Positions 1-64,000 of a DNA stretch of 64,000 nucleotides are shown here, in pieces. The notes below the pieces were generated by a model. That model had not been told where the DNA came from. It saw only the letters and a list, made by a program, of their open reading frames with translations, and searched no databases. Positions within the stretch are counted from its first letter, which is position 1. Each line of letters starts with the position of its first letter. The translations under genes were made by a program, and so were the position numbers. The DNA is from a virus. The stretch covers positions 96,001 through 160,000 of IMG/VR virus record IMGVR_UViG_3300037466_003065, one strand, 5' to 3'.

Positions 1-2051
1 ACGGGCGTGCCGACCTCGGCCGCCTTCGCGCTCTTCGACGTGGCCTTCGTGGCGTCCTTCTGGACGAGGTACGACAGCCCATTCGACACGCCGCTCTTCT
101 CCTCGCCGCCGAGCTGGGCGAGCCGCTTCGCCTGGTCGGGGTTCATCCGGCAGGTCGTGAAGCAGAACGTCTGGCCCTTCAGCTTGTCGCTGACGACCTC
201 GACGGCCTCCTCCGGCTTGATCTTGACGTAATCCAGCAGCTCCTCGATCAGCGGCCGGCGGGCGTCGATCGCCTTCTGGAACTTTTCGGCCGTGTTGGGG
301 ATGCTCAGCTCGTCGGCGTAGGCCATCAGGCTCGAGTAGCCCGCGTCATTGGTGAACCAGTTGGTCACGACGTTCAGCTCACCGGGCGTCGGCCCGCCCC
401 CGGGGAGGCCGTCATAGTCCTTGCCGGCATGAGTCGAGTCCCACGCCTGCCGGATCAGCTTCACGCGATCCTTGCCCAGACCGTGGATCGAGAGCGACCC
501 GAGGAACTGGTCGATAGTCAGCTCGCGGGTCTTATTGATCTCCGCAATGACCCTGGACGCGGTCGACTCGCCCAGCCGCTTCCCGCCCACCAGCATGCGG
601 CCGAGCGTGGTCGCGTTCGGGAGCGTGTAGAGGTCAGGGATCGTCTCGACCACCTTGCCGAGCTTCTTGTCCGGCTTGCCGGGGAGGTCGAACAGCGAAT
701 CGCAGTCGGTCTCCATCATGGCTTGGATGATCTCGTCGCCGAGCCACTTGATCTCCAGCGACTTCACCCACCGCATCACCATGCCCTTCTGCAGGCCGGC
801 ACAGTTGACGTTCTCGCAGGCGATGATGATGCCGGGCGTTCCGTCCGCGTTCTTCCGGTTGTCGACCGGCTGGAGGCAGGCCGGGCAACGCTCCGGCTTC
901 TCGATCACCTTCCGGAGGGCGGGCCGCGACTCGACCCGGTCAATGAACGGGATCACATCGCCCGAGCGGACGACGACGATCGTGTCACCGATCGCGATGT
1001 CTTTGTCCCGGATGTTCTGGAGGTTGTGCAGAGTCGGACTGGTCACCTCGGCGCCGCCCAGGATCACGGGGTCGATCTTGGCCACCGGCGTCAGGTTGCC
1101 GCCGTCGCCGAGCTGCCAGACGCACGCCCGCAGAACCGTCCGGGCCTCGGTCGAGGGGAACTTGAACGCCGTCGCGAACTTCGGCCGCTTACCCGACCAG
1201 CCCATCTTCTTCTGCTGGTCGAGGTCGTTCACGGTGAACACGATCCCGTCCAGCTCGACCGGGAACTCGGCGCGTCCCTTCTCGGTCATGCGGGCGTGGT
1301 ACCGCATCGCCTCACCCAGTGAGACGAAGAGGGTGGAGGGAACGACGGTCAGCCCAAGCCGCTCCATCTTGCGGAACTTGTCGGCCTCGTCCTTGATCGA
1401 GAGTTGGCCGCTCGCGTCGACGATCCCGTGGGCCAGGAACTCCAGCCGGTCGCAGAACTGGCCGTCCTTGCTGCCTAGGATCCCGGAGGCGGCGTTGCGG
1501 CTGGTCTTGTACCTCTCCTCCTCGGGGAGGCTCGCGTTGATCTGGTCGAACTCGTACTTCGACAGGTAGACCTCGCCCCGGATCTCTCCCCAGAAGGGCA
1601 GCTTCAGGAGCGTCGGGATGCCGCGCACCATGAAGGCGTTGGCCGTCACGTCGTCGCCGAACGTGCCGTTGCCGCGGGTCACACAGCGGACGACCTTACC
1701 CTCCTCGCAGGTGAGGACGAGGGTAAGGCCGTCGATCTTGGGGGAGCCGACCGAGGGGCCGGGCCACCACGAGGTGAACTCTTTGTCGTTCAAGCTGTTC
1801 GCGAGGGAGCCGATCAGGTTGGCGTGCTTGGTCTTCTTGCGGAAGCCCTCCTTGCCCTTGGGTGGGCCGACGCGGTCGAGCCGCACGCGGTCATCGGGCC
1901 GGAGCTGGGCGTACTCCCGCTTCATGGAATCGTACTCGGCGTCGGTGATGCCGGGGCACTTGCCGCCGAGGTTGTAGTAGACCTGGTCGGCACGGTCGAT
2001 CTGGGCCGCAAGGTAGTAGGCCCGATCGGTTTGTTCGCTCGTCAAAGCCAT
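1..2051 (-). CDS. ligA: NAD-dependent DNA ligase (C-terminus runs off window)
   Basis: Translated by hand; absent from the ORF track because it has no stop in the window. Contains YYNL..ITDAEYD, adenylation motif SPKIDG, TRGNGTFGDDVT, EIRGEVY, SRNAASG, LDGIV, ATAFKFP, RSGDVIP, Zn finger CPAC..C..C, HhH region and BRCT start. AGGAGA RBS precedes the ATG at 2049-2051. Confidence 0.95.
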   Translation of the reverse strand, partial: MALTSEQTDRAYYLAAQIDRADQVYYNLGGKCPGITDAEYDSMKREYAQLRPDDRVRLDRVGPPKGKEGFRKKTKHANLIGSLANSLNDKEFTSWWPGPSVGSPKIDGLTLVLTCEEGKVVRCVTRGNGTFGDDVTANAFMVRGIPTLLKLPFWGEIRGEVYLSKYEFDQINASLPEEERYKTSRNAASGILGSKDGQFCDRLEFLAHGIVDASGQLSIKDEADKFRKMERLGLTVVPSTLFVSLGEAMRYHARMTEKGRAEFPVELDGIVFTVNDLDQQKKMGWSGKRPKFATAFKFPSTEARTVLRACVWQLGDGGNLTPVAKIDPVILGGAEVTSPTLHNLQNIRDKDIAIGDTIVVVRSGDVIPFIDRVESRPALRKVIEKPERCPACLQPVDNRKNADGTPGIIIACENVNCAGLQKGMVMRWVKSLEIKWLGDEIIQAMMETDCDSLFDLPGKPDKKLGKVVETIPDLYTLPNATTLGRMLVGGKRLGESTASRVIAEINKTRELTIDQFLGSLSIHGLGKDRVKLIRQAWDSTHAGKDYDGLPGGGPTPGELNVVTNWFTNDAGYSSLMAYADELSIPNTAEKFQKAIDARRPLIEELLDYVKIKPEEAVEVVSDKLKGQTFCFTTCRMNPDQAKRLAQLGGEEKSGVSNGLSYLVQKDATKATSKSAKAAEVGTP

Positions 2052-2264
2052 GGATGTCTCCTGTACTTGAAGGTGGGGATTTTCTTTCAGGCAACGGAAG
2101 CAGATCGGACAGTCCTCGTTGCTGAGCGTTCGACACGCGACACAGTAGGGCTTGGCGCAGATGCAGCACGGTTCGAGGTCGAGCTCGTCGATATTGCTGT
2201 GCTCCTCGTGGTCGTCCTCGACCTCGCCGCAGCCGTCGCACGCTTGATTGTATCGCATGGTCAT
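2052..2264 (-). CDS. Cys-rich Zn-finger-like segment in frame with, and upstream of, ligA
   Basis: The ATG at 2262-2264 overlaps the upstream TGA. 71 codons (MTMRYNQACDGC...CCICAKPYCVAC...CPICFRC) run without a stop into the ligase ATG. Confidence 0.5.
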
Positions 2265-2785
2265 TGCCTCGAACGAAAGGTCTCCTCGTCCGCGTTGAGC
2301 CGGTCGTTGAGCTGGGCCTCGGTCTCCGGGTTCATGTGGAACTTGTCGCACATGCGGTTGTAGAAGCCGAGCCAGACGTCTCGCACGAACGGGTCGGGGT
2401 GCTTGTACCCGACGATCTCGGCGGCATGGACGAAGTGGAGGATGTAGTGGTGGGGGAGGTGGTCGTGGTTCTTCGCGAACGCCTTCATGTGCTCGCGCAA
2501 CGACTCCAGCGTGTGGTGATCCATCGCACTGAACCGGCCGGTCGGGTCGGCGGGGCCGTAGGTGACCGGCATCATGAACGAACTGGGGTTCTCGTCGTGC
2601 GTGTAGAGGATCAGCGGCCGGTACATCCGGGCGAGGATCTTGGACGTCTCGTCCCGGTCGATGCCGTCGGCGCCGCGGACGGCCGCGAGCAGCACGCCCT
2701 GCATGCGGGCGCCGAGCGCGCAGACCCATTCTTTGACGATGCCCTTGCCGGGCGTTCCTTTGACCTGATGCGGATCGGGCTTCAT
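2261..2785 (-). CDS. conserved phage hypothetical protein
   Basis: ORF track 2261..2956; start reassigned to MKPDPHQ after an AGGAGACATC RBS. His-rich core HLPHHYILHFVHAAEIVGYKHP. Confidence 0.8.
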   Translation of the reverse strand: MKPDPHQVKGTPGKGIVKEWVCALGARMQGVLLAAVRGADGIDRDETSKILARMYRPLILYTHDENPSSFMMPVTYGPADPTGRFSAMDHHTLESLREHMKAFAKNHDHLPHHYILHFVHAAEIVGYKHPDPFVRDVWLGFYNRMCDKFHMNPETEAQLNDRLNADEETFRSRQ

Positions 2786-2807
2786 GTGATGTCTCCTGTG
2801 TGAAGGG

Positions 2808-3518
2808 TTACTTGCTTGTGAGGGCAGCGGCGATGCTTGCACGGATCTTCTCGTCGACCTCCGGATTGTCGAGAACGCCTGTGTACGAATACTCCGTCGA
2901 GTCGTCGACCCAGCGGCGACGTGCGGTGAGGTTCCAGTGTTCGCCATTGCTCGCACTTAGGATCCTCGACTCCTGGTCGAAGATGTTGTAGCCGTTCATG
3001 CCCTCCGGCCGCTCGCGGCGGATGCCGAGCTTCGCCAGCTCCTCCCACGTCGGCGCGGGCGGGATGAACCGCTCGAACATGACGTCGCACCAGTGGCCCT
3101 TGACCCCGCCGACAATGTCGGCCTTGCGGTAGCTGTGGTGGTGCCACGCGTCGAGCGGATCGATCGGGTACCAGCCGTCCGCAGCGGCCTTGGCGCTCAG
3201 CTCGGCCCCTAAGACTGCGGCGATCTTGGCGTTCTTGTACTCCTCCTGGGTCAGGCTGTTGGTGTCGGTGGGGACGGTCACCTCGGGTACGAAGATACGG
3301 AACTCCTTGGTCTGCCGCAGGTGTCCGATCCGGGTGTCCTGTGTGAGCTCCACGTCCGCCTCTTTGCCGCCCTGGTGGCCACCCGCGAAGGCGTCCGCGA
3401 TCGCGTCGCTGGGGATGTCGACCGTGCCGACGCGCCGGCCGCTCGCCTTGTCGTCGAGCAGTACGGTGACTCCCTTCACGCTTCGGATCAACTTAATTGA
3501 GCACTTCAAGTTCAACAC
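2808..3518 (-). CDS. hypothetical protein
   Basis: 236-aa ORF, GTG start after AGGAG, protein-like composition. Confidence 0.7.
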   Translation of the reverse strand: MLNLKCSIKLIRSVKGVTVLLDDKASGRRVGTVDIPSDAIADAFAGGHQGGKEADVELTQDTRIGHLRQTKEFRIFVPEVTVPTDTNSLTQEEYKNAKIAAVLGAELSAKAAADGWYPIDPLDAWHHHSYRKADIVGGVKGHWCDVMFERFIPPAPTWEELAKLGIRRERPEGMNGYNIFDQESRILSASNGEHWNLTARRRWVDDSTEYSYTGVLDNPEVDEKIRASIAAALTSK

Positions 3519-4608
3519 GCTTGCTCCTGTACTTGTTCTGGGCCTTCTTCGTAGCCATCAACTCTTCGTACCGCTCGACGATCGAGCGGGCCGTAGTGTA
3601 CTTGATCTGTAATCCAATGCCATCGGCGACCTGTTTCCGCACGGTGGCCAGCAGATCGGCGTCTTCCAGCGAGGGGACGGCCGTTGGCCAGCCCTTTTGG
3701 TAGAGCATGGACTTCGGCAGCCTGTCCTCCAACACCGCCCTGATCCGGGCTGTCTCTTTGGCCGGCCCGACCCGCCGCCGCTGCTCGACGGTCAGGTCAC
3801 TGGGTGACACGTCGCACAGCCACTTGCCGCTCTGGAACGCGAACGTCGACCGCAGCTCGAGGTCACACATCTCCCGGTAGAGGTCGAGGTTGTCTGGGCA
3901 AGACACGGCCGCCCGGAGGTCGGCGGCGGCCGACATGATGCAGAACGCACAGCTCACCCGAGACGCGCCGTACTTGGTGTACGCCTCGTGCTGGGCGAAG
4001 TGGTTCTCCTTGGCGATCACTAGGACGTCCTCCAGCTTCCAGTCGATGATGGGGTGCCAGTCGAAGCCGTAGGTCTTGTGCGTGACGCTGGACAGCTTCG
4101 GCTGCTGCTTGACCACCGGGGCCTTCGCGCGGTTGGCCGACTCTTCCCTGCGGATGCCGCTGACGCTGAGGATCTGCTGGCCGGGGAACCGCCGGATCAG
4201 CTCACGGCAGATCACGGCCGTCTTTAGCTCCGACGTGCAGAACCGCATCGACGGCGTCGACCAGGGTAGGATGAGTTGGACGCATTCGAGGTTGGCGTAC
4301 CGCTCGCAGTTGTTCGACCACCGGGTCAGCCAACGATCCATCATGTCGCCGGCCGTGCGACGCACCGTCACCAGCTCCAGACCGAGCCGCTGAGACAGCC
4401 GCTCGCAGGTGGGTGCGGAATCTTGCCATTCCACTCTGCCTAAGTCTGCGTGCACTAAGATCCTGGGGCCGCTGTGACCGATTCGCCGCAGGTACTGGAC
4501 GGTGGCCCACGCGGCGGCGACCGAGTCCTTGCCGCCGGACACACCAATGGCGACCGGGGAGCCCGCGGCCAGAGCACGATCGACGACGGGGTCAGTTGCG
4601 ATGTTCAT
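3493..4608 (-). CDS. phosphoadenosine phosphosulfate (PAPS) reductase family protein (PP-loop)
   Basis: Motifs VAIGVSGGKDS, HADLGRVEW, RFCTSELK, GIRREESANRA, WHPIIDW, RVSCAFC. Start MNIATD after GGAGG. Confidence 0.9.
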   Translation of the reverse strand: MNIATDPVVDRALAAGSPVAIGVSGGKDSVAAAWATVQYLRRIGHSGPRILVHADLGRVEWQDSAPTCERLSQRLGLELVTVRRTAGDMMDRWLTRWSNNCERYANLECVQLILPWSTPSMRFCTSELKTAVICRELIRRFPGQQILSVSGIRREESANRAKAPVVKQQPKLSSVTHKTYGFDWHPIIDWKLEDVLVIAKENHFAQHEAYTKYGASRVSCAFCIMSAAADLRAAVSCPDNLDLYREMCDLELRSTFAFQSGKWLCDVSPSDLTVEQRRRVGPAKETARIRAVLEDRLPKSMLYQKGWPTAVPSLEDADLLATVRKQVADGIGLQIKYTTARSIVERYEELMATKKAQNKYRSKRVELEVLN

Positions 4609-4961
4609 CGTGGCACCTCCGTGGCTTCGTAGTATTCGGGGGGCGGGAACTTCTCGGGGTGCTCGCCGTCGTAGCTCTTGGGCGGCTCCCGGAACTGGAT
4701 CGGCACCTGCTTCAGGGCTAGTAACGATTCGCGGACGGCCTCGATCTCCTTCTTGGAGAAGCGGTCGAAGTCCGTCCACTCGTCGCACGCCTTCAGGCTG
4801 AAGTCGATGTCGTCGTCGTCGAAGTTCTCGTCCTCCCATACGATGTGGGACGGGCCCCAGCGCAGGGCATCGGAGGAGTCGTTCAGCTTCTCGACGGCCG
4901 CCTTGTAGATGTCGACGACGCGACGTGCCCATCCCCAGTGACAGAACCAACAGATGCTCAT
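4605..4961 (-). CDS. conserved phage hypothetical protein
   Basis: MSICWFCHWGW...GPSHIVWEDENF; GGGAGGCATC RBS. Confidence 0.75.
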   Translation of the reverse strand: MSICWFCHWGWARRVVDIYKAAVEKLNDSSDALRWGPSHIVWEDENFDDDDIDFSLKACDEWTDFDRFSKKEIEAVRESLLALKQVPIQFREPPKSYDGEHPEKFPPPEYYEATEVPR

Positions 4962-4978
4962 GATGCCTCCCAAAAGAA

Positions 4979-5002
4979 GGGCCCGCCCCGAAGGGCGGGC
5001 CC
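4979..5002 (-). terminator. intrinsic terminator
   Basis: 10-bp GC stem GGGCCCGCCC with UUCG loop, followed by UUCUUUU on the minus strand. Confidence 0.85.
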
Positions 5003-5027
5003 ATTTGTTGCGGGTTGACGGACGGGC

Positions 5028-5801
5028 TTAGGCGCCCTTCGGGGCGTCCAGCTTGGTGTCCGTGGAGATGACCCCGCGGCTCTTCATCAGCTCCTCCACC
5101 TTCCGGCGGGCGTCCGCGTTGGCGATCTCGCGATCCTCGGCCACCCGATTCCGGCGAGCTGCGGCAGCCGTATCGACGACGGCAGGGGCGCGGCGGGTGT
5201 CGGTGCGCTGACGTAGACGCTCCATCGCCTCGGCGAGCTGGCTGCTCTCGGAGGACAGGTCGAGGCTGGTGCTCACCGCATTGTTGGCCTCGTCGGCCTT
5301 GGCGAGCTCGTCGTTGCTGACCAGCTCCTTGAGCTGCTCGCGCTGCAGCTCGTAGTCCTGCTGGGCTTGGGTGGCCTCGGCCTGCGATGCCTCGAACTGC
5401 TTGTTGGCGTTGGCCAGCGACTCCTCGGCCTGGTGCAGGGCCTCGGTCTTCATGTCGAGCTGACGCTGGGCCTCGGTGGCACCGTCAACGTCGTTCTTGC
5501 CCATGCGGTGGTTGCGGCGACTCTCCCACTCCTTCACGTCGGCGAGAAGGTCGTTGACCTTCCGCTGGCGGCTCTCGAGGGTAGCCCAGTACGTCTGCCG
5601 ACGCTTGGCCGCGTCGTCCATCTTGTCCTTGATCTGGGACAGGATGCCCTGAGCTTGCGTGGCCGGGTCGACCTTGTCCAGCTTGGTGCCGTAGCCGTGG
5701 GCGAGGTTGCGGAGGGACTGGGCGGCGCCGCCGGGGCCCCGCACCTTGGTGTAGAGGATGATGCCGACGATGACGAGAACGATAAAGATGATGAGATACA
5801 T
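5028..5801 (-). CDS. PspA/IM30-like coiled-coil protein with N-terminal transmembrane anchor
   Basis: Hydrophobic N-terminus MYLIIFIVLVIVGIILY followed by ~200 aa of heptad coiled coil resembling PspA; AAGGAG RBS. Confidence 0.65.
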   Translation of the reverse strand: MYLIIFIVLVIVGIILYTKVRGPGGAAQSLRNLAHGYGTKLDKVDPATQAQGILSQIKDKMDDAAKRRQTYWATLESRQRKVNDLLADVKEWESRRNHRMGKNDVDGATEAQRQLDMKTEALHQAEESLANANKQFEASQAEATQAQQDYELQREQLKELVSNDELAKADEANNAVSTSLDLSSESSQLAEAMERLRQRTDTRRAPAVVDTAAAARRNRVAEDREIANADARRKVEELMKSRGVISTDTKLDAPKGA

Positions 5802-5821
5802 TGTGCGTTGCTCCTTGGGGG

Positions 5822-6583
5822 TTAGTAACTGATGCGTTCCGGGTTGATCTCGATCCCCTTGTAGATCTCGACGTAGCTGGTCTTGGCGTCCTGTTCGACG
5901 AACACGAACTCGTTGACCTTGTTGCCTCCTTCGGTGGTTGTTTCGCGGGAGAAGTCCCACAGCTTGAGCCGGTGCCGGCGGGCCGCCGCCAGGCCCTTGC
6001 CGTGCGGCCGGAACGAGACCGACTTGCAGCCGTGCGGGGCGTGGACGCCCTTGGCCCGCCAGTACGTGGCGGTAATGTCCTTGCTCTCGTCGTCAAACTC
6101 CACGAACTTGCCGGTGTTGTCGTCCTCGCGCTCGAGGAGGGCCGCCATCAGGTCGCGGAAGTCCTTGTGGTCGGCGCCCAGTTCGTCGTGCAGGCGGCAG
6201 ATCACGTAGTCGAACTCCATCTCCCCGCCACCCAGATCCTTCGGGAAGATCCGCAGCACGAGCCGGTTGGCGCTGAAGACTTGGGTCAGCATGTAGTCGG
6301 TGAACGGGTATACATCCTCGTGGATCTGCTCGACCGACCGCACCTGGCTGACCACGTAGTCGCCGCCATAAAGGGGGTGGTCGATCGTGATCTTCGCCTG
6401 CATACCCTTCGTCATCTTCCCGATCGCGTGCACCGGATCCTCGAACCGGTATTCGTTGTCGCCGCTGGTCTTCACGGTGACATTGTGGGCGTCCGCGGGC
6501 GTCGCGGCTGGCTTGCCCTTGAACAGCTCCTTCACGTTGGCGCCGATCCATCCGGCGAATGTGCGTCCTTTGAGCGATGCCAC
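5822..6583 (-). CDS. beta-rich protein, tentatively DUF4178/YjfK-like PspA partner
   Basis: 253-aa ORF next to the PspA-like gene. The family call rests mostly on context. Confidence 0.55.
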   Translation of the reverse strand: MASLKGRTFAGWIGANVKELFKGKPAATPADAHNVTVKTSGDNEYRFEDPVHAIGKMTKGMQAKITIDHPLYGGDYVVSQVRSVEQIHEDVYPFTDYMLTQVFSANRLVLRIFPKDLGGGEMEFDYVICRLHDELGADHKDFRDLMAALLEREDDNTGKFVEFDDESKDITATYWRAKGVHAPHGCKSVSFRPHGKGLAAARRHRLKLWDFSRETTTEGGNKVNEFVFVEQDAKTSYVEIYKGIEINPERISY

Positions 6584-6584
6584 G

Positions 6585-7103
6585 TTAGTACCTCCGGAAG
6601 AATATGAAGTAGACGGCGGCCCCGATCAGGCCGGCCCAGAACAGGAACTTGATGACGCCCCAGCACGGGTCGAAGCTGTAGTGGTGGGCGACCGGGCTGC
6701 CGTTCACGTACACCGTGTCGTGGCCGCTCGACCGGCCCATCATCCAGCCCCAGAAGAAGCCGTCGTTGCTGCTCCCGCCGCCGTAGTTGTGAATGTGGGT
6801 GTCGCCGCTGCGCGGGGTCGAAGACGAGCTGCCGGACGAGTCGCCCTTCTTCGACGAGCTCCCCCACCAAGACGACCCGGAACCGGAGGAGCCGCTCGAC
6901 GACGAGCTGCTGGACGGCTTAGAATACGACTCGCTCTGCGAGCGGCGGGCGGCCGAGCTGGCCCCACTGTTCACGCTGGACGAGCTGCGAGAGCTGCCCG
7001 AGCTGCTACTGCTCGACCGGCCCGACGACCCGCTCGACCCGTAGCCCGCCCACGCCGCGGTGGACATGCAGAGAGCGAGCAGGATTACCAATACCTTTTT
7101 CAC
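6585..7103 (-). CDS. secreted/membrane Ser-Gly-rich protein
   Basis: Signal peptide MKKVLVILLALCMSTAAWA, poly-Ser/Gly tract, FFWGWMMG motif and a C-terminal TM helix. Confidence 0.8.
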   Translation of the reverse strand: MKKVLVILLALCMSTAAWAGYGSSGSSGRSSSSSSGSSRSSSSVNSGASSAARRSQSESYSKPSSSSSSSGSSGSGSSWWGSSSKKGDSSGSSSSTPRSGDTHIHNYGGGSSNDGFFWGWMMGRSSGHDTVYVNGSPVAHHYSFDPCWGVIKFLFWAGLIGAAVYFIFFRRY

Positions 7104-7184
7104 GATCGTGTTCTCCTTGAAGACGCCCCCATTAGTTTCGGTTGTGTGGGTGAGGTGCCCCGATTATAGATCCGGCCCGATTCT

Positions 7185-7517
7185 CTACGCCTTTCCTGCC
7201 ACATCCCCCTTTCCACAGACCAGGACGGTCACCTCGCCTCGATGCGCTGCACAAAGGAACTCTTGCAACGGGCGACGGTTGGCGTCGTCCCAAGGCCCGT
7301 CGTCGAACTTGAGCTCATACCGGTATGGGACGGTCGGCACGTGCCTCATATCGTCCTGGTTCGTGAAGTAGACATTAACGCGGGAGTCGTCGGCAACGAC
7401 CGGGTAGTAGGTGGGTCTAAACGAGTGCACGCGGAACCCTTCACCCTCGGGGGTCTGGCCATCGGGCACGAAGCGGATCCGCACTTGGTGCGGCAAGTAC
7501 ATCGGCGTGTCCTTCAT
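7185..7517 (-). CDS. hypothetical protein
   Basis: Start MKDTPMY overlaps the upstream stop. Confidence 0.6.
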   Translation of the reverse strand: MKDTPMYLPHQVRIRFVPDGQTPEGEGFRVHSFRPTYYPVVADDSRVNVYFTNQDDMRHVPTVPYRYELKFDDGPWDDANRRPLQEFLCAAHRGEVTVLVCGKGDVAGKA

Positions 7518-8023
7518 AGCTCGACCACCCCCAGTCCCACGTTGTAGCTGGGGATCGGCGGGTGCATGAGCTTCTGGATCCGCTCGACGCTGGTCACCCG
7601 GTACAACTTGCCGGTGTACGGGTTGCTGGTCGGGCGAGCGTTGCGGCCCCACTGGAACACGACCGTCTTCCCGACGATGTCAACCATGTCCAGGTCGGCG
7701 TCCTGCTCCCGCATGTCGACGATCCAGATGGTGCCGCGACCCTGCGTCACGAAGACGTCGTCCACCCGAAGTAGGAGCACGCCGCAGATCTGTCGCTCGG
7801 CCGGCGTGAGGTAGGGCAGGGCCGAGCGGCGGATCTCCTCCAGCATCGCGGCGGTCATGCCGCCGCCGCCCAGCTTGGGGGTGAGCATGCGGTAGAGGCG
7901 GGCTGACCAGCGACCCAGGCCGATGGGGTCGTCATTGATCAGAGAGCACGGATTTGACCCACCGCTCGGCGTCTCGGCCGTCCACCCAGTATTTTGAGAG
8001 GTCGGTTCTGTCTTCGATTCCAT
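7514..8023 (-). CDS. hypothetical protein (start uncertain)
   Basis: ORF track; the C-terminal two-thirds look protein-like. Confidence 0.5.
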   Translation of the reverse strand: MESKTEPTSQNTGWTAETPSGGSNPCSLINDDPIGLGRWSARLYRMLTPKLGGGGMTAAMLEEIRRSALPYLTPAERQICGVLLLRVDDVFVTQGRGTIWIVDMREQDADLDMVDIVGKTVVFQWGRNARPTSNPYTGKLYRVTSVERIQKLMHPPIPSYNVGLGVVEL

Positions 8024-8121
8024 CGATCGTTTTCTCCAGTAAGTGTAGTGACCGGTGCGTGAAGTTGATCGTCCGCTCGATGCGGTCGGTGCCGACCTCG
8101 CGGACGTGGATCTTCCCGCAG

Positions 8122-9270
8122 CTATTCTTCTTCCTCTGCTTCCTCGTCGGTGTCGTCGTCCCCATCGTCGTCCTCGTCTTCCAGTGATTCTTCCTGGTCG
8201 TCTTCCTCATCGAAGTCCTCCTCCTCGTCTTCGAAGCCGATCTCCTCGCGACGGTCTTGCTCCTCGTCCGGGTCGAGGCCAAGGCTTTCGTCGAGCAGCT
8301 CGACATCCGGCTCGTCCTTGACGTAGTTGTCTGCCAAGAACCTGATGACCTCGTTCCAGTTCTCGGCGACGCCGGCCAGGAGCTGCTTCTCGCGAGCCTC
8401 CTTCGTGAGGAGCTTGTTGAACTTCTCGTTGCTCCGCAGCGGCTCGACGGCCTCCCGGATCAGGCGGTCGAGGATCGTGGGCTCGAGCGCGTCCAACTCC
8501 CAGCTCTCCTCGCCGTGGAGGCGGATGTACTCCTTCGCCCGCGGATCCTTGATCTTGGCCGGGTTCGGCGGGGGGTTGTAGACGTCGACCTGGTCGCGGT
8601 TCAACGCGATCCGCTTGACCTCCAGCCTTCGACCCTGCCGTCCCATGAACTGCCGCGTACGCTCGATGATGTCGCGGGTCATGTCGATGCCGCTGGGGTC
8701 GTGGTCGCCGAGGTGGACGATCACGGGGATGTGTCCCTCGTCCACCAGATTCTTCAGCCGCTGTGCGTTGTTCCACATGGCGGTCTGTGAGACGTACCCG
8801 CGGCACGAGAAGAACGGGATGTCGAGCTCGCGGCAGGGGCGGCCGATCACGCCCTCGAGCGCGTCCTTCTCGACATAGACCTCGGGGCGGTAGAGCTGAT
8901 CCTCCCACTTGTTGATCAGGTACTGCTGGGCGACCGCGTTCACGATCGACTGCGGGCTCGACCAGTGGCTGTTGCCGTCCATCTCGCGGGTGCGATCCTC
9001 GATGGCGTTCCAGTCGATCAGGCCGGCCATGCGGCCGTAGTTCACAATGTCCCCGAGCTTCTTGTACGTCTTCGGGTTGTTCGTGCTGCCGTACTTCGGA
9101 TCGAAGTAGCGTTCGTCGAACCAGTCCCGAGCAACAAACTGATAGTAAACCTGCCGGAGCGTCAGGTTGTAGCCCTGCCGCTTGTAGCTGTTCACCACCT
9201 GGTTGACCTTCTGGATCATGTCCAGGTGATGCTTCGAGAACTTCTTGTTGATGTACTTGATCTTGGGCAT
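8122..9270 (-). CDS. Topoisomerase VI-A/Spo11-like TOPRIM protein with acidic tail
   Basis: wHTH motif TLRQVYYQ, EVYVEKDA, CRGYVS, HLGDHDPSG (TOPRIM DxD), KRIALN, WELDALEP; about 50-aa D/E tail. Confidence 0.8.
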   Translation of the reverse strand: MPKIKYINKKFSKHHLDMIQKVNQVVNSYKRQGYNLTLRQVYYQFVARDWFDERYFDPKYGSTNNPKTYKKLGDIVNYGRMAGLIDWNAIEDRTREMDGNSHWSSPQSIVNAVAQQYLINKWEDQLYRPEVYVEKDALEGVIGRPCRELDIPFFSCRGYVSQTAMWNNAQRLKNLVDEGHIPVIVHLGDHDPSGIDMTRDIIERTRQFMGRQGRRLEVKRIALNRDQVDVYNPPPNPAKIKDPRAKEYIRLHGEESWELDALEPTILDRLIREAVEPLRSNEKFNKLLTKEAREKQLLAGVAENWNEVIRFLADNYVKDEPDVELLDESLGLDPDEEQDRREEIGFEDEEEDFDEEDDQEESLEDEDDDGDDDTDEEAEEEE

Positions 9271-9650
9271 TACTTGTCCTCCTTGAAGTGATCCGCGATC
9301 GCCTTGTGCACCGCGGTTCCCAGTTCGGTGGCGGCCGGACTGACGTTGTATCCGACGATCCGGTCGGACTCCTCGATCATCTTGAGGGCCACATCCATCT
9401 CGGCCGGGTCGATGTCGATCGCCTCGGCCAGCTTCACCCCGTACGACTCAGCGATCTTCGGGTCGAGATCCATCTCCGTGGCGACGTAGATGATGGGGAT
9501 GCCGCGGTCTTTCGCGGCCTGTATCGCCATCATCTGGTAGTGCATGTTGCCGCGAGGCTCAAGAAGTCTTGGCAGGGCGCCGGCGTCGCACATCACCTCC
9601 TTGGGGATGCCGCTGGGGAACAGCCGCTTTAGGTCTTCTGCTGTGGTCAT
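9270..9650 (-). CDS. hypothetical protein
   Basis: 126-aa ORF with AGGAGG RBS. Confidence 0.65.
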   Translation of the reverse strand: MTTAEDLKRLFPSGIPKEVMCDAGALPRLLEPRGNMHYQMMAIQAAKDRGIPIIYVATEMDLDPKIAESYGVKLAEAIDIDPAEMDVALKMIEESDRIVGYNVSPAATELGTAVHKAIADHFKEDK

Positions 9651-9697
9651 CTGATACCTCCTGAAGGGTTATGTCCGCGAGGCGTGTATTGCGTGCG

Positions 9698-10678
9698 TCA
9701 ATCGCGTTGGATTCTTCGTTTCATTCGGGCCGGCCCGTCGTCGATGGGTGGGGGTGCGGGTGGGGCCGAGGGTGTGGGGGTAGCAGCCCGCGACCGGGGC
9801 GGGCTCACAGCCACCCCCACCCCCGTCGCGTCGGTGCCTGTCACTGAATGCCTTGCTGGGTTTTGGGGTAACCGATCGGCCCACACCATCGGCGTCATCA
9901 GCGACACGTTGCCCTGCTGAGTGTGCACCTCCATCGTCCCCTGACACGCACGACAGACCGTGTCGAAGCGGAACGCCTGCCCCTGCTGCATCCGGTAGCG
10001 GTGCGCGATGGCGAGCTGTGGCTCGCGGCAGTGGGGGCAAATGTGGTGCTGGCCGTTGTTGCCGCTTGGGAACGGGCAACCCATCCGGATCTCGCCCGGC
10101 CGCAGGGTCAGCTCACGGTGCTCTCGCTCCAGCCGTCGCCGCGACTCGTCCGGGTCGACGCGGAGCTGCTGCTCGACCTGGGCACGCATCCGCTCCATGA
10201 ACGCCCCGCCCCGCGAGACCGTGTCTTGGGCGTAGAACTGGGTCTGGCGGTCGCCGAGGGATTGGCTGACCGGGGGCAGGTGGCCCTCGATCAGGGTGCG
10301 AGCCCAAGCCGAGACGATCTCGTAGTTGCCGTAACTGCCGGCGCCGAACGTTACCCTGTACTCTTGCCTGCAACGATCGCACGCACCCCAGCATTCCACC
10401 TGCAGCCCGGGCTCGAACTGGAGTTGGCCCTGCCGGCACGCCGGGCACATACCGCGGGTGTTGTTGGCGTACTGTCGGTCTTCTTCGGTGACCGGGATCA
10501 TGGGATTGTCGACCGTCTCGGCCATCGTGTTCCTGTCGCTTATTCCGTAGGCGTCGTACGCCATCAGGGCACCTCTGAGTGCGTCGTCTGCGTGCTGGTC
10601 GGCGATCGGCATCGGGTATGCGTATCGCGACGACGGCTCGTTCGCGATGTTCGCCCGGTGCGTGCTCAAGGGTGGCAT
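9698..10678 (-). CDS. Zn-ribbon-containing hypothetical protein (start uncertain)
   Basis: Pairs CPAC/CDRC and CPHC/CRAC; Pro-rich linker; ends ARMKRRIQRD. Confidence 0.6.
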   Translation of the reverse strand: MPPLSTHRANIANEPSSRYAYPMPIADQHADDALRGALMAYDAYGISDRNTMAETVDNPMIPVTEEDRQYANNTRGMCPACRQGQLQFEPGLQVECWGACDRCRQEYRVTFGAGSYGNYEIVSAWARTLIEGHLPPVSQSLGDRQTQFYAQDTVSRGGAFMERMRAQVEQQLRVDPDESRRRLEREHRELTLRPGEIRMGCPFPSGNNGQHHICPHCREPQLAIAHRYRMQQGQAFRFDTVCRACQGTMEVHTQQGNVSLMTPMVWADRLPQNPARHSVTGTDATGVGVAVSPPRSRAATPTPSAPPAPPPIDDGPARMKRRIQRD

Positions 10679-10737
10679 GAAAGCCCGATACTCCCGCAGG
10701 TGCTCCCGCCACTTGGCCAGCGTTTCGGCGGGCGGGA

Positions 10738-11736
10738 TCAGGCGGCCTCGGGCAGCGGCCGACCCTCCACGATCCGGTTCTTCTGCTTGGCGAGGAGCAC
10801 CCGCAGCATCGGGCCCAGGTCGAAGTTCGCCCAGACGCACTCGACCTTCTTGACCTTGGTCTTGGTCTGGCCCACCTTGCTGTCGATCTCGAACCTGATC
10901 TTCTCGAAGCCCCTGAACCAGGTGTCGTACTCCTCCGAGTTGTAGCCGCTCACCGCGATCAGCGACTGCGGGTTCCGCCGTGCGTCCTCCATGATCAGGT
11001 GGGCCATCTCCTCGTGCTCCTCCCGCGTCATCTCTCGGCGGTACGCCTTTGGCGTGACGCGCTTTGAGGGCAGATAGGGCGGATCGTAATACTTGTAGAG
11101 CCTTTTGCCACGCAGTACGCCGTGGTTCATGATGCGGGGGATCGCCGTCCGGAAGTGGCTGTGCCACAGGTATACTCCTTTCCAGAAGGCAGCCGTTTCG
11201 GTGATTGCGGCCACCACGTTCTCGTACGCGTTGATGTCGCCCGGCTTGCCGCCGCGGGTGCGGGTGCCGATCCCGAAGTCTTCGCCCAGGCCGGCCCGGC
11301 TCATCCTCGACTGGACGAACCAGACCACGGCCAGCTCCATCCGCTTCCGCTTGTCGAACGAGTCGACCACGTCGGGGTCACGGGTGATGCTGGCGTCGGC
11401 CTGTCGGTAGATCTCCTTGGCCGTCCTGAACTGGGACTCCTCGTACGGGATCGCCTCGAGCGCAGACTGCAGGCCCGCCGCGTCCTCCTGAACGCACTGG
11501 AAGAAGTTGTACTTGAACCAGTCGTCGTCGTTATAGATGCGACATGGGACGAAGCTGGCGTTCTGGGTGAGGACGCCGCCCCCGCCGAACGCGTCGAAGA
11601 ACCCGTCGACCGGCGTGCCGGCCAAGGCGGCCTCGACGATGGGGGCGAGCAGGATCTTCCGCTGGTACCACTTGCCCCCCCAAATTTTCGTAAAAGGCCA
11701 TACATTGAGCAGCTTGGCCATCTGTGACTTCTTCAC
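10738..11736 (-). CDS. dam: DNA adenine methyltransferase, Dam/D12 class
   Basis: WGGKW, FDAFGGGGV (motif I), IYNDDD, YYDPPY (motif IV), VSGY. Confidence 0.92.
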   Translation of the reverse strand: MKKSQMAKLLNVWPFTKIWGGKWYQRKILLAPIVEAALAGTPVDGFFDAFGGGGVLTQNASFVPCRIYNDDDWFKYNFFQCVQEDAAGLQSALEAIPYEESQFRTAKEIYRQADASITRDPDVVDSFDKRKRMELAVVWFVQSRMSRAGLGEDFGIGTRTRGGKPGDINAYENVVAAITETAAFWKGVYLWHSHFRTAIPRIMNHGVLRGKRLYKYYDPPYLPSKRVTPKAYRREMTREEHEEMAHLIMEDARRNPQSLIAVSGYNSEEYDTWFRGFEKIRFEIDSKVGQTKTKVKKVECVWANFDLGPMLRVLLAKQKNRIVEGRPLPEAA

Positions 11737-11978
11737 GCCAACACCTCCGGGTGTGCCTTGATCTTCATCTGGAGCGTACGGACGCCGATGCCGAGCGACT
11801 GGGCCGTCTTCGCGCGACGACCGCCGAACACCTGCAGACGCTCGCGGATCGTGTCCAGTTCGAGCTGGGCCAGCGTCGGCCTGTCATCGGCCGGCGGCAG
11901 GGCCACGGACGCCCCGTTCGTCGCGCGACAAGCGACGAGGCGAGGAGTCCGTGGCGAGATGCGGATCACGTTGCTCAT
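11733..11978 (-). CDS. Fis-family helix-turn-helix protein
   Basis: TLAQLELDTIRERLQVFGGRRAKTAQSLGIGVRTLQMKIK matches the Fis/NtrC C-terminal HTH pattern. Confidence 0.75.
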   Translation of the reverse strand: MSNVIRISPRTPRLVACRATNGASVALPPADDRPTLAQLELDTIRERLQVFGGRRAKTAQSLGIGVRTLQMKIKAHPEVLA

Positions 11979-12043
11979 TCCTGTAATCCTTTGATGGTTA
12001 CTTTTGCCAGTCGGCGTGGTGCTGACCGGCTAATGTCGCTGGG

Positions 12044-12071
12044 ATTATAACGGGCGCGTAATTGGATGCAA
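12044..12071 (-). promoter_or_regulatory. sigma70-type promoter
   Basis: Minus strand TTGCAT-N16-TATAAT in an AT-richer intergenic gap upstream of the Fis-like/dam genes. Confidence 0.55.
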
Positions 12072-12088
12072 GCAGTTAATGCGCGGGG

Positions 12089-12454
12089 TTATTTCAAATA
12101 CCGCGCGTCGCACGGCAACCCCTGCACCACGGCGATCTTGGCCGCCATGGCAGCCTTGGCACCCTCCCTGTCCATGCGGAGCAGCTCCTGTGCCTGCTCC
12201 GGGGAGATGGGCCACGCCTCGCAGGCGTAGTCGATCCGGTTGTCGCCGCTCTCGTCGCGGCGGTCACGCTCGATGAGGAGACGGGCCGACACGTACCGCA
12301 GCCCGTCTGCGTTGACGACGACCTTCCGATCATCGTGGTCGAGCTTGCAGAAGAGCTGAGCCTGGTACTCGGGCCAGTCGAGACGCCACAGGTTCTCGCC
12401 GTCCTCGACTCCGTCTTCGTACCAATCACGATGCACGTTGGTAATCTGGAACAT
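12089..12454 (-). CDS. hypothetical protein
   Basis: Start MFQITNV after AAAGGAG. Confidence 0.7.
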   Translation of the reverse strand: MFQITNVHRDWYEDGVEDGENLWRLDWPEYQAQLFCKLDHDDRKVVVNADGLRYVSARLLIERDRRDESGDNRIDYACEAWPISPEQAQELLRMDREGAKAAMAAKIAVVQGLPCDARYLK

Positions 12455-12467
12455 GGGACTCCTTTCG

Positions 12468-13265
12468 TTAGTGGGCGGGGTATACGATGGACACGTCGGG
12501 CATCGCACATGCAGTGCACGCGCCGCATTTGGCCTTGGGCGAGCCGGCCACATTCTTGTAGCGACCGGTCTCCTCCAGGTTCTTGATGGTGGCGTAATAG
12601 CGGCTCGCAACCGCTGGACATACGATCACTTTCTGGCCCGTCTTCTCCGTCCTCAAGCGGGCCACCCGCTTCGCCTCGACCAGCCGTTCCTTGATGCTCA
12701 TGGTGCGGTCGCCCGCCACGTAGCTGACGGCGCCGGCGGCGTACAGGAACCGCCGCAGGGTCTGGGCCGACTCCCGCACGACGACCCGCCACTTCAGGAC
12801 GCGGCGGTAGAAGCGGGCCTTGCTCGGCGACTCGACCGGGAAGTGGACGGGCACGCCCTTCTCGTCGAGGAGCTCGGTCAGCTCCCGGAGGTTGTCGACG
12901 AACTCGGGCGTCGCGTCCTGGGGCTTGGGCAGGCTGCCGTTGGTGCTGAACCGGAACCAGGGGATCGGCTTTCGCCGGCGACGCACCTCGTCGGTCGCCT
13001 TGGCCACGACGGCTGCAGGATCCGACCGCTCGTGCCGGGCCAGCTTTTGCCTCAGTTCGACCCGGTCGAACCGCTGCTCGGTGTTGTAGGCGTAGCACCG
13101 GACGTCCTTGTCGCCGTCGACGTTCTGCGGGTGGTAGCGGCAGGACATGTCGCAGTTCTTGCCGCCGGACTCTCCGAAGTTGAGCGAGGCCGACCCCTCG
13201 ACCCCCTTGTCGAACGACCCGAGGACGGGCGCAGTGCTCTCGATGACGGTCAGTGCGATCTTCAT
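12468..13265 (-). CDS. GP88-like Cys-rich phage protein (possible Fe-S/radical-SAM-like)
   Basis: NCDMSC...CYA, WFRFSTNGS, CPA, CGACTAC, ending IVYPAH. Confidence 0.6.
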   Translation of the reverse strand: MKIALTVIESTAPVLGSFDKGVEGSASLNFGESGGKNCDMSCRYHPQNVDGDKDVRCYAYNTEQRFDRVELRQKLARHERSDPAAVVAKATDEVRRRRKPIPWFRFSTNGSLPKPQDATPEFVDNLRELTELLDEKGVPVHFPVESPSKARFYRRVLKWRVVVRESAQTLRRFLYAAGAVSYVAGDRTMSIKERLVEAKRVARLRTEKTGQKVIVCPAVASRYYATIKNLEETGRYKNVAGSPKAKCGACTACAMPDVSIVYPAH

Positions 13266-13283
13266 GATGTCTCCTTGAAAGAA

Positions 13284-13310
13284 GAGGCCCCGCCGAACGG
13301 GCGGGGCCTC
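13284..13310 (-). terminator. intrinsic terminator
   Basis: 11-bp stem GAGGCCCCGCC / GGCGGGGCCTC followed by UUCUUU on minus. Confidence 0.8.
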
Positions 13311-13340
13311 GTGAACCTCTGCGACGTAGTAGGGCTACGT

Positions 13341-13541
13341 TTACTTCAGATGAGCGTACGGGTGTCGGGGGCAGTCGTCCTTGTGGATCTGGGGCGGCTT
13401 ACCGTCGAGGCGGAACGCCCCGCAGTGCGGACACTTGTTGGGCATGCCCTGCAGGGACACGACCTCGACGGCATTCTTGAGGTCTACTGTGGATCGCTCA
13501 ATCAGATCCAGATCTTCAGAAGGAATCGGGCTCGAACTCAT
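13341..13541 (-). CDS. small Zn-finger hypothetical protein
   Basis: CPHCG...H..DC motif. Confidence 0.45.
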   Translation of the reverse strand: MSSSPIPSEDLDLIERSTVDLKNAVEVVSLQGMPNKCPHCGAFRLDGKPPQIHKDDCPRHPYAHLK

Positions 13542-13728
13542 CTCGTTTCACCTCGATCGTGTCGCCAGCCTCCAGGCAGGCCGTGTCCTCCAGCAATTCT
13601 ACCTCCAGCGTGTCGTCGTAGGGTTGGGAGTCGCTCACCAACCTCGCCTTCGCACTGGTGATGTTGCCGGAGGACACGGTGCCCTCGAGGCCCGCAGACC
13701 ACGTGTCCATGGGGCCGCGTCCGATCAT
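13516..13728 (-). CDS. small acidic hypothetical protein
   Basis: The ATG overlaps the upstream stop. Confidence 0.5.
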   Translation of the reverse strand: MIGRGPMDTWSAGLEGTVSSGNITSAKARLVSDSQPYDDTLEVELLEDTACLEAGDTIEVKRDEFEPDSF

Positions 13729-15113
13729 GCCGGGTTACCTCCGAGGGATTTGACGACCACCCCGAGGGCGCCGATCGCATTGTTGATCACGGCATCCTTG
13801 GCGGTCACCAACTGCTGGTAGCCGGCGATTGTCTTGGCCTGCTCGGTGAGCTGGGTCGCCAAGCCGTCGATCTGTTGCCGGGCTTTCGTGATCGCTGCGG
13901 TCGCCTCGTCGATCGCACCTTTCTGGCTGGCAATCGTGGCCTGAGACGCCGTGAGCTGGGCGGTCAGGTCGGCGATCTTCTGCAGGTTCGGATCGACGGG
14001 GGCCGGCGCCGCCTCGACGTACGGGTGCGACCCGGCGTACGTGATCGCCGGCGCCGTCGCTCCGCTCAGGTCGAGGCTGACGACCAGCGTCTCGTCGCCG
14101 AGCGTCCACGTGTGCACCTCGGTGGTCGGGAAGACCATCGTCCCCTTGTTCGTGTCGTTCTGGAATTTGGGGGTCTGCACCATCGTGTGCGACCCGGTGG
14201 CGATCAGTTTCTGGTGCCAGAGGATGAAGGCGTTGTCCTTCTTCATCTGGGCCTCGTTCTCCGGCGACACGTTCTCATACTTGAACGTGCGGTCGTTGCC
14301 GCCACCGATCCGCTGCGGGAAGTAGATGATCTGCCGCCCGCCGTGGCCGAGCACCATCCACACGAGCGTGCTCTGCTCGTTCGGGGTGGGCCCACGGTAG
14401 GGGCCGCCGTTCTCGACGCCGTCGAGCACCTGGTCGGAGCACTCGACGTAGGCGCCGACCGCGTTGGCCTTGTCCCACGCGTTGAGGCGGTCGAAGGCCA
14501 CCATCAAGTAGTACAGGGGCCACGCGGTGCCGCGGGCGTTGCGGGCGTACAGGTCGGCCGTCGACACGTCGGACGCGTCGAGGTACGCCTGGTGCTGGGC
14601 GCCGTTGCCGTAGTACGCGTTGATCAGGTTCTGGCCGTTCAGGTTGATGCTGATCGGCACGTTGGGGGCGAGGGCCTTCCACCGCTGGTAGCGATCCGCC
14701 GCGACGCTGGCGAGCGTCCAGCCGACCATGCTCGGGTGCGGGGCGGCCACGGCGCCTGGCACGCTGGGGGCGACGGCCGCCGGGAAGTAGATCTGCTTGG
14801 CCAAGTCGGCGTCGGACACCTTGCCCCGCTGGCCGTCGAGGCGGTTCAGGTCGGGCTCGTCGGGCTGCCCGACCGAGATCAGGTAGGGGTCGGTCGCGAG
14901 ATCGGCGGGCCAACCTTGGGCGTCCAGTGCGTCGCCCTGAATCACGTAGAAGAGGCCGGCGGCCTGGGCGGCGGCACGCCACGCCGCAACCGTCACCGAC
15001 TTCTGGGGGCCGCTGTCGTACCGGTGCAATGCGTTGCAGCCCATCGACTTGATCCAGTCGAACGTGCCGGGATGCTGGGCGTCCATCCCGATGAGGATCA
15101 GAGGCTTGTCCAT
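13725..15113 (-). CDS. putative glycoside-hydrolase-like (TIM-barrel) protein with C-terminal coiled coil
   Basis: 462 aa; QPDEPD, ADLY, AYVEC, VLGHGGRQIIYF pattern resembling GH-like barrels; heptad-rich C-terminus; AAGGAGAG RBS. Confidence 0.55.
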   Translation of the reverse strand: MDKPLILIGMDAQHPGTFDWIKSMGCNALHRYDSGPQKSVTVAAWRAAAQAAGLFYVIQGDALDAQGWPADLATDPYLISVGQPDEPDLNRLDGQRGKVSDADLAKQIYFPAAVAPSVPGAVAAPHPSMVGWTLASVAADRYQRWKALAPNVPISINLNGQNLINAYYGNGAQHQAYLDASDVSTADLYARNARGTAWPLYYLMVAFDRLNAWDKANAVGAYVECSDQVLDGVENGGPYRGPTPNEQSTLVWMVLGHGGRQIIYFPQRIGGGNDRTFKYENVSPENEAQMKKDNAFILWHQKLIATGSHTMVQTPKFQNDTNKGTMVFPTTEVHTWTLGDETLVVSLDLSGATAPAITYAGSHPYVEAAPAPVDPNLQKIADLTAQLTASQATIASQKGAIDEATAAITKARQQIDGLATQLTEQAKTIAGYQQLVTAKDAVINNAIGALGVVVKSLGGNPA

Positions 15114-15181
15114 TCGATGCTCTCCTTGAAAGGGTGTAATTGTACCTATCGGCCTTCAGGCGGCGGGGTCTTTCGTGATGG

Positions 15182-15403
15182 TCATGATACCTCTTGAAGT
15201 TCTGATCGTTGGAACCACCACCCGCCGTACAAATGGTCGTCCCTGGGGAAGCAGTCGACGGTGACGAAGTACAAAACAAGGGGAGGTGCCCCGGCGAGGG
15301 GCACCTCCCTGACTTGCTCGATCGTCCCCGTCTCGTCCTGGTAGCACCCGGCGGTGTAGCTGGCGCCATCGTGGACGATGCGGACGCGATCGTTGGGCTT
15401 CAC
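15182..15403 (-). CDS. small SH3/KOW-like hypothetical protein
   Basis: GTG start MKPNDRVRIV...GTIEQV overlaps the upstream stop. Confidence 0.55.
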   Translation of the reverse strand: MKPNDRVRIVHDGASYTAGCYQDETGTIEQVREVPLAGAPPLVLYFVTVDCFPRDDHLYGGWWFQRSELQEVS

Positions 15404-15735
15404 GGCTTGATCTCGATCTTCTCGCCGTTCCGCATCCGCTCCATGTCCTCCGTCGAGATCTGGATGAGGCCATGGTCGTCCATCCACCGCTCGGCGCGGT
15501 CGCGGCTGCCGAAGCGGATGTGCGAGTTGTCCTTGTCCCGCGTGTCGAAGAACTCGACCTTGAAGATCAGGCCCCGGGCGAACGCCTCGGCGTCCTGATC
15601 CTTGTCCGTCGCGTCCAGCTCGAGCATGACGCACGGGTAATACTTCTTGTGCGACGCGGGGTCGGTGTAAACCTCCGGGTTGTTGTACGGGTACGGGGGC
15701 GGCGTGTTGTCCTTCGGGTTCTTACTGCCTGCCAT
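15400..15735 (-). CDS. hypothetical protein
   Basis: 111 aa; AGGAGG RBS. Confidence 0.7.
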   Translation of the reverse strand: MAGSKNPKDNTPPPYPYNNPEVYTDPASHKKYYPCVMLELDATDKDQDAEAFARGLIFKVEFFDTRDKDNSHIRFGSRDRAERWMDDHGLIQISTEDMERMRNGEKIEIKP

Positions 15736-16210
15736 GTTGCCTCCTGCTGAAGAGTTTGAGGTTGCCGAACGTATTGCGGGCGTTGGAAGCCAGGTGGGTC
15801 ATCTGCATCGCGGCCCCACTGCCCGTGCCCAGTTGGCCGGCGGCGGACTCGATCGCGGCTACTACGCCTTCCGCGTTCAAGGATCCGTCCGCCCTGAGCA
15901 AGTCGCCTTCTCGACAGGTCTCCTGGTAACGTTCGTGGACGGTGAGCTGCTTGGACAGGCCGTCGACCGTCGCCGCGACGATCGAATCCATTTGCCGCTC
16001 ACTATAATGCTCGCTGATTAACGATTCCAGCACTTCTTTTAGCACCGGGGTTAGGGCCTCGGTGATGGTTCCGATTAGTCTTTGATCTCGGCTGGGTTCC
16101 ATACTCCTTTCTTCGGCGAGTCTTGCCAGTGATGTCACCGACAAAAGACTGGCCCCCGGAGTCCCGAGGGCCAGTCCTTGTCGATAAGTTGTTCCGGTTA
16201 CATTACGCAC
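15722..16210 (-). CDS. hypothetical protein (start uncertain)
   Basis: Fills the gap between neighbours; lower GC. Confidence 0.4.
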   Translation of the reverse strand: MRNVTGTTYRQGLALGTPGASLLSVTSLARLAEERSMEPSRDQRLIGTITEALTPVLKEVLESLISEHYSERQMDSIVAATVDGLSKQLTVHERYQETCREGDLLRADGSLNAEGVVAAIESAAGQLGTGSGAAMQMTHLASNARNTFGNLKLFSRRQHGRQ

Positions 16211-16580
16211 CCATGCGACGCTCGGCGGCGTACTCGAGCTGGGTGAGGTGCTCCTGTCTCAGGTGCTCGCACCACTTCTCGTAGTGCTCCCGCTGCTCCG
16301 GGGTCATGGCGGCCTCCACGATCTCCAGCTCGACCCGCTGGCCGTCGCAGGTACGGCAGGGCACGTCGTAGTTGCCCCGCAGGAGGTCTTCCTTGAAGTC
16401 AGGATCCTCGTTCAGCTCGTCCGACGTGAAGCCATTGCTGAACGCGGCGGGCCACTGCACGCCAGAGCCGTGACACGTGCCGCAGACCTTGTACTCGGCC
16501 GGCAGCGACGCCGTCACTTCGAGGATCATGTCCTCGTTGTCCGGGTCGCTGGTGACGTAGGTAATTTCCTTCATGGGCAT
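16203..16580 (-). CDS. DnaJ-type Zn-finger phage protein
   Basis: CGTCHGSG...CRTCDG; ends AERRMGA; GGAGG RBS. Confidence 0.75.
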   Translation of the reverse strand: MPMKEITYVTSDPDNEDMILEVTASLPAEYKVCGTCHGSGVQWPAAFSNGFTSDELNEDPDFKEDLLRGNYDVPCRTCDGQRVELEIVEAAMTPEQREHYEKWCEHLRQEHLTQLEYAAERRMGA

Positions 16581-16866
16581 GGCGACCTCCCAGAACGTTG
16601 GTGTTGATCCAGTCCTCTTCGGCCTGCAGGGCCTCGGCGCGGCTCAGGAAGCCCGTCAGCTTCGGCCCACCGCTCGGGGCCATGTCGGCGTACCACCGGA
16701 CGCCGTCCGGCGTACTGTAGGGCTCCACGTGGCTCGCCCGCTCGACCTTGGCGTCCGGACTGAGGATCTTGGCGGCGAGCGCGTCGTCGTGGAGGAAGGT
16801 CATCTCCCCGCTACGACTGACGGAGATGATTTTGATTCGCTTCGGCGACGGGCTGGTTGTATTCAT
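16399..16866 (-). CDS. conserved hypothetical protein of the DUF2997/DUF1257 neighbourhood
   Basis: ASHVEP...WYADMAPSGGPKL.GF..R.EAL.AE..W motif. The frame continues ~60 codons into the next gene. Confidence 0.6.
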   Translation of the reverse strand: MNTTSPSPKRIKIISVSRSGEMTFLHDDALAAKILSPDAKVERASHVEPYSTPDGVRWYADMAPSGGPKLTGFLSRAEALQAEEDWINTNVLGGRHAHEGNYLRHQRPGQRGHDPRSDGVAAGRVQGLRHVSRLWRAVARRVQQWLHVGRAERGS

Positions 16867-17014
16867 CGGTGAGCTCCTCGGTGATGACGGCGCCGCCCAT
16901 GGCGACGGTAAGGGGTTCGGTCAGCGCGGTGCAGCTCGGGCCGGCGACGCCCTCGACCTCGGTCAGGACGGGCTGGGTGCGGTCGCGGGCAACACTAACA
17001 CGGATCTCTGCCAT
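16811..17014 (-). CDS. DUF2997-like protein
   Basis: EVEGVAGPSCTALTEPL..AMG...EELTDEY; start MAEIRV after AGGAG. Confidence 0.75.
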   Translation of the reverse strand: MAEIRVSVARDRTQPVLTEVEGVAGPSCTALTEPLTVAMGGAVITEELTDEYNQPVAEANQNHLRQS

Positions 17015-17052
17015 CGGAATCTCCTGTTGGGGGTGTTGGTTGTGGGGAATGG

Positions 17053-17427
17053 TTACTGGACGGCGACTACCTGCATCACGCCGTTTTCGGCGGCGCGACG
17101 CTCGACCCGCCAGCCCTGCGGGCCGTACAGTTCCGTCATGGCCGCCTCGGCGAGCTGGAGGCGGTACTCCTGGACGAACGCGTCGAGCTCGTCCTCGGCA
17201 CCCCACTTCCCCTCGTAGTTGTCGTACTGGACGTTGCCGGTCGCGAAGTTGATCGCGACCGGGTAGCTCCAGTCCTTGAGGTAGAGGGCGGCGTCGGCAC
17301 TGACGGTTTCGCTGTACAGCTCGACCTTCTGCGGCTTGATGTCGATCCGCACGCCGCGGGCCTTGGCCGTGCTTTCGAGCAGCGTGACGTTGTTCATGCC
17401 GGGTGTCTGCGTGACCTTGTGGGACAT
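17053..17427 (-). CDS. DUF1257/Ycf35-like protein
   Basis: MSH start, W.YPVAIN..TG.VQYDNYEGKWG, QEY. Confidence 0.75.
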   Translation of the reverse strand: MSHKVTQTPGMNNVTLLESTAKARGVRIDIKPQKVELYSETVSADAALYLKDWSYPVAINFATGNVQYDNYEGKWGAEDELDAFVQEYRLQLAEAAMTELYGPQGWRVERRAAENGVMQVVAVQ

Positions 17428-17455
17428 TGACTGCCTCCTTGAAGGCTATGGGGTG

Positions 17456-17893
17456 TTACTGGGCGGTCGCCTTGCGCGACGACCGCAACGTGTACCGGCC
17501 GTTCCGCTTGTGCTTCGGGTCGGCACGGCGGAACAGGTCGGAGTGCTCCTTGATCGCCTGCCCTACCACCTTGCCGAACGCGTTCGACTTCGTGGGGTAG
17601 CCGGCGTTGATCGCGGCGTTGGCCATCTCGTCGATCGTCATCGGCCGCTTGGCCGTTTGCTGGATCCGGACGAGCAGGTTGTGCAGCCGTTCGCCGTCCG
17701 CAGCCCTGACCAGGGTGACCTGTTCGGGGAGCGGGTCGCCGAGCGGCGATTTGGTGATCGCCGCGATCTGGTTATCAATGACGTGCATTTCCTGGGTGAG
17801 TGCCTCCCTCCTCTCGGCGAGCGCGGTGACCTGGTTGACCTTGTCGGCCGCGATCTTCACGAGGGCCATTGGGTTCTCTACGACAGCTTCCAT
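17456..17893 (-). CDS. coiled-coil plus winged-HTH protein
   Basis: N-terminal coiled coil, then PMTIDEMANAAINAGY...VGQAI...FRR...GRYTL. Confidence 0.6.
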   Translation of the reverse strand: MEAVVENPMALVKIAADKVNQVTALAERREALTQEMHVIDNQIAAITKSPLGDPLPEQVTLVRAADGERLHNLLVRIQQTAKRPMTIDEMANAAINAGYPTKSNAFGKVVGQAIKEHSDLFRRADPKHKRNGRYTLRSSRKATAQ

Positions 17894-17984
17894 TGTGATT
17901 CTCCGAATCCGGCCCGCGAATGTGGTAGCCGCCCCGGGCCGTTGGGTAGGCCGGAGGGCAGTATACCAGATCCGGGGCCCGCGA

Positions 17985-18353
17985 CTACGCCTGTGTGGCC
18001 GATGGCTTCTTCGTGTAGAGCTGCTCGAACATCTCGTCGCCCCCGCCGTGCTGGTGGTGCCAGCATGACCAGCGGAACTGCCGACGCTCGTTCAGGTCGA
18101 CGAACTTGTCCATGGCGTCGTAGAAGGCGCCGACGTTGCCCCTCTTGGCGGCCTTGATGTCGGTGTAAATCTTCTTCTCACTGGCGTTGCACAGAGACGG
18201 GTCGCCCAGCTCGGACTCCATGAACTCGATGCCGTCCGCGACCAACTCCTCCATGGTGGCGTGCGTCGTGATGCGGATGCCGCTGTGGTAGGCGACCTTG
18301 TCGTCGGTGACAATGACGAGGACGAAGTCTCGCTGCCTATTCTGCTCGCTCAT
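17985..18353 (-). CDS. hypothetical protein
   Basis: 122 aa; AGGAG RBS. Confidence 0.7.
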   Translation of the reverse strand: MSEQNRQRDFVLVIVTDDKVAYHSGIRITTHATMEELVADGIEFMESELGDPSLCNASEKKIYTDIKAAKRGNVGAFYDAMDKFVDLNERRQFRWSCWHHQHGGGDEMFEQLYTKKPSATQA

Positions 18354-18373
18354 GCTGGCTCCTGAAAAGTGAT

Positions 18374-18402
18374 GGGCCCGGCTGGGGTTGCCAGCCGGGC
18401 CC
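18374..18402 (-). terminator. intrinsic terminator-like hairpin
   Basis: 12-bp perfect stem GGGCCCGGCTGG / CCAGCCGGGCCC followed by AUCACUUUU on minus. Confidence 0.7.
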
Positions 18403-18426
18403 GGGTCGAAAGAGTAGATGTGGGGG

Positions 18427-18993
18427 TTAGGCGCCGGCCGGGGCGAGCTCCTCCTTGGTCATGGGTTCCCCGGCGGTCGCCGGCGCGTCCGGCTTGCGGC
18501 CAAGAAACTCGTTGAGGATGGCCCGCAGGTCGGCCTCCTCGGGCTCCTTGCCCTCCATGAACTTGATGCCGAGCGTCGCGACCTCCTTGACCTCGGAGAT
18601 CTGGGAGATGGCCCGGCCGGTCATGAAGACCTCGCACGCCGCCTTGTTGACCGTGATCGCGGAGAGGAAGTCCTTCTCGCTGATCGCGCCCTTCTTCATC
18701 AGGGCGTACAGCTTGCCCGGGTCGGGCACCTCCTTCCGCTGCTTGCCGAGGGTGGCCTCGCAGATCTCGCCGACCACCTTGCCGGCGCCCTTCTCGAACA
18801 TCGTGTCCTTGACCTCGGATTTCATTTCGTCGCCGAAGTACGCGACCATCTGGGCGGCGACCTTGATCAGGTCGATGCGGCGGTCGGAGATCTGCTTCTC
18901 CATGTCGACCGCGTCCAGGATCGAGACGTCCTTCTTGGCCGCCTTCGCCTTGGGGGTGCTCGCCTTGCCGTTGTTGCTGGTGTTCTTAGCCAC
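18427..18993 (-). CDS. hypothetical protein
   Basis: 188 aa, Lys/Ala-rich N-terminus, AAGGAGCATC RBS. Confidence 0.75.
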   Translation of the reverse strand: MAKNTSNNGKASTPKAKAAKKDVSILDAVDMEKQISDRRIDLIKVAAQMVAYFGDEMKSEVKDTMFEKGAGKVVGEICEATLGKQRKEVPDPGKLYALMKKGAISEKDFLSAITVNKAACEVFMTGRAISQISEVKEVATLGIKFMEGKEPEEADLRAILNEFLGRKPDAPATAGEPMTKEELAPAGA

Positions 18994-19014
18994 TGTGTGA
19001 TGCTCCTTCTGAAG

Positions 19015-19497
19015 TTAGTCCCGGCGGATCACCCGGCGCACGCGGCCGGATTGATCTGCCTCTTCCGCCGGCTGTCGTCCCCGCCGCCGGCCCGCGGGTG
19101 CCACAGACGCCTGTGGCGTAGGGTGCCTTGCGGTTACGCTCGGCTGTGCCGCAGCGTAACCTACAAGGTTTGAGAGGTCAAGGATTTTGTCGAGGATGTG
19201 GGCCAGCGTTAGTCCGCCGGTATACCCCGCCTCCTCGACGTCCTCGTACCCCTCACGGATCTTCTTGTGAAGCTGCTTGGTGACCTCCAGGAGGGCGTCG
19301 GCCTCCGTGACGTGCGGCACGTGCTTCTTCTCGTTCAGCACCTTCATGCCGGTCGGGCCCCATGCGAACACGGGGTAGTAGAGGTCGCCGATCTTCTCGA
19401 CGCGTCCCACGTACACCTTGTTGGCTCCGTGGTAGTTGTGGAGGGCGGTAACCAACCAGTTACGGCGATCCCTCCAGTTCATGGTGTGATTGGGCAT
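19015..19497 (-). CDS. WGR-domain protein
   Basis: NKVYVGRV...FAWGPTG...KQLHKKIREGY; ends GRVRRVIRRD. Confidence 0.7.
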   Translation of the reverse strand: MPNHTMNWRDRRNWLVTALHNYHGANKVYVGRVEKIGDLYYPVFAWGPTGMKVLNEKKHVPHVTEADALLEVTKQLHKKIREGYEDVEEAGYTGGLTLAHILDKILDLSNLVGYAAAQPSVTARHPTPQASVAPAGRRRGRQPAEEADQSGRVRRVIRRD

Positions 19498-19540
19498 TGG
19501 GCTCCTCGGTATTCAGTTGTAAAGATCGTCGCGACGGGCG

Positions 19541-20566
19541 TCAGTCCATGATGATTCGGCGCCGCACCCGGCCGCTGGACGCATCCTCCTGAAGTTGCCT
19601 GACCGCCTCACCCAGTGGGGCGAACGCCGCCTTCACTGCCTGCTGGATGGACGAGTTCTTGTTCAAGTCGCTGATGCTCACGCCGGCCACCGCGGAGCGG
19701 GCCTCGGCGACGCGCCGCAACACCTCCTCGTCGGCGAACTGGGCGAAGTTCTGCACGCGGTCGAGGACGTTCAGCAGGTTCGTGATCGCCTCGGGCCGCC
19801 GCGTGCCCGACTCCAGCGAGCCCAGGTTGATCTGCTCGCAGACGTCGGCGACCTCGCCGAAGACGTTCGACATGACTGCGTCGAGCTGCTCGCGGGCCTT
19901 GTCCTCACACATCTTCTTGATCGACCGGCGAACCTCCTCGGCGTCGGTGGGCGAGAGCTGGGAGACGTCGACCTCGGCGTCGCTCATCGGGGCAAGCCGC
20001 CGGAGCGTCCACCGCACCGCGAACTTGTCGACGAACGTGTCGGGCGACGGGAGCAGGGGCCTGATCTGGAAGAAGTGTTCGGGGTTCTCCGTCTGGAGCT
20101 GCGGGATCGCCTCGGACTCCCACTTGTCGGCCAGCTCCTGGGCGAGACGGTCGCGTTCCTGCTTCTTGGCCTCGAGCTGCTGGAGCAACTCACCCATCTT
20201 GTACATCGAGACCATGTAGCTGCCGGCGACCTTGTCGTCTCCGCTCTTGTCGTTGACCGCGTAGAACTTCATCAGTTCGCCGATCTCGCGGGCGTTCGCG
20301 TCGAGCCTGCCCCAGAGGTGGTGGGTGTCGTAGATCCAGGACGGCCGCGTCATCCGCTTGGCGCCGACCTCGGTCGTGCCGCCGTACTGGGCCTGGGCCT
20401 CGACCTTCACCTTGTCCTTGTCGCTCTTCGCCCGGCCGCTGGGCCGCTTGATCGTCAGCTCGAGCAGGACGAGGTTGGCCTTGAGGGTGGGCCGCTCCAT
20501 CTCGGCGATGACTTGGTCACTGACTTGGGGACTGCGGCTACGACGGGGGTTCGTTGCAGTTGCCAT
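19541..20566 (-). CDS. DUF3150-like helical protein
   Basis: Start MATATN after AAGGAGCATC. The pattern Y.V.....EL..QLE..K.E...LA...W.....LP....F..KF.V.W resembles DUF3150. Ends GRVRRRIIMD. Confidence 0.55.
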   Translation of the reverse strand: MATATNPRRSRSPQVSDQVIAEMERPTLKANLVLLELTIKRPSGRAKSDKDKVKVEAQAQYGGTTEVGAKRMTRPSWIYDTHHLWGRLDANAREIGELMKFYAVNDKSGDDKVAGSYMVSMYKMGELLQQLEAKKQERDRLAQELADKWESEAIPQLQTENPEHFFQIRPLLPSPDTFVDKFAVRWTLRRLAPMSDAEVDVSQLSPTDAEEVRRSIKKMCEDKAREQLDAVMSNVFGEVADVCEQINLGSLESGTRRPEAITNLLNVLDRVQNFAQFADEEVLRRVAEARSAVAGVSISDLNKNSSIQQAVKAAFAPLGEAVRQLQEDASSGRVRRRIIMD

Positions 20567-20622
20567 TGCGATGCTCCTTGAAGAGTTTATTTTTGGACGA
20601 ACGAAAGATATGTTAGTGGGTA

Positions 20623-21081
20623 CTAGACGTTCAGGTGGGCGTACGCCTCCCGGACGGATTGGGCGAAGGTGCGACAGGTGACCTTGTAGCCCTCGTCGTC
20701 CTTGGGGTCGTCGACGGTGCACGCCGACCCGTTCTTGGTGATGCGGTATCCCTGCCCGTGCAGCCACTTCAGGCGGGACGCGAGGTGGCACCCGTCGAGG
20801 TCACCGCACTGCGAGCACGGCGCGTTGTTCATCGAGTGCCCCTCGTCCATGCCCATGCGCCGCAACTGCTGGTACTGCAGCGTGGACTCGTCGGGGGCCT
20901 TGGGCTTCCGCGCCCGGATCAGCCACCTCGCCACGAGGGTGCCGATCTCGTAGTCGATGTTGTCGATCGGCCGGAGCGTGATGTCTCGCTTCGCCGCCAG
21001 TTTCTCGATCGCGTCGGTCGCCTCGTCGACCACGCACTTCTCGTCGTGAGTGAGCTGGTCGTAGATGTCACTTGCGGGCAT
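20623..21081 (-). CDS. hypothetical protein with CxxC
   Basis: 152 aa; AGGAGG RBS. Confidence 0.7.
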   Translation of the reverse strand: MPASDIYDQLTHDEKCVVDEATDAIEKLAAKRDITLRPIDNIDYEIGTLVARWLIRARKPKAPDESTLQYQQLRRMGMDEGHSMNNAPCSQCGDLDGCHLASRLKWLHGQGYRITKNGSACTVDDPKDDEGYKVTCRTFAQSVREAYAHLNV

Positions 21082-21101
21082 TAAGCCTCCTTGTTGAAGG
21101 G

Positions 21102-21452
21102 TTAGCGGAGATTGGCGTCGTCGTTGCGTTGCTCCTGTTCACAGCCCGGACACAGCTCGCCGAACTGGTTGGGCTTCTCGCATTCGGGGCAGGCGTTCAC
21201 GCTGTCGTCGACGTCGGGCTCCTCCGGCGGGCCGTAATCTTCGTCAACGTGTTCGCAGGTGGTCAGGTCGCCGTTGAAGTCGACGCGGTCGCGGGGGCGG
21301 TGCTTCTTGTAGATGATGACGCGGTTTGGTTGCTCGTCGACCTCGTCAAGGTCGAACTCCTCGGCCATGGACGAAGTGTCATCGGCCGTGAGCGGCTTAT
21401 CGAGGTCGCTAACCTTCGACAGCTTCTCGATGGCCTGTCGGACTGTGATCAT
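21102..21452 (-). CDS. acidic hypothetical protein with Zn ribbon
   Basis: CPEC...CPGC; GGAGGCATC RBS. Confidence 0.7.
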   Translation of the reverse strand: MITVRQAIEKLSKVSDLDKPLTADDTSSMAEEFDLDEVDEQPNRVIIYKKHRPRDRVDFNGDLTTCEHVDEDYGPPEEPDVDDSVNACPECEKPNQFGELCPGCEQEQRNDDANLR

Positions 21453-21658
21453 GATGCCTCCTGGGGCCAGTCGGTAAGGGTTTCAGACAGCTCGCGACGC
21501 ACGTCGTCGAGCCGGGAAGGTGGAACGCGCCGCAGCAGCGTCTCGACGGCCTGCTGAAGGTCGCCCACCTCGTGATCCGGTTCGTCGTTCTCGCCGTGCC
21601 GCCGGGCCGCATCGATGATCGTGTCGTACAGCTCCTGATGCGATTTGGGCAGACTCAT
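21449..21658 (-). CDS. small hypothetical protein
   Basis: 69 aa; AGGAGGCATC RBS; HEVGDLQ motif. Confidence 0.7.
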   Translation of the reverse strand: MSLPKSHQELYDTIIDAARRHGENDEPDHEVGDLQQAVETLLRRVPPSRLDDVRRELSETLTDWPQEAS

Positions 21659-21683
21659 GATGCCTCCTGTTGGGAGTGAAGGG

Positions 21684-22049
21684 TTAAGTGTGACGTGGTG
21701 GAGGGGCAGGGATAGTCGTCCTCAGCCATGCCTCCATCTCTTCGAAGTCTTGGCGTCGAATCTCGGGAACCGCATGGTGCTCGAGCTGACAGATTTGATC
21801 TACCTCCTCCTGGTTGAGGTCGAACCACTCACCGATGACGCGACGATGTTGGAACTCCTGATGAATCAGCACTTCCAGGAGTGTGTAGTCCCAACTGAAC
21901 CAGAATCCGATGAGTTCGTGCCGGATACCTGTACCCCGGTCGTAGTCACGCATGCGATTGGCGATCCTGAAGGCGCGTCCGACCTTGTACCAACCGGTCA
22001 CTGGTGAACGAATGAGGTAGACGAAGCCTCCGCACGGCGTCAGCCGCAT
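21684..22049 (-). CDS. T5orf172/GIY-YIG-superfamily protein
   Basis: GFVYLI...YKVG...R...LE..IH......R..GEWFDL. Confidence 0.8.
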   Translation of the reverse strand: MRLTPCGGFVYLIRSPVTGWYKVGRAFRIANRMRDYDRGTGIRHELIGFWFSWDYTLLEVLIHQEFQHRRVIGEWFDLNQEEVDQICQLEHHAVPEIRRQDFEEMEAWLRTTIPAPPPRHT

Positions 22050-22759
22050 TAGCGAGCGGCGTGGAATGCGCCGTATGCGATCGCGGCTAGGATCGGGCTC
22101 GTCTTGATGCTTGACTTCGCCAGCAGGCTCTGCTGTACGGGAGTGAGTCGCTCCCAGACGATCTCTCGCAGGGCTGCGGCTTCGTCGTCGGTGAGGGCTT
22201 TGGCCCATTCTTTTACCTCCTGTGATGGCGCCGCTGTCGTAGATCTACTCTCTAATGCTCTATCTCCGGATTTAGATCTATCTCCTTCTAGTAGTGAGGT
22301 TTCGCGTAGGCGGGAATTTCCCATTGATGACTTCTTCTCATCAGCGGGAATTTCCTGTTGGCGGGAAATTCCTTTTGGGTGAGACCGAGGGTACTTCTGA
22401 GCTTCCTGCACAACCCAAGAAGGGTGCCTCTTACCCTTGTAGCCACGAGAGACCTTCTTTAGGATGGTTGACTCCTCCAGCTCGACGAGTGCCCGGTAAA
22501 CTGACGATTGATCAAGCCCGCTGAAACGCATGATGGTTTCTACGCCGGGCCATGCCTGACCTCCTTCTGCCTCATTGGCGAACTTTGCCATTACACCTAA
22601 AACGCCCCGGGCGGCCGGGGTTAAGACTGCCCACCAGCCGGTTTCAAACCAGCTATGGTACATCTTGAACCACCAGCCATCCCGGGGCTTTGCTCGGAAC
22701 TCAAGCTCCTGATCGGTTACGATCGCGTACCGATGGAGTCGCTCTGGATCTTGGGCCAC
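22049..22759 (-). CDS. helix-turn-helix replication-initiator-like protein
   Basis: LTPAARGVLGVM..FAN....AWPGVETIMRFSGLDQSSVYRALVELE, typical of phage initiator N-termini; low-complexity linker; lower GC. Confidence 0.65.
   Translation of the reverse strand: MAQDPERLHRYAIVTDQELEFRAKPRDGWWFKMYHSWFETGWWAVLTPAARGVLGVMAKFANEAEGGQAWPGVETIMRFSGLDQSSVYRALVELEESTILKKVSRGYKGKRHPSWVVQEAQKYPRSHPKGISRQQEIPADEKKSSMGNSRLRETSLLEGDRSKSGDRALESRSTTAAPSQEVKEWAKALTDDEAAALREIVWERLTPVQQSLLAKSSIKTSPILAAIAYGAFHAAR
22310..22372. repeat. three 12-bp repeats GCGGGAA(T/A)TTCC inside the initiator-like gene
   Basis: Copies at 22310-22321, 22344-22355 and 22361-22372, next to an AT-rich stretch at ~22250-22300. Confidence 0.7.
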
Positions 22760-22774
22760 ACTGATGCCTCCGTG

Positions 22775-24484
22775 CTAGTCGTCCCGGCGAGACCTCCTCT
22801 GCACGCGGCTGGGCTCCGAGCCGCTGGAGGTACAGGAGGTCTGCGACCTGCCCAGCAGCATAAACGTCTTGCAGGCTTCACGCATCTTCTGAAGATCCCC
22901 CGCCCACTCCGGCGTCTTCGAGAGGGGGGTGAAGGTCTTGGCCTTCTCGATCATCCAGTCGATGTCCAGTCGCTTCGACTTGGTCACCCCGGCCCGCCGC
23001 ACCGCGTCCTCGACGAAGCTGGTCAGCTCGGCGCCGCTGCAGCCATCGGTGATGTTGTCCTCGGCGAGCAGGGCCAGCTTGCTCTCGTCAGACGACGTCA
23101 GGTCGAACCGCTTCTGCCGCACTTTGGTGACCAGGATTTGGTGGCGGATCTCGAAGTCCGGGAGGTCGACGAAGCACACCTCGTTCACGCGGCCCTTGCG
23201 GAGCAGCTCGGGCGGGAAGCCGCCCAGCCGGTTGCCGGTGAACCCGACGATCATCTTGTTGTCGGGCAGGGCGAGCTCGGTCAGCACCATCTGCAGCACC
23301 GACCCGGTGACCTCGTTCCCGGAGTTGCCCTGGGCCGCGTTGTTCAGGCCGGCCTTGTCCAAGTCGTCGAGGATCAGGACGGCGCCCACGGCCTGTGCGA
23401 CCTGCAGGATGCGGCGGGCGTTGTGCTGCGATTCGCCCACCCACTTGCTCTGTGACTCTCCCAGGTTCCAGATCAGGGCCGGCCGCTTCGCCCGCTTACC
23501 CAGCGCGAGGGCGAACTGGGATTTGCCGGTGCCCGGCATGCCCAGCACGGCCAGGCCGGTGACGCCGCTGATCGCGTGCTCCGCGAGCCACGCCTCGTCG
23601 ACGTCGAGGTTCTCGTCGAGGTACTGGTTGAGCGGCTCGTAGCCCGGGAAATCCGACGCGTTCTGGATTTTCTCGGGCGGGATGTAGAGCACGCCGGGGA
23701 GGTCGTTGAACACCCGGCTCTTCTCCGACTGGACGACCTCGAGGAACTCCTCGAGCTTGTCCAGTCGGTACTGGGCGCTGGCGAGGCCGACCGCGTCCTC
23801 GAAGCCTTGGTAAGTGAACCCGCGGCCCATCCGGACGATCGCCCGCCGCTGCTCGGCGTTGGGCTTGGGCTCGACGTCGACGTTGTCCAGGGCTTCGCCC
23901 AGCGTCTCGTCGTCCGGGAGGGGAACGAGCTCGGGCTTGAGCTCGGGCAGCTCCTTCGGCTTCTCGTCGGTCGGCGTGATCAGGACGATCATCCGCTGGC
24001 CCCGCTGGCCGTCCCGGTAGTACCCCGGCTGGTGCATGTTGGAGTGGACGATGTTCTTGATGAACTGCTGGACGATCACGTCGTCCTTCAGCACGCCGTT
24101 CCAGTCCTTGAGCACGAACACGATGTCGCGCTCGAGGTTCATGCCCTGCGGGATCTCGAACCGGCCGGCCGGCGTGACCGCACGCCCGTTGATGTCGTCC
24201 AGCTCCTTCTGCGAACCCAGCATGATCTGCAGGGCCCGCAGCGGCGACGTAGTGCCGGCGTTCAGGGGCTGGATGGACGGCTTGCCCTTGTAGAAGCCGC
24301 ACATCTTGTCGTGGATCCAGAAGTCGACCTTCTCGGCCTGCTTCGAGATCCGCTCGTTCTGCCGGTCGACGGCCGCCCGCACCGCCTCCTGGCACCGGTA
24401 GGGCTCCTCGGTGACCAGCCAGATGATGCTGTGGCCGGCCTTCCAACGGTTGCGGATCCACTCGGGGAGTTGCTTGACGTTCAT
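22775..24484 (-). CDS. Ycf46-like AAA+ ATPase
   Basis: N-terminal degenerate AAA (VTEEP.R, VLKDW), Walker A GMPGTGKS, SKWVGES, Walker B LILDDLDK, TGNR...PPELLRKGR, SGAEL; start MNVKQL after AGGAGACATC. Confidence 0.88.
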   Translation of the reverse strand: MNVKQLPEWIRNRWKAGHSIIWLVTEEPYRCQEAVRAAVDRQNERISKQAEKVDFWIHDKMCGFYKGKPSIQPLNAGTTSPLRALQIMLGSQKELDDINGRAVTPAGRFEIPQGMNLERDIVFVLKDWNGVLKDDVIVQQFIKNIVHSNMHQPGYYRDGQRGQRMIVLITPTDEKPKELPELKPELVPLPDDETLGEALDNVDVEPKPNAEQRRAIVRMGRGFTYQGFEDAVGLASAQYRLDKLEEFLEVVQSEKSRVFNDLPGVLYIPPEKIQNASDFPGYEPLNQYLDENLDVDEAWLAEHAISGVTGLAVLGMPGTGKSQFALALGKRAKRPALIWNLGESQSKWVGESQHNARRILQVAQAVGAVLILDDLDKAGLNNAAQGNSGNEVTGSVLQMVLTELALPDNKMIVGFTGNRLGGFPPELLRKGRVNEVCFVDLPDFEIRHQILVTKVRQKRFDLTSSDESKLALLAEDNITDGCSGAELTSFVEDAVRRAGVTKSKRLDIDWMIEKAKTFTPLSKTPEWAGDLQKMREACKTFMLLGRSQTSCTSSGSEPSRVQRRSRRDD

Positions 24485-24509
24485 TGTGATGTCTCCTGAA
24501 GGTTTGGGG

Positions 24510-25565
24510 TCAGTCGATGCGGGAGCTGAGGATCGGGTTGCCACGGCCCAGGTGCTCCATGCCCTGCTCCGTGATCTGGCGGCCGCCGCCGCTGATGGTC
24601 ACGAACCCCTGCCGGATCAGGAAGGGTTCGACGTCGACCGTCAGCGACTCCTTGTCCATGTTCAGCCTCGCGGCGAGCGAGTCCACGCCCATCTTGCCGC
24701 TGTCGCTGTCCGCGAGCGTCTGGAGGTACTCCCGCATCGGGGCGGTCAGGCCCATGCGGTCGATGTCCAGCAGGCCGAGCACGCTCTCGACCATGCCCGC
24801 GTCGATCGATGACTTGTTCGTGCTGACCATCCGGGCCCGCACCCGCTTCAGCAGCGCGATCGCCGTCCGCGGGGTGCCCATCGACCGCTCGGCTATCAGT
24901 CGGATGGCCCGCAGGTCGACCGTCGTGCCCAGCCGCTGGGCGTGCTGCTGGAGGATGAACATCAGGTCGTCGACCGAGTACGGCTGGAACGTGTACTGGA
25001 TCGAGCAGCGGTTGACCGCGGCCTCCGCGACCTTGCGGAGCCTCCCGATGTAGTTGGTCAGCAGGATGATGGTGCACTCGGGCACCCAGATCTTGACCGG
25101 CTTCGACACGCCCGGAAGTTTGGCCTCCATGGTCGGGATGTCGCCGCCGTCCGGCTGCATCACGGTATGGAGAGACTCCCACAACTTCCGGGGGACGGCC
25201 TCGCACTCGTCGAACGCGATGATCGCACGCTGGGCCGCGCGTCGGTCGAGCAGTCGCCCGGTCTTCTTCTCGTAGCCCTCGCGGGGCAGGTACCCGAATA
25301 CCTCGGACAACCGGAGGTCGGTCACCCGCGGGCCCATGAGGACGCGGGCGGGCGGGCCGCCCATCACGCTGGCCAGCACGTGCACGAGTGCCGTCTTACC
25401 CAATCCCGGGGGCCCGTTCAGGATCATGTGGGGAAGGGGTCGCAGCTCCTTGACCGCCGCCACGACCTCGTCCTTGAGCTGGGACACCAGCTTGGGTTGC
25501 CCCCGGTACTCCATCAGGGCCTTCGGCTGCCAGTCCCGTTCGTACTTCACAATCGTATCATTCAC
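24510..25565 (-). CDS. ruvB: Holliday junction branch-migration ATPase RuvB-like
   Basis: EYRGQPKL, PHMILNGPPGLGKT, IAFDECE, LRLIAERSMGTPRTAIALLKR-type region, DRMGL, GVDSLAARL, DVEPFLIRQGF..ISGGGRQIT. Confidence 0.9.
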   Translation of the reverse strand: MNDTIVKYERDWQPKALMEYRGQPKLVSQLKDEVVAAVKELRPLPHMILNGPPGLGKTALVHVLASVMGGPPARVLMGPRVTDLRLSEVFGYLPREGYEKKTGRLLDRRAAQRAIIAFDECEAVPRKLWESLHTVMQPDGGDIPTMEAKLPGVSKPVKIWVPECTIILLTNYIGRLRKVAEAAVNRCSIQYTFQPYSVDDLMFILQQHAQRLGTTVDLRAIRLIAERSMGTPRTAIALLKRVRARMVSTNKSSIDAGMVESVLGLLDIDRMGLTAPMREYLQTLADSDSGKMGVDSLAARLNMDKESLTVDVEPFLIRQGFVTISGGGRQITEQGMEHLGRGNPILSSRID

Positions 25566-26167
25566 GATGATGCCTCCTGCTGTTGAAGAAGAATGTCTAG
25601 GGTTCGGATGGCCGCACCGCTGTCCTTGCGGAACACGTACTCGGGCAGTTCGTGCAGCCACCGGATCGTCAGCTTGTTCACCTCCTCTTCGACCTCCTCA
25701 GTCGAGTGTAGTTTGTATGGCACGCCGGCCTTCTGGGAGAGGTGGTGGTGGGCCGTCTCGTGCACCACTGTTGACAGGACGGGCGACGGCCCGCCGAGCT
25801 TGTTCAGGTGCACGATGCTCCGATCCATGCCTCGCCAGTGTGTGCGGGTGCGTCGCCTCATTGAGCCGAAGCAGGCCCAGCCCCGGGCCGACTCCGTCTT
25901 GCGTAACGCCTCCTCGTGCGCGACTTCCGGGAACTGGTCGACGACCGCCTCGCGGTGGTCGGCGTACATTACGACGATCGGCCAGTAGTTCAGCAGTCGT
26001 TTCCGGAAACAAAAGAACCGCACCTCACGGCAGATCTCTTGCCAGTGACGTACGGTTTCTTCTGTGATCCCGAGCCGAAGCACGGAAGCCGAGACGAGGG
26101 AGGCGTGTTCCCGGTCACTTACGAGCGGCAACCTTGCGACCTGTCGTCTTATCATCGGTGTTCTCAA
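25562..26167 (-). CDS. putative zincin metallopeptidase-like protein (HExxH)
   Basis: STVVHETAHH followed by a downstream EE. Confidence 0.55.
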   Translation of the reverse strand: MRTPMIRRQVARLPLVSDREHASLVSASVLRLGITEETVRHWQEICREVRFFCFRKRLLNYWPIVVMYADHREAVVDQFPEVAHEEALRKTESARGWACFGSMRRRTRTHWRGMDRSIVHLNKLGGPSPVLSTVVHETAHHHLSQKAGVPYKLHSTEEVEEEVNKLTIRWLHELPEYVFRKDSGAAIRTLDILLQQQEASS

Positions 26168-26528
26168 ATTCGGGGTCGATCCTCGCGCGGACGATGTTCT
26201 TGGCGGCCTCCAACTCCTCCTCGGCCTCGCGAACGCTGCGGTCGAAGTCTTTGCGGGCTTCGACCTTCTTGGCGAGCTCTCGCTCGGCGTCGGCCAGCTT
26301 GGCCCTCAGCGTGTCGATGTGCACCTCGAGCTTGGGGATGCCGAGGTTGTTGACGTGACGCTCCTTCTTGGCCAGGCGAACCGCCTCCTGTGCGGCGAGC
26401 AGGCCCCGGTCGGTACGCATCAGCTCGGCCAGCCTGGTCTCCCGGGCCTTCGTTCGGGCCTGGTCGAGGGCGGCCTGGGCGGCGAGAACCGACTTGTCCT
26501 GGGTGATGCGAGTCGTGGTGGCGGGCAT
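26115..26528 (-). CDS. coiled-coil hypothetical protein
   Basis: Start MPATTT after AGAGGACATC. Confidence 0.7.
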   Translation of the reverse strand: MPATTTRITQDKSVLAAQAALDQARTKARETRLAELMRTDRGLLAAQEAVRLAKKERHVNNLGIPKLEVHIDTLRAKLADAERELAKKVEARKDFDRSVREAEEELEAAKNIVRARIDPEFENTDDKTTGRKVAARK

Positions 26529-26753
26529 TGATGTCCTCTGCTTTCGTGTCGGATCCCCGTGATGTCCGGGGACTATAAACAAGCGGGTTTCCCTTGACAA
26601 CATTAAATCCCAAAGATTACCGATCGTTTTGTGCCGTATCGCATACCGGTGATCCCCTTCAGATCACAATGGATCCCCTATTTTACTGGTTGCTTTCACC
26701 TATTTTGCGTCACCCTCACAGACCTCACCCCACAGATGAGAGAATGGTGAAGA

Positions 26754-27110
26754 TCAAAGCGACTCCAGCGACTCGGCGACGGTCACCAGGTCGTCGACGC
26801 TGAAGTGGTCGACGCTGGCGTCCGTCGAGCCGCCATCGGCGCACACGACGAAGAGCGTCAGGTGGCCTTGGTTGCTGCAGGTGATCATCTGCAGCTCCGC
26901 GATCGCCGTCGAGTTGTGCTCGTCTTCGTAGGGGTAAGAGGCGGCGATGCCCCTTTCGCAAAGGTCGATCGAGTGGACAGACCCGGCACCGCCGCCCGGC
27001 TGGGGCAGCGGGCCCACGCCCTTCTTGAGCACCAAGTCGCGAAGCAGCTTCACGACCTTTGCCCGTGTTCCCTCGAGCTGGTTTTTAATCTCTGTCAGTT
27101 TCATGCTCAT
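26754..27110 (-). CDS. hypothetical protein
   Basis: Start MSMKLTE after AGGA. Confidence 0.65.
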   Translation of the reverse strand: MSMKLTEIKNQLEGTRAKVVKLLRDLVLKKGVGPLPQPGGGAGSVHSIDLCERGIAASYPYEDEHNSTAIAELQMITCSNQGHLTLFVVCADGGSTDASVDHFSVDDLVTVAESLESL

Positions 27111-27136
27111 GGCGTTTCCTGTTCGTGTAAGAGAAG

Positions 27137-27168
27137 GGGGCCTCCGGGATGTCGTCCCCGGAGGCCCC
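27137..27168 (-). terminator. intrinsic terminator-like hairpin
   Basis: 12-bp stem GGGGCCTCCGGG / CCCGGAGGCCCC followed by CUUCUCUU on minus. Confidence 0.7.
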
Positions 27169-27207
27169 GATGCGTTGGCGGGCCCTTTCCGGCTCACCGT
27201 TGCCCGT

Positions 27208-27546
27208 TTAAGTGGCGCCCCTCTTGATCCGCCCGGTTCGCGGCCCGGTGTCCACGCCGGCCTGAACCGAAACCGCCTTTTGGAAGGCGACCTCGTGGGG
27301 CAGGGTGTACTCGTCGGAGCGGCCCTTGAGGCGGTAGATGACCGCCAGTGGGGTCACCTTGGAGATCTCGATCTCCCGGGTACCCCTTTCGAAGGTGGTA
27401 CAGGCGGTCTGGAACGGGCCGATCGAGCCCTTGATCTTCTTGGCTCTTGCCCGCTTGGGCTTCTCAGCTCCGGCGCCGCACTCGGGGCAAGGCGTGATGA
27501 GTCCCGGGTTGTTGTGCCACGGATGAGGACACGGTTCTTTTGCCAC
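27208..27546 (-). CDS. Zn-finger hypothetical protein
   Basis: CPHPWH...CPECG; GGAGGCATC RBS. Confidence 0.7.
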   Translation of the reverse strand: MAKEPCPHPWHNNPGLITPCPECGAGAEKPKRARAKKIKGSIGPFQTACTTFERGTREIEISKVTPLAVIYRLKGRSDEYTLPHEVAFQKAVSVQAGVDTGPRTGRIKRGAT

Positions 27547-27754
27547 GATGCCTCCGGTTGAAGGGTAGGGACAACTGGTTCGGGTCGGGCTTGGGCGCCC
27601 GCGAGGGGCCGGCCGACCCGTGATTACTGCGAACGATGGTCTCGGTTGCGATGTCCCCCAAAACGATTGCGGCCAGCGGCACCTCGAAGAGTGCCTGCTG
27701 GCCGGGAACGTCGGAGCGGGGTCGCTCGACGGTCACAATCTGTAGCTTCATCAC
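27464..27754 (-). CDS. hypothetical protein
   Basis: AAGGAGGCATC RBS before the GTG; 3' part overlaps the next gene. Confidence 0.5.
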   Translation of the reverse strand: MMKLQIVTVERPRSDVPGQQALFEVPLAAIVLGDIATETIVRSNHGSAGPSRAPKPDPNQLSLPFNRRHRGKRTVSSSVAQQPGTHHALPRVRRRS

Positions 27755-28254
27755 GATGCCTCCTTGGTACGAACCTTGGCCTTGCCGGTCAGAATCAGTG
27801 TCTGCTTGGTTTCAAGGAGCAGTGCCTCCTTTCTTGTCATCTTGGGCCACTTGACGCCTCGCCACCTGGCGTACACGTTGAGCCAGCGGTACTGGTGGTA
27901 GGCGAACTTGTGCCACGGCGTACGCATCAGGTCGAACATTTGCGAGTCGACCGCGTCGGCCGCGTGCTCCGAAAGTCGACTGCCGACGTTCAGGCACTTG
28001 GCCACCTGGGCGGCCTTGTGGGTAATGGCGCCACGCTGGAGCATCGACAGAATATTGGCGAGGTGGGTGTCACTAAGATCCTTGAAGCGGATCCGCTGCT
28101 TATCCTTCGTCACCCAGACCATGTCCTCGACAAAGAACCTGCCGTTACCGGCAAGGCTTCCGTCGCAGGCGCCGCACGGGCCGGCGCCGGGGTCGTGGAT
28201 GTCCATGGCCCCGCTGCCACCGCAGAGCGAGCAGGGATACGTCGGCTTCTTCAT
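27751..28254 (-). CDS. phage protein with DnaJ-like Zn finger
   Basis: CSLCGGSG...CGACDG, then WVTKD..I...DLSDTHLANI. Confidence 0.75.
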   Translation of the reverse strand: MKKPTYPCSLCGGSGAMDIHDPGAGPCGACDGSLAGNGRFFVEDMVWVTKDKQRIRFKDLSDTHLANILSMLQRGAITHKAAQVAKCLNVGSRLSEHAADAVDSQMFDLMRTPWHKFAYHQYRWLNVYARWRGVKWPKMTRKEALLLETKQTLILTGKAKVRTKEAS

Positions 28255-28330
28255 GTGATGCCTCCCAAAAGGAGTGGGGCCGGGAACGTGGTTGGGTTCA
28301 CGTTCCCGGCCCCGGGCTAAGAAACACTCG

Positions 28331-28903
28331 CTACTGGTGCATGTTCATGAGCCGGAACCGGCTCTCGAACCCGTGCACCCGCATGATAACCGCGGGGAGC
28401 TGGGTGTCCAACTCCCATTCGAAGCCCGCCGTGTTCGTCTCCTGGCCGAGCACGAACTGGGTCGAGTGGTGGATCCACCGGTAAATCGAGTGCCACCCGG
28501 TCGGGCACAGGATTTTCAGGTGCCGCATCTCCCCATGCCAGTGGTCGCGGAGCTGGGCGACGCAGTCGTCGAGGCTGACGACCTCCTTGGGGATGTACTC
28601 GTCGCCCGCGTCGGTCAGCGTGTCGATCGCGGTCAGGGCCTCCAGACCCGAGTCGAGCGGCACGGCACGGCCGAGGAACAGGGGCATGAACTGCACCGGG
28701 AAGCCGCCGCCCGACTTGAAGAGCTCGTCGACCTGGTCGGGGGTGATCTTGTCCGGGTTCTTGGGGATGTACTGGATCAGGCCCCGCGGCACCAGCTTGG
28801 CCGGCGAGATCTGGAGGCCGTTCATCCGCTCGTACGCCCATAGGTGGCCGGGCAGGGCGGCCTGCACGACCCGGTACTTCTCGATCAGTTGGTCATTCGT
28901 CAT
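28331..28903 (-). CDS. hypothetical protein
   Basis: Start reassigned to MTNDQL, overlapping the upstream stop. Confidence 0.65.
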   Translation of the reverse strand: MTNDQLIEKYRVVQAALPGHLWAYERMNGLQISPAKLVPRGLIQYIPKNPDKITPDQVDELFKSGGGFPVQFMPLFLGRAVPLDSGLEALTAIDTLTDAGDEYIPKEVVSLDDCVAQLRDHWHGEMRHLKILCPTGWHSIYRWIHHSTQFVLGQETNTAGFEWELDTQLPAVIMRVHGFESRFRLMNMHQ

Positions 28904-29846
28904 CGTCGTCATCCTCGAAGTCAAAGTCATCATCGTCGTCCCAAGAGTCGTCGGACTCGGAGTCGGGCAGGGCCCCAGCTTCCTCGTCGAACTCTTCGAG
29001 GCTGTCGCCGAACGACCACTCCTTGGGCTCGGGCCCCTTGGTAAAGCCCTTCTCGGCGACGAGCCATGCGGCGAACTTGCACGCGCGGTCGACGCGACTG
29101 GTGAACATCGCGCTGCCCGGCCCCCTGAGCCACTCGAGATTGAGCTCGCGGAGGTCGACGTTCTCCGGGCCGTACAGCAGGTCGACCTGGACGCGGTCGC
29201 CATCCTCGCCGTCGTCGATCGCGTAAAGCGTGGAGTTGGCCGGCGGCTTTGGCGGCGTGTACCGGAGCAGTTTCCAGTGCGGCCCCGGCTGCTCCTGCAG
29301 CTTCCACGGCTTGGCGGGGCGGCCGGCGGCGAGCCACGCGTTGACCTCGATCTGGACGGCGTTCAGGATCGTGCACGCGTCATCGAGGCCGACCCACTCG
29401 ATCAGTTTCTCGGCGCCACCGAGCACGTTGGCGTCCACAAAGTCGTGGAGCTGGGAGAACGAGGCGACGTGCGGCGGCACGACCTGCTTCTCGATCAGGG
29501 CGAGAATCTCGTACTTGGTGTCGATGACCAACCGCGACTTTCGGAAGCAGAAGATCGCCTCGGCCACGTCGTCGGTCGCCAGGATGTTGCCCTCCTGGGA
29601 CTTGTACCCGGTGAAGCTGACGTGGTACCGGGGCGTCGGCGACATCTCACGGAGCTCGGGGTTCGGATGGTCGCTCCAGAGGCGGAGGCAGACGTCCTCG
29701 CCGAGGTGGGTGCAGCCCACGCCGAAGCTGGGGCAGACGTCGTTGTGCCAGCTCATGTCGTCGACGCCGTCCAGCTTCGGGTCAGTCAGTTTGAGGATCT
29801 CGGGCGGCGGGGCCCACTCCCCGCTGAACTCGCTCGCGTAACTCAT
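28893..29846 (-). CDS. multi-domain hypothetical protein with acidic tail
   Basis: SWHNDVCPSF motif, SFSQLHDFVDAN motif, D/E tail; AGGAGACATC RBS. Confidence 0.75.
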   Translation of the reverse strand: MSYASEFSGEWAPPPEILKLTDPKLDGVDDMSWHNDVCPSFGVGCTHLGEDVCLRLWSDHPNPELREMSPTPRYHVSFTGYKSQEGNILATDDVAEAIFCFRKSRLVIDTKYEILALIEKQVVPPHVASFSQLHDFVDANVLGGAEKLIEWVGLDDACTILNAVQIEVNAWLAAGRPAKPWKLQEQPGPHWKLLRYTPPKPPANSTLYAIDDGEDGDRVQVDLLYGPENVDLRELNLEWLRGPGSAMFTSRVDRACKFAAWLVAEKGFTKGPEPKEWSFGDSLEEFDEEAGALPDSESDDSWDDDDDFDFEDDDDDE

Positions 29847-30182
29847 GATGTCTCCTGAAAGGGAAGATGGCCTCGTGGTGGGGTCACCACAAGGCCATCG
29901 TGATTAGAACCGTCAACCAGAAAATCCGCCAGCCGTCGCTCAGACTCCCTCGGGGATTACGCCCCACACGGGCACCCTCCTCTCATGGTGAGCCTCCACA
30001 CATTCCAGGAACTCGCCGATCACCTTTCCGTTCCGGCTGATCGTGCAACAGACCCATGCCGCGTTCATCTGCTCGCGATGCAGTTGGTACATGATGCCTC
30101 CTGAAGGGGTGAGGGGATTGAACCATTCTTCGGCTTGAAGTCAATGGGATTACATGGGGAATTTCCGGAACATGACCCGGTG

Positions 30183-32549
30183 TTATGCCTCCGACGTTGT
30201 GATGGCCTCCGCGGGCTGCCGAGGCCGCTGTTTGTCCATCAACTGGATGTATTCGAAAATCGCCTTGAGGGGCTCCTCCTGGATGTGGGAGCTCCCGACG
30301 AAGTGCTTGATCATCGGGTACGCCCGGTTGAACGCCGCGATCGCGTTCGTGATTCGCTTCTCGACCCTCGAAAGGTCGGGCAGCGGCACGCCGAGCAGGC
30401 TGCAGGCGTAGTCGCACGCACCGGCCGTCACGTTGTTGTACTTGCCGTGCACCTCGTCCTGGGCCTCGTACAGCAAGCGGGCCGGCGACTTGGCCCGGAG
30501 CGACGGGATCGCCTCGAGGTAACCCTGCACACGCTGCACGAGGTTGGTCTCCAGGCAGTCCAGACTCCGGTCAAGCCGCCGGCGCATCGCGGCGTCGCGG
30601 GCTGCCGCGTCGGCCTCCAGTTTCTCCTTCAGCCAGACGTCCAGCCGCTTCCAGTTCTTCAGCTTCTCGATCTTCGGGAGCATCGCCGACCGGACGCCGA
30701 CCACGTCACGCCAGTACATCAGGCCCGTGTAGTCGTCCATTCGCTCGAGCCGCGACTTGAGGGACGCGGGAGGGGCGAACCCGCCCGTGCTCCAACTGTA
30801 GCGGTCTTCGGTCTCCGGGTCGGACACCTTGCCGGCCCTCCACTCGAAGCCCTTGACCTCGACGTAGACGACCTCTTCCTCGGTGTCGTCGAGGTCGACG
30901 TCGGCGTCCCGCCACGCGTAGACCGGCGAGTCGAAGCTGTGCTGCAGCCGCACGATCTTGGCCGTCTTCCGGCTCTCGCGTTCGGCCCGCGGCGGCTCGG
31001 GGAGCGACGACACCGGCTTGACCAGGTGGTCGAACTCCTCGTCCCGCATCCACTTCACGAAGGCCCCGTCGTCCTCGGTCGCCGGCTCGATCAGGTAGAC
31101 CGTGAGGTGTGTCCGGTTGCGGCGGGCCTGCTCCATGAGCAAGCGGATGCGGGTGTGGAAGCCGGTGTCCACGTCCTTGCGGAAGACGAGCACGTCCTCC
31201 TTGGCCGAGATGTACTCGACGCGATCACGGGCGATGCGCATCGGGTCGTTCGTCCGCCGGCCCGCCACCCACTCGTACCTCGTGCCGTAGGCCACCCGCT
31301 TGTCGCCGTCGCCGAAGTGAATGCCGGTCGAGACCTCCTTGCCTCGCCACCGCAGGCCACTGCTGTCGATCAGGCCGCGGAGGTAGTAGCGGCTCGTGAA
31401 CCGCCAGAGTTGGACGCGGGCGTCCCACATCGTCTCGACGGCCGAGAGGTCTCGCTCGGTCTCCGCGATCAGGTCGGCCGCCAGCTTGCGCAGCCGCTCC
31501 TTCAGCGTCGCGTAGGTGGGCCCGCTGTCGTACTTCAGGGCCTCGCGGCTGGCCGCCATGTTGACCTCGCCGATACCGACCCGGAGCACCGGGCCGACCT
31601 CCTGGGCGAGGAACGTCTCGGCCTTCGTGAGTGAGTTGCGGAACTCCTCGTCCAGGTCTTGCCACCGACCGACCGGGTAGTGGACGTTGCCCATCAGCAC
31701 GCCGAACGAGTCGACGTGCTGGCCCCGGTAATGGTGCCGCTGGCCTTGGTCGTGGGCGAAGATCATCCAGTCGCCGCTCTCCTTGGCGATGGCCGGGATC
31801 TTGAGCTGGTCGGCCGAGACGCCGGTGACCAGCGGCTTGGTCTCGAACCACTTGTAGACCTCGATCGCCTTCGTGCGGAACAGGTTGAAGTCCTTGGCCT
31901 GCACGGGCACGGTCACCTTCAGGCCGCTGGGCTCGTCGGTCGGCTCGTAGGACAGTCGCACCACGCCGGGCATCTCCTCGCCCTTGAACATGGTGTAGAT
32001 GCCCTTCATGCCGTCGCACACCGACGTGACGGTGTACGAGTCGGTGTACGCGAACGGCGACTTCGACCCCAGCCCGAGGCACCCCGTATAGTCGTTGGAG
32101 TGATTCTTGTCGGAGTCGAAGTAGACCGTGTAGTTGCCCTGGCGGAACGTCATGCCGGGCTCGCCGCACTTCGGGCAGGTGTAGATGTCCTGCCGGTTCG
32201 GCACGGGCGCCGGCTCGGCGTCGGAGTCCTCGGTGTGGCCGCACAGGCACTCGAAGTACCCGCGGATGCGGTAGTCGCTCAGGCCGGTGCCGAAGTCCTG
32301 GATCGTCAGGTTCGGGTCGGTCAGCGACGGGATGATCACGACGAACGGCACGTGCCGCTTGCCGGCCGCGACGTGGGCGTCGGCGGCGTTCGTCCCCAGC
32401 TCGCGGATGATGGCCCGAATCGCGTCGGAGTAGAGGCCGCCGGACAGGATCTCGGCGGCCTTCATGGACATCTTCATACCGAAGCCGCGGGGCCGGCCGA
32501 CGTTGGAGCTGCGTTGAGCGGGCGCGGACGAGGTTGCGAGTTTCATCAA
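30183..32549 (-). CDS. rIIA: rIIA-like protein (GHKL ATPase N-terminal domain)
   Basis: ILSGGLYSD..AIIRELGTNAADAH, IQDFGTGLS, SDKNHSNDYTGCLGLGSKSPFAYTDSYTV, SREALKY. Confidence 0.9.
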   Translation of the reverse strand: MMKLATSSAPAQRSSNVGRPRGFGMKMSMKAAEILSGGLYSDAIRAIIRELGTNAADAHVAAGKRHVPFVVIIPSLTDPNLTIQDFGTGLSDYRIRGYFECLCGHTEDSDAEPAPVPNRQDIYTCPKCGEPGMTFRQGNYTVYFDSDKNHSNDYTGCLGLGSKSPFAYTDSYTVTSVCDGMKGIYTMFKGEEMPGVVRLSYEPTDEPSGLKVTVPVQAKDFNLFRTKAIEVYKWFETKPLVTGVSADQLKIPAIAKESGDWMIFAHDQGQRHHYRGQHVDSFGVLMGNVHYPVGRWQDLDEEFRNSLTKAETFLAQEVGPVLRVGIGEVNMAASREALKYDSGPTYATLKERLRKLAADLIAETERDLSAVETMWDARVQLWRFTSRYYLRGLIDSSGLRWRGKEVSTGIHFGDGDKRVAYGTRYEWVAGRRTNDPMRIARDRVEYISAKEDVLVFRKDVDTGFHTRIRLLMEQARRNRTHLTVYLIEPATEDDGAFVKWMRDEEFDHLVKPVSSLPEPPRAERESRKTAKIVRLQHSFDSPVYAWRDADVDLDDTEEEVVYVEVKGFEWRAGKVSDPETEDRYSWSTGGFAPPASLKSRLERMDDYTGLMYWRDVVGVRSAMLPKIEKLKNWKRLDVWLKEKLEADAAARDAAMRRRLDRSLDCLETNLVQRVQGYLEAIPSLRAKSPARLLYEAQDEVHGKYNNVTAGACDYACSLLGVPLPDLSRVEKRITNAIAAFNRAYPMIKHFVGSSHIQEEPLKAIFEYIQLMDKQRPRQPAEAITTSEA

Positions 32550-32607
32550 TGTCTCCTGAAGAAGAGTAGGGAATCAACTGCCTTGAATGAACCCCCTTCG
32601 GGGCGGG

Positions 32608-34140
32608 TCAGGCCGGCGTGGTCGCCGGCACGCGGTGGTCGATGCGGTTGCGGACGTTGAACAGCGGGTACACGGAGCGGGCGACGTCGAGGATCTGTTG
32701 CTCCTCGACCTCAGTGCGGACGTTGTAGGAGCCGACCGGCATCTCGCCGTCGTAGACGTCGAAGTGGATCGGGAACAGGTCGGACACCTCGGGCCGGTAG
32801 TCGGGATCGACGAACTTCTTGCGGTCACCCTCCGGCAGTAGGTCGGCCTGCTGCAGGCGGGTCATGCTCTCGACGACCATCTCGGCCTGCTGGCGGCTCC
32901 GGCCCTCGCCCTGCATGATGTTCTCGATCGCCCGCTGCCGCAGCTCGTACCGCTGCTGCGTCGTCAGGTGGTCGAGGTCGTGCGGGTTGACGAAGGTGGT
33001 GCCCTCGTCGACGATCTCGCGGCCGTGCTCGTCCCGCTTGTGGATGTGCGTGCCGACGATGTACCGCGGGTAGTCGCCGGCGCCGCCCTTGAGGTTGCCG
33101 ATGAACTCCATGGCGAGCTCGCCCTTGGCGAACCCGCGACAGGTGATCACGTCGTACGCCTCGTGCTCGACCACCTGCCGGTCGATGGTCTCGTGCGACT
33201 CGTACGGCAGTTGGGCGTCGACGCCGTCCCGGATGCTCTCGGTGATCTTGCCCCGCAGGAACACGTCGACGTCGAAGCTCATCGGCTGCGGCCGATCCTC
33301 ACGATCGATCTTGGCGTCGAGGCCGTGGGTCGGCACGGACACCTTGGGCTTCGGGGTGTCGCGGACGATCCCGGGCACCGGCAGGATCGGCTTGCCCGGG
33401 CCGAGGGCCTCGTAGACCGGCCAGGTCATCTCGGTCTTCTGATCCCACTCGGCGATCACGGTGTACCGGTCGACCCGGCACTTCGTGGTCTCCTCGCGGG
33501 GCACACTGACGACGTCGCGGGGGTTGACCTTGACGATCACGTACTTGTCGCTGCCGTCGCCGAACCACCGGGCGTAGCTCGAGGAGCCGACGTGGAAGCC
33601 CTGCGAGCAGTCGGTGCCCCAGTCGTCGTCGACCATGCTGCGGGGCATCACGGGCGTCTCGCCGATCCGGTTGCTGACCGTGCCGGTTCGCTTGTCCGTC
33701 CAGTCCTCCTTGACGGCCTTGTACCCGAGCCAGTGGCCGTCCGTCGTGATCGGAATGTCCTGGTTCTCCAGCCAGGAGTAGAGCTCGTCGAGGGCCCGCC
33801 GGCTGGGGTTCTGGACGAGGTTGTCGAGGAACGCGACGAAGGGCTGGAACGGCATGCCCTTGGCCTTGGCGTCGAGGATGCGCCGGGTCAGCGAGTTGTT
33901 GAGGACGTGGGAGCCGTAGTACACCTGGTTCCCGACGATCTTGATGGCGCCCTGCGAGTATTCGTGTACCGCGGTGGGGACGTCGATGGCGGCGGCGAAC
34001 TTCTGGCCGTTGTCCTCGTCGATCGCTTCACGGGCCTCGCTGTACCCGGGATGGTCGGGCGTCACGTTGTGGGCCTTGCCGGCGAAGCTGGCCGCGATGT
34101 TCTTGCTGCCCGTGATGATCCAGTTAAACAACTTGCTCAT
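32608..34140 (-). CDS. rIIB: rIIB-like protein with C-terminal extension
   Basis: FLDNLVQNPSRRA..ELYSWL....PIT.DGH.LGYKAV...MPRSMVDDD....CSQGFHVG....VKVNPRDVVSVP; follows rIIA; start MSKLFN. Confidence 0.9.
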   Translation of the reverse strand: MSKLFNWIITGSKNIAASFAGKAHNVTPDHPGYSEAREAIDEDNGQKFAAAIDVPTAVHEYSQGAIKIVGNQVYYGSHVLNNSLTRRILDAKAKGMPFQPFVAFLDNLVQNPSRRALDELYSWLENQDIPITTDGHWLGYKAVKEDWTDKRTGTVSNRIGETPVMPRSMVDDDWGTDCSQGFHVGSSSYARWFGDGSDKYVIVKVNPRDVVSVPREETTKCRVDRYTVIAEWDQKTEMTWPVYEALGPGKPILPVPGIVRDTPKPKVSVPTHGLDAKIDREDRPQPMSFDVDVFLRGKITESIRDGVDAQLPYESHETIDRQVVEHEAYDVITCRGFAKGELAMEFIGNLKGGAGDYPRYIVGTHIHKRDEHGREIVDEGTTFVNPHDLDHLTTQQRYELRQRAIENIMQGEGRSRQQAEMVVESMTRLQQADLLPEGDRKKFVDPDYRPEVSDLFPIHFDVYDGEMPVGSYNVRTEVEEQQILDVARSVYPLFNVRNRIDHRVPATTPA

Positions 34141-34151
34141 TTGTGATGCTC

Positions 34152-35135
34152 CTACTTGAAGAAATGGTCGTACGTGAGCGGAGTGTAATCGAATCCGTTG
34201 GTCTTGTTGTTGTAGAACCTCGCCCACGCGTGCCCGCACGCCGTGCAGCAGCGGTAGAACGCGTCGTGGGACTCGTCCAGTACGTCGTACGATCCGCACT
34301 CCGGGCAGATGCACGAGGTCTTGAACAGCTCCTGGTACAACTCCTCTCTCCACGCCTGTGCGCCACAGATGCAGTTGCGGCAGTCGGCGTGGGTGCAACT
34401 GCCCAGTTTCTTGTTGTTCTTGCGGACGTGCTCCGACCAGGCCATCGAGTCGGAGGAGGCGAAGTACCGCCAGATCTGGAGGAGGCCGGTCTTCTTGAAG
34501 CCGAAGCCGTGCATCCGCAGGCCGTAACGGTGGAGCTCGGCGATCGTGGGCTCCATCACGCCGGTACCCTGCCGCCGGCACACGCTGCCGACGCCGACGA
34601 CGCCGCACTCGCGGAGATCCACGCCGTAGTTGGCGTACATCTCGACGTGCCGCCAGTAGTCGTCGGGCTCCCAGCCCTGCAGGACGGGGGCCCACCAGAT
34701 CTCGGGGGCCATGTCCCGCAGGCCGAGGTAGCTCAGGATGGTTCGTCGCTGGTGCTCGGCGACGGAGAGGCCGGTTCCCTTGAAGGTCACACCCTTGAAC
34801 GTGCCGCCGTTGATGACCATCGGCTCGCACATCCAGTCCTGGCACGCGACCCAGTCGAGGTTCCCGATCATGTTTCGCCACCGCCGCACCTCGTCGACGA
34901 ACTGACGGGGCCCGATCGTCCACTGGCCGTGCTGCTGCAGCTCCGAGAAGCCGCCGCTGTCCATCGCCCAGCTCGCGATTGCGGGCTTGACCTTCTTCTG
35001 GCGGATCAATCGGTTCCTGCTGACGAAGAGGGGGAAGCCGGCCCGGCTGAGCCACGCCGGCTCGGGGGCGCCGACGTAGAGTCGGAACTCCAGCTTGGCG
35101 GCGGTGTCCATCCCGGTCGTCAGCACCCCGGTCAC
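34152..35135 (-). CDS. dpdA: DpdA-like (tRNA-guanine transglycosylase fold) deazaguanine DNA-insertion enzyme
   Basis: AMDSGGFSEL, ACQDWMCEP, HQRRT, PVLQGW, VGVGSVCRRQ, HGFGFK, SSDSMAWS, Cys-rich tail. Confidence 0.75.
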   Translation of the reverse strand: MTGVLTTGMDTAAKLEFRLYVGAPEPAWLSRAGFPLFVSRNRLIRQKKVKPAIASWAMDSGGFSELQQHGQWTIGPRQFVDEVRRWRNMIGNLDWVACQDWMCEPMVINGGTFKGVTFKGTGLSVAEHQRRTILSYLGLRDMAPEIWWAPVLQGWEPDDYWRHVEMYANYGVDLRECGVVGVGSVCRRQGTGVMEPTIAELHRYGLRMHGFGFKKTGLLQIWRYFASSDSMAWSEHVRKNNKKLGSCTHADCRNCICGAQAWREELYQELFKTSCICPECGSYDVLDESHDAFYRCCTACGHAWARFYNNKTNGFDYTPLTYDHFFK

Positions 35136-35503
35136 GTGGGCCTCCCCTCGGTGCCGGCCAGCACGTACTCGTTTCCCTCGTCCTCGACGGCGTCGCCGAG
35201 GGCCAGGAGGACGCCGAACTCGACGGCCACCGTGTAGCTGATCTTGCGGTGCGGAATCCGGTTGCCGGCGCAGAGGATGTCGAACGTCTTCTCGGTCATC
35301 TTGCGGGTGACCCGGACGATCGAGCCGGTCTCGTACCGCATCAGGGTGAGGCCCTTATCGTCGACCTCCTTCACGACGTAAGTGCCCTCCTTGACCCGCT
35401 TGCCGATCAGCTTCTGGAGTCGCTTCTGGGCGTCCTCCCATTTGAAGTCGGGTTCCTTCATTTCTGCTCCCGGGCGAACCTTGTCGCCAGTTCGAGCTTC
35501 CAC
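35132..35503 (-). CDS. hypothetical protein (start may be MKEPDF)
   Basis: ORF track; contiguous with neighbours. Confidence 0.65.
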   Translation of the reverse strand: MEARTGDKVRPGAEMKEPDFKWEDAQKRLQKLIGKRVKEGTYVVKEVDDKGLTLMRYETGSIVRVTRKMTEKTFDILCAGNRIPHRKISYTVAVEFGVLLALGDAVEDEGNEYVLAGTEGRPT

Positions 35504-35664
35504 GTCTTGTCGTTGGGGTCGTCGACCCTGAAGCGGAACTGCTTCAGGATCTGGCCGCCCTTGCGTACCTGCACGCTGCCGGTCTTATTGTGTCCCTTTC
35601 CGGCCTTGCCCCCGCTGGTGGGGATGTGCAGCTCGCAGCCGTTCACGGTCGTGAAGAGCATCAT
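35458..35664 (-). CDS. small basic hypothetical protein
   Basis: Start MMLFTT after AAGGAGG. Confidence 0.7.
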   Translation of the reverse strand: MMLFTTVNGCELHIPTSGGKAGKGHNKTGSVQVRKGGQILKQFRFRVDDPNDKTWKLELATRFAREQK

Positions 35665-35897
35665 TCCTCCTTTCGGAGGTCGGGTGCGTACAGGGCCAGG
35701 TCGACGCCCTGCTGCATGCCGACGTAGTTGATGAACATGGTCACGATGGCGTCGACCTGGTTGTCGGCCATCGCGTCGATAGCGGCCTGGCCCAGCTCGT
35801 GCATGTGCCGGCCGTCCCGCAGGTGCTGCTCCCACCGCTTCACGAAGTGCTGGCCGTTCTTGACCAGCATCTGCATCAGCTCACCCTTGCTCAGCAT
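35661..35897 (-). CDS. small hypothetical protein
   Basis: Start MLSKGE after AAGGAGG. Confidence 0.7.
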   Translation of the reverse strand: MLSKGELMQMLVKNGQHFVKRWEQHLRDGRHMHELGQAAIDAMADNQVDAIVTMFINYVGMQQGVDLALYAPDLRKEE

Positions 35898-36387
35898 GGC
35901 GTTCCTCCTTGCGGAGCCTCTTGATGTCGGCGGCCGGCGTGTAGCGGCGGGGAGTCCCGCCGGCCTTGAGGTGCTCCCACTCGGCCTCGGCGCGTTCGAG
36001 CAGCTCATCGACCTTGGCCGGCGGCAAATCCATCGACTCGCAAATCGAGTCGAAGTCCTCGGACTGGATGCCGCGAGCCCGGATCTCGGCGAGCAGTCGC
36101 GGAAACTGGACGAAGTTGTCGTCGAAGGCCGCACGCTCGGGCTCTTTCGGTCGCTCGATAGGCGTCAGCTCGAACGGCTTGTCCGGGTCGACGCCGGCCA
36201 CCTTGAGGTTCTTCCGGCAGTTCTTGTCGATGACCTCCTTGATAAGGAAGGAGTATTCGAACGCCCCGCCCGTGGTGTAGTAGAAGCACGATTGGTTGCG
36301 GTGTCGCAGGAAGCCGAGGATCGTGTATTCGGCCCCGGACGTCAGCCGCACCTTGTACCCACGACGCAGTCGCATCTTGTCGGCCAT
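35881..36387 (-). CDS. hypothetical protein
   Basis: QF.RLLAEI...CESMDL....VDELLERA..EWE motif; AGGAGG RBS. Confidence 0.75.
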   Translation of the reverse strand: MADKMRLRRGYKVRLTSGAEYTILGFLRHRNQSCFYYTTGGAFEYSFLIKEVIDKNCRKNLKVAGVDPDKPFELTPIERPKEPERAAFDDNFVQFPRLLAEIRARGIQSEDFDSICESMDLPPAKVDELLERAEAEWEHLKAGGTPRRYTPAADIKRLRKEERHAEQG

Positions 36388-36395
36388 GACGCCTC

Positions 36396-36716
36396 CTACT
36401 CCTGGTAAGGGGTGATGAACAGAATGTACTTGCGGCCGGGCAGCTCCTTGAACTCGACGCAGCGGCCGGCGCCGCCCACGATCTCGAGGGCCTGGTCGAA
36501 GTAGTCGTCCTTGTCCCGGCGGTTGGCCCTCACCTGCTCCCCGGTTCGTTCGTCGCGTTCGGCCTCGACGGCCTCGACGTGGTGGTCGACGCCCAAGATC
36601 GTGGCCGCCCCGAGGAGGCGGTGGGCCTTGTCCCGCCCCCGCCCGACCGCACGCATGGGCGTGGTCAGGTTGAGGCCGTCGATCTCGTGCACGATTTCTT
36701 CGCGGTCTTTAGGCAT
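36396..36716 (-). CDS. hypothetical protein
   Basis: 106 aa; AAGGAGA RBS. Confidence 0.7.
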   Translation of the reverse strand: MPKDREEIVHEIDGLNLTTPMRAVGRGRDKAHRLLGAATILGVDHHVEAVEAERDERTGEQVRANRRDKDDYFDQALEIVGGAGRCVEFKELPGRKYILFITPYQE

Positions 36717-37122
36717 AACGGATCTCCTTGAAGAGTGTCCACTGGATCAGATTGTCGATGTCGCCGTAGTCGACGCCGGGCGGCGTGTCCCGCCAGTCGA
36801 CGCCCCACTTCCGGCAGCCGATCACGAAGGCGTCCTCGGCAAACGCCTGGTTGAGCACCCAGTAGTGCTCGGGCACCGACAGGCCGGCCTTGAACCGCTC
36901 GGTGGCCGCCGAGTGATCCATCGCCACGTAGTCGATGCTCTCGTCGTGGCCGAACTCGTACGCGAGCCAGCCGACGTCGTCGCGGTACTCGACGCCGTAG
37001 AGCCAATAGCCGGCGCAGCCGGGCCGCTCGAAGATGAAGGTGTCCTTCGCGATCAGGTCGCGGACGAACTCCAGCTTTGCCTGCTGAACCTCCTCGTCGG
37101 TGGGGAGCCATTTGTCAGACAT
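36709..37122 (-). CDS. hypothetical protein
   Basis: 137 aa; ends D.DNLIQWTLFKEIRYA. Confidence 0.75.
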   Translation of the reverse strand: MSDKWLPTDEEVQQAKLEFVRDLIAKDTFIFERPGCAGYWLYGVEYRDDVGWLAYEFGHDESIDYVAMDHSAATERFKAGLSVPEHYWVLNQAFAEDAFVIGCRKWGVDWRDTPPGVDYGDIDNLIQWTLFKEIRYA

Positions 37123-37504
37123 CGAGACCTCCGATCTTGTCTTGCCACGCGTCGACCAGGTCGACGACGGTCTTGTCGTCGGTCACGTGGTCGTTGGCGT
37201 AAACGGTGTCGTACTTAGAGATGAACTCGATAATCTTCTTGGCGTCGCGCAGGGCCTCCTCACGGGCGACCTCGCCTGTGCAGACGCAGTACCAGCCGTC
37301 CGACACCTGATCGATCGCGTCGCCCACCTTGCATGTCTGGGCCCAACGGGCGATCCGGGCCTCGACCTCCTTGGTGATCACCTTGGACATCGTGGGGATG
37401 CCCATGTTGAGCATGTGGTCGCCGAACTGGATCGTGATCAGGCCCAGGTTCTCGCCGTCGCAGCCGGCGATCACGAGGGTGAACGTCTTCTTAGCCATTG
37501 GCAT
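37115..37504 (-). CDS. hypothetical protein
   Basis: 129 aa; overlaps neighbours by a few bases. Confidence 0.7.
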   Translation of the reverse strand: MPMAKKTFTLVIAGCDGENLGLITIQFGDHMLNMGIPTMSKVITKEVEARIARWAQTCKVGDAIDQVSDGWYCVCTGEVAREEALRDAKKIIEFISKYDTVYANDHVTDDKTVVDLVDAWQDKIGGLDV

Positions 37505-37709
37505 TGTTCTTCTCCGCTTCGAGGACGGCGTCGCGGAGCTTGAGGGACTCGTCCGCGAAGCCTTTCATCCCCTTGTCTGAGGTAGGTGGGAATCCGCCGC
37601 ACGCCGCGAGCCGGCCGGCCACGACCTGACCGAGCAGGTACTGGCTCCAGCTCATGCCGGGGGCCGAAAGTAGTTCGCTGGGGAACGCACATTCGTTTGG
37701 TTGTGTCAT
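37491..37709 (-). CDS. small conserved phage protein (AFP...GM..L type)
   Basis: CAFP....GMSWSQYLLGQVVAG...A......DAVL pattern. Confidence 0.7.
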   Translation of the reverse strand: MTQPNECAFPSELLSAPGMSWSQYLLGQVVAGRLAACGGFPPTSDKGMKGFADESLKLRDAVLEAEKNNANG

Positions 37710-37716
37710 GGTGCTC

Positions 37717-38073
37717 CTACCAGTTGAAGGTGGGTAATTCCTTGTACGTGGGCCCGTCGCGGTCGAGGGCCACGAACTTGCAGTCGTTCTCCTGGGCGAT
37801 CGTTAAGAGCTGGATGAACGCCGCGCTGTACCCCCGCCGCTTCGCCTTCTGAAGGATGTCGGCACGCATGTCCTTGTCGCTGGGGGCGGCGTAGACGAAG
37901 AAGCCCTCACGGAACTCGTACACGGTGAGGTCGTCACCCTGGGCGGAGGTGGGGCCCGCGTCGTCGGGCCAATGGGCGACCGCGTCGTGCTGCAGCTTCT
38001 CCATGTCGCCCATGGTTATGTGGCCGGTGCCGCAGTCGAACAGCTTCTCGGTGTGGATCTTGAGATTGGACAC
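37717..38073 (-). CDS. DUF5983-like protein
   Basis: DCGTGHIT...FIQLLTIAQENDCKFVALDRDGP...LPTFNW; GTG start after AAGGAG. Confidence 0.65.
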   Translation of the reverse strand: MSNLKIHTEKLFDCGTGHITMGDMEKLQHDAVAHWPDDAGPTSAQGDDLTVYEFREGFFVYAAPSDKDMRADILQKAKRRGYSAAFIQLLTIAQENDCKFVALDRDGPTYKELPTFNW

Positions 38074-38417
38074 AGCGACTCCTTGATGTGTTGGATGTAC
38101 CGGTCTTTGCGGCGAATAGTGCCGCGGGCCGCAGGATGAACGATGGGGATGAAGTCGATCCGTCGCTTGGCAAGGGCATCCTGCACCCTCTTGCCCATGG
38201 CGACGACCGGCACGCGTGAGCCTCGGATCGACTTCAGGATCGTGTGGTTGACCCGGTCGCCCACGAAAAGGTTGGCGAAGATCTGGAGCTGGGGGTCGAG
38301 GCCGCAGGCCGTCAGGGCGTCGAAGAGCTGCTTCGCCGCCAGCCTGCCGTCCTGCCACCTGACCCGCATCCGCACCGCCTTCGCCGACCGCTTTTCACCG
38401 ACGAAGAGGTAGATCAT
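38016..38417 (-). CDS. hypothetical protein, possible uracil-DNA-glycosylase-like fold
   Basis: FVGE, VVAMG..V..AL, IVHPAAR; weak motif-based call. Confidence 0.45.
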   Translation of the reverse strand: MIYLFVGEKRSAKAVRMRVRWQDGRLAAKQLFDALTACGLDPQLQIFANLFVGDRVNHTILKSIRGSRVPVVAMGKRVQDALAKRRIDFIPIVHPAARGTIRRKDRYIQHIKESLCPISRSTPRSCSTAAPAT

Positions 38418-38746
38418 CCCTTGTTCTCCGGGGCGTCGGGGTCGGGGTCGATCGCGTTGTGCCGCCGCAGGTCTTCGTGGTCGGCGGCCTCCTCGTCATC
38501 CCTGCTCTCGCCCTCGGCCTCCGCCTCGCCGTCGACCAATGACACCGTGACGAAGATCGCCTTGTCGACCCGATCGTGGATGTTGCCCGGCGTCGTGGGT
38601 CGCTTGAGGGCGACGTCGTCCAGGCGGACGAACACGTTGTTGATCACGTCGTCGCCGTACGCGATGCTGATGGGGATCTCCTGATCCGGCTTCATCCCCT
38701 TGATCATCTTCCGGATCTCGCTGACCTTGATAGTTCCGCGTCCCAT
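38414..38746 (-). CDS. hypothetical protein
   Basis: 110 aa; AAGGAG RBS. Confidence 0.7.
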   Translation of the reverse strand: MGRGTIKVSEIRKMIKGMKPDQEIPISIAYGDDVINNVFVRLDDVALKRPTTPGNIHDRVDKAIFVTVSLVDGEAEAEGESRDDEEAADHEDLRRHNAIDPDPDAPENKG

Positions 38747-38764
38747 GACATCTCCTTCTGAGGG

Positions 38765-39337
38765 TTATCCGAGTGTGAGGTAGCCGCGATTTTCGTGCAC
38801 CCGCCGCATCAACGTGTAGAGCCGGCGGCACTTCGTGTCCCACGCCGCCTTATACGACTCGAGCGACTCGACGGCCCGCAGGGTGGCGGTGATCAGGTCG
38901 GACGTGACCATGATCTGGGCACAGGTCTCGTAGAGCGTGTGGGTGACGTGCCAGAGCTGGAGGAGGGCCTTCAGCTCCTTGTTCTTGACGCGATCCAGGT
39001 GGACGCGGCCGATCGTGGGGACGCCCCCGAACAGGTAGGATCCCTTCACCCACGAGCGGTCGTCCGTCGTGTCCTGCAGGGCTTCGATCATCCACTTCTT
39101 GTTCTGCAGGCTCGAGAGTCTCAGGTCTCGCTTCTCGCCGAAGTAGCTGAACCAGCTACGGGCCTTCTTGGCCTCCTTGACGTCGACGCCCTTGGCGACC
39201 GACCAGCCGGCGATGAGCTGCTCGACGAAGAACACGGCCGACCCGTTGGTGCCGACGTCCTCCCAGCCCAAGTCGACGTAGTTTCGCACCGATGCACTCT
39301 TGTGCTCAATGCGGTGTCCCGACATTGTGTTTCCCAC
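38765..39337 (-). CDS. hypothetical protein
   Basis: GTG start after AGGAGGCATC. Confidence 0.7.
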   Translation of the reverse strand: MGNTMSGHRIEHKSASVRNYVDLGWEDVGTNGSAVFFVEQLIAGWSVAKGVDVKEAKKARSWFSYFGEKRDLRLSSLQNKKWMIEALQDTTDDRSWVKGSYLFGGVPTIGRVHLDRVKNKELKALLQLWHVTHTLYETCAQIMVTSDLITATLRAVESLESYKAAWDTKCRRLYTLMRRVHENRGYLTLG

Positions 39338-39356
39338 GATGCCTCCTGTTGAAGGT

Positions 39357-39596
39357 TTACCACTCGATCTCGCACCAGACGCAGTACCGCTTATTGACGG
39401 TGAACTGCACCTTGGTCTCGCCGGCGGCGTCCGTCGTCTCCAGCAGGACGAAGTCGTCGCCCCAGCGGATGGCGGCGCCGCGATGCACGCTGCCGTCGAC
39501 CATGTGGCAGGCCAGGTGGTATCCCGGCTTGCCTTCACGTGTGTTGGCGTACTCGATGAGGATGGTGAACACGTTGCCTCCTAGATGAGGTTCCAC
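39357..39596 (-). CDS. small hypothetical protein
   Basis: 79 aa; likely start near the AGGAGG at ~39580. Confidence 0.6.
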   Translation of the reverse strand: MEPHLGGNVFTILIEYANTREGKPGYHLACHMVDGSVHRGAAIRWGDDFVLLETTDAAGETKVQFTVNKRYCVWCEIEW

Positions 39597-40573
39597 TTCT
39601 GAACGTCCCGACTGTCGACGGCGACCAAGAACTCGATCGCCTTCTTCGCGAGCGGGTCGCCCTTGAGGGCCTGCTCCCGCACGAACGCGGCCGCCTCCTT
39701 GTCGCCGGGGAACTTGGGCTCGTCGTAGTCGAGGTGTGGGTGGTCGGACGGGGCGGCGATCGCCTGCAACTGCCAGCGGCCGTCCGCGGAGCCCTCGCAG
39801 TCGAAGATGTCCCAGCCCTGTCGCTGGGCCGCGAGCTGATCTTCCGGCGTCCAGAGGCCGGGGTCTGGGTCATCGCCATCCTCGTCAAGCTCGTAGTTGA
39901 TGAACGGCCTTATCTCCGGCGTGCCGTCCTTCGTGATGTCCAGCCGGAAGAGGCCGTCGCGGTCGCCCCGCGTCCTCTTGTGCTGGCGGGCCGCCTCGAG
40001 CCGTTCGTCGTCGTTGTCGTACGGGCCGGACAGCGACGGCTCCGTGTCCCCTTCGACGACCTGAAGGTACAGTTTGTCGGGGGTCGCCTCCTTTCGGTGG
40101 ACTAACACGTCCACCTTGACGGGCGGCGGGCCCTGGTCGTCTCGGTACGCGTCCACGATGTCGATGCCGACGATGTGCTTCATCCACTCGGGCATCGGCT
40201 CGTGTTCCTTGCCAACCTCCAGCCGATCGATCATGTTGTCGATCAGGGCCAGGGCGAGCTGTTGGCCCTTCAGGTGCTCGCCCTTGTCGAGACCGATGTC
40301 GAAGAGGGCCTCCAGTTTGACGTTGACGACGATGGTAGCGCCGGCGGCGTCGGGGGCCTTGAAGCCGTGCTCCAAGTGCGTGGCGACCTCCTCCTTGGCC
40401 GACAGGGCGACGATGAGGGTGTCGGCCAGGGCCTCGGTCTCGGTCACCGCGATGAACTGCTCGACGTCGTCGGGGTCGTTCGGGTCGGGCATCTGGTAGA
40501 TCGCCCAGCCATCGGAGAACTCGCTCCGCTGCGAGAGGCCGGCCACGGCCTTGTGGTGTTCCTTGCGGTACAT
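39581..40573 (-). CDS. mosaic hypothetical protein
   Basis: Start MYRKEH after AGGAGACATC; C-terminal module A..QGW.IF.C.G.....LQ. Confidence 0.75.
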   Translation of the reverse strand: MYRKEHHKAVAGLSQRSEFSDGWAIYQMPDPNDPDDVEQFIAVTETEALADTLIVALSAKEEVATHLEHGFKAPDAAGATIVVNVKLEALFDIGLDKGEHLKGQQLALALIDNMIDRLEVGKEHEPMPEWMKHIVGIDIVDAYRDDQGPPPVKVDVLVHRKEATPDKLYLQVVEGDTEPSLSGPYDNDDERLEAARQHKRTRGDRDGLFRLDITKDGTPEIRPFINYELDEDGDDPDPGLWTPEDQLAAQRQGWDIFDCEGSADGRWQLQAIAAPSDHPHLDYDEPKFPGDKEAAAFVREQALKGDPLAKKAIEFLVAVDSRDVQKWNLI

Positions 40574-40594
40574 GATGTCTCCTGCAAAGGGAAA

Positions 40595-40621
40595 GGGCCC
40601 GGGAGAACGCCTCCCGGGCCC
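40595..40621 (-). terminator. intrinsic terminator
   Basis: 11-bp stem GGGCCCGGGAG / CTCCCGGGCCC followed by UUUCCCUUU on minus. Confidence 0.75.
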
Positions 40622-40643
40622 GATCGTAACGTCGCTGTCGTTG

Positions 40644-41957
40644 CTAGGCCGCCGCGGCCTGTTTCCGCCGGCAGCCCGTGATCGCTGAGAGCACGTGCCG
40701 GAACATCTGGATGTCGATGCCCTGCCCAAGCACCTCGCCGGCGTTCGTCTTCGTCGGGCCGAGGTCGTAGTCGTCGGGCAGGCCCATCAACCGCCGGCCC
40801 TCGGTCAGCGTGAGCCACCGCCAGGTGTTGGCCTGCGTCGGGTGGGCGACCACGAAGTTGTCACCCTGCCCGGCGTAGTACCGCTTCTTGAGCGTCGGGA
40901 TCTGCGTGTCGGCGGCCGTGATCGCCGGCGCCGCGAACCCGTTGCCCTTGGCCGACTGCCTCGCCCAGTGCTGTGGTGCCCAGTGGTCGAGGCCGAACCA
41001 GAGCGGGCTGTCGTCGGGGATGCGCTCGAGGATTGACGCGGCCGTCAGCTTCTGGGTCACGGTCTCGGGCCACCGCACCTCGTCGAACGTGGTGGCGATG
41101 ATGATCGCACGCCGGCGGGCCTGCAGGGAGCCGTAGTCGAGGGCGTTGAGGACGCGACTGTCCACCGTGTACCCCATCGCCCGGAGCACGCCCTGCACCA
41201 TGTACCCGCTGCCCGCGTCGAGGTATCCGGGGACGTTCTCGATCACGACGGTGTGCGGGTTCAGGACGTCGACGGCCTGCAGTACGTAGAAGTCCAGGTG
41301 GCCCAGCTCGTGGGCCTCCGGGGGGAGGCTCTTGTCCCGCTTCTGCTGGCCGCCGCGGTCGAGTCGCCGGATGTTGCTGTACGGCTCGCAGGGGCGGCCG
41401 GCGGTCAGGAGGCCCACGGGCTGGTCGATGCGGGCGGCCATCTTCTGGAAGTCGACCTCCTCGATCGGCTGCTCGTGCATGTTCCCCGCGTGGTTCCGCT
41501 CCCAGATCTCGGCGTACGCCGGCTCGACCTCGACGGCCGCCACGGTCTGGAAGCCCTCGGCGTGGGCCGCCTCGTCCAGCAGGCCGCCGCCGGCGAACAG
41601 GCTGACGGCGATCGCGGTGAGCACGCGGGCCGCCTTCTTGACCAGCGTCTTGGCCTTGGTGATGACGATCTCGCCCTTCCTGGCCTCGCAGAGCAGGGGC
41701 GTGCCCAGCTTCTCGCCGAAGACGGCGCCGAGCTTGTCGCCGGTGATGTCGATTACGGCGGCCTCGCCCTTGCCGCTGATCTTGCGGTCGCCCTCGGTGT
41801 TCGCGCGGATGATGATCTTGTCCTTCTCGAAGATGACGGTGATCTTGCCGGCCGGGGAGAACCCGGCTTCGACGAGCCAGCGGCCCTGCAGGTAGACCCG
41901 GGGCTTCTCCTTGTTCAGGCCCAGCTTGATGTTCGCGCTACGGAGTTTCTCGCTCAT
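40644..41957 (-). CDS. dcm: DNA (cytosine-5)-methyltransferase with N-terminal SymE/AbrB-like domain
   Basis: SLFAGGG (motif I), AGRPCEPYS (IV), IENVPG (VI), LQARRR (VIII), RWLTLTEGRRLMGLP (IX), VLGQGI (X). N-terminus has VYLQGRWLVEAGF. Confidence 0.92.
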   Translation of the reverse strand: MSEKLRSANIKLGLNKEKPRVYLQGRWLVEAGFSPAGKITVIFEKDKIIIRANTEGDRKISGKGEAAVIDITGDKLGAVFGEKLGTPLLCEARKGEIVITKAKTLVKKAARVLTAIAVSLFAGGGLLDEAAHAEGFQTVAAVEVEPAYAEIWERNHAGNMHEQPIEEVDFQKMAARIDQPVGLLTAGRPCEPYSNIRRLDRGGQQKRDKSLPPEAHELGHLDFYVLQAVDVLNPHTVVIENVPGYLDAGSGYMVQGVLRAMGYTVDSRVLNALDYGSLQARRRAIIIATTFDEVRWPETVTQKLTAASILERIPDDSPLWFGLDHWAPQHWARQSAKGNGFAAPAITAADTQIPTLKKRYYAGQGDNFVVAHPTQANTWRWLTLTEGRRLMGLPDDYDLGPTKTNAGEVLGQGIDIQMFRHVLSAITGCRRKQAAAA

Positions 41958-41991
41958 GTGATGCCTTGCTCCTTGAAGACTGGAAAAGAAA

Positions 41992-42019
41992 TCCCCCGTG
42001 GTATATATACCACGGGGGA
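41992..42019 (-). terminator. perfect 28-bp palindrome, terminator-like
   Basis: TCCCCCGTGGTATATATACCACGGGGGA followed by UUUCUUUU on minus. Confidence 0.7.
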
Positions 42020-42051
42020 CAATGGGCTCAACGATGCCCCCTCCACGTCGG

Positions 42052-42309
42052 TTATCTGCCGGGGTATAGATGGTCGGACACGTAATCGACCGTCTTCTGG
42101 TCTCGCTGCTTGTACCGCGAGATCATCTCCTGGGCAGACTGTGGATCGGGCCGCTTGGTCTCGCTCGCCTTGGCGAGCATCCCGAGACCCCAGAGGGCAC
42201 CCAGGATCCCGATCGTGACGCCGACCGCCGTGTCCGGCTTCGGCTCCTTCTTGCGTCGGCAGCTATCGAGGTAGCTGCCTCGCTCCGCGTAGTGGTGGGG
42301 GCGTTGCAT
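42052..42309 (-). CDS. small membrane protein
   Basis: Central TM segment AVGVTIGILGALWGLGML; AAGGAGGTG RBS. Confidence 0.6.
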   Translation of the reverse strand: MQRPHHYAERGSYLDSCRRKKEPKPDTAVGVTIGILGALWGLGMLAKASETKRPDPQSAQEMISRYKQRDQKTVDYVSDHLYPGR

Positions 42310-42318
42310 GGTGGTTAT

Positions 42319-42684
42319 TCACCTCCTTTCCGTTTTCAGCTTAGCGGCCGGCCCGCCAACCGGCACGAGAAAAGCCTGAATTTTGAGGTTGTAGATCTGG
42401 CCGTCTGGGCCGTAGACGGTGCTGAGCCGCGAATTGTCCAGCTCGTCAGTACAGAAACCGGACACGCTCGTGAGTAGCTCTCGCTCGTAGCCATGCCCCT
42501 CCTCGCCCCAGGTATATACGCCTGCCGGGGCGGTGAGGTATGGCATGACCCACTGCTCGCATCGAGGGCACCGTGACCGTGTTTCCTTGTTCGCCTGAGA
42601 GGCCCACATGACGAAGTCGGACACACCCCTCTTCCCGGGGCAGTCACGGTGCTCGTAGAAGTTGTTGACCTTCGCTTTAGCCAT
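42319..42684 (-). CDS. Zn-ribbon hypothetical protein
   Basis: Start MAKAKV; CPRC motif. Confidence 0.6.
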   Translation of the reverse strand: MAKAKVNNFYEHRDCPGKRGVSDFVMWASQANKETRSRCPRCEQWVMPYLTAPAGVYTWGEEGHGYERELLTSVSGFCTDELDNSRLSTVYGPDGQIYNLKIQAFLVPVGGPAAKLKTERR

Positions 42685-43135
42685 TGGGCCGTTCCCCTTT
42701 CCGTTCGGGGATCTTGCCGGTCTCCAGGGCCCGCATGACGCACTCGGCCGCCCCACGCTGGTACTCGCTCATCTGGTAAAACGGCGGGGCGGCCTTGCTC
42801 ATGTCGTGCAGGTACTTGACGGTCTGAGCGCCGCTCGTGCAGGTCTCGAGCGCGTGCTGGCTGTCGTTCCAGCCGGCCTCGTACTGGGTGACGGCACGTT
42901 TCGGGGGCTGCTGGGCGTACAGCCTGTCCAGCTCCCCGAAGCCGATCTCCAGCACGTGCCCGCGGCGCCGGCGGTGCCAGGAGTGGGTGGCCGTGACGAC
43001 CGGGCCGAACGGCTTCCACTCGCTGTCGATCCACGCCTCGAACTGGTAGCTGTAGCTGTCCGGGTTGGCGTCGTTGGGCGTGTGAACCCGCTCGATGTTG
43101 CGGATCTTCTCCTTGCTCTCGGTGGTGAACTCCAT
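42677..43135 (-). CDS. hypothetical protein
   Basis: 152 aa; GAGGAGG RBS. Confidence 0.7.
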   Translation of the reverse strand: MEFTTESKEKIRNIERVHTPNDANPDSYSYQFEAWIDSEWKPFGPVVTATHSWHRRRRGHVLEIGFGELDRLYAQQPPKRAVTQYEAGWNDSQHALETCTSGAQTVKYLHDMSKAAPPFYQMSEYQRGAAECVMRALETGKIPERKGERPNG

Positions 43136-43139
43136 CGGC

Positions 43140-43754
43140 CTACCTCCTCGGGGTGTACTTGAACTGGTCGCCGGTGCGGAGCACGAACTTACCGTCGACG
43201 AGCCGCTCCACGTACTCGTCGATGGGGACGACCCAGACCGCCTTCATGAGCCGGGCCTTGTTGTACGTCCCCGGCTCGGAGATCCAGTAGCTGCGGGGCG
43301 GCAGGGCGTTGAACTTGTTCCGGCTCTGCATGGCCAGGTTGCCGTCGCGCCGCATCGGCACCACCTCGCCCGGCTCGGCCACGACGATCAGCACCTCCTT
43401 GGGGTCGGAGATGACGCGAATCGGCTTGTCGCCGTACTGCCAGTGGGGTTTGGGCGTCAGCGTGCCGTCCGCGAGCTTGTACGACGTCTCCTGCGTGCGG
43501 CCCATCGACTCTACGGCCTGGCTCTGCCATACCGCGATGCCGCCACGCTGCAGGAACCCCCACACCTTGGAAGCGTTCTCTTCGGTGTACGTGATGGGCT
43601 CCCACTTGATAGTGGCATTGCGGGCCGCGTCGATCTCGACCGGATAGATGCCGCTCTGCCGAACCACCTCTGGGTTCGTGAGGGTGTACACCGGGCCGCC
43701 GAATCGCTGGGTGAAGACCAATTCCCCTGGGCTGAGATGCTGAAGTTCTAACAT
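43140..43754 (-). CDS. hypothetical protein
   Basis: 204 aa; AGGAGACATC RBS. Confidence 0.75.
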   Translation of the reverse strand: MLELQHLSPGELVFTQRFGGPVYTLTNPEVVRQSGIYPVEIDAARNATIKWEPITYTEENASKVWGFLQRGGIAVWQSQAVESMGRTQETSYKLADGTLTPKPHWQYGDKPIRVISDPKEVLIVVAEPGEVVPMRRDGNLAMQSRNKFNALPPRSYWISEPGTYNKARLMKAVWVVPIDEYVERLVDGKFVLRTGDQFKYTPRR

Positions 43755-43791
43755 GATGTCTCCTGTTGAAGGTTAAGTTGTCGTCGAACGA

Positions 43792-44610
43792 TTAGGTGTG
43801 GGCCGTCGCCTCCTTTCTGTCCGGGATCAACTTCTCGCCCTTGCAGATCCAGGCCCCGTCGCCCGTGACCTCCTCGATCTCGTCGTCGGGATCGATCTGC
43901 TCACGGATCGCTTCGAGGAGCGAGTCCTCGCCGATGTAGCCGCCGCACTCGTCGATGACGTGCCCGGTGTCGTCCTCGATCTTGTACCAGTGGCAGTTGC
44001 CGTTGGCCCAGTCGTTGTACGTCTCCAGGAACGACTCGGCGTCCTTCTGGCGGGCCTCGTAGGTCTTGGCGCCCATGTGGCTGGCCGGCTCCTCCCAGAC
44101 CAGCAGGCCGGCGACCTCGACACCGTCCCACTGCTTATCGGGGCACCGTTGCCACTGCTCGCCGCCCTTGATCATCCACGCGCTCTGGCCGTGCTCGAAG
44201 TAGGACAGGATGAACGCGAGCCCGTCCGTCAGCTTCTTCTTGAGCTTGGCGTCGGGCGGCAGTAACTCGGTCGGTTCCTTGAAGTTGGTGTGCCGATGGT
44301 TAAACGAGTAGAGCTTCCACGCCCCATCCTCGTCGCACGGGCACTCGATGTCGGTGTCGGCCTCGATCGTAATGGTCAGCTTGCGGCCGATCCGCTTGAC
44401 CAGGCTGCCCGGCTCGGGCAGTAGCTTGCCGGCCTTGGCGAACTCGTTCACGTCCTCGGTGGTGGCCAGCGACAGGGTGATGCCGTACTCGCTCGACGGT
44501 TGTACGGCCTCGCGGAACGCGTCCAGCTTCTGCTGGATCTGCTCCCTCGCTGTCTCCTCGTCGTCGACCTCGACCTCCATCACCAGCAGGGTCTTCGTGG
44601 TGGCTCGCAT
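43792..44610 (-). CDS. conserved phage hypothetical protein
   Basis: YFEHG...WDG...GLLVW...Y..W.NG..H.Y.IED.......ECGGYIG pattern. Confidence 0.75.
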   Translation of the reverse strand: MRATTKTLLVMEVEVDDEETAREQIQQKLDAFREAVQPSSEYGITLSLATTEDVNEFAKAGKLLPEPGSLVKRIGRKLTITIEADTDIECPCDEDGAWKLYSFNHRHTNFKEPTELLPPDAKLKKKLTDGLAFILSYFEHGQSAWMIKGGEQWQRCPDKQWDGVEVAGLLVWEEPASHMGAKTYEARQKDAESFLETYNDWANGNCHWYKIEDDTGHVIDECGGYIGEDSLLEAIREQIDPDDEIEEVTGDGAWICKGEKLIPDRKEATAHT

Positions 44611-44622
44611 ACTTGCTCCTTG

Positions 44623-44889
44623 TTAGTTGTCCTCGGGGCCCAGGATTGCCGCGCAGCTTTCGCACGAGTAGTCGCCTTCCTCGTAGGGCGGGTGGACGAC
44701 GTCGACGCTGCCGATCGTGGCGTCCTGCAACACGACAGGCGCCTCGTCGAAGTCTTCGGGATCGATCGCCTCACCCTCGACGAACAGTGACTTGCAGTTG
44801 CTGCACACGTCGATCGTTGGCGTGCCGTTGCCAGCCGCCTTCTCCTCACTCTGATCCCAGTCGTTGGGGATCACCTCGATGCGGGGCAT
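44623..44889 (-). CDS. acidic Zn-ribbon hypothetical protein
   Basis: Start MPRIEV after AAGGAG; CSNC...CESC. Confidence 0.7.
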   Translation of the reverse strand: MPRIEVIPNDWDQSEEKAAGNGTPTIDVCSNCKSLFVEGEAIDPEDFDEAPVVLQDATIGSVDVVHPPYEEGDYSCESCAAILGPEDN

Positions 44890-45200
44890 GCTTGCTCCTT
44901 CTGTGGCTCGATGCGCCACTCGTAAAGTTTTTTGGCACTGGTCAGAGAGTACACGATGAACCGGTAGCTGGGGCCGCCGATCGGGTCGGCGAAGATGCGG
45001 AACCGCGGGCTGGCGACATCAGGGTACTGGATCATCGAGATCCCGTTCTGCCCGTGGCCTGACACCAGTGGGCCACTGTGCGGGGCGAAGCCCCCTTTCT
45101 GTAGCCACACGGCGAGGCTGGCCAGGTGCTCGGCCAGTTCGCGCAGTTGCTTCCGCTTCCACGCGTCGACGATCCGTTCGAGGCATGCTTGGGGATCCAT
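44871..45200 (-). CDS. conserved small phage protein (MDPxACL...WL..GGF type)
   Basis: MDPQACLERI...LAVWLQKGGFAP; GGAGG RBS. Confidence 0.75.
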   Translation of the reverse strand: MDPQACLERIVDAWKRKQLRELAEHLASLAVWLQKGGFAPHSGPLVSGHGQNGISMIQYPDVASPRFRIFADPIGGPSYRFIVYSLTSAKKLYEWRIEPQKEQACPASR

Positions 45201-45445
45201 CAGTCCTCCGGTTTGACCCAGTAAGGCGAGTGCTCGTCGTAGTAGCCCTCGCCGGTGAAGGGGAACGGGCTCTTGTGCTGTGGCGGGAACGACTCGTCGT
45301 AGTTGTAGAAGTGGATTCGCCGTTGCTTGGGCAGTCGGATCATGAGGCCCTTTGGGCCCCACGAAAGGCGGCCGCCAAAGCGAGCATAGTGGGCCATCGC
45401 CTCGGTGAGCGAGTCGATGAACGGCAGGTGTGGTACGTCGGCCAT
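45200..45445 (-). CDS. small hypothetical protein
   Basis: Start MADVPH after AAGGAGGAG. Confidence 0.7.
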   Translation of the reverse strand: MADVPHLPFIDSLTEAMAHYARFGGRLSWGPKGLMIRLPKQRRIHFYNYDESFPPQHKSPFPFTGEGYYDEHSPYWVKPED

Positions 45446-46128
45446 CACTCCTCCTTCTTGAGGTGGGTGACTCGCTGGACGCCGGCCCGGTGCATCTCGA
45501 ACTTCATCAGGAGCTCCGGCGGGGCCTTGTCCAGGAAGCCTTGGGCTTGCTCGATCGAACAGTTGTAGTGGTGGGCGAGGAACTCGGCGTAGGTCGCGAA
45601 GACCGCCTCCTTGTCCGGGGGCAGGTGCAGGAGCTGGGCGGGGAGCCGCTGGTCGTCGCCGGTATTCGCCCGCATAATAGCGGCGCCCGCACACTCGCGG
45701 TTCTGCGGGTTCCGCTTCATCTCCTCCTCGTTCTGGATCTTGCCGTCGTAGGTCATGTGGCACGGGATCCAGAACGGGCCGTGACACTGGCCGACGTAGA
45801 CGTGCGGCGCCGAGCCGCCCAGCGTGCCGGGCACGAGCCGGTCGCTCGGGCTGTCGCGGCGGAACGCGCAGGTCGAACACGGACTCTTGTGTTGGGCCTT
45901 CGGCTCATACTCTTCGACATGCTCGGCGTCGATGTATATGTACCGGTACGTAGCGTCGTGCCGGAACAAGCTGTTCTTGTCGGCCCGCACGCGGCCGGGC
46001 TCGGCGTAGTAGCACGTCTTGCCCTGGCCGTCCTTGATCGTGCTCAGCGGCGTGTGGGCCGGGATCACGATCTCGTGGATGCGTTCGAAGGTCATCTTGA
46101 CCTCGTGCTTGGTGCGGTAGTGGGCCAT
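45445..46128 (-). CDS. two-domain protein with DUF6283-like Cys-rich C-terminal domain
   Basis: PCSTCAFRRD...PCH...CAGA. Confidence 0.6.
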   Translation of the reverse strand: MAHYRTKHEVKMTFERIHEIVIPAHTPLSTIKDGQGKTCYYAEPGRVRADKNSLFRHDATYRYIYIDAEHVEEYEPKAQHKSPCSTCAFRRDSPSDRLVPGTLGGSAPHVYVGQCHGPFWIPCHMTYDGKIQNEEEMKRNPQNRECAGAAIMRANTGDDQRLPAQLLHLPPDKEAVFATYAEFLAHHYNCSIEQAQGFLDKAPPELLMKFEMHRAGVQRVTHLKKEE

Positions 46129-46141
46129 GTGGCCTCCTGTG

Positions 46142-46462
46142 TTAGCGACTGACAAAGACGCTGGCCTCGGGGTACTTACGGCATGCCGTCAGGTACGCCT
46201 CGATCCAGGTGATGAAGTCGTCGTAGTTGCCCCAGCCGTTCGGTGGGTTCAGGGCTTTGAACTTGGCCGGGTTGAACTTCATCTTGGCCAGTCCGTCCTC
46301 CAGCAGCGGGATGAGCTGGCCGGCTGTGTTGAGGTTGTTCTCGTCGGGGCGCCACAGGGCCTCGTAGATGCCCGCGGCCATGGCCATCTTGTTGAGGTTG
46401 TGGGTGATGTTGGCGTCGAACACCTCGCCGTCGAGGGTCGACAGGGAAACGTCGAGACTCAT
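46142..46462 (-). CDS. conserved phage hypothetical protein
   Basis: MSLDVSL...ANITHNLNKMA..AGIYEALW...NPPNGWGNY...L.AC..YP.A.V.VSR. Confidence 0.85.
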   Translation of the reverse strand: MSLDVSLSTLDGEVFDANITHNLNKMAMAAGIYEALWRPDENNLNTAGQLIPLLEDGLAKMKFNPAKFKALNPPNGWGNYDDFITWIEAYLTACRKYPEASVFVSR

Positions 46463-46501
46463 AAAGCCTCCTGCGGTATGGGGGAATTGTATCCAAACGA
46501 A

Positions 46502-46533
46502 GGCCCCCGCCCAGAGTTACCCAGGCGGGGGCC
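46502..46533 (-). terminator. terminator-like hairpin
   Basis: 10-bp stem GGCCCCCGCC / GGCGGGGGCC followed by UUCGUUU on minus. Confidence 0.65.
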
Positions 46534-46567
46534 GGTCACATCAGCGAAACTCTTGCGGCGCCGAAGG

Positions 46568-47257
46568 TCAGTCGGTGATCACGTCGACCTCGACCCACGT
46601 CTGGTCTTCGAACGCGGCGTGGTCGGGCTCCGACCCGTCCATCGTGAGGCGGTACGCCACGTCCACGGCGAAGTATTTGCTGGTGTCGGGGTTGTGAATG
46701 GTGATGATGTCGTACCCCGGCTCTAGGCCGTTCAGCTCGCCGTACACGTCGATGTCGCGGGGGGACGACCAGACGGTCTTCGTGCCGTCCCGGGCGAACC
46801 AGATCACGTCGATGGCGTAGACGCGCACGTGCGTCGACATGTCGCCGTTGTCGCCGTAGTCGGCCCCGGCCTGGATCTCCACGCGGTCGACCGTGCTGCG
46901 GTGCTGGGCGGCGTCCGCACGGAACCCGTCCCAGTCGTCGCCGGTGGCGACGGCCCGGTCGTTGTCCACGTCGACGCGCATGCCTCCGAGCAGGTACTTG
47001 CCGCCCCACATGCTGTCGTAGGGGTCGACGTCCCAGTCGAAGTTCATGTCGACGGACGTGCTGTCGAAGCACCACGTGGTGTCGTCCGTCCAGTACGTCC
47101 CCTCGAACATGCTGCTGTCCGAGGGGTCGGAGTCGCCGGCGTGGTAGTAGATGCCGATCCGGTGCTCGGCCTGCGCGGAGTGCGGGACGAGGAACAGGGC
47201 TGCGAGGAACAGGGCCGAGAAGATCGTGGAAAGGGTGGTCTTGATTCGCTTGGTCAT
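46568..47257 (-). CDS. exported acidic beta-rich protein
   Basis: Signal peptide ending A-Q-A; D/W/Y-rich mature part. Confidence 0.75.
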   Translation of the reverse strand: MTKRIKTTLSTIFSALFLAALFLVPHSAQAEHRIGIYYHAGDSDPSDSSMFEGTYWTDDTTWCFDSTSVDMNFDWDVDPYDSMWGGKYLLGGMRVDVDNDRAVATGDDWDGFRADAAQHRSTVDRVEIQAGADYGDNGDMSTHVRVYAIDVIWFARDGTKTVWSSPRDIDVYGELNGLEPGYDIITIHNPDTSKYFAVDVAYRLTMDGSEPDHAAFEDQTWVEVDVITD

Positions 47258-47437
47258 ACGGATTCCTTGAAGTCGAGAGACTGAACGAACGGTCAGTTGG
47301 TCTGGTACACGCGGAGACGGTGCATCTCGGCCGACTTGATGGTGGCGTCACCATCCTCCATGTCGATGAGATTCCATGCAGCCACCCCGAAGGTGACCAG
47401 ACCGATGAGTGCCAGGTACATGATGGCTCCTTAAAGG

Positions 47438-47477
47438 AGCGGGCGGCGAGGTGAATGGCCACTGCTCGCCGCCCGCT
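47438..47477 (-). terminator. 13-bp perfect hairpin, terminator-like
   Basis: AGCGGGCGGCGAG (47438-47450) / CTCGCCGCCCGCT (47465-47477); short U-run on minus. Confidence 0.55.
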
Positions 47478-47738
47478 TGTCGTAGAAGGTGGGGGTTCGC
47501 TATCCGGGACGTAGCCGGATCGCCGGTTTACGCCGCCTCCCTCGTGCGTTCACACGGGGCTACGGCGCGGCGACGCGTCATGGGAGATCCTCCAGATTCG
47601 GGCTGCCCGCTCGGTGGCACACGGGTCATTCCTACCCACCGATCCATTTCAACAATGGAGTTGTTGTGTCGCGGAGATTAGAGCTTCATACTGCACCTCC
47701 GTTTCGTTCGCGCTGTGGCGTGGATTATGTGAGCCGAA

Positions 47739-47766
47739 AGCGTATCGTGCCCACTCCTAATGTCAA
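47739..47766 (-). promoter_or_regulatory. sigma70-type promoter
   Basis: Minus strand TTGACA-N16-TACGCT directly after the stop of the upstream gene. Confidence 0.55.
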
Positions 47767-47771
47767 GCGGA

Positions 47772-47999
47772 TTACGAGTGGCGTTCGTGCAGGCGGGCCT
47801 CGCCCCGGCTGATCGCGAACTCGGCGTCGTCCTTGGCCCGCTGCCACCGCGACCAGGAGTCGGGGTAGCCCTTCTGCTCGAAGATCGCGAGGGCCTCCTC
47901 GGCCGTCTTCTTTATCTTCTGGCAGTCGCGGGAGTTGAGGGCCCGCGTCAGCTTGGACTTGAGCTGGGAGAGCTCGGACTGGGTGAGCGTGTAGGGCAT
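47772..47999 (-). CDS. small conserved phage protein
   Basis: GYPDSWSRWQRAKDDA motif; AGGAGG RBS. Confidence 0.75.
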   Translation of the reverse strand: MPYTLTQSELSQLKSKLTRALNSRDCQKIKKTAEEALAIFEQKGYPDSWSRWQRAKDDAEFAISRGEARLHERHS

Positions 48000-48010
48000 C
48001 GGCCTCCTGG

Positions 48011-48325
48011 TCAGGTGTGGATGAAGTAGGCGGTCGGGTTGTGGTTCTCCCGGTCGATCTCGAGCCGGCGTTCGTGCTCCTCCCACCGTCGCCGGCCCTC
48101 GGCGACCGCGGGAACGCCCGACAGCGTCTTCTCGATCCCGTCGCGAGTGATGCCGAGCACCATAACCGGGCGCAGGTGATCCTCGGCCTTGACTCGCCAC
48201 TCCTCCCTGACCTCCTCGCTGGCACACATCCATGCCGGCGGGTGTTGGTTTGCCCGCCTCGCATCGTCGAGGTAAAGGGTGAAGGCGACGTAGTCGAGGA
48301 ACGTGAACTTGAACTCTTTGGGCAT
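48011..48325 (-). CDS. hypothetical protein
   Basis: 104 aa; AGGAGA RBS. Confidence 0.65.
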   Translation of the reverse strand: MPKEFKFTFLDYVAFTLYLDDARRANQHPPAWMCASEEVREEWRVKAEDHLRPVMVLGITRDGIEKTLSGVPAVAEGRRRWEEHERRLEIDRENHNPTAYFIHT

Positions 48326-49383
48326 CAGTGGTCTCCTAACGTGTGAATGAGGGCCGCCATGTGTTCCCGAGCATCGTCGACGCTATACGCGGGTGGGTGG
48401 TCGCGGCCCATGTGGGGGCGGTACCAGTTTGGGCACCGTTCCTTGTGCATGATGGTGACGTGGTTCCGAGAGGTCGTGTACAACAGGAAGGGCTGCCCCT
48501 TCACGACTCCGCTGGCGAGCCAATCGTTCACCATGTTCTTGCCTCGCATCCGCTTGGTCGGGTCGACCTTGCGGTACTTGAGGTAGATGGTGCGTTCGTG
48601 GTGGCCCCAGCTTTCGTGGCTGCGGTTGGATCCGCCGTAGTTGGACAGCGAGCGGCACACACCCACGTACTCCATCTCGGGCCGGCGCCGCACGTTGTCG
48701 AGCGCGTGCTTTGCATCGATCACGGAGTCGCAGGGGAACAGTACCCAGGCAGCCTTGGGGTTGGTGCGGCCGTTCCATTCCTCGTGAACGGCCTGACCCC
48801 AGCCCGACATGAACGTGTCCTTGGCGAATACGTAAAACCTCGCCCTGGGCACGTTCCACCACCCGCCGGCCACAGTGTCCAGTGGCTCGGGCGGGTAGAG
48901 TAGCGGCCGGGCCGACACCACGCTGCACTCCCTGATGGGAAGGTAGTGCACCCTCCGTTTCGGGGCGTGGTGCTGATCCCATGTGTAGTATTCGAGGATC
49001 AACTCGTCGAGCGTGATGGGCGTCTTGCGTAGGGGTGTGCGGTCGTAAAAGGCCCGGCAATACCCCACCACCTTGAAGCAGATGCCCTCGTCCCAGTACG
49101 GGCGAGGGAGGTAGTCGCCGTTCATGGTGGTCTCGCGGCCCGGGTTGGTTCGCATCACGTACTGGCCGATGCGGGGAACCGTGGCCTCGATCCGTTTGAA
49201 CCACCGCACCACCTCGCCGGGCTTGATACGAATGGCCGGCGACGTGGCACGCTCGAAGTCATCCTTGGGCAGAATCTGGGCGAGCCCGTCGTGCCGCTTA
49301 AACCAGATCTCCCTGCTGCCGCCACGCAAGAACCGCGAGTTGTTCGACGGCACGTACTTGAACTTGACGCGGATAGGCTTCAT
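48325..49383 (-). CDS. hypothetical protein
   Basis: Start MKPIRV coupled to the upstream TGA; contains YVFAKDTFMSGWG. Confidence 0.7.
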   Translation of the reverse strand: MKPIRVKFKYVPSNNSRFLRGGSREIWFKRHDGLAQILPKDDFERATSPAIRIKPGEVVRWFKRIEATVPRIGQYVMRTNPGRETTMNGDYLPRPYWDEGICFKVVGYCRAFYDRTPLRKTPITLDELILEYYTWDQHHAPKRRVHYLPIRECSVVSARPLLYPPEPLDTVAGGWWNVPRARFYVFAKDTFMSGWGQAVHEEWNGRTNPKAAWVLFPCDSVIDAKHALDNVRRRPEMEYVGVCRSLSNYGGSNRSHESWGHHERTIYLKYRKVDPTKRMRGKNMVNDWLASGVVKGQPFLLYTTSRNHVTIMHKERCPNWYRPHMGRDHPPAYSVDDAREHMAALIHTLGDH

Positions 49384-49739
49384 CACGCCTCCACGGTTGA
49401 GGGCTTGATCTTGTCGAGGGCCACCTGCAGGAGCCGCCGGTTCCACGGCCTGCTCTGGTCATCAAAGACGTACGTCCGCTCCAAATGTCGCATGATGCAC
49501 CACATCGGCCGGCCCAGGTTGGCCTCGACCATCATGGGTGCCTTCTGCTTCCAGCTCTTGGCCCAGCCCTCGCGGCTGTACGTCTCCCACTGTTCCGTCC
49601 GGCGGTTGAACACCTTGAAGGTGTCCGGGCCGGTCTGGGCCACGAGGGCGCCGACGTACTTGCCCTCGCCGACCCTCCAGTCGCCGGTGTGGTGGATGAT
49701 CTCGGACGGCTTGGCCTCACGCAGCAGTGACTCTTTCAT
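49383..49739 (-). CDS. hypothetical protein
   Basis: 118 aa; GAGGCATC RBS. Confidence 0.7.
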   Translation of the reverse strand: MKESLLREAKPSEIIHHTGDWRVGEGKYVGALVAQTGPDTFKVFNRRTEQWETYSREGWAKSWKQKAPMMVEANLGRPMWCIMRHLERTYVFDDQSRPWNRRLLQVALDKIKPSTVEA

Positions 49740-49834
49740 TGATGCCTCACATTATTCGGTTGTGCACAAAAGAAGGAGGCCGGCGACACGCCGGCCTCGG
49801 TAGGGCTCACGATCTGTCACGATGCTTGTCGGGC

Positions 49835-50155
49835 TTATCCTCCCGTCTTGGTTGGGTGGTAAAGGTTGAACCGTTCGCGATTCGCCAGCAGGAAGGCGTT
49901 GACCCATTCGCGGGCCGGGGCGCCGGCGTGTTTATCGGTGATGCCGTTCAGGGAGTTGATCTCGGTCTCCAGCGTGTAGTTGACGTCGATGACGGGGATG
50001 TCGCCCGCGTCCTTGTGGTACGCTTCCTCGTCGTCCATGTCACAGATGAATCCGTCGCCGGTCGAGAGTAGGAGCGTCAGCGAGTGCAGCTCCACGTCAC
50101 CATCCCACCCGACTACGAACAGTTGCAGGTCTTTTATCGATGCGATCTCTGGCAT
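49835..50155 (-). CDS. acidic hypothetical protein
   Basis: Start MPEIAS after AGGAGGCATC. Confidence 0.7.
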   Translation of the reverse strand: MPEIASIKDLQLFVVGWDGDVELHSLTLLLSTGDGFICDMDDEEAYHKDAGDIPVIDVNYTLETEINSLNGITDKHAGAPAREWVNAFLLANRERFNLYHPTKTGG

Positions 50156-50163
50156 GATGCCTC

Positions 50164-50490
50164 CTAGTTGCGGACGAGGTAGTCGCCCAAGAACCTGTAC
50201 GGCGAGAAGCAGGGCACGCCGTTGAAGTTGAACAGCCGCACGAATGTGCCCTTCATGCGGTAGGTCTGGGTGCCCACGGTCTGATAGATGATCTCGTCGC
50301 CTCGCCGCGTGCACCCGAGGTACCTCACGCAGTCGCCGGCCCGGAGGCGGATCACGCCGTTCTCGGTGTACAGATCCAGCACCTTGCCCGGCCTGACCGT
50401 GTAGTACCCGGCCTTCCACTTGTTGGCGTTGCGCTCGAGCAGGTGCTCCACTTGGGCCCGGCTCAAGGTCTCCTGTTGTTCGTTGCTCAC
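50164..50490 (-). CDS. hypothetical protein
   Basis: GTG start after AAGGAGAG. Confidence 0.7.
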   Translation of the reverse strand: MSNEQQETLSRAQVEHLLERNANKWKAGYYTVRPGKVLDLYTENGVIRLRAGDCVRYLGCTRRGDEIIYQTVGTQTYRMKGTFVRLFNFNGVPCFSPYRFLGDYLVRN

Positions 50491-50530
50491 GTGCTCTCCT
50501 TCAAAGCGTCCTGCTAAAAGGCCCCGGGGG

Positions 50531-50779
50531 TTAGCCCGGGGCCACGACCTTCTCGTACTCCGGCATCGATGCGAAGGCGCCGGTGTGCATCATGTACGCA
50601 CGCCACCCCGGATAACTCACCCAGTGCAGCTCGTACCTGCTGTACAGGCCCTGCTTCTGCTCCCAAGTGCTAGTAGCCTCGAGACCGACGATACGACAGT
50701 CCGCCTCGGTCGCGCCGGTCAGTCGGAGGTTGTCGGCGTGCAGCCGGGGGATCTCCTCCGGCTTTGCGCGGGAGATCAT
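50531..50779 (-). CDS. hypothetical protein (start uncertain)
   Basis: Protein-like C-terminal part; overlaps the tail of the upstream ORF. Confidence 0.5.
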   Translation of the reverse strand: MISRAKPEEIPRLHADNLRLTGATEADCRIVGLEATSTWEQKQGLYSRYELHWVSYPGWRAYMMHTGAFASMPEYEKVVAPG

Positions 50780-50954
50780 TCGCTGGAACCCGGGCGGGAA
50801 AGGGGGCGGGGCCGCTGGGGACGCGTTTGACCTTGCCGTCGTTGTGTCCACGGATGAAGAGCTCCCTGAGTTTGGCGTTGCGGTAAGGATTGAGTCCGCG
50901 GCCGGTCATGCCGGCCTTGAACCCACGGCTATACGCCTTCTTGCGGCGTGTCAT
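50670..50954 (-). CDS. ribosome modulation factor (RMF)-like protein
   Basis: AYSRGFKAGMTGRGLNPY...LFIRGHNDG parallels the RMF pattern A..RGYQAG..GRS...CPY......W..GW; no strong RBS seen. Confidence 0.55.
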   Translation of the reverse strand: MTRRKKAYSRGFKAGMTGRGLNPYRNAKLRELFIRGHNDGKVKRVPSGPAPFPARVPANDLPRKAGGDPPAARRQPPTDRRDRGGLSYRRSRGY

Positions 50955-51037
50955 GCTGACTTGATTCCAACCTGCCACTGAACCTCCTCGAAGAGGGTGA
51001 TTGGTACCCCTATTGTGCGGCACTTTACTGCCCCCCA

Positions 51038-51448
51038 TTAGTAACCGCCAGTGCCCGCACTCTGATCCTTCTGGTCTGCGAGCTCGGCGGAAGATTGCAT
51101 GGCCCGGTTGCTGCGAAGCGCGACCCATTCGGCCTCGACCTTGTTGGCGGCCTCGATGTCGATCAGGCGACGGATCTCTCGCTCGATCGCCTCGCGTGCC
51201 TCCCCCTCAGTGCGGGCGTGGCCTTGGGCGGTGGCCTTGGGCAGCTTGTAGATCTTCGTGCCGACGTGGGTGACCGGGATCAGCCACCACTGCCAGCGGC
51301 CGCCACGCTTCTTGTACGCCGCTACGTGGCCGGTCAGGGTGTGCCCGGCCGGGTAGTAGAGGCTGAGTGTGCCGTTGCCCCAGCGGAACAGGCAGGGGCC
51401 GACGACGAAGTCCACCTTGCGGGGTGGGGGTAATGATGTGCTCATCAA
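51038..51448 (-). CDS. hypothetical protein
   Basis: 136 aa; GAGGAGG RBS. Confidence 0.65.
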   Translation of the reverse strand: MMSTSLPPPRKVDFVVGPCLFRWGNGTLSLYYPAGHTLTGHVAAYKKRGGRWQWWLIPVTHVGTKIYKLPKATAQGHARTEGEAREAIEREIRRLIDIEAANKVEAEWVALRSNRAMQSSAELADQKDQSAGTGGY

Positions 51449-52137
51449 TCATCCTCCTCGTTGTGCCCGAACCGGCGGCGCCGCTGGTCGGGATCGTTGG
51501 GGCATCCGGTCTCGTGGATCGCCACACCGTTGACGCACATCGCCTGGCACTGGCTGCAGCCCACGCGGTAGCCGTGCCCGCGGCCGTTGGAACGGATCTT
51601 GTCGAACCCGCGGCTCCGCAGACTGCTGCCGAGTTGCTCGTGCTCGTGCTGTGTCGCTGCTCGTGCCATGGTCAGGACACTGTCGACGTGGTACGTCTCG
51701 ATGAAGCCGACACCTGCGGCCGCAGGGTCTTCGACGAACACGTAGTCGTTCTCGACCTTGGCCAAGAGGCTGCGGTGGTTCTCGGCCAGCTTTGCGAACT
51801 CGTCCCGGTTCTTGAAGTCGAGCAGCTCCTTGCCGGCCTCGTTGCGCCACGTGATGTGGTGGTCGACGGGGGCGGGGCAGGTGCAGTCGCCACACACCCT
51901 GACCGTGTCGCGACCGGCGGGATCGGCGTACAGCTCCTGGGCGGCGGCCAGCGGCATCCTGCCCTCCACGACCCAGTAGTACCAGGCCCTGCGGAACTTG
52001 AAAGGCCCCAGCTCGCCGACGAGGGAGTAGGGAACCTCGCCGGTGTTCTGGGATACCTCCACGATCGGGATGCGGGCGTGCTCCAGCTCTTTCCGGATCG
52101 CCCGGTCACACTCCCTGTTGCCTGCTAAGTTTTCCAT
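51445..52137 (-). CDS. two-module phage hypothetical protein
   Basis: GEVPYSLVG...FRRAWYYWVV module plus a C-terminal CSQC...NG...HETGCP module. Confidence 0.75.
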   Translation of the reverse strand: MENLAGNRECDRAIRKELEHARIPIVEVSQNTGEVPYSLVGELGPFKFRRAWYYWVVEGRMPLAAAQELYADPAGRDTVRVCGDCTCPAPVDHHITWRNEAGKELLDFKNRDEFAKLAENHRSLLAKVENDYVFVEDPAAAGVGFIETYHVDSVLTMARAATQHEHEQLGSSLRSRGFDKIRSNGRGHGYRVGCSQCQAMCVNGVAIHETGCPNDPDQRRRRFGHNEEDD

Positions 52138-52155
52138 GATGTCCTTTTGATGGTG

Positions 52156-52494
52156 TTAGGTCGGGGTCAGCCCCAACGCCTGCAGCCACTCCAGCTTGAG
52201 CTCGTAGAACAAGCCGTCGATTGATCGATGCTTCGCCCTCGCAAAGCTGTGCAGCACCGTGAACCCGTGCTGTGCGGCGAGCTTGGCGTGGTAGTCCATT
52301 CGCACATCCACCGGCTGGTTATCCTCGGGGCCGAATAGGGCGTCGAGGCCGTGGTAGTAATGTGCGAACACGTGGGCCAGGATACACCCACATGGCCTGC
52401 GCATCTCGAGCCGGTCGGGCACGATGCTTTGACGCCATCCGGGCTTCTTTTGGTCGAGCAGGGCCATGCCTGCCTTGATCTGATCCTCGAACAC
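52156..52494 (-). CDS. conserved phage hypothetical protein (paralog of 53015..53329)
   Basis: GMALLD.K.P.W......L.M...C.L; GGAGGCATC RBS. Confidence 0.75.
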   Translation of the reverse strand: MFEDQIKAGMALLDQKKPGWRQSIVPDRLEMRRPCGCILAHVFAHYYHGLDALFGPEDNQPVDVRMDYHAKLAAQHGFTVLHSFARAKHRSIDGLFYELKLEWLQALGLTPT

Positions 52495-52506
52495 GATGCC
52501 TCCGGG

Positions 52507-52782
52507 TTAGATCTCGATGTCGCGGTACGTGACGATCCGCTCCTTGAGCAGCAGCCCCCCGAGCGAAAACGTGGTGCTGCACGCCTCGCGGGCCGCTCGG
52601 TCATCCTCGGCCCTGAACTCGAACACGGGGTCGAGCTGGTCGGGGGCCAGCAGTACGTACGTCTTCCAGCTCCTGACCTCCTGGCTCAGGGCGAACCAGC
52701 CGTCCGGGCCCATGGCGTCGCTGAGGCCGTACCACCGCTTCTTGCGGATCTCTTCGACTTTGTTGCGGGTGTCGCTGTTCAC
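52507..52782 (-). CDS. hypothetical protein
   Basis: GTG start MNSDTR after AAGGA. Confidence 0.6.
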   Translation of the reverse strand: MNSDTRNKVEEIRKKRWYGLSDAMGPDGWFALSQEVRSWKTYVLLAPDQLDPVFEFRAEDDRAAREACSTTFSLGGLLLKERIVTYRDIEI

Positions 52783-53018
52783 GATGCATTCCTTTCGGGT
52801 TGTCCCACGTCCCAACCCGTCGCGGTGCGGGTGAAGACATAGGTGAACGTGCCGTCCACGTCGTACTGGGCCAGCTTAACCTTCTGGCTGTCCAGCCGGT
52901 TCAGGCTCAGGGTGGCGCCGAGCTGCTGATACGCCTCGTCGATGTCGCGGGCGGGGGTCAGGTTCGACGCCACGACCCTCGTGCGGTCGTTCATGACGAC
53001 GGTGAAAACTGCATTCAC
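52779..53018 (-). CDS. hypothetical protein
   Basis: GTG start after AAGGAGG. Confidence 0.65.
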   Translation of the reverse strand: MNAVFTVVMNDRTRVVASNLTPARDIDEAYQQLGATLSLNRLDSQKVKLAQYDVDGTFTYVFTRTATGWDVGQPERNAS

Positions 53019-53329
53019 GGTGCCTCCTTGGCCAACTGCCGTCGCCACTCCTCCTCGAGCCACGCGAACTGCGTCTCCATGCTGGCGATCCGATCGAACG
53101 TCACCGTGAACCCGTGCTGCTTGGCGATCAGGGTGTGGCCCTCAAACGTTTTGGGCTCGGGGCCGAACAGCACCTCCAGCCCACCCAAGTAGGTGCCGTA
53201 CAACTGGCCCAGGACGCAGCACAGGCCGTTGCTCATGTTGAGGCGCTCGAGGTAGACCTTCTCGCGCCAGTTCGCGGGGCCCTTCGAATTGAGCAGGGCC
53301 ATTCCGTTCTTCACGTAGGACTCGATCAT
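53015..53329 (-). CDS. conserved phage hypothetical protein (paralog of 52156..52494)
   Basis: Start MIESYV after AAGGAGACATC. Confidence 0.75.
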   Translation of the reverse strand: MIESYVKNGMALLNSKGPANWREKVYLERLNMSNGLCCVLGQLYGTYLGGLEVLFGPEPKTFEGHTLIAKQHGFTVTFDRIASMETQFAWLEEEWRRQLAKEAP

Positions 53330-53345
53330 GATGTCTCCTTTCGAT

Positions 53346-53555
53346 TCAGCGGCTGCTACGCCGCACACTGACCACGTCGTAGCGAATGGCCATGTTGGGC
53401 ACCGGCTCGAACCCACAGGTCTCGGCGGGGGCGACGATCGCCTCTTGGCCAGTCCCACACAGCTTGACCCGAAGGTTACCACCCACGGGCCCGATCAACT
53501 CGGCACGCTGGTCGCAGGGCATTCCTACGGCCTCGGCCTTGACCCAGATGACCAC
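53346..53555 (-). CDS. small hypothetical protein
   Basis: GTG start with its own AAGGAG RBS. Confidence 0.55.
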   Translation of the reverse strand: MVIWVKAEAVGMPCDQRAELIGPVGGNLRVKLCGTGQEAIVAPAETCGFEPVPNMAIRYDVVSVRRSSR

Positions 53556-53558
53556 GGC

Positions 53559-53831
53559 CTACTCCTTGGTGTACATGACGCAGATCTGGATGCCCGGCAG
53601 GACTTGGAAGTCCGAGGCCACGGTCTTGCCCTCGAGCAGGGTCTGCTGGATTTGCGGCGCGGGGGCCCGGTACGTGTCGAGGCGATCCATGCCCAAGGTG
53701 AGCGGGCGGCCGATGGTTCTGGTCTCCAACAGCTCGCGAATCGCCTCCTGCAAGGGCAAATGCCACTCCTCGGTATGGATCGTGGCACCCGACCCCTTCT
53801 CCTCGATCTTCAGCGTCTTTCGGATCTTCAC
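53559..53831 (-). CDS. small hypothetical protein
   Basis: GTG start after AAAGGAGCATC. Confidence 0.65.
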   Translation of the reverse strand: MKIRKTLKIEEKGSGATIHTEEWHLPLQEAIRELLETRTIGRPLTLGMDRLDTYRAPAPQIQQTLLEGKTVASDFQVLPGIQICVMYTKE

Positions 53832-53848
53832 GGTGATGCTCCTTTCGA

Positions 53849-54151
53849 TTATGCCCCCGCGGCAGTGTTGAGGATCTTCTCGAAGACGTGACGCAGGTGT
53901 GCGGGGGCTCCGAGCATGACCTTCGCGGCCTCCTCATGCTCGCCAACGCACAGGTCTTCGAGCTCTTGTTTGCCGAGCGTGGCTAGCCACCCGTCCAAGG
54001 ATAAGGCAACGTCGAACGACATGTCGCCCAGATCGATGCGCAGGCGATCCAGTTCTTTCTTTTCGGTGGTGAGGCGGTTGATGGCCCCTTGGTCGCACAT
54101 GATCAGCAGCACGGCCTTGGCCAGGCTGGGGAGGCGTTTGAACTCGATCAC
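53849..54151 (-). CDS. hypothetical protein
   Basis: WL..L...EL..LC.GE motif; AAAGGAG RBS. Confidence 0.7.
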   Translation of the reverse strand: MIEFKRLPSLAKAVLLIMCDQGAINRLTTEKKELDRLRIDLGDMSFDVALSLDGWLATLGKQELEDLCVGEHEEAAKVMLGAPAHLRHVFEKILNTAAGA

Positions 54152-54169
54152 CGATTCATCTCCTTTCGT

Positions 54170-54478
54170 TTACTTGACGACGTTGGTGGATATGAACCCG
54201 CGGGTGCCCAGGATGCGGTTGGCGTACATCAGGTTGTTGTGGTCGCCCTTGCGGATCGCCTCGTCGGCCTTGGCGGCCCACTCGAGGTAGAGCAGGGACA
54301 TCGCTACGTTGCCCTCCCGCTCGAGTGATTCGGCGTACGCCAGCATGCCCGCGGCCGCGTTGGTGAGGTTGGCGTACAGGCGGGTGTGTGGGGCGTGCTC
54401 GTGCAGCGGCCGGGGCCGGGCCTGCTGTTCCATGGCTTCTCGCAATGATCCTCGCAGGTGGTATGGAAGCTCAGCCAC
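54170..54478 (-). CDS. hypothetical protein
   Basis: GTG start after AAGGAGG. Confidence 0.65.
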   Translation of the reverse strand: MAELPYHLRGSLREAMEQQARPRPLHEHAPHTRLYANLTNAAAGMLAYAESLEREGNVAMSLLYLEWAAKADEAIRKGDHNNLMYANRILGTRGFISTNVVK

Positions 54479-54761
54479 GTTGGGCCTCCTTTCGAATCAA
54501 CAACCACGGTGCGTTCACGCTCGTCCAGATCCTCACGATGATCTGGCCGCCCGTGTGCATCATGATGGACTTCTCGTGCTCGGTCTCCTCGAGCACGGAC
54601 TCGTAGCCTGGCCGGGGCACGCGGGGCAGGCCGTGGGCCTTGGCGATCTTGCCCGCCCGCTGTGGCAACTCCATCAGGGCGCCGCCGGTGGTGATGTAAT
54701 TGAACGCCTTCTCCAGCTCGGCCGGGGACAGCATGGCTTCGACCTTGAGCGGTGTACGCAT
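54471..54761 (-). CDS. hypothetical protein
   Basis: 96 aa; AAAGGAGA RBS. Confidence 0.7.
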   Translation of the reverse strand: MRTPLKVEAMLSPAELEKAFNYITTGGALMELPQRAGKIAKAHGLPRVPRPGYESVLEETEHEKSIMMHTGGQIIVRIWTSVNAPWLLIRKEAQRG

Positions 54762-54824
54762 AGGTCTCCTTTCGATTGTGCTTGCGCGGGGGCCCGCGGA
54801 GCGTTCCCCACCTCAGACAGGACA

Positions 54825-55148
54825 TCACTCCTCCTCAATGGGAGCCAGCACCATAGTAATCCTGGCCCACCTCCCGTAACGCTCCCTCATCTGCTGGGCG
54901 ATGCTCTCCAACTCGCCGAGGTCTCTGATCTCTTTGTCCTCGGTGTGGACTTCGCGGTCGTCGGATAAGGCGGGGATGACGACGGTGACGGTGAGCTTCT
55001 GCATGGGGCTCTCCTTGCTGGCATGATCGAGCAGGTAAGTGATCAGGTCGGCGTTGGAGTCGAGGTGGTGCTTGGTACGGATGGCCTCGACCCGATCCCG
55101 GATCGCGTTGCCTGGGTCGCTGATCTCGATGGTGTAGCGGTTCAGCAT
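54825..55148 (-). CDS. possible ribbon-helix-helix DNA-binding protein
   Basis: N-terminal beta-helix-helix pattern YTIEIS...IRDRVEAIRTKHHLDSNADLITYLLD; no obvious SD. Confidence 0.5.
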   Translation of the reverse strand: MLNRYTIEISDPGNAIRDRVEAIRTKHHLDSNADLITYLLDHASKESPMQKLTVTVVIPALSDDREVHTEDKEIRDLGELESIAQQMRERYGRWARITMVLAPIEEE

Positions 55149-55480
55149 AACTGTACTCGTAACAGTAATATCTCAGACCGACTGTACTGGTAATCTGTAC
55201 TGGTTTGTCGTAACTCCTTTGGTGATATGGACTTGTGTAGGATGCCCCGGTACATCGCCTGTGCTGTAACCCCTTGTGGTTCCTCCAGTTATGAGTGGTG
55301 TGTGCAAGTCGTGGTGGTGGCGGTGGTTACGTGAGGTTGCGAAGAGTTGTGATCGTTGGTTGACATGGACTTAGGTACAGATGGGTGTGGCCGGGGCATA
55401 CAGGGCACGCTACCCCACCAATACCCGAACCCGCCACCTGACCCCGCGTCGGCATCCCATGCTACCATACCGCTACGCAC

Positions 55481-55848
55481 TGTCCCAATTCTGCGACATG
55501 ATCCTCTGCACATTACTGCTGGACGTGTCCCAATTCTGCGACAGCAACCGTGGCATGGTTACCAACTGTGCTGTCCCAATTCTGCGACACCTACCAAACT
55601 GTACTGTCGCAGTTCTGCGACACCTACCACGGTGCGTGCACGCGGGCACTGTCCCAATTCTGCGACACTCATCACGACGTGTGTGCAAAGGTGGTGTCGC
55701 AAAACTGGGACACTGTCCCCGCACTATTACATGAGGGGGTGTCCCAATTCTGCGACAGTGAACCACACACCGTTACACATCATGGTGTCCCAATTCTGCG
55801 ACAGTGTTCATCATGTGATTACGCAGCAGGTGTCCCAATTCTGCGACA
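55481..55848. repeat. array of nine 18-bp quasi-palindromic repeats (consensus TGTCCCAATTCTGCGACA) with 27-28-bp spacers
   Basis: Copies start at 55481, 55526, 55572, 55605, 55650, 55695 (inverted), 55740, 55786 and 55831. Period is 45-46 bp except one of 33 bp. Confidence 0.95.
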
Positions 55849-55864
55849 CGTAATCCCTACCCCA

Positions 55865-56065
55865 TTAGTCCGGCAGTGTGAACCGGTGGGCGTGCTTCAT
55901 GCTGTGCCACCACACCGGTCGGCTCTTGTTGGTGCGGAGGATGAGGATCGTGATGTTGAGGCTCTGGCCCCCGCCGTCCTCCATCGCGACGCCCTGGATC
56001 AGCACCTCCTCGTTCAGATCCAGTCGGAGTAGAGCAGGCGAGTACGCCACCGCATCGCGTTGCAC
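55865..56065 (-). CDS. small hypothetical protein (possibly frameshifted from an ATG at 56091)
   Basis: IQGVAMEDGGGQSLNI resembles a phage motif. The strong RBS precedes an out-of-frame ATG. Confidence 0.4.
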   Translation of the reverse strand: MQRDAVAYSPALLRLDLNEEVLIQGVAMEDGGGQSLNITILILRTNKSRPVWWHSMKHAHRFTLPD

Positions 56066-56140
56066 AGATCCATGAAGTCTGCGTTCTGCATGAGATGCTC
56101 CTCGAAGTGAAAGTGTGTTGCCCCCGCCGGCCTGTTTCGA

Positions 56141-56359
56141 TTAGGGCTTGACCTTGAACGTCTGCACCGCCACCCAGTCCCCGCCGGCCTCCTCCACCCA
56201 GTGCAGCGTGCCTTCCTTACGCTTCCAGGTGCCGGCCCGGCTCTCGCTGGCCATGAACTGCTCGGCCGCCGTCCGGGCGCCCTTCAGGGACGCGTGAACG
56301 CTGACCGGGCTCCCGCCCCCGCCCAGCTCGCCGCTGACCACGATATGCACGCTCGTCAT
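56141..56359 (-). CDS. small hypothetical protein
   Basis: 72 aa; AAAGGAGCATC RBS. Confidence 0.75.
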   Translation of the reverse strand: MTSVHIVVSGELGGGGSPVSVHASLKGARTAAEQFMASESRAGTWKRKEGTLHWVEEAGGDWVAVQTFKVKP

Positions 56360-56451
56360 CTGATGCTCCTTTCGGATAGAGGGTCTGTACAGGGAGGCGC
56401 CCAGGGCCGTTCACCCAGGTGCTCCCCAGTGCGGGCCCTCCGGCCTGCACG

Positions 56452-57006
56452 TTATGCCGCCTCGTACTGCCCCCGGTTCATGTGGTAGCGGAACATCTGT
56501 TTGTCGTGGCGACGGATGCGACGCACCTTACGCTGCTCGGCGCGGCGGGCCGCCTTCTTGCCGTCGATGTTCCAGCCCCCGCCGATGAACTCGGACGAGA
56601 TCTTGCGACGCAGCTCGAAGTCCCGCGGGGCCGTGTTGCTGCGGTAGGTCACCGAGGTCACGATCTCCTCGTCGCCGCTGTCCATCTCGTGCACCTGGTC
56701 GTCGTACTGCTTCTGGTCGATGCCGCCGGGGTACGAGAAGCCGGTGATCATCTCGGCCTCCCGGACGTAGAAGCCCGACCGGATCGCCCAGCAGAACACG
56801 ACGGCGTAGCTGCCCCCGCGGTCGTCGATCTCGATGGGCGCCTTGGGCTCGTCCTCCAGGCCCCACGTGCAGTGCCGCTGCCCCACCTCGCGGAGGTACA
56901 TGAGCTTCAACTGCTGCTCGGCGTAGGCGATGGCCTGCTCCTTGGACACCGCGATCTTGACGCCGCCGCAGACCTCGTACCCGTCGTACATTTGCACGCT
57001 GAACAT
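56452..57006 (-). CDS. hypothetical protein
   Basis: Start MFSVQM after AAGGAG; basic C-terminus. Confidence 0.7.
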   Translation of the reverse strand: MFSVQMYDGYEVCGGVKIAVSKEQAIAYAEQQLKLMYLREVGQRHCTWGLEDEPKAPIEIDDRGGSYAVVFCWAIRSGFYVREAEMITGFSYPGGIDQKQYDDQVHEMDSGDEEIVTSVTYRSNTAPRDFELRRKISSEFIGGGWNIDGKKAARRAEQRKVRRIRRHDKQMFRYHMNRGQYEAA

Positions 57007-57092
57007 TGGCAGACTCCTTGTAGCAGGAACTTGTATCAGGACTTGTACACGAACTTGTACAGATTCCCCCGACCCCTTCATGAGATGGGATG

Positions 57093-57395
57093 CTACGCCG
57101 CGAAGACGAGGCAGCCGCTGTGGGGCTGGGTCTCGACCCGCCGGCCGTAGCAGGTGAGGTAGTCGTAGACGCTGCGGTGGGTGATGTGGGGCTCCTTGCA
57201 CATGCCGACCAGCCCCGGCACGTTCCACACCGACAGCTCGAACTCGTGGAACTCGGAGCTGGGCCGATGGTAGGCCACGACGATGCAGGTGGTGGCCCAC
57301 TTGCCCAGGTCGCAGAACGTGGCGTGCTGGTGGGCTTGGACGTGCTGCTCTTCTTCGACGCTCATGACTGAGCGGAGTAGGGACGTGTGACGCAT
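57093..57395 (-). CDS. hypothetical protein
   Basis: 100 aa; AAGGAGCATC RBS. Confidence 0.65.
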   Translation of the reverse strand: MRHTSLLRSVMSVEEEQHVQAHQHATFCDLGKWATTCIVVAYHRPSSEFHEFELSVWNVPGLVGMCKEPHITHRSVYDYLTCYGRRVETQPHSGCLVFAA

Positions 57396-57419
57396 GTGAT
57401 GCTCCTTGAAGAGGAGGGT

Positions 57420-57953
57420 TTACCTGACGGGCTTGACGACGCGGCTGTTGTGCTGTTCGAACTCCCGAACCTTGTAGGCCGAGTTGGGGTAGAGCCGCAG
57501 GAAGTTGCGACGCTTGGCCTCGTAGCTTTCCTCGACGTTCACGCCCACCCTGTTCTGGAGGATCAGGATGTGGATGCGGTTCAGCTCACGGAGCTTCATC
57601 GCCTCGTGCTGGAAGTCTCTGGCCCGCCCCTTGGCGATCGGTTTGTAGAAGCAGGGATTCTGCTTCGGAGGCTTGGGGCTGCGAGGGCCCTTGCAGCCCG
57701 GCGTCCGCGGCCCGTGGTGCCACGGCGTGGCCTTCAACATCCGCGGCGTGATGCTGACGGTGGACTTGATGCCCAGGCCCACCGGCCCGCCGGCCATGTG
57801 GGGCTTGAGCACGCCGATGTACTCGACCCGGCGCCGGGCACTGGCCTGGGACATGCTCAGGCCGTGCACCTTCGGAGACGGGACGGGGAGCACGCGGCAC
57901 TTCGGGTGGGGCGTGCGGGAGTCGTACACTTTCTCTTTCATGGCATCACCCAA
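57420..57953 (-). CDS. basic hypothetical protein
   Basis: 177 aa, Arg/Lys/Pro-rich. Confidence 0.55.
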   Translation of the reverse strand: MGDAMKEKVYDSRTPHPKCRVLPVPSPKVHGLSMSQASARRRVEYIGVLKPHMAGGPVGLGIKSTVSITPRMLKATPWHHGPRTPGCKGPRSPKPPKQNPCFYKPIAKGRARDFQHEAMKLRELNRIHILILQNRVGVNVEESYEAKRRNFLRLYPNSAYKVREFEQHNSRVVKPVR

Positions 57954-58347
57954 TGCGGTTGAACCGGAACTCGAAGCCGAGGAAGTTGTCGCGGAGCACG
58001 CTGATGCGGGCCTTCGCCTCGTCGAGGGTGTAGCCGGCTTCGACCATCGTCCAGGTGCCGGCGCCGGGGCAGCACTCGGGGATCTGCTGTTCGATCTTGT
58101 AGCGGATCGGCTCGTGCTTCAGCTCCTCCCGCTTGATCTGTTCGGCGAGCTGGGCGCAGTCCCTGCTGCTGAACCCGGCGATCAGGCAGCAGCCGTGCAG
58201 CCGCCGCATCTGCTCGATGGTGCGGCAGGGGACGTACAGCACCTCGTCGACGAGCGTCCAGGTCAGCTCGTTGCGCTCGAGGTGTTCCGACAGACGACAG
58301 GTCTCCTCCTCACCGAGCTTGGAGATGTCGATCGTGAACGTGGTCAT
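57946..58347 (-). CDS. hypothetical protein
   Basis: 133 aa; AGGAGG RBS. Confidence 0.7.
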   Translation of the reverse strand: MTTFTIDISKLGEEETCRLSEHLERNELTWTLVDEVLYVPCRTIEQMRRLHGCCLIAGFSSRDCAQLAEQIKREELKHEPIRYKIEQQIPECCPGAGTWTMVEAGYTLDEAKARISVLRDNFLGFEFRFNRIG

Positions 58348-58375
58348 AAGACCTCCTGTGTTGGAGACGAAAGAA

Positions 58376-58400
58376 GCCGGCGGGTTTGCGGCCCGCCGGC
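58376..58400 (-). terminator. intrinsic terminator
   Basis: 9-bp stem GCCGGCGGG / CCCGCCGGC followed by UUCUUU on minus. Confidence 0.75.
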
Positions 58401-59694
58401 CCCGGTGTACACGATGCTGTCCCGTAGGTCGCTCCAGTTCCCTGTTGCCAGGAGGATTGCGTTATCACCTCATCGTGTCGCTCCCCGGGCATTGCCGGGG
58501 CTGTTGCCTCAGACCCTCCGCGGTCTCCAGTGCGGAGGTGGTCTGTGTCGTCCTACCGTCTCACCCATTGGGCAACGAGAGCTGGGGGCAGGATCGTGGA
58601 CAATGCCACGTCCAACCCAGCCCGCCCCTGCTCCACGGTGTGTTGTGGGCCTGGGCATCTCTGGGAGTACGGCGAAGCGAGCCACCACTGCACGCCGGTC
58701 GGCGTTCTCGACGGGATCTGTGCCTCTGCTACGATCGATCAGTCACGCCCCCATGCGATGGGTCTTTAGCCCTTGCGGCTGGGCATCGGTCACGATCGTG
58801 GCAGGCAAACAGCACGCCCGTCACCCACGCGGCTTGCTAGGCCGAACGGGCGAACGGAGACGACTGCATGCAGCTCATGCTCGCTTCTGTGCTTTCGCTA
58901 GTGCGGCTTTACGCCCGCGTTGCTCCCTTCGGACTCCGCGATACCTTCCGCTGTCGTCCCAGCTCGGGGCTGGTTCTGCGACAGACCACGATCCTTCAAC
59001 GTGCTCGCCTAGCGGGGCCAGGGGCCTGGCCACAAGCCAGACCGCCGCAAGTGGCGTTCCTGCTTTAAATCACGCATCGGCACAAGACCGAAGGTAGGGA
59101 ACGCCCCAAGGCATCAACTCACACTGGGGATCGTGGTCAACGGTACGTCACGCGGCGTCCTCTGGACGCGTCAGAACCGCGGGCGTCGTCACGACGTGCC
59201 GCGGGCCGTTTCAAACCACACTACTACTCACCAAGGTATTCAGAGTCATGTCCCATTCGGGCAGTCCCAACCACACAGTCGGAACATCCGTTTGGGGCTC
59301 GTTTATCACCTTGCCCTTTTGCACCGCGTTACCGGTGCGTTTTAAGGTCGTTTCTTGAGGGTAACGACCCTGAGCAACTTTACACCACCGGAACTATCCC
59401 GCATCCACCGGCCATGAACCCCCGAAGGGGCGGATGGGCGGCTTCCGCTGATAGCCCGCTATGGGCCACCGACCCGGCTCGCCTTGCGAGCTTTGCGAGG
59501 TTGGCTTCCGCCATTCAAGAACCCACCTAGTGGGCGTGCTGTCCGATTCTCAGCACCCGCTGAACGTGGTTCCCGACGAATCGGGGCGACGTTGAGCAGT
59601 CGACCATTGGGGCCGACGCTTGCACCGCAGTCTCTACCGCGTGCAAGGCATCACCTTTGGCCAGTGGCTACCACCGGCCGCAGGGTTTGATTAG
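58401..59694 (-). ncRNA. candidate large structured non-coding RNA (3' portion), unassigned class
   Basis: No credible ORF over ~1.3 kb. More than 15 hairpins, UUCG loops on minus at ~59420 and ~59575, GAAA/GCAA/GUAA loops, and an 11-bp long-range stem (58984-58994 with 59128-59138). Ends at a terminator. Confidence 0.55.
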
Positions 59695-60559
59695 GACAAG
59701 CGAATAGGCACTGTGAGACCCCCGAGCTGGACACTACAAACGACCCCCTTCACTCACGACTACTCCCGAACCACGACCCGGCAGAACTGCGCGGCCGTTT
59801 CCGACCGGTTCAGCAGAACCTGCTCGAAGGCCAAGTCGACGGGCTTGGTTGCCCCGTCGATGGTCTTGACCGACCCGCCGGACAGCGCCCGCACCGCGTT
59901 CATCGCGGCCGGCACGCGGCCCCACGCCCGGTTGACCCACTCCTGCGCCTTCATGAAGTGCTTCGCCACCTCCTCTTTCTTTGCGGCGACCCACTTCTCC
60001 ACCAGCGCCGCATCCTGCGGCTTGACCTCGACGGTGCCGATCTTGCCACCGTCCTTACGGGCGAGCGCCTCGGCGTCAATCGCCTTGAGGCGAGCGTCGC
60101 GGTGCGCCTCAAGTGCGGCCAAGACCTCCACGGTGGGGATCTTGGCGAGGAACCCTTGCGTCACGGTGCGAGCCTTCATGGGCTTGCCACCGTTGCGAGC
60201 CTTGCAGCACGCCTTCACGGCCGACCCGAGCATCGGGCCGGCGCCCGTCCCCTTGTCGAAGATCCCGAAGATCAGGGCATACGCCGCGGCGCTGGTGCGC
60301 TTGCGGAGTTCGCCCATGTCGGCCTTGCGGAGGTCTTGGAGGTTCTGGGCCGTCGCATCGAGAACGAGAACATCCTCGTGCGAGAAGCCCAGCGCCTCAT
60401 CAATCGCCGCTGCCGCCTTCGAGACCGAACGAGAAGAAACTTTCGTGTCCTTAGCCATTGTCAACTCCCGCCGGAACCTGTCCGGCATGTTAGAGACCAA
60501 CAAACAGAACGATAGAACCAGAACCAGCTAAGGGGTCTCACAGTACCTATTCACTTGTC
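59695..60559. repeat. 28-bp inverted repeat pair flanking the ORF at 59760..60458
   Basis: 59695-59722 GACAAGCGAATAGGCACTGTGAGACCCC vs the reverse complement of 60532-60559, GACAAGTGAATAGGTACTGTGAGACCCC; 26/28 identical. Confidence 0.95.
59760..60458 (-). CDS. Ala/Lys-rich helical hypothetical protein nested in the inverted repeat
   Basis: Start MAKDTK after GGGAG; typical codon usage; no recognised family motif. Confidence 0.8.
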   Translation of the reverse strand: MAKDTKVSSRSVSKAAAAIDEALGFSHEDVLVLDATAQNLQDLRKADMGELRKRTSAAAYALIFGIFDKGTGAGPMLGSAVKACCKARNGGKPMKARTVTQGFLAKIPTVEVLAALEAHRDARLKAIDAEALARKDGGKIGTVEVKPQDAALVEKWVAAKKEEVAKHFMKAQEWVNRAWGRVPAAMNAVRALSGGSVKTIDGATKPVDLAFEQVLLNRSETAAQFCRVVVRE

Positions 60560-60830
60560 AAAGAACATGCCTGCGCACGCTCTAGTCGACGGTCGCTCTT
60601 TGCGTAGGGTATGGGCTTATCCCAATGGGGCACCTAGGCACGTACATCGCCTAGGGGTTCTACCCACGTTGACCGCTTGACGTCTCACGACGTAGGCGGG
60701 GTTCGGTGCGGCTGCCGCACCGTCAACGGGCATCGCGTTTTGTCCACCTAGACCCACGACACGCGGCGAACCGCGTAACGTGAGCGGGGGTTTCTCCCAC
60801 GCGACCCACACGAACACGACCGAAGATTTC
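60560..60830 (-). ncRNA. hairpin-rich non-coding segment (candidate 5' portion of the structured RNA)
   Basis: Stems CCTAGGC/GCCTAGG, GGTGCGGC/GCCGCACC and ACGCGG-UUCG-CCGCGT (minus), plus a GAAA-type loop near 60790. Confidence 0.45.
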
Positions 60831-61213
60831 AAAGAGCAACATCACGAGGCACCAGTTAGACGACTGCGGCGAATCCGGCAGAGGTGCGCGGGGTGGGGGG
60901 CTTTGGGATCGGGCGACCTGGTCGGCCTGGCCGACCTATATGGGCAGGCTTTCACATAAGGGTCAGGCCAAACTCAAAATGGGCGGGGGCCTCTCCCAAT
61001 CACATCTGCGAACATGGATCAGATCGAAGGGCGGGCTCGAAAATTAGGCGGGGGCCAGAGTCACATGACCATGACACAGGGGGCGGGGGTGGTCTGAGCT
61101 GGATCGAAAGGGGCGGGGGCGAGATGGGGTCGGTTCAAAATTTTACGGGGGAAGGGTCGAAATAATCAGGGGCATGTTCGGGTTTCTGTTGTTCCACTCA
61201 CAATTAGTTCTAC

Positions 61214-61606
61214 GTGGAACACGAGCTCATCCTTATGTTCCACAGGGGAACATCCGATGTCGGGGGCATGGATTTCAACACGGGCTACATCATGGGGCTG
61301 GTCGTTGGCGGGGGCTGCTTCACGATCCACCAGAACAAGAAGAGTGGGCAGGTCACACCGACGTTCAGCCTGAAGCTGCACGAGCGGGACTACCAGCCAC
61401 TACTCGACCTGCAGAAGCTGTTGGGAGGGACGATCTACGGGCCCTACAACCACCAGAAGCGGAAGTATCGGGCGCTCTTCGTGCGAGGGGCTGATCTGGC
61501 GAAGGCGATCCCTGTGTTCGACAACTACCTGCCGAAGAGCCACAAGAGGGATCAGTTCTCGGCTTGGTTGGAGCACGAACGGGTCAGGGTGCTGTGGCAG
61601 AAATGA
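61214..61606 (+). CDS. single-motif LAGLIDADG-fold protein, catalytic acidic residue missing
   Basis: GYIMGLVVGGGCF, then F.L.L...D...L..L...LGG.IY...R.....L...I.P.FD.YL..S.K..QF..W. Likely start is the ATG at 61268. Confidence 0.8.
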   Translation: MEHELILMFHRGTSDVGGMDFNTGYIMGLVVGGGCFTIHQNKKSGQVTPTFSLKLHERDYQPLLDLQKLLGGTIYGPYNHQKRKYRALFVRGADLAKAIPVFDNYLPKSHKRDQFSAWLEHERVRVLWQK

Positions 61607-61607
61607 A

Positions 61608-61688
61608 GGCCCAGAGGAGGGAGTCGAACCCTCGGTGCGTGTCAAGCACTAGCCGCTGCGTCCGTGCCGTTGGTAGACTTCACTGGGC
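61608..61688 (-). tRNA. tRNA-like element with degenerate anticodon arm (loop centred on CUA)
   Basis: Acceptor GCCCAGTG/CTCTGGGC (one mismatch), D-arm GTCT/GGAC with GG, canonical T-arm GAGGG-TTCGACT-CCCTC. The anticodon stem is bulged, U33 is absent and CCA is not encoded. Confidence 0.5.
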
Positions 61689-61841
61689 AGAAGAAACATC
61701 GGGCGGCCAAGGTCTTCTTCATGAACTGAGAGCTGCCTCACCGATAACTCTCCTGTCTCGCAGATCACCCACCTTCGAGACAAAGCCCGAACCCTGCGGC
61801 TACTCCCATGGTCGCATGGTTTTTCTTTGCGCATAAAAGAA

Positions 61842-61867
61842 CCCCGCTGTGTGGGTGATCAGCGGGG
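61842..61867 (-). terminator. intrinsic terminator
   Basis: CCCCGCTG / CAGCGGGG stem followed by UUCUUUU on minus. Confidence 0.7.
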
Positions 61868-61931
61868 CGCTTTCCCTACCCGACCGGGCCTGATAGCAAC
61901 ACACCACCAGGTGGGGATCCATGTCGGGCAG

Positions 61932-62177
61932 CTAATTCTGTGCTGCGTGCAGTGACGCGAGTAGCTCGTCGACGACGGCGGTTGTAATCGAGTTCCGGGC
62001 CTGACGCAACGCCTCGATCGCCTGGTCGATCTGGTCTACGTCAAGGGTGCCGTCGAACCCGAGCAGGGTGACCGTGAAGTGGGCGGCACTGGTGCCACTG
62101 GTCAGGGGGGACTGCTGGACGTGGGCCTCGAAGCCTCCGTGCATGATGAGCATGGCACTCCTTTGCTGAAGTGGCAC
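61932..62177 (-). CDS. small hypothetical protein (start uncertain)
   Basis: Amphipathic C-terminal helix; followed by a terminator. Confidence 0.5.
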   Translation of the reverse strand: MPLQQRSAMLIMHGGFEAHVQQSPLTSGTSAAHFTVTLLGFDGTLDVDQIDQAIEALRQARNSITTAVVDELLASLHAAQN

Positions 62178-62227
62178 GCATCATACCGGGGGCAACTATC
62201 ATGTCTATCAGAAATTTGTAGGGAGTT

Positions 62228-62809
62228 TTACCCGAGGCCAGTCTCGTGCGAGTCGAGACTCTCGTTCTCGCCACCGATCGAGAGCCGCAGGAAGTCGTGG
62301 GCACAAGGGCCGTCATGACCCTTGGTGCGGGTGCAGGCGGCATAGCCGGGCGTGGGAGGGATGGAGCCGCAACGGGGGAGGGGATGGGGCAGCTTGTGCG
62401 GAGCCGATAAAGCGGCGGGGTGGATACCCTCGACGTGGTTCGGGTCGAGGGTCGGCACCTCGACTCGCGGGGCCTCATACACTGCGGGAGCCAAGAAGCT
62501 GAACCCACGCCTGACCGTGACGGCCATGTTCTCCTGCTGCTCCTGCAGACCGGGAGGGAGCTCGATCTTCGCGCCGGGCAAGAACTTCTCCTTGAAGTAG
62601 GTATCCAGCCCCGCGAAATTTTCGATAGTCGCCGGAATCGTGACCCGCAGGCCGCACCGGTCGCAGAACAGCGCCTTCGCCGTCGCCGTCGTCTGGTGGC
62701 ACGAGACCAGGCCGCCGCAGGTGGTGTGGATCCCCGCGCCGAACGCGTTGATCTTCTCGTGGGGCATGCCGAACACCGACAACCGATCGCCGTCCGTGGA
62801 GATAATCAT
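62228..62809 (-). CDS. Cys/His-containing hypothetical protein
   Basis: H.TCGG...CDRCG and RC.......C....GHDGPC motifs; start MIISTD. Confidence 0.6.
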   Translation of the reverse strand: MIISTDGDRLSVFGMPHEKINAFGAGIHTTCGGLVSCHQTTATAKALFCDRCGLRVTIPATIENFAGLDTYFKEKFLPGAKIELPPGLQEQQENMAVTVRRGFSFLAPAVYEAPRVEVPTLDPNHVEGIHPAALSAPHKLPHPLPRCGSIPPTPGYAACTRTKGHDGPCAHDFLRLSIGGENESLDSHETGLG

Positions 62810-62854
62810 GGGGGCATTAGACCCGTAGGGAGAATTGCCTGCAAGGGGGTGATG

Positions 62855-62940
62855 TGTCCCATTTCTGCGACAGTCCCAGAACTGCGACAGTCCCAGTTTT
62901 GCGACAGGGTAGAAATCCCTGGTGTCGCAGAATTGGGACA
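62855..62940. repeat. second cluster of the 18-bp repeat: three abutting copies on a 17-bp period plus one inverted copy
   Basis: TGTCCCATTTCTGCGACA-GTCCCAGAACTGCGACA-GTCCCAGTTTTGCGACA (62855-62906) and TGTCGCAGAATTGGGACA (62923-62940). Confidence 0.9.
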
Positions 62941-63338
62941 CCGTTTCCTGCTCCGGCCAATAGCCCCCTCTTTATCCCTGACCCTGGCAGAGCGTGCCGG
63001 GCCAGTCGATATCTCCCCCTCTGGGGGATGGGGCATCTACCGGATGAGGGGTAGAGGGTGGTCTCGTTCGTCACCAGGAAAGGAGTCCGGGGCTTGGGTC
63101 AGGTCGTGGTTCGTCAGGGGGGAGACGTTGGCCACACTGGATTTAGTTGCCCGGGAAATCTGGTGCTTCGTGCTGACCCTGTAAAGGCACGGTTTCTGCC
63201 GTCCTAAGTATCTGCGCTTTCAGCCTGCGCTACGAGCGGACGGTCTCGACATGCTCGTCTTGACCACAATGGATTGTCTCGGGAGAGTCGGCTGGATGAT
63301 CCCCTCCACTTCAAAATTTTGAATTGCCCGGAAAGCTC

Positions 63339-63366
63339 TTGATAATCCCAAGGGGATTACTACGAT
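63339..63366 (+). promoter_or_regulatory. sigma70-type promoter for the plus-strand genes
   Basis: TTGATA-N16-TACGAT, ~70 bp upstream of the ATG at 63435. Confidence 0.5.
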
Positions 63367-63434
63367 GGCCTCGCCGCGTATGTGGCCCCGCCGACCTTTT
63401 GGTCGATGAAGATTTCGAAAGCCGGATTTAACGC

Positions 63435-63584
63435 ATGGAACTGACCCTGACCATCATTGGGCTCGTCGTCGCGATCTGTGTCGCCGCGTACCTCGGCGGC
63501 TGGTTCGGGCTGGAGGTCGCCTCCGACCTCTTCGAGGCCCTGTTCGAGATCATCGTGGCCATCTCGTGCGGAGACACCGAATGA
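63435..63584 (+). CDS. small membrane protein
   Basis: Translated by hand: MELTLTIIGLVVAICVAAYLGGWFGLEV..., 49 aa; its stop overlaps the next ATG. Confidence 0.6.
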   Translation: MELTLTIIGLVVAICVAAYLGGWFGLEVASDLFEALFEIIVAISCGDTE

Positions 63585-63793
63585 CCCAGGAACGTTTCGA
63601 CCGCCACGCCGAACGCCTCGACCGCGTCTTCCTCTGGGCCCTGGTCGTGGGCTTCACGTCGTTCATGGCCGCGTACCGGTGGCCCCGCCTGATCTGGGTC
63701 ACCGTCACCGCCGGCGGCGTCGTCTTCGGCGTCGTGCTGGCCGCCCTCGCACTCACGCTGGTGGCGACGCGAAGGGGGCTCCGCACGTGGTGA
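63581..63793 (+). CDS. small two-TM membrane protein
   Basis: MTQERF...two hydrophobic segments. Confidence 0.65.
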   Translation: MTQERFDRHAERLDRVFLWALVVGFTSFMAAYRWPRLIWVTVTAGGVVFGVVLAALALTLVATRRGLRTW

Positions 63794-64000
63794 AGCAATA
63801 CTCCCCCATCCGCTGGAACAAGGGTGCCGCCGGGGCCCACCTCCCGCTCTGGGGTGAAGACCTCGAGACCCTCCGGAGGCAATACCCGGTCGGCGCCACG
63901 GTCAGGTTTGCGATCAACGGCGTCCTGTACGAGGGGAAGATCTTGCAGGTCGCCGAGTGCTTCCCGTGCCGGGTCTGGGATCGCAGCGGCGAGGAGGAGA
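63790..64000 (+). CDS. hypothetical protein (partial, runs off window)
   Basis: The GTG overlaps the upstream TGA; open to the window end (..YPVGATVRFAING..). Confidence 0.5.
   Translation, partial: MKQYSPIRWNKGAAGAHLPLWGEDLETLRRQYPVGATVRFAINGVLYEGKILQVAECFPCRVWDRSGEEE

Follow-up and report, generated by a model that had tools for sequence, protein, structure and literature searches.

The 36-nt inverted repeat at 59695–59730 and 60524–60559 is likely to be the leader–trailer helix of a phage transcription unit modelled on a host rRNA operon. It lies in a window of 64,000 nucleotides, which comprises bases 96001–160000 of a 184,787-bp IMG/VR virus record with about 64% G+C, and all coordinates below refer to this window unless stated otherwise. 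From the sequences compared, the phage appears to have copied both the helix and the adjoining BoxA from a host rRNA operon. It probably uses the host rRNA transcription and processing machinery for one early mRNA and a structured RNA of 1.3 kb, which is proposed because all of the cis elements are present and most of the unit is untranslated. The element would work like a pre-rRNA leader–trailer helix without being a member of that family, because its payload, for which no rRNA model match was obtained, is a coding gene for a protein of 232 aa and not rRNA.

Genomic setting and architecture of the unit

In a crude gene map based on GC3, a leftward gene block extends over roughly 90.8–154.3 kb of the record and encodes an NAD-dependent DNA ligase, a PAPS-reductase-like protein, an AAA ATPase, and a C5 methylase, and a rightward block that includes the large terminase runs from near 159.4 kb. 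The inverted-repeat unit sits where the two blocks diverge, and the leftward block opens with the 232-aa gene. The C5 cytosine DNA methylase encoded at 40644–41957 on the minus strand possesses an N-terminal SymE-toxin-like domain (AbrB/SpoVT-type), and the rightward block contains, outside the window, three very large ORFs of 3991, 2773, and 1613 aa (G000 1128–13103, 21739–30060, and 33790–38631, respectively).

The unit is read on the minus strand, and it begins with a BoxA-like element (BoxA1, GCTCTTTGAAA, 60827–60837) that matches GYTCTTTRANA exactly and is invariant in L004, L005, and L006, the three metagenome contigs that carry the closest relatives of the 232-aa protein. The leader domain between the BoxA elements (60567–60826) is variable in sequence and is predicted to adopt a closed fold; in the minimum-free-energy (MFE) folds of single sequences from all four loci, the BoxA1-proximal sequence pairs with sequence located 30–45 nt upstream of the second BoxA, and an 18-nt inverted repeat begins at BoxA1 in L006. 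A small hairpin (60563–60582), which lies directly 5′ of the second BoxA-like element and overlaps it in a boxB-like position, is predicted at the same site in four of four loci with differing stem sequences, as judged from single-sequence folds only. The second element itself (BoxA2, GTTCTTTGACA, 60556–60566) also matches GYTCTTTRANA, and the leader strand of the helix (60524–60559) begins inside it, so that the last bases of BoxA2 form the first pairs of the helix.

Next in the transcript are the 5′ UTR of the enclosed gene (60459–60523), the GGGAG Shine–Dalgarno sequence of which is conserved in L004, and the gene itself (59760–60458), which starts with ATG behind this GGGAG. The trailer strand of the helix (59695–59730) begins 29 nt past the stop codon, and the corresponding distance is 14–29 nt in all four loci. 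It is followed by the conserved, structured, and covarying non-coding RNA of about 1.3 kb (58404–59694), the best-conserved distal domain of which (58672–58889, 83% column identity) was used for covariance model R1. The unit is closed by an intrinsic terminator (58373–58403) with a 12-bp stem, including 10 G–C pairs, and a subsequent T tract; this stem covaries in L004 and L006, and a covarying terminator at the end of the unit supports the rRNA-operon model.

GC3 periodicity is strong in 59760–60458 and was detected neither in the 3′ flank (58350–59730) nor in the 5′ flank (60460–61200). The claim in the first-pass annotation that exactly one ORF of 232 aa occupies the loop is therefore borne out, since this ORF is a real gene and the only one there. 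The accompanying claim that both flanks are structured and non-coding stands for coding capacity on either side and for the 3′ flank, which shows strong covariation; the 5′ flank is conserved, with an invariant core and a variable part, and its closed-domain fold in each locus is predicted from single sequences only.

Further elements were observed upstream of BoxA1. Six or seven copies of GCCCCCG-N(2-6)-TTTYGA (minus strand), some of them spaced by 65 nt, occupy 60974–61180; similar arrays are found in L005 and L006, and the motif is nearly absent from the remaining genome. The array could be an operator, an iteron, or a promoter-proximal array. A single-domain LAGLIDADG endonuclease (Pfam PF00961, E 1e-11) is encoded at 61214–61606, shortly upstream of the unit and on the other strand (plus); it is probably a free-standing homing-endonuclease insertion because a counterpart is seemingly absent from L005 and L006. 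A tRNA-like element with a canonical T-arm is located at 61609–61688 on the same strand as the unit; it gave no ARAGORN call, and its sole Rfam match was weak (tRNA-Sec, E 0.81). Its position upstream of BoxA1 recalls the tRNAs co-transcribed in rRNA operons.

A long helix that acts in RNA

The arms of 28 nt with 26 complementary positions that had been described earlier are real and form part of the 36-nt arms, which were found in a repeat search to be 89% complementary with 793 nt between them. The observation that both differences within these 28 bp are U·G pairs on the minus strand, and would be C·A on the plus strand, is likewise correct. Over its full length and in register, the helix of the minus strand consists of 32 Watson–Crick pairs, three U·G wobbles, and one U·C mismatch. 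Across the 64-kb window, the repeat is the top-scoring inverted repeat within 1.5 kb, with a score of 24 versus 12–16 in 30 composition-preserving shuffles, and both the MFE and the centroid fold of the 891-nt stretch are closed by the 36-bp helix (z = −6.2).

The same bracketing helix occurs in L004, L005, and L006. It is long-range and exceeds 17 bp in each of the four loci (33–38 bp), and it covaries: at helix positions 13–24, 11 of the 12 positions have changed on both sides between loci with pairing kept, a count drawn from the few sequences of these four loci. Its outer 12 bp, including a U·G wobble, are constant in all of them. Among the 145 pair cells of the helix on the sense strand, 127 are Watson–Crick pairs, 14 are G·U, one is A·C, and three are other mismatches. 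This bias of 14 G·U to one A·C on the mRNA strand indicates that the helix acts in RNA and not in DNA, since inverted repeats acting in DNA would lack a strand bias.

The strand bias bears directly on the proposal that the arms are DNA elements, either terminal inverted repeats belonging to a gene cassette or small mobile element, or the sites of an invertible segment. A single gene between 36-bp inverted repeats would suit such an element, and the arms of mobile elements also co-evolve. However, in addition to the bias, the inverted-repeat element is present as a single copy in the genome and lacks a target-site duplication, no transposase or recombinase was matched in Pfam or PHROGs, and the four loci, with protein identities of only 46–65%, agree in the place and neighbours of the element. 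A transposon, cassette, or invertible segment was rejected on these grounds as very improbable.

BoxA elements and kinship with rRNA leaders

The BoxA consensus of gamma-proteobacteria is GYTCTTTAANA (PMC5725501). With either purine allowed at position 8 (GYTCTTTRANA), the 184.8-kb genome contains exactly two matches, against 0.13 expected per window, and both lie in the leader on the sense strand. L004 and L006 carry the motif at the corresponding two sites, and the loci of distant protein homologs lack it altogether. The sites are thus consensus matches on the transcribed strand, as expected of an rrn-type BoxA. The phage BoxA carries G instead of A at position 8 of the E. coli consensus, as do the rRNA leaders that contain the 18-mer described below.

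The resemblance extends beyond the motif. In L004 and L006, BoxA2 reads TGCTCTTTGACAA and is identical at 12 of 13 positions to the E. coli rrsH BoxA, TGCTCTTTAACAA; in the rrsH leader, the sequence of which was read directly, the leader strand of the 16S helix follows 2–3 nt after TGCTCTTTAACAA. The invariant sequence at the helix base is TGCTCTTTGACAAG in L004 and L006 and TGTTCTTTGACAAG in the window, and a second invariant BoxA copy, TGCTCTTTGAAAT, is located 270 nt upstream of the helix base. An 18-mer consisting of the end of BoxA and the first 12 nt of the helix, YTCTTTGACAAGTGAATA, was scanned against one genome per prokaryote species and occurs in at least 120 bacterial genome stretches, which among the matches listed belong mostly to Phycisphaerae/Tepidisphaerales (Planctomycetota) and Alphaproteobacteria. 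Of the 120 matches listed, about 38 precede a same-strand 16S or 23S gene by 120–500 nt.

Perfect pairing encloses the 16S gene in L279 (Phycisphaerae) and L289 (Tepidisphaeraceae), where the 17 nt that follow BoxA have their complement about 2.0–2.1 kb downstream, and the same 16S-enclosing 17-bp helix follows BoxA in four metagenome contigs; a lenient helix search in the genome loci returned mostly noise, and the cases relied on here are the perfect helices of 17 bp. This pre-16S leader strand of L279, L289, and the four contigs begins with the same 13 nt as the phage helix, and the identity between L279 and the phage locus L006 spans 28 nt. The constancy of the outer 12 bp, in a helix whose middle covaries, is explained by the fact that the start of the helix shares the letters of a genuine pre-16S helix beside the same BoxA. 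Because the leader matches the rRNA leaders of Phycisphaerae, the host is suggested to be Phycisphaerae-like, with an alphaproteobacterium as the less likely option.

These matches also weigh on a simpler account, which has a small but real chance of being correct: the helix may mainly stabilise the early mRNA or control its translation, with the BoxA-like motifs recruiting no Nus factors and RNase III uninvolved. End-to-end pairing is known to protect or silence mRNAs, as in the hok mRNA. The helix leaves the ribosome-binding site free, and its short, consistent distance from the stop codon in the four loci would fit a role of this kind. On the other hand, stabilisation or translational control leaves unexplained why the base of the helix and the adjoining 11–13 nt correspond letter for letter to rRNA leaders and why BoxA occurs twice in the leader and nowhere else in the genome, and a near-perfect duplex of 33–38 bp is unlikely to escape RNase III.

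The enclosed protein and its distant relatives

The description of the 232-aa protein as basic and helical was confirmed by a pI of 9.6 and by a confidently all-helical AF2 model (pLDDT 82.8). No Pfam or PHROGs family was matched, in agreement with the earlier statement that nuclease and reverse transcriptase motifs are missing. The structure comparison suggested in the first-pass annotation yielded, in Foldseek searches against the PDB and BFVD and in wide VIA-align searches, generic helical matches only, with Z below 6; the ESM Atlas gave only unnamed phage clusters. The protein has few relatives, the three closest of which, at 46–65% identity, are encoded on the metagenome contigs L004, L005, and L006. 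No relatives were obtained from a DNA search of phages or from protein and profile searches of viral contigs, and 16-mer scans, which sampled BoxA sites instead, brought none of the protein or of the 1.3-kb RNA.

More distant protein homologs are encoded in L246, L247, L248, L251, and L252, and all five lack the bracketing helix, BoxA, and the 1.3-kb RNA, so that part of the family occurs without the arms and without this RNA. In L247 and L248, the next syntenic gene, a homolog of the window gene 57420–57953, comes 117–179 nt after it. RNAduplex runs on the flanks of the distant homologs gave no discrimination between loci, and a 28-nt repeat of 71% at the L252 gene was rejected as a bracketing helix, since many chance pairs of that locus are at least as good. 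Non-coding stretches of 0.8–1.0 kb that are about 70% alike lie downstream of the homologs in L251 (980–1808) and L252 (3273–4296), and a long non-coding stretch lies upstream of the homolog in L248 (1–668); in none of the three was a resemblance to the 1.3-kb RNA detected. The helix, BoxA, and the 1.3-kb RNA are found together in the same four loci and, on this distribution of sequences, are taken to have been acquired jointly, in one sub-clade, around a gene that already existed, because the distant protein homologs lack all three.

The 1.3-kb structured RNA

The 3′ flank measures 1.33–1.39 kb in the window, L004, and L006, and contains near-identical blocks. In its proximal 550 nt, which were compared in four sequences, 49 of 98 predicted pairs are compensatory versus 7–13 in slid-partner controls, and 90.9% of the cells are paired versus 35–47% in the slid controls. 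Three sequences were compared over the distal part, in which compensatory changes affect 59 of 193 pairs; this part includes a 215-nt domain with 83% column identity. Covariance model R1 matches only the window, L004, and L006, and was absent from the distant protein-homolog loci and from 100 viral loci. A 34-nt degenerate pattern derived from the RNA had no match in viral or genome contigs, and no Rfam family, including GOLLD and ROOL, was matched in any locus (gathering score; E up to 10). The 1.3-kb RNA is an unclassified large RNA. An 82-aa gene call inside the conserved structured RNA of L006 (3253–3501) is probably false.

The first-pass annotation had read the whole arrangement as an intron- or HEARO-like RNA that carries the gene of its own partner protein. 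In its broad form, this means that one giant structured RNA made of the 5′ and 3′ flanks encodes its own basic, helical partner in a peripheral stem and forms a ribonucleoprotein with it. The covarying 1.3-kb RNA in the 3′ flank, the basic and helical character of the protein, and the joint presence of helix, BoxA, and RNA in the same four loci are compatible with such a particle. Against it, nothing convincing was found when the 5′ and 3′ flanks were searched for conserved pairs other than those of the helix, no intron or HEARO model was matched, the protein shows no nucleic-acid-binding fold, and its homologs exist without the helix and without the 1.3-kb RNA. A HEARO- or IscB-type RNA with a cognate nuclease was rejected since no Rfam match was obtained and the protein belongs to no Pfam or PHROG family. 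The identity of the helix base and BoxA with the BoxA and leader–trailer helix of bacterial rRNA operons also speaks against this earlier reading, and a self-encoded ribonucleoprotein is considered quite unlikely.

The narrower possibility that the flanks represent the two halves of an intron, self-splicing or permuted, which would excise or circularise the enclosed gene, is extremely improbable. The placement of an ORF in the loop of a long stem, with a structured flank on either side, does resemble intron architecture; however, no group I or group II model was matched on the sense strand (E up to 10 in the window and up to 1 in the related loci), the sole match being a weak domain V on the wrong strand. 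Moreover, there are no flanking exons and no split gene, and the neighbouring gene is equipped with a start and a ribosome-binding site of its own.

Proposed mechanism

Transcription of rRNA operons relies on a complex that withstands Rho and is assembled when BoxA recruits NusB/NusE together with the other Nus factors. BoxA remains on the polymerase, the growing rRNA is looped out, the leader strand is kept available for the trailer, and the helix is subsequently cleaved by RNase III (PMC10250234, PMC4807359). In the rrnTAC looping model, a leader–trailer helix of more than 17 bp is needed, and the RNase III site overlaps this helix (PMC10250234); long-range duplexes in mRNA are also cut by RNase III (PMC11780869). 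By analogy, host NusB/NusE and other Nus factors may bind BoxA on the nascent phage RNA and establish an rrn-type antitermination complex, which would resist Rho on the roughly 2.5-kb transcript. Such resistance would matter because most of this transcript is untranslated. With BoxA tethered to the polymerase, the leader strand would be held near the RNA exit channel, ready for the trailer, and could pair with it as soon as the trailer is made. The 232-aa gene would thereby be looped out in the manner of 16S rRNA. Host RNase III could then cut the near-perfect duplex and free the mRNA from the leader and the 1.3-kb RNA, and the cleaved mRNA would keep paired, protected ends.

The Nus-factor binding and the RNase III specificity of the host are assumed in this scheme. 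A search of the phage genome found no RNase III, T7-like RNA polymerase, or RtcB. Several observations count against the rRNA-operon model. An inner CCCCUU box of the helix is conserved, for which the model offers no explanation; a sigma-70 scan found no promoter on the sense strand of the unit; the phage helix, at 33–38 bp versus 17–23 bp in the matching bacterial loci, is twice the host length; and BoxA has the G at position 8. In the literature searched, no precedent is described for an mRNA as the payload of such a helix.

A bolder extension, which is rather doubtful, would make the 1.3-kb RNA the real product of a "pseudo-rRNA operon". Transcribed by the hijacked rrn antitermination complex, this RNA would assemble with the 232-aa protein, released by RNase III, into a new ribonucleoprotein acting early in infection, for example as a decoy for the ribosome-assembly or RNA-processing factors of a planctomycete host.

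Occurrence in other phages and significance

Among 118 viral-contig stretches sampled by a 16-mer, 49 carry the full BoxA context, where about 4 would be expected, and none of them adjoins an rRNA gene. In at least eight of the sampled stretches, a helix of 15–32 bp starts at the same GACAAG and encloses 300–1000 nt. IMG/VR contigs with 31–51% G+C in which a BoxA-plus-GACAAGTGAATA start precedes a 15–32-bp bracketing helix are L021, L040, L068, L072, L103, L110, L116, and L119, and the first four carry two motif copies each, about 360 nt apart. Because the BoxA-plus-helix start is present in 49 other sampled viral contigs, the strategy may, on sequence grounds, be widespread in phages.

Antitermination at BoxA and leader–trailer helices are textbook features of rRNA synthesis, and BoxA is also present in lambdoid phages. 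Here, a phage would have taken over the entire rRNA packaging signal in order to express a protein gene together with a structured RNA of kilobase size; no published description of such rRNA-style BoxA-plus-helix packaging of phage genes was found, within an incomplete coverage of the literature. If the rRNA-operon model is true, phages of poorly studied hosts, such as Planctomycetota and Alphaproteobacteria, would have a simple route to long, Rho-resistant, untranslated transcripts that are cut into defined pieces by host enzymes. The leader sequence furthermore provides a clue to the host, and the 1.3-kb RNA is marked out, as a large new phage RNA, for work on its structure and function.

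Comparison with known systems

The unit resembles intron-encoded and HEARO-type ORFs in that a long stem next to structured RNA closes the loop that holds an ORF. In contrast to these, it possesses no catalytic core, split gene, or nuclease or reverse transcriptase motif, and its protein family also occurs without the RNA. As at the nut sites of lambda, a phage BoxA on a nascent early transcript is proposed to recruit host Nus factors. However, lambda nut/N antitermination uses the order BoxA then boxB and needs the phage protein N, whereas the predicted order here is that of rrn, a bracketing helix is present in the phage unit, and no N-like protein was identified in the phage. RNase III sites of T7 early mRNA are local hairpins between genes; the duplex of the present phage, unlike these, encloses a whole gene and is coupled to BoxA. 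It nevertheless resembles both the T7 sites and the long-range duplexes of bacterial mRNAs (PMC11780869) as a long duplex in a polycistronic early transcript, as a likely target of host RNase III, and in the structured mRNA ends. The 1.3-kb RNA is, like GOLLD and ROOL (10.1101/2024.12.08.627333), large, phage-borne, and heavily base-paired, but it is about twice as long, has no Rfam match, and is transcribed behind BoxA elements.

The counterpart on which the unit is probably modelled is the bacterial rRNA leader, with its boxB–BoxA–boxC antitermination site and the 16S/23S leader–trailer helix, as exemplified by E. coli rrn (PMC10250234, PMC4807359, PMC5725501). The phage unit differs from it in that the payload of the helix is a protein-coding mRNA and in that the 1.3-kb RNA follows outside the helix. 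In both, BoxA abuts the 5′ strand of a long helix that closes beyond the payload, a second BoxA is located further upstream, and the transcript is long, structured, and mostly untranslated. The order of hairpin, BoxA, and helix, with the hairpin of the phage being a predicted one, is likewise that of rrn leaders (PMC10250234).

Follow-up and report, generated by a model that had tools for sequence, protein, structure and literature searches.

The window analysed here, a stretch of 64,000 nucleotides, corresponds to bases 96001-160000 of a 184,787-bp IMG/VR virus record (CheckV completeness 100%), which represents a virulent-looking, uncultured soil phage of 185 kb. A divergent gap in this window separates a leftward gene starting at 62809 from a rightward gene starting at 63435, and contains, at 62855-62940, three abutting copies of the motif TGTCSCA-N4-TGSGACA on a 17-bp period together with one inverted copy (cluster C). 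Further copies of the motif form array B in the same window and cluster A elsewhere in the genome. The features are listed below in window coordinates unless otherwise indicated, with site scores taken from a weight matrix.

62228..62809, minus strand: first leftward gene, a 193-aa orphan with a CxxxxC...CxxC zinc-ribbon-like motif
62816..62844, minus strand: promoter-like TTGCAG-17-TCTAAT, read by eye and missed by the strict scan
62855..62872, plus strand: site C1, TGTCCCATTTCTGCGACA, 31.1 bits, starting 10 bp upstream of the leftward promoter-like -35
62872..62889, plus strand: site C2, AGTCCCAGAACTGCGACA, 23.0 bits, with one base common to C1 and C2
62889..62906, plus strand: site C3, AGTCCCAGTTTTGCGACA, 29.2 bits, abutting C2
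62923..62940, minus strand: site C4, plus-strand letters TGTCGCAGAATTGGGACA, 34.1 bits, after a 16-bp gap from C3
63015..63027: hairpin or palindrome C5-N3-G5, CCCCCTCTGGGGG, one of two in the 185-kb genome
63319..63366, plus strand: sigma-70-like promoter sites TTGAAT-16-GATAAT and TTGATA-16-TACGAT
55481..55848: array B, nine copies of the motif, one of them inverted, with spacings of 45, 46, 33, 45, 45, 45, 46 and 45 bp
Genome 58032-58128, outside the window: cluster A, four copies, including a site with two mismatches at genome 58049

The three abutting copies, their 17-bp period and the inverted copy lie exactly where the initial annotation had placed them. In the 17-bp period of C1-C3, the last A of each site doubles as the first base of the next one, while the minus-strand reading of C4 is the exact array B consensus TGTCCCAATTCTGCGACA, of which TGTCGCAGAATTGGGACA is the reverse complement. 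Four 18-mers are thus packed into 86 bp, with the close spacing that characterizes iteron origins. Strand-matches to the motif with at most two mismatches numbered 28 in the window, against 0.74 expected and 5 in the largest shuffle; a lone site with two mismatches at 5624 is probably a chance match. Over the whole 184,787-bp record, 17 motif sites were found, all in clusters A, B and C, and a whole-genome scan with the weight matrix built from these 17 sites gave nothing above 12 bits outside them. The full-genome scan that the initial annotation had called for therefore shows no random scatter; however, the bipartite 9+4 layout that it had described is actually 4+9+4, since the cluster beside the initiator gene falls outside the window. 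When oriented, the sites are consistently asymmetric, with a TGTCCCA half, mostly an ATTC centre and a TGCGACA half, and none of the 17 has two C-type halves. The spacer-free tandem copies support the earlier suggestion that cluster C is, as predicted here, a set of protein-binding sites acting at the DNA level. Note that a GTG start at 62941, with which the cluster would be coding, was rejected because GC3 was ~0.61 over 44 codons (hand count) as against 0.8-0.95 in genes.

Clusters A and C are two paralogous copies of one module, as seen in their shared geometry, orientation and hairpin side. Indeed, both consist of three abutting sites, a gap of 16-26 bp, a fourth site and a hairpin 44-75 bp further on. 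In cluster A, two sites abut on the 17-bp period, the third follows directly and the fourth lies 26 bp on, all being oriented like C1-C3. The C5-N3-G5 element CCCCCTYYGGGGG is present exactly twice in the genome, 44 bp right of A and 75 bp right of C, against ~7 occurrences expected from base composition, and its reverse polarity has 0 occurrences. BLAST between the clusters detected no flank similarity beyond the 18-mers, and a MAFFT alignment of A and C suggested that the segments from the last site to the hairpin are weakly similar. Array B has unrelated spacers, is devoid of the C5-N3-G5 hairpin and sits in a 716-bp gap inside a minus block. In addition, an 18-bp GC palindrome CGCGCGGGCGCCCGCGCG lies at genome 58143-58160, between cluster A and its hairpin, whereas cluster C has none.

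Searches in other genomes gave few matches. An IMG/VR scan for TGTCCCA-N4-TGCGACA returned single chance matches and nothing more, and the abutting-junction pattern gave one chance match in IMG/VR, without further sites. The exact 18-mer was found in ~186,000 species genomes (596 Gb) as 9 single matches, about chance level, and in no cluster, so that a site family of host chromosomes is unlikely. Window 54000-64000 had no megablast match among GenBank phages or PLSDB plasmids.

Genome context and transcription signals

According to a gene map based on GC3 (genome coordinates), a plus block at 159.4-184.8 kb continues through 0-41 kb and encodes two sigma-70 region-4 proteins, RNase HII, the terminase and giant structural proteins. 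The other blocks are a minus block at 42-57.8 kb (class II ribonucleotide reductase, RecD2), a plus block at 58.3-90.6 kb (replication genes) and a minus block at 91.5-158.9 kb (mostly small orphan genes). Clusters A and C occupy the genome's two main minus/plus divergence gaps, and the orientation switch noticed near C in the initial annotation proved to be a real divergent gap. The two sigma-70 region 4 proteins are located right of C, at genome 160375-161517 and 162052-162747, before RNase HII and the terminase, and sigma factors of the phage itself are apparently encoded in the rightward operon from the C junction. Over the whole genome, AT content is highest (up to 0.75) 4.4 kb right of C, at genome 163250-163400; this spot carries a TTGCAT...ATGCAA palindrome with GATTAC, then a strong TTGATT-16-TACACT promoter-like site, and is probably a major rightward promoter region.

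Orphan genes, a LAGLIDADG protein and a non-coding RNA region are found between and around B and C, and no Rep signature was found among the genes there. A tRNA and Rfam search of the window found none. The 193-aa protein has no Pfam or PHROG match, and a search of IMG/VR found no relatives for either the 193-aa or the 247-aa gene beside C, the homologues of the 247-aa protein being on short JGI/Logan contigs only. The first genes left of A and C, encoding proteins of 191 aa and 193 aa, respectively, are not paralogues.

The leftward promoter-like site ends 6 nt before the ATG at 62809, which suggests that the mRNA of the 193-aa gene is probably leaderless, and the same -35 type is present beside cluster A (TTGCAC-17-TACACT and TTGCAG-16-TATGCT). 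On the right side, a copy of the genome's second palindrome family (ATAATC-N7-GATTAC, 63342-63360) overlaps the rightward promoter-like sites. The stretch beside C had been described as non-coding and partly AT-rich: the gap is indeed non-coding, but its AT-rich part is a promoter-like patch at 63310-63350, ~370 bp off. This patch is also the nearest AT-rich window to C, as no 40-bp window with AT >=0.55 was found within ~300 bp of C, while cluster A is adjoined by a weak AT-rich window, unlike the strong one of its relatives. When the 380-bp spacer (62941-63320) was folded as RNA, z was +0.59 and -1.25, giving no RNA-structure signal.

Cumulative AT skew has its minima at ~57 kb and ~160 kb of the genome, and GC skew flips at both, so that the inflection sought at C by the initial annotation is present. 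However, both skews track the coding strand, with a GC sign opposite to the bacterial leading-strand rule, and these inflections cannot count as origin evidence since they coincide with the gene-strand switch. Gene-fork co-orientation, calculated for a circular map with forks meeting midway, was 73% for A and C together, 76% for C alone and 31% for A alone, with a mean of 50% for random pairs, and does not discriminate.

Rep1, its relatives and Rep2

Cluster A sits between the leftward TTGCAC-17-TACACT promoter-like site and the Rep1/RecA/DnaB operon. The Rep1 gene (genome 58403-59458, 351 aa, start set from homologues) begins ~270 bp right of cluster A and is followed by RecA, a 499-aa orphan, DnaB, Toprim primase, SSB, RuvC, a PD-(D/E)XK nuclease, glycosyltransferases and a PHP domain, the latter being a PHP polymerase domain. 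Rep1 itself has no match above threshold in Pfam and PHROG. Its AlphaFold model comprises a winged helix (residues 22-105), a disordered Pro/Lys linker and a helical C-terminal domain, which is conserved. With VIA-align, the winged helix reached Z up to 9.7 to GntR/CRP-type winged helices, and a PDB profile search pointed to GntR, MarR and also a DnaD N-terminal domain; overall, Foldseek and VIA-align identified a generic winged helix and nothing for the C-terminal domain, for which Atlas gave sub-threshold matches to the T4 gp59 N-terminal domain, Phg_2220_C and the RepB C-terminus.

The profile search defined a Rep1 family of 208 representatives, of which 76 members were scanned against Pfam and PHROG. 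Pfam HTH_36 was matched by 24 of these 76, and the PHROG matches were 'replication initiation protein' (27), 'replication initiation O-like' (20) and 'DnaD-like helicase loader' (14), while other named PHROGs appeared in 3 of the 76 (primosomal protein 2, DNA-binding 1, HTH DNA-binding 1). The PHROG matches run through the N-terminal domain, and the closest relatives of Rep1 match replication-initiation PHROGs with E ~1e-3 to 1e-5. No match to Rep1 was found in GenBank phages (tblastn), in IMG/VR scans with query A1 or in the species genomes, and the 11 RecA-bearing IMG/VR loci were without Rep1. Rep1 is most likely the ligand of the 18-mers, in view of its adjacency to A, the pairing of repeats with Rep1 in relatives and the annotation of its family. 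This pairing is seen in two distant, syntenic relatives.

L121, a 15-kb metagenome contig: Rep1 homologue with 31% identity; five repeats TGTACCGCTG(T/A)CGCACAA at 5749-5884
L139, a locus of a 110-kb IMG/VR record (G002, 110,669 bp): five 7-4-7 sites at 4572-4666

In L121, where one repeat forms TGTCGCA-AATT-TGCGTCA, the order is repeats, AT-rich stretch (AT up to 0.75), GC hairpin, Rep1 and an intein-bearing RecA. The L139 sites read nnnCCCS-N4-YGGGACA (e.g., AGTCCCT-ATAT-CGGGACA) with periods of 21, 21, 14 and 21. Beyond them lie, in this order, an AT-rich stretch, a G6/C6 hairpin, Rep1, RecA and DnaB, and a dCMP deaminase is encoded leftward. In each of the two clusters, the core TGTC[CG]C was found 3 times, against 0.04 and 0.17 expected (P ~1e-5 and 7e-4, respectively). 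The Rep1 homologue is the only HTH_36-like frame (HTH_36 E 5e-4) in the 110-kb record, which is about half complete and has a single cluster; B and C may therefore be lineage-specific and not a general trait of the family. IMG/VR classes this record as a provirus, ~48% complete, and a correct call would mean that some members of the lineage may be temperate, in contrast to what the gene content of the present phage suggests. The terminase of this phage is ~26% identical to that of Bacillus phages, which means that it has no cultured relative. Note that GCGC-rich palindromes comparable to that of cluster A flank the AT-rich stretches of both relatives. In L121, the RecA (7230-9599) has an intein-like insertion containing a LAGLIDADG_2 domain, and another protein, of the LAGLIDADG_3 type (4062-5414), is encoded immediately left of the repeat cluster.

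A second initiator candidate, Rep2, is encoded in the window at 22049-22759 (minus strand, 236 aa); it is O-like, with matches to HTH_36 (E 3e-12) and phrog_270 (2e-11). The segment coding for its linker holds three genome-unique copies of GAAWTTCCCGC (22310-22320, 22344-22354 and 22361-22371), spaced by 34 and 17 bp, with an AT-rich stretch directly after. In lambda, the iterons and an AT-rich region are located inside the O gene (PMC7466680), and the same arrangement, with different iterons, is found in the Rep2 gene, which makes it a strong candidate for an active origin. The presence of this candidate lowers the chance that C fires. Rep2 is unlikely to be the ligand of the 18-mers.

Interpretation of cluster C and its alternatives

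The initial annotation had likened the locus to a P1-type iteron replicon, with cluster C as origin or operator and array B as an incA-like control locus. The P1 plasmid replicon comprises five origin iterons, repA and the nine-iteron incA, and the likeness is that a single site of ~18-19 bp, in mixed orientation, forms both a tight cluster and an array of nine copies. However, this phage has three clusters, two of them full copies of the module 100 kb apart, and Rep1 is not flanked by B and C but lies beside cluster A, 100 kb away from C; no rep gene is found beside B or C. The genome profile screen, in which positive controls gave matches and which divergent proteins could escape, found no ParB_N, AAA_31, tubulin, Phage_integrase, Resolvase, Peptidase_S24, Rep3_N or Phage_rep_O. 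The CbiA profile gave a sub-threshold match to the RecA P-loop only, and no CbiA-type ParA or CI-type repressor was found in the genome. With no Rep3, ParA, ParB, recombinase or S24 repressor, and hence no plasmid-prophage apparatus visible, the locus belongs neither with P1 oriR/incA nor with sopC-type centromeres.

Both SPP1 (oriL/oriR) and the lambda ori are closer than P1. The repeats bound by gp38 of SPP1 are located at two distinct origins, oriL and oriR (PMC6316719). As in this lytic phage, one initiator (gp38; here putatively Rep1) is associated with repeat clusters at two places, one at the initiator gene in the replication operon and one remote, intergenic between transcription signals, and a DnaB-type helicase is encoded downstream (PMC6316719). 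SPP1 differs by its direct repeats, its clear AT-rich unwinding element and the location of oriL inside gene 38, whereas the present phage has abutting pseudo-palindromes, a cluster C without an AT-rich element, a GC hairpin in the module and a third, nine-copy array. At the lambda ori, O dimers bind 4 iterons, each of them an imperfect 19-bp inverted repeat (PMC7466680), and cluster C likewise has about four close-packed iterons, 18-19 bp long and with imperfect inverted symmetry; Rep1, like O, has an N-terminal DNA-binding domain and a linker. In contrast, the O gene itself contains the lambda ori, which adjoins an AT-rich region; the present genome has no match to Pfam Phage_rep_O, and its lambda-like intragenic arrangement belongs to Rep2.

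Altogether, we favour, at roughly even chances, the reading in which C duplicates an iteron module bound by Rep1. The initiator-binding iteron module is a known kind of element; the function of C, namely the binding of Rep1 and an activity in replication, is inferred. Between the two roles proposed earlier, origin or operator, the idea of iterons and an initiator fits best, because the same sites occur upstream of an O-like protein heading the replication operon and two relatives keep this arrangement. Firing of C as an origin is put forward tentatively, since no AT-rich unwinding element adjoins it.

In such a module, Rep1 dimers would fill the abutting C1-C3 side by side, then C4, and with 17 bp per site they may spiral around the helix in a complex that would resemble, by analogy, the lambda O-some. 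The divergent promoters flanking C would leave the DNA there negatively supercoiled, and transcription close to the lambda origin is known to help initiation there (PMC3017604). Helicase could then be loaded at C, which would be a second origin, or a high-affinity Rep1 complex at C could couple replication to the early leftward promoter; alternatively, a stable Rep1 complex there might be a fork barrier or an initiator sink. Array B, whose nine sites are phased and lack the hairpin, would best fit a Rep1 reservoir, sink or barrier, and it may act as an initiator sink or as a handcuffing partner.

The position of the sites just upstream of leftward promoters speaks against this reading, as it would suit a transcription factor too. 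The main alternative, although unlikely, is that the 18-mers are operators or upstream activating sites of a phage transcription factor, not necessarily Rep1, which would switch two leftward operons: early genes from C and nucleotide-metabolism genes from A, array B being a roadblock or nucleation site in the early operon. Indeed, C1 starts 10 bp upstream of TTGCAG-17-TCTAAT and the centres of the four sites fall near -54, -71, -88 and -122; the start of cluster A is 46 bp upstream of TTGCAC-17-TACACT. A second palindrome family (GTAATC-N7-GATTAC) is present at promoters in both control regions, and the missing unwinding element at C is consistent with such a role. However, no C site overlaps a predicted -35 or -10 hexamer, as a steric operator would, the rightward promoter-like sites are ~380 bp off, and no promoter-like site was found beside array B. 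Nine phased copies and a conserved hairpin also exceed the needs of promoter control, and in three lineages the repeats co-occur with Rep1, for whose relatives nearly all matches are to replication-initiator families.

Rep1 could also bind C without C firing, either at a fork-stalling site like SPP1 oriR, where stalled forks would trigger the switch to recombination-dependent concatemer synthesis, or at an incA-like sink or handcuffing partner of B; we regard this as rather improbable. In its favour, both C and B are without an AT-rich element, gp38 at SPP1 oriR is proposed to stall forks (PMC6316719), and the RecA, RuvC, PD-(D/E)XK nuclease and RecD2 of the phage could process stalled forks. 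However, C copies the whole A module, including the hairpin, which suggests the same activity as A, and handcuffing copy control has no obvious use in a phage lacking plasmid and lysogeny genes.

Binding of the pseudo-palindromes by a homodimer of the 130-aa LAGLIDADG protein (window 61214-61606; Pfam LAGLIDADG_1 E 1e-11) is very improbable. Single-motif LAGLIDADG dimers bind ~20-bp pseudo-palindromes with a 4-bp centre, the gene is positioned between B and C, and the protein seems to be without the catalytic acid, its motif GLVVGGG missing the usual acidic residues. However, its gene is 100 kb away from cluster A, the 110-kb relative carrying TGTCCC-type repeats lacks a homologue, the LAGLIDADG proteins of L121 are unrelated to it, and the sites are consistently asymmetric (C-type half, ATTC, G-type half). 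Finally, a sopC/parS-type partition centromere for a plasmid-prophage state is scarcely credible: the F sopC centromere has phased units with one inverted-repeat site each, and array B resembles it by its phased ~45-bp units, each with one inverted repeat, but its spacers are unrelated, cluster C is spacer-free, a tight, abutting arrangement at divergent promoters is unlike a centromere, and no SopA/SopB-type proteins, ParB_N, AAA_31 ParA, tubulin/TubZ, integrase or S24 repressor were found in the genome.

If Rep1 binds these sites, they would provide a natural case of multi-site initiator control outside plasmids, whereas, if they belong to a transcription factor, they would point to the master switches governing the early and middle operons. 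A broader possibility, which we hold to be of low probability, is that one virulent phage combines two initiator/origin systems, a lambda-type one (Rep2) and a two-module one (Rep1), in which the nine-iteron array would time or limit Rep1; if true, titration of an initiator by iterons would be at work in a lytic phage rather than a plasmid. To our knowledge, the origins of large uncultured phages have almost never been mapped. The present sequence yields a testable set composed of an initiator family (~200 metagenomic representatives), its probable recognition core TGTC[CG]C, two complete modules of sites and an array apart from them, to which the second, lambda-like origin candidate of the same genome can be added, and the module may be used for locating origins in related metagenomic phages.

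Occurrence in soil samples

Among public runs, in which assembled contigs hold the phage and no RNA data set was listed, it is present in at least 11 soil or rhizosphere studies. The contigs of one run (X9) span B and C unchanged, and the contigs from public runs gave one spacer SNP in array B, at 55517, a single variant being too little for a selection test. In addition, a contig of run X9, from one soil sample, carries a 6-nt in-frame deletion at window 62677 in the 193-aa gene, with cluster C unchanged on the same contig.
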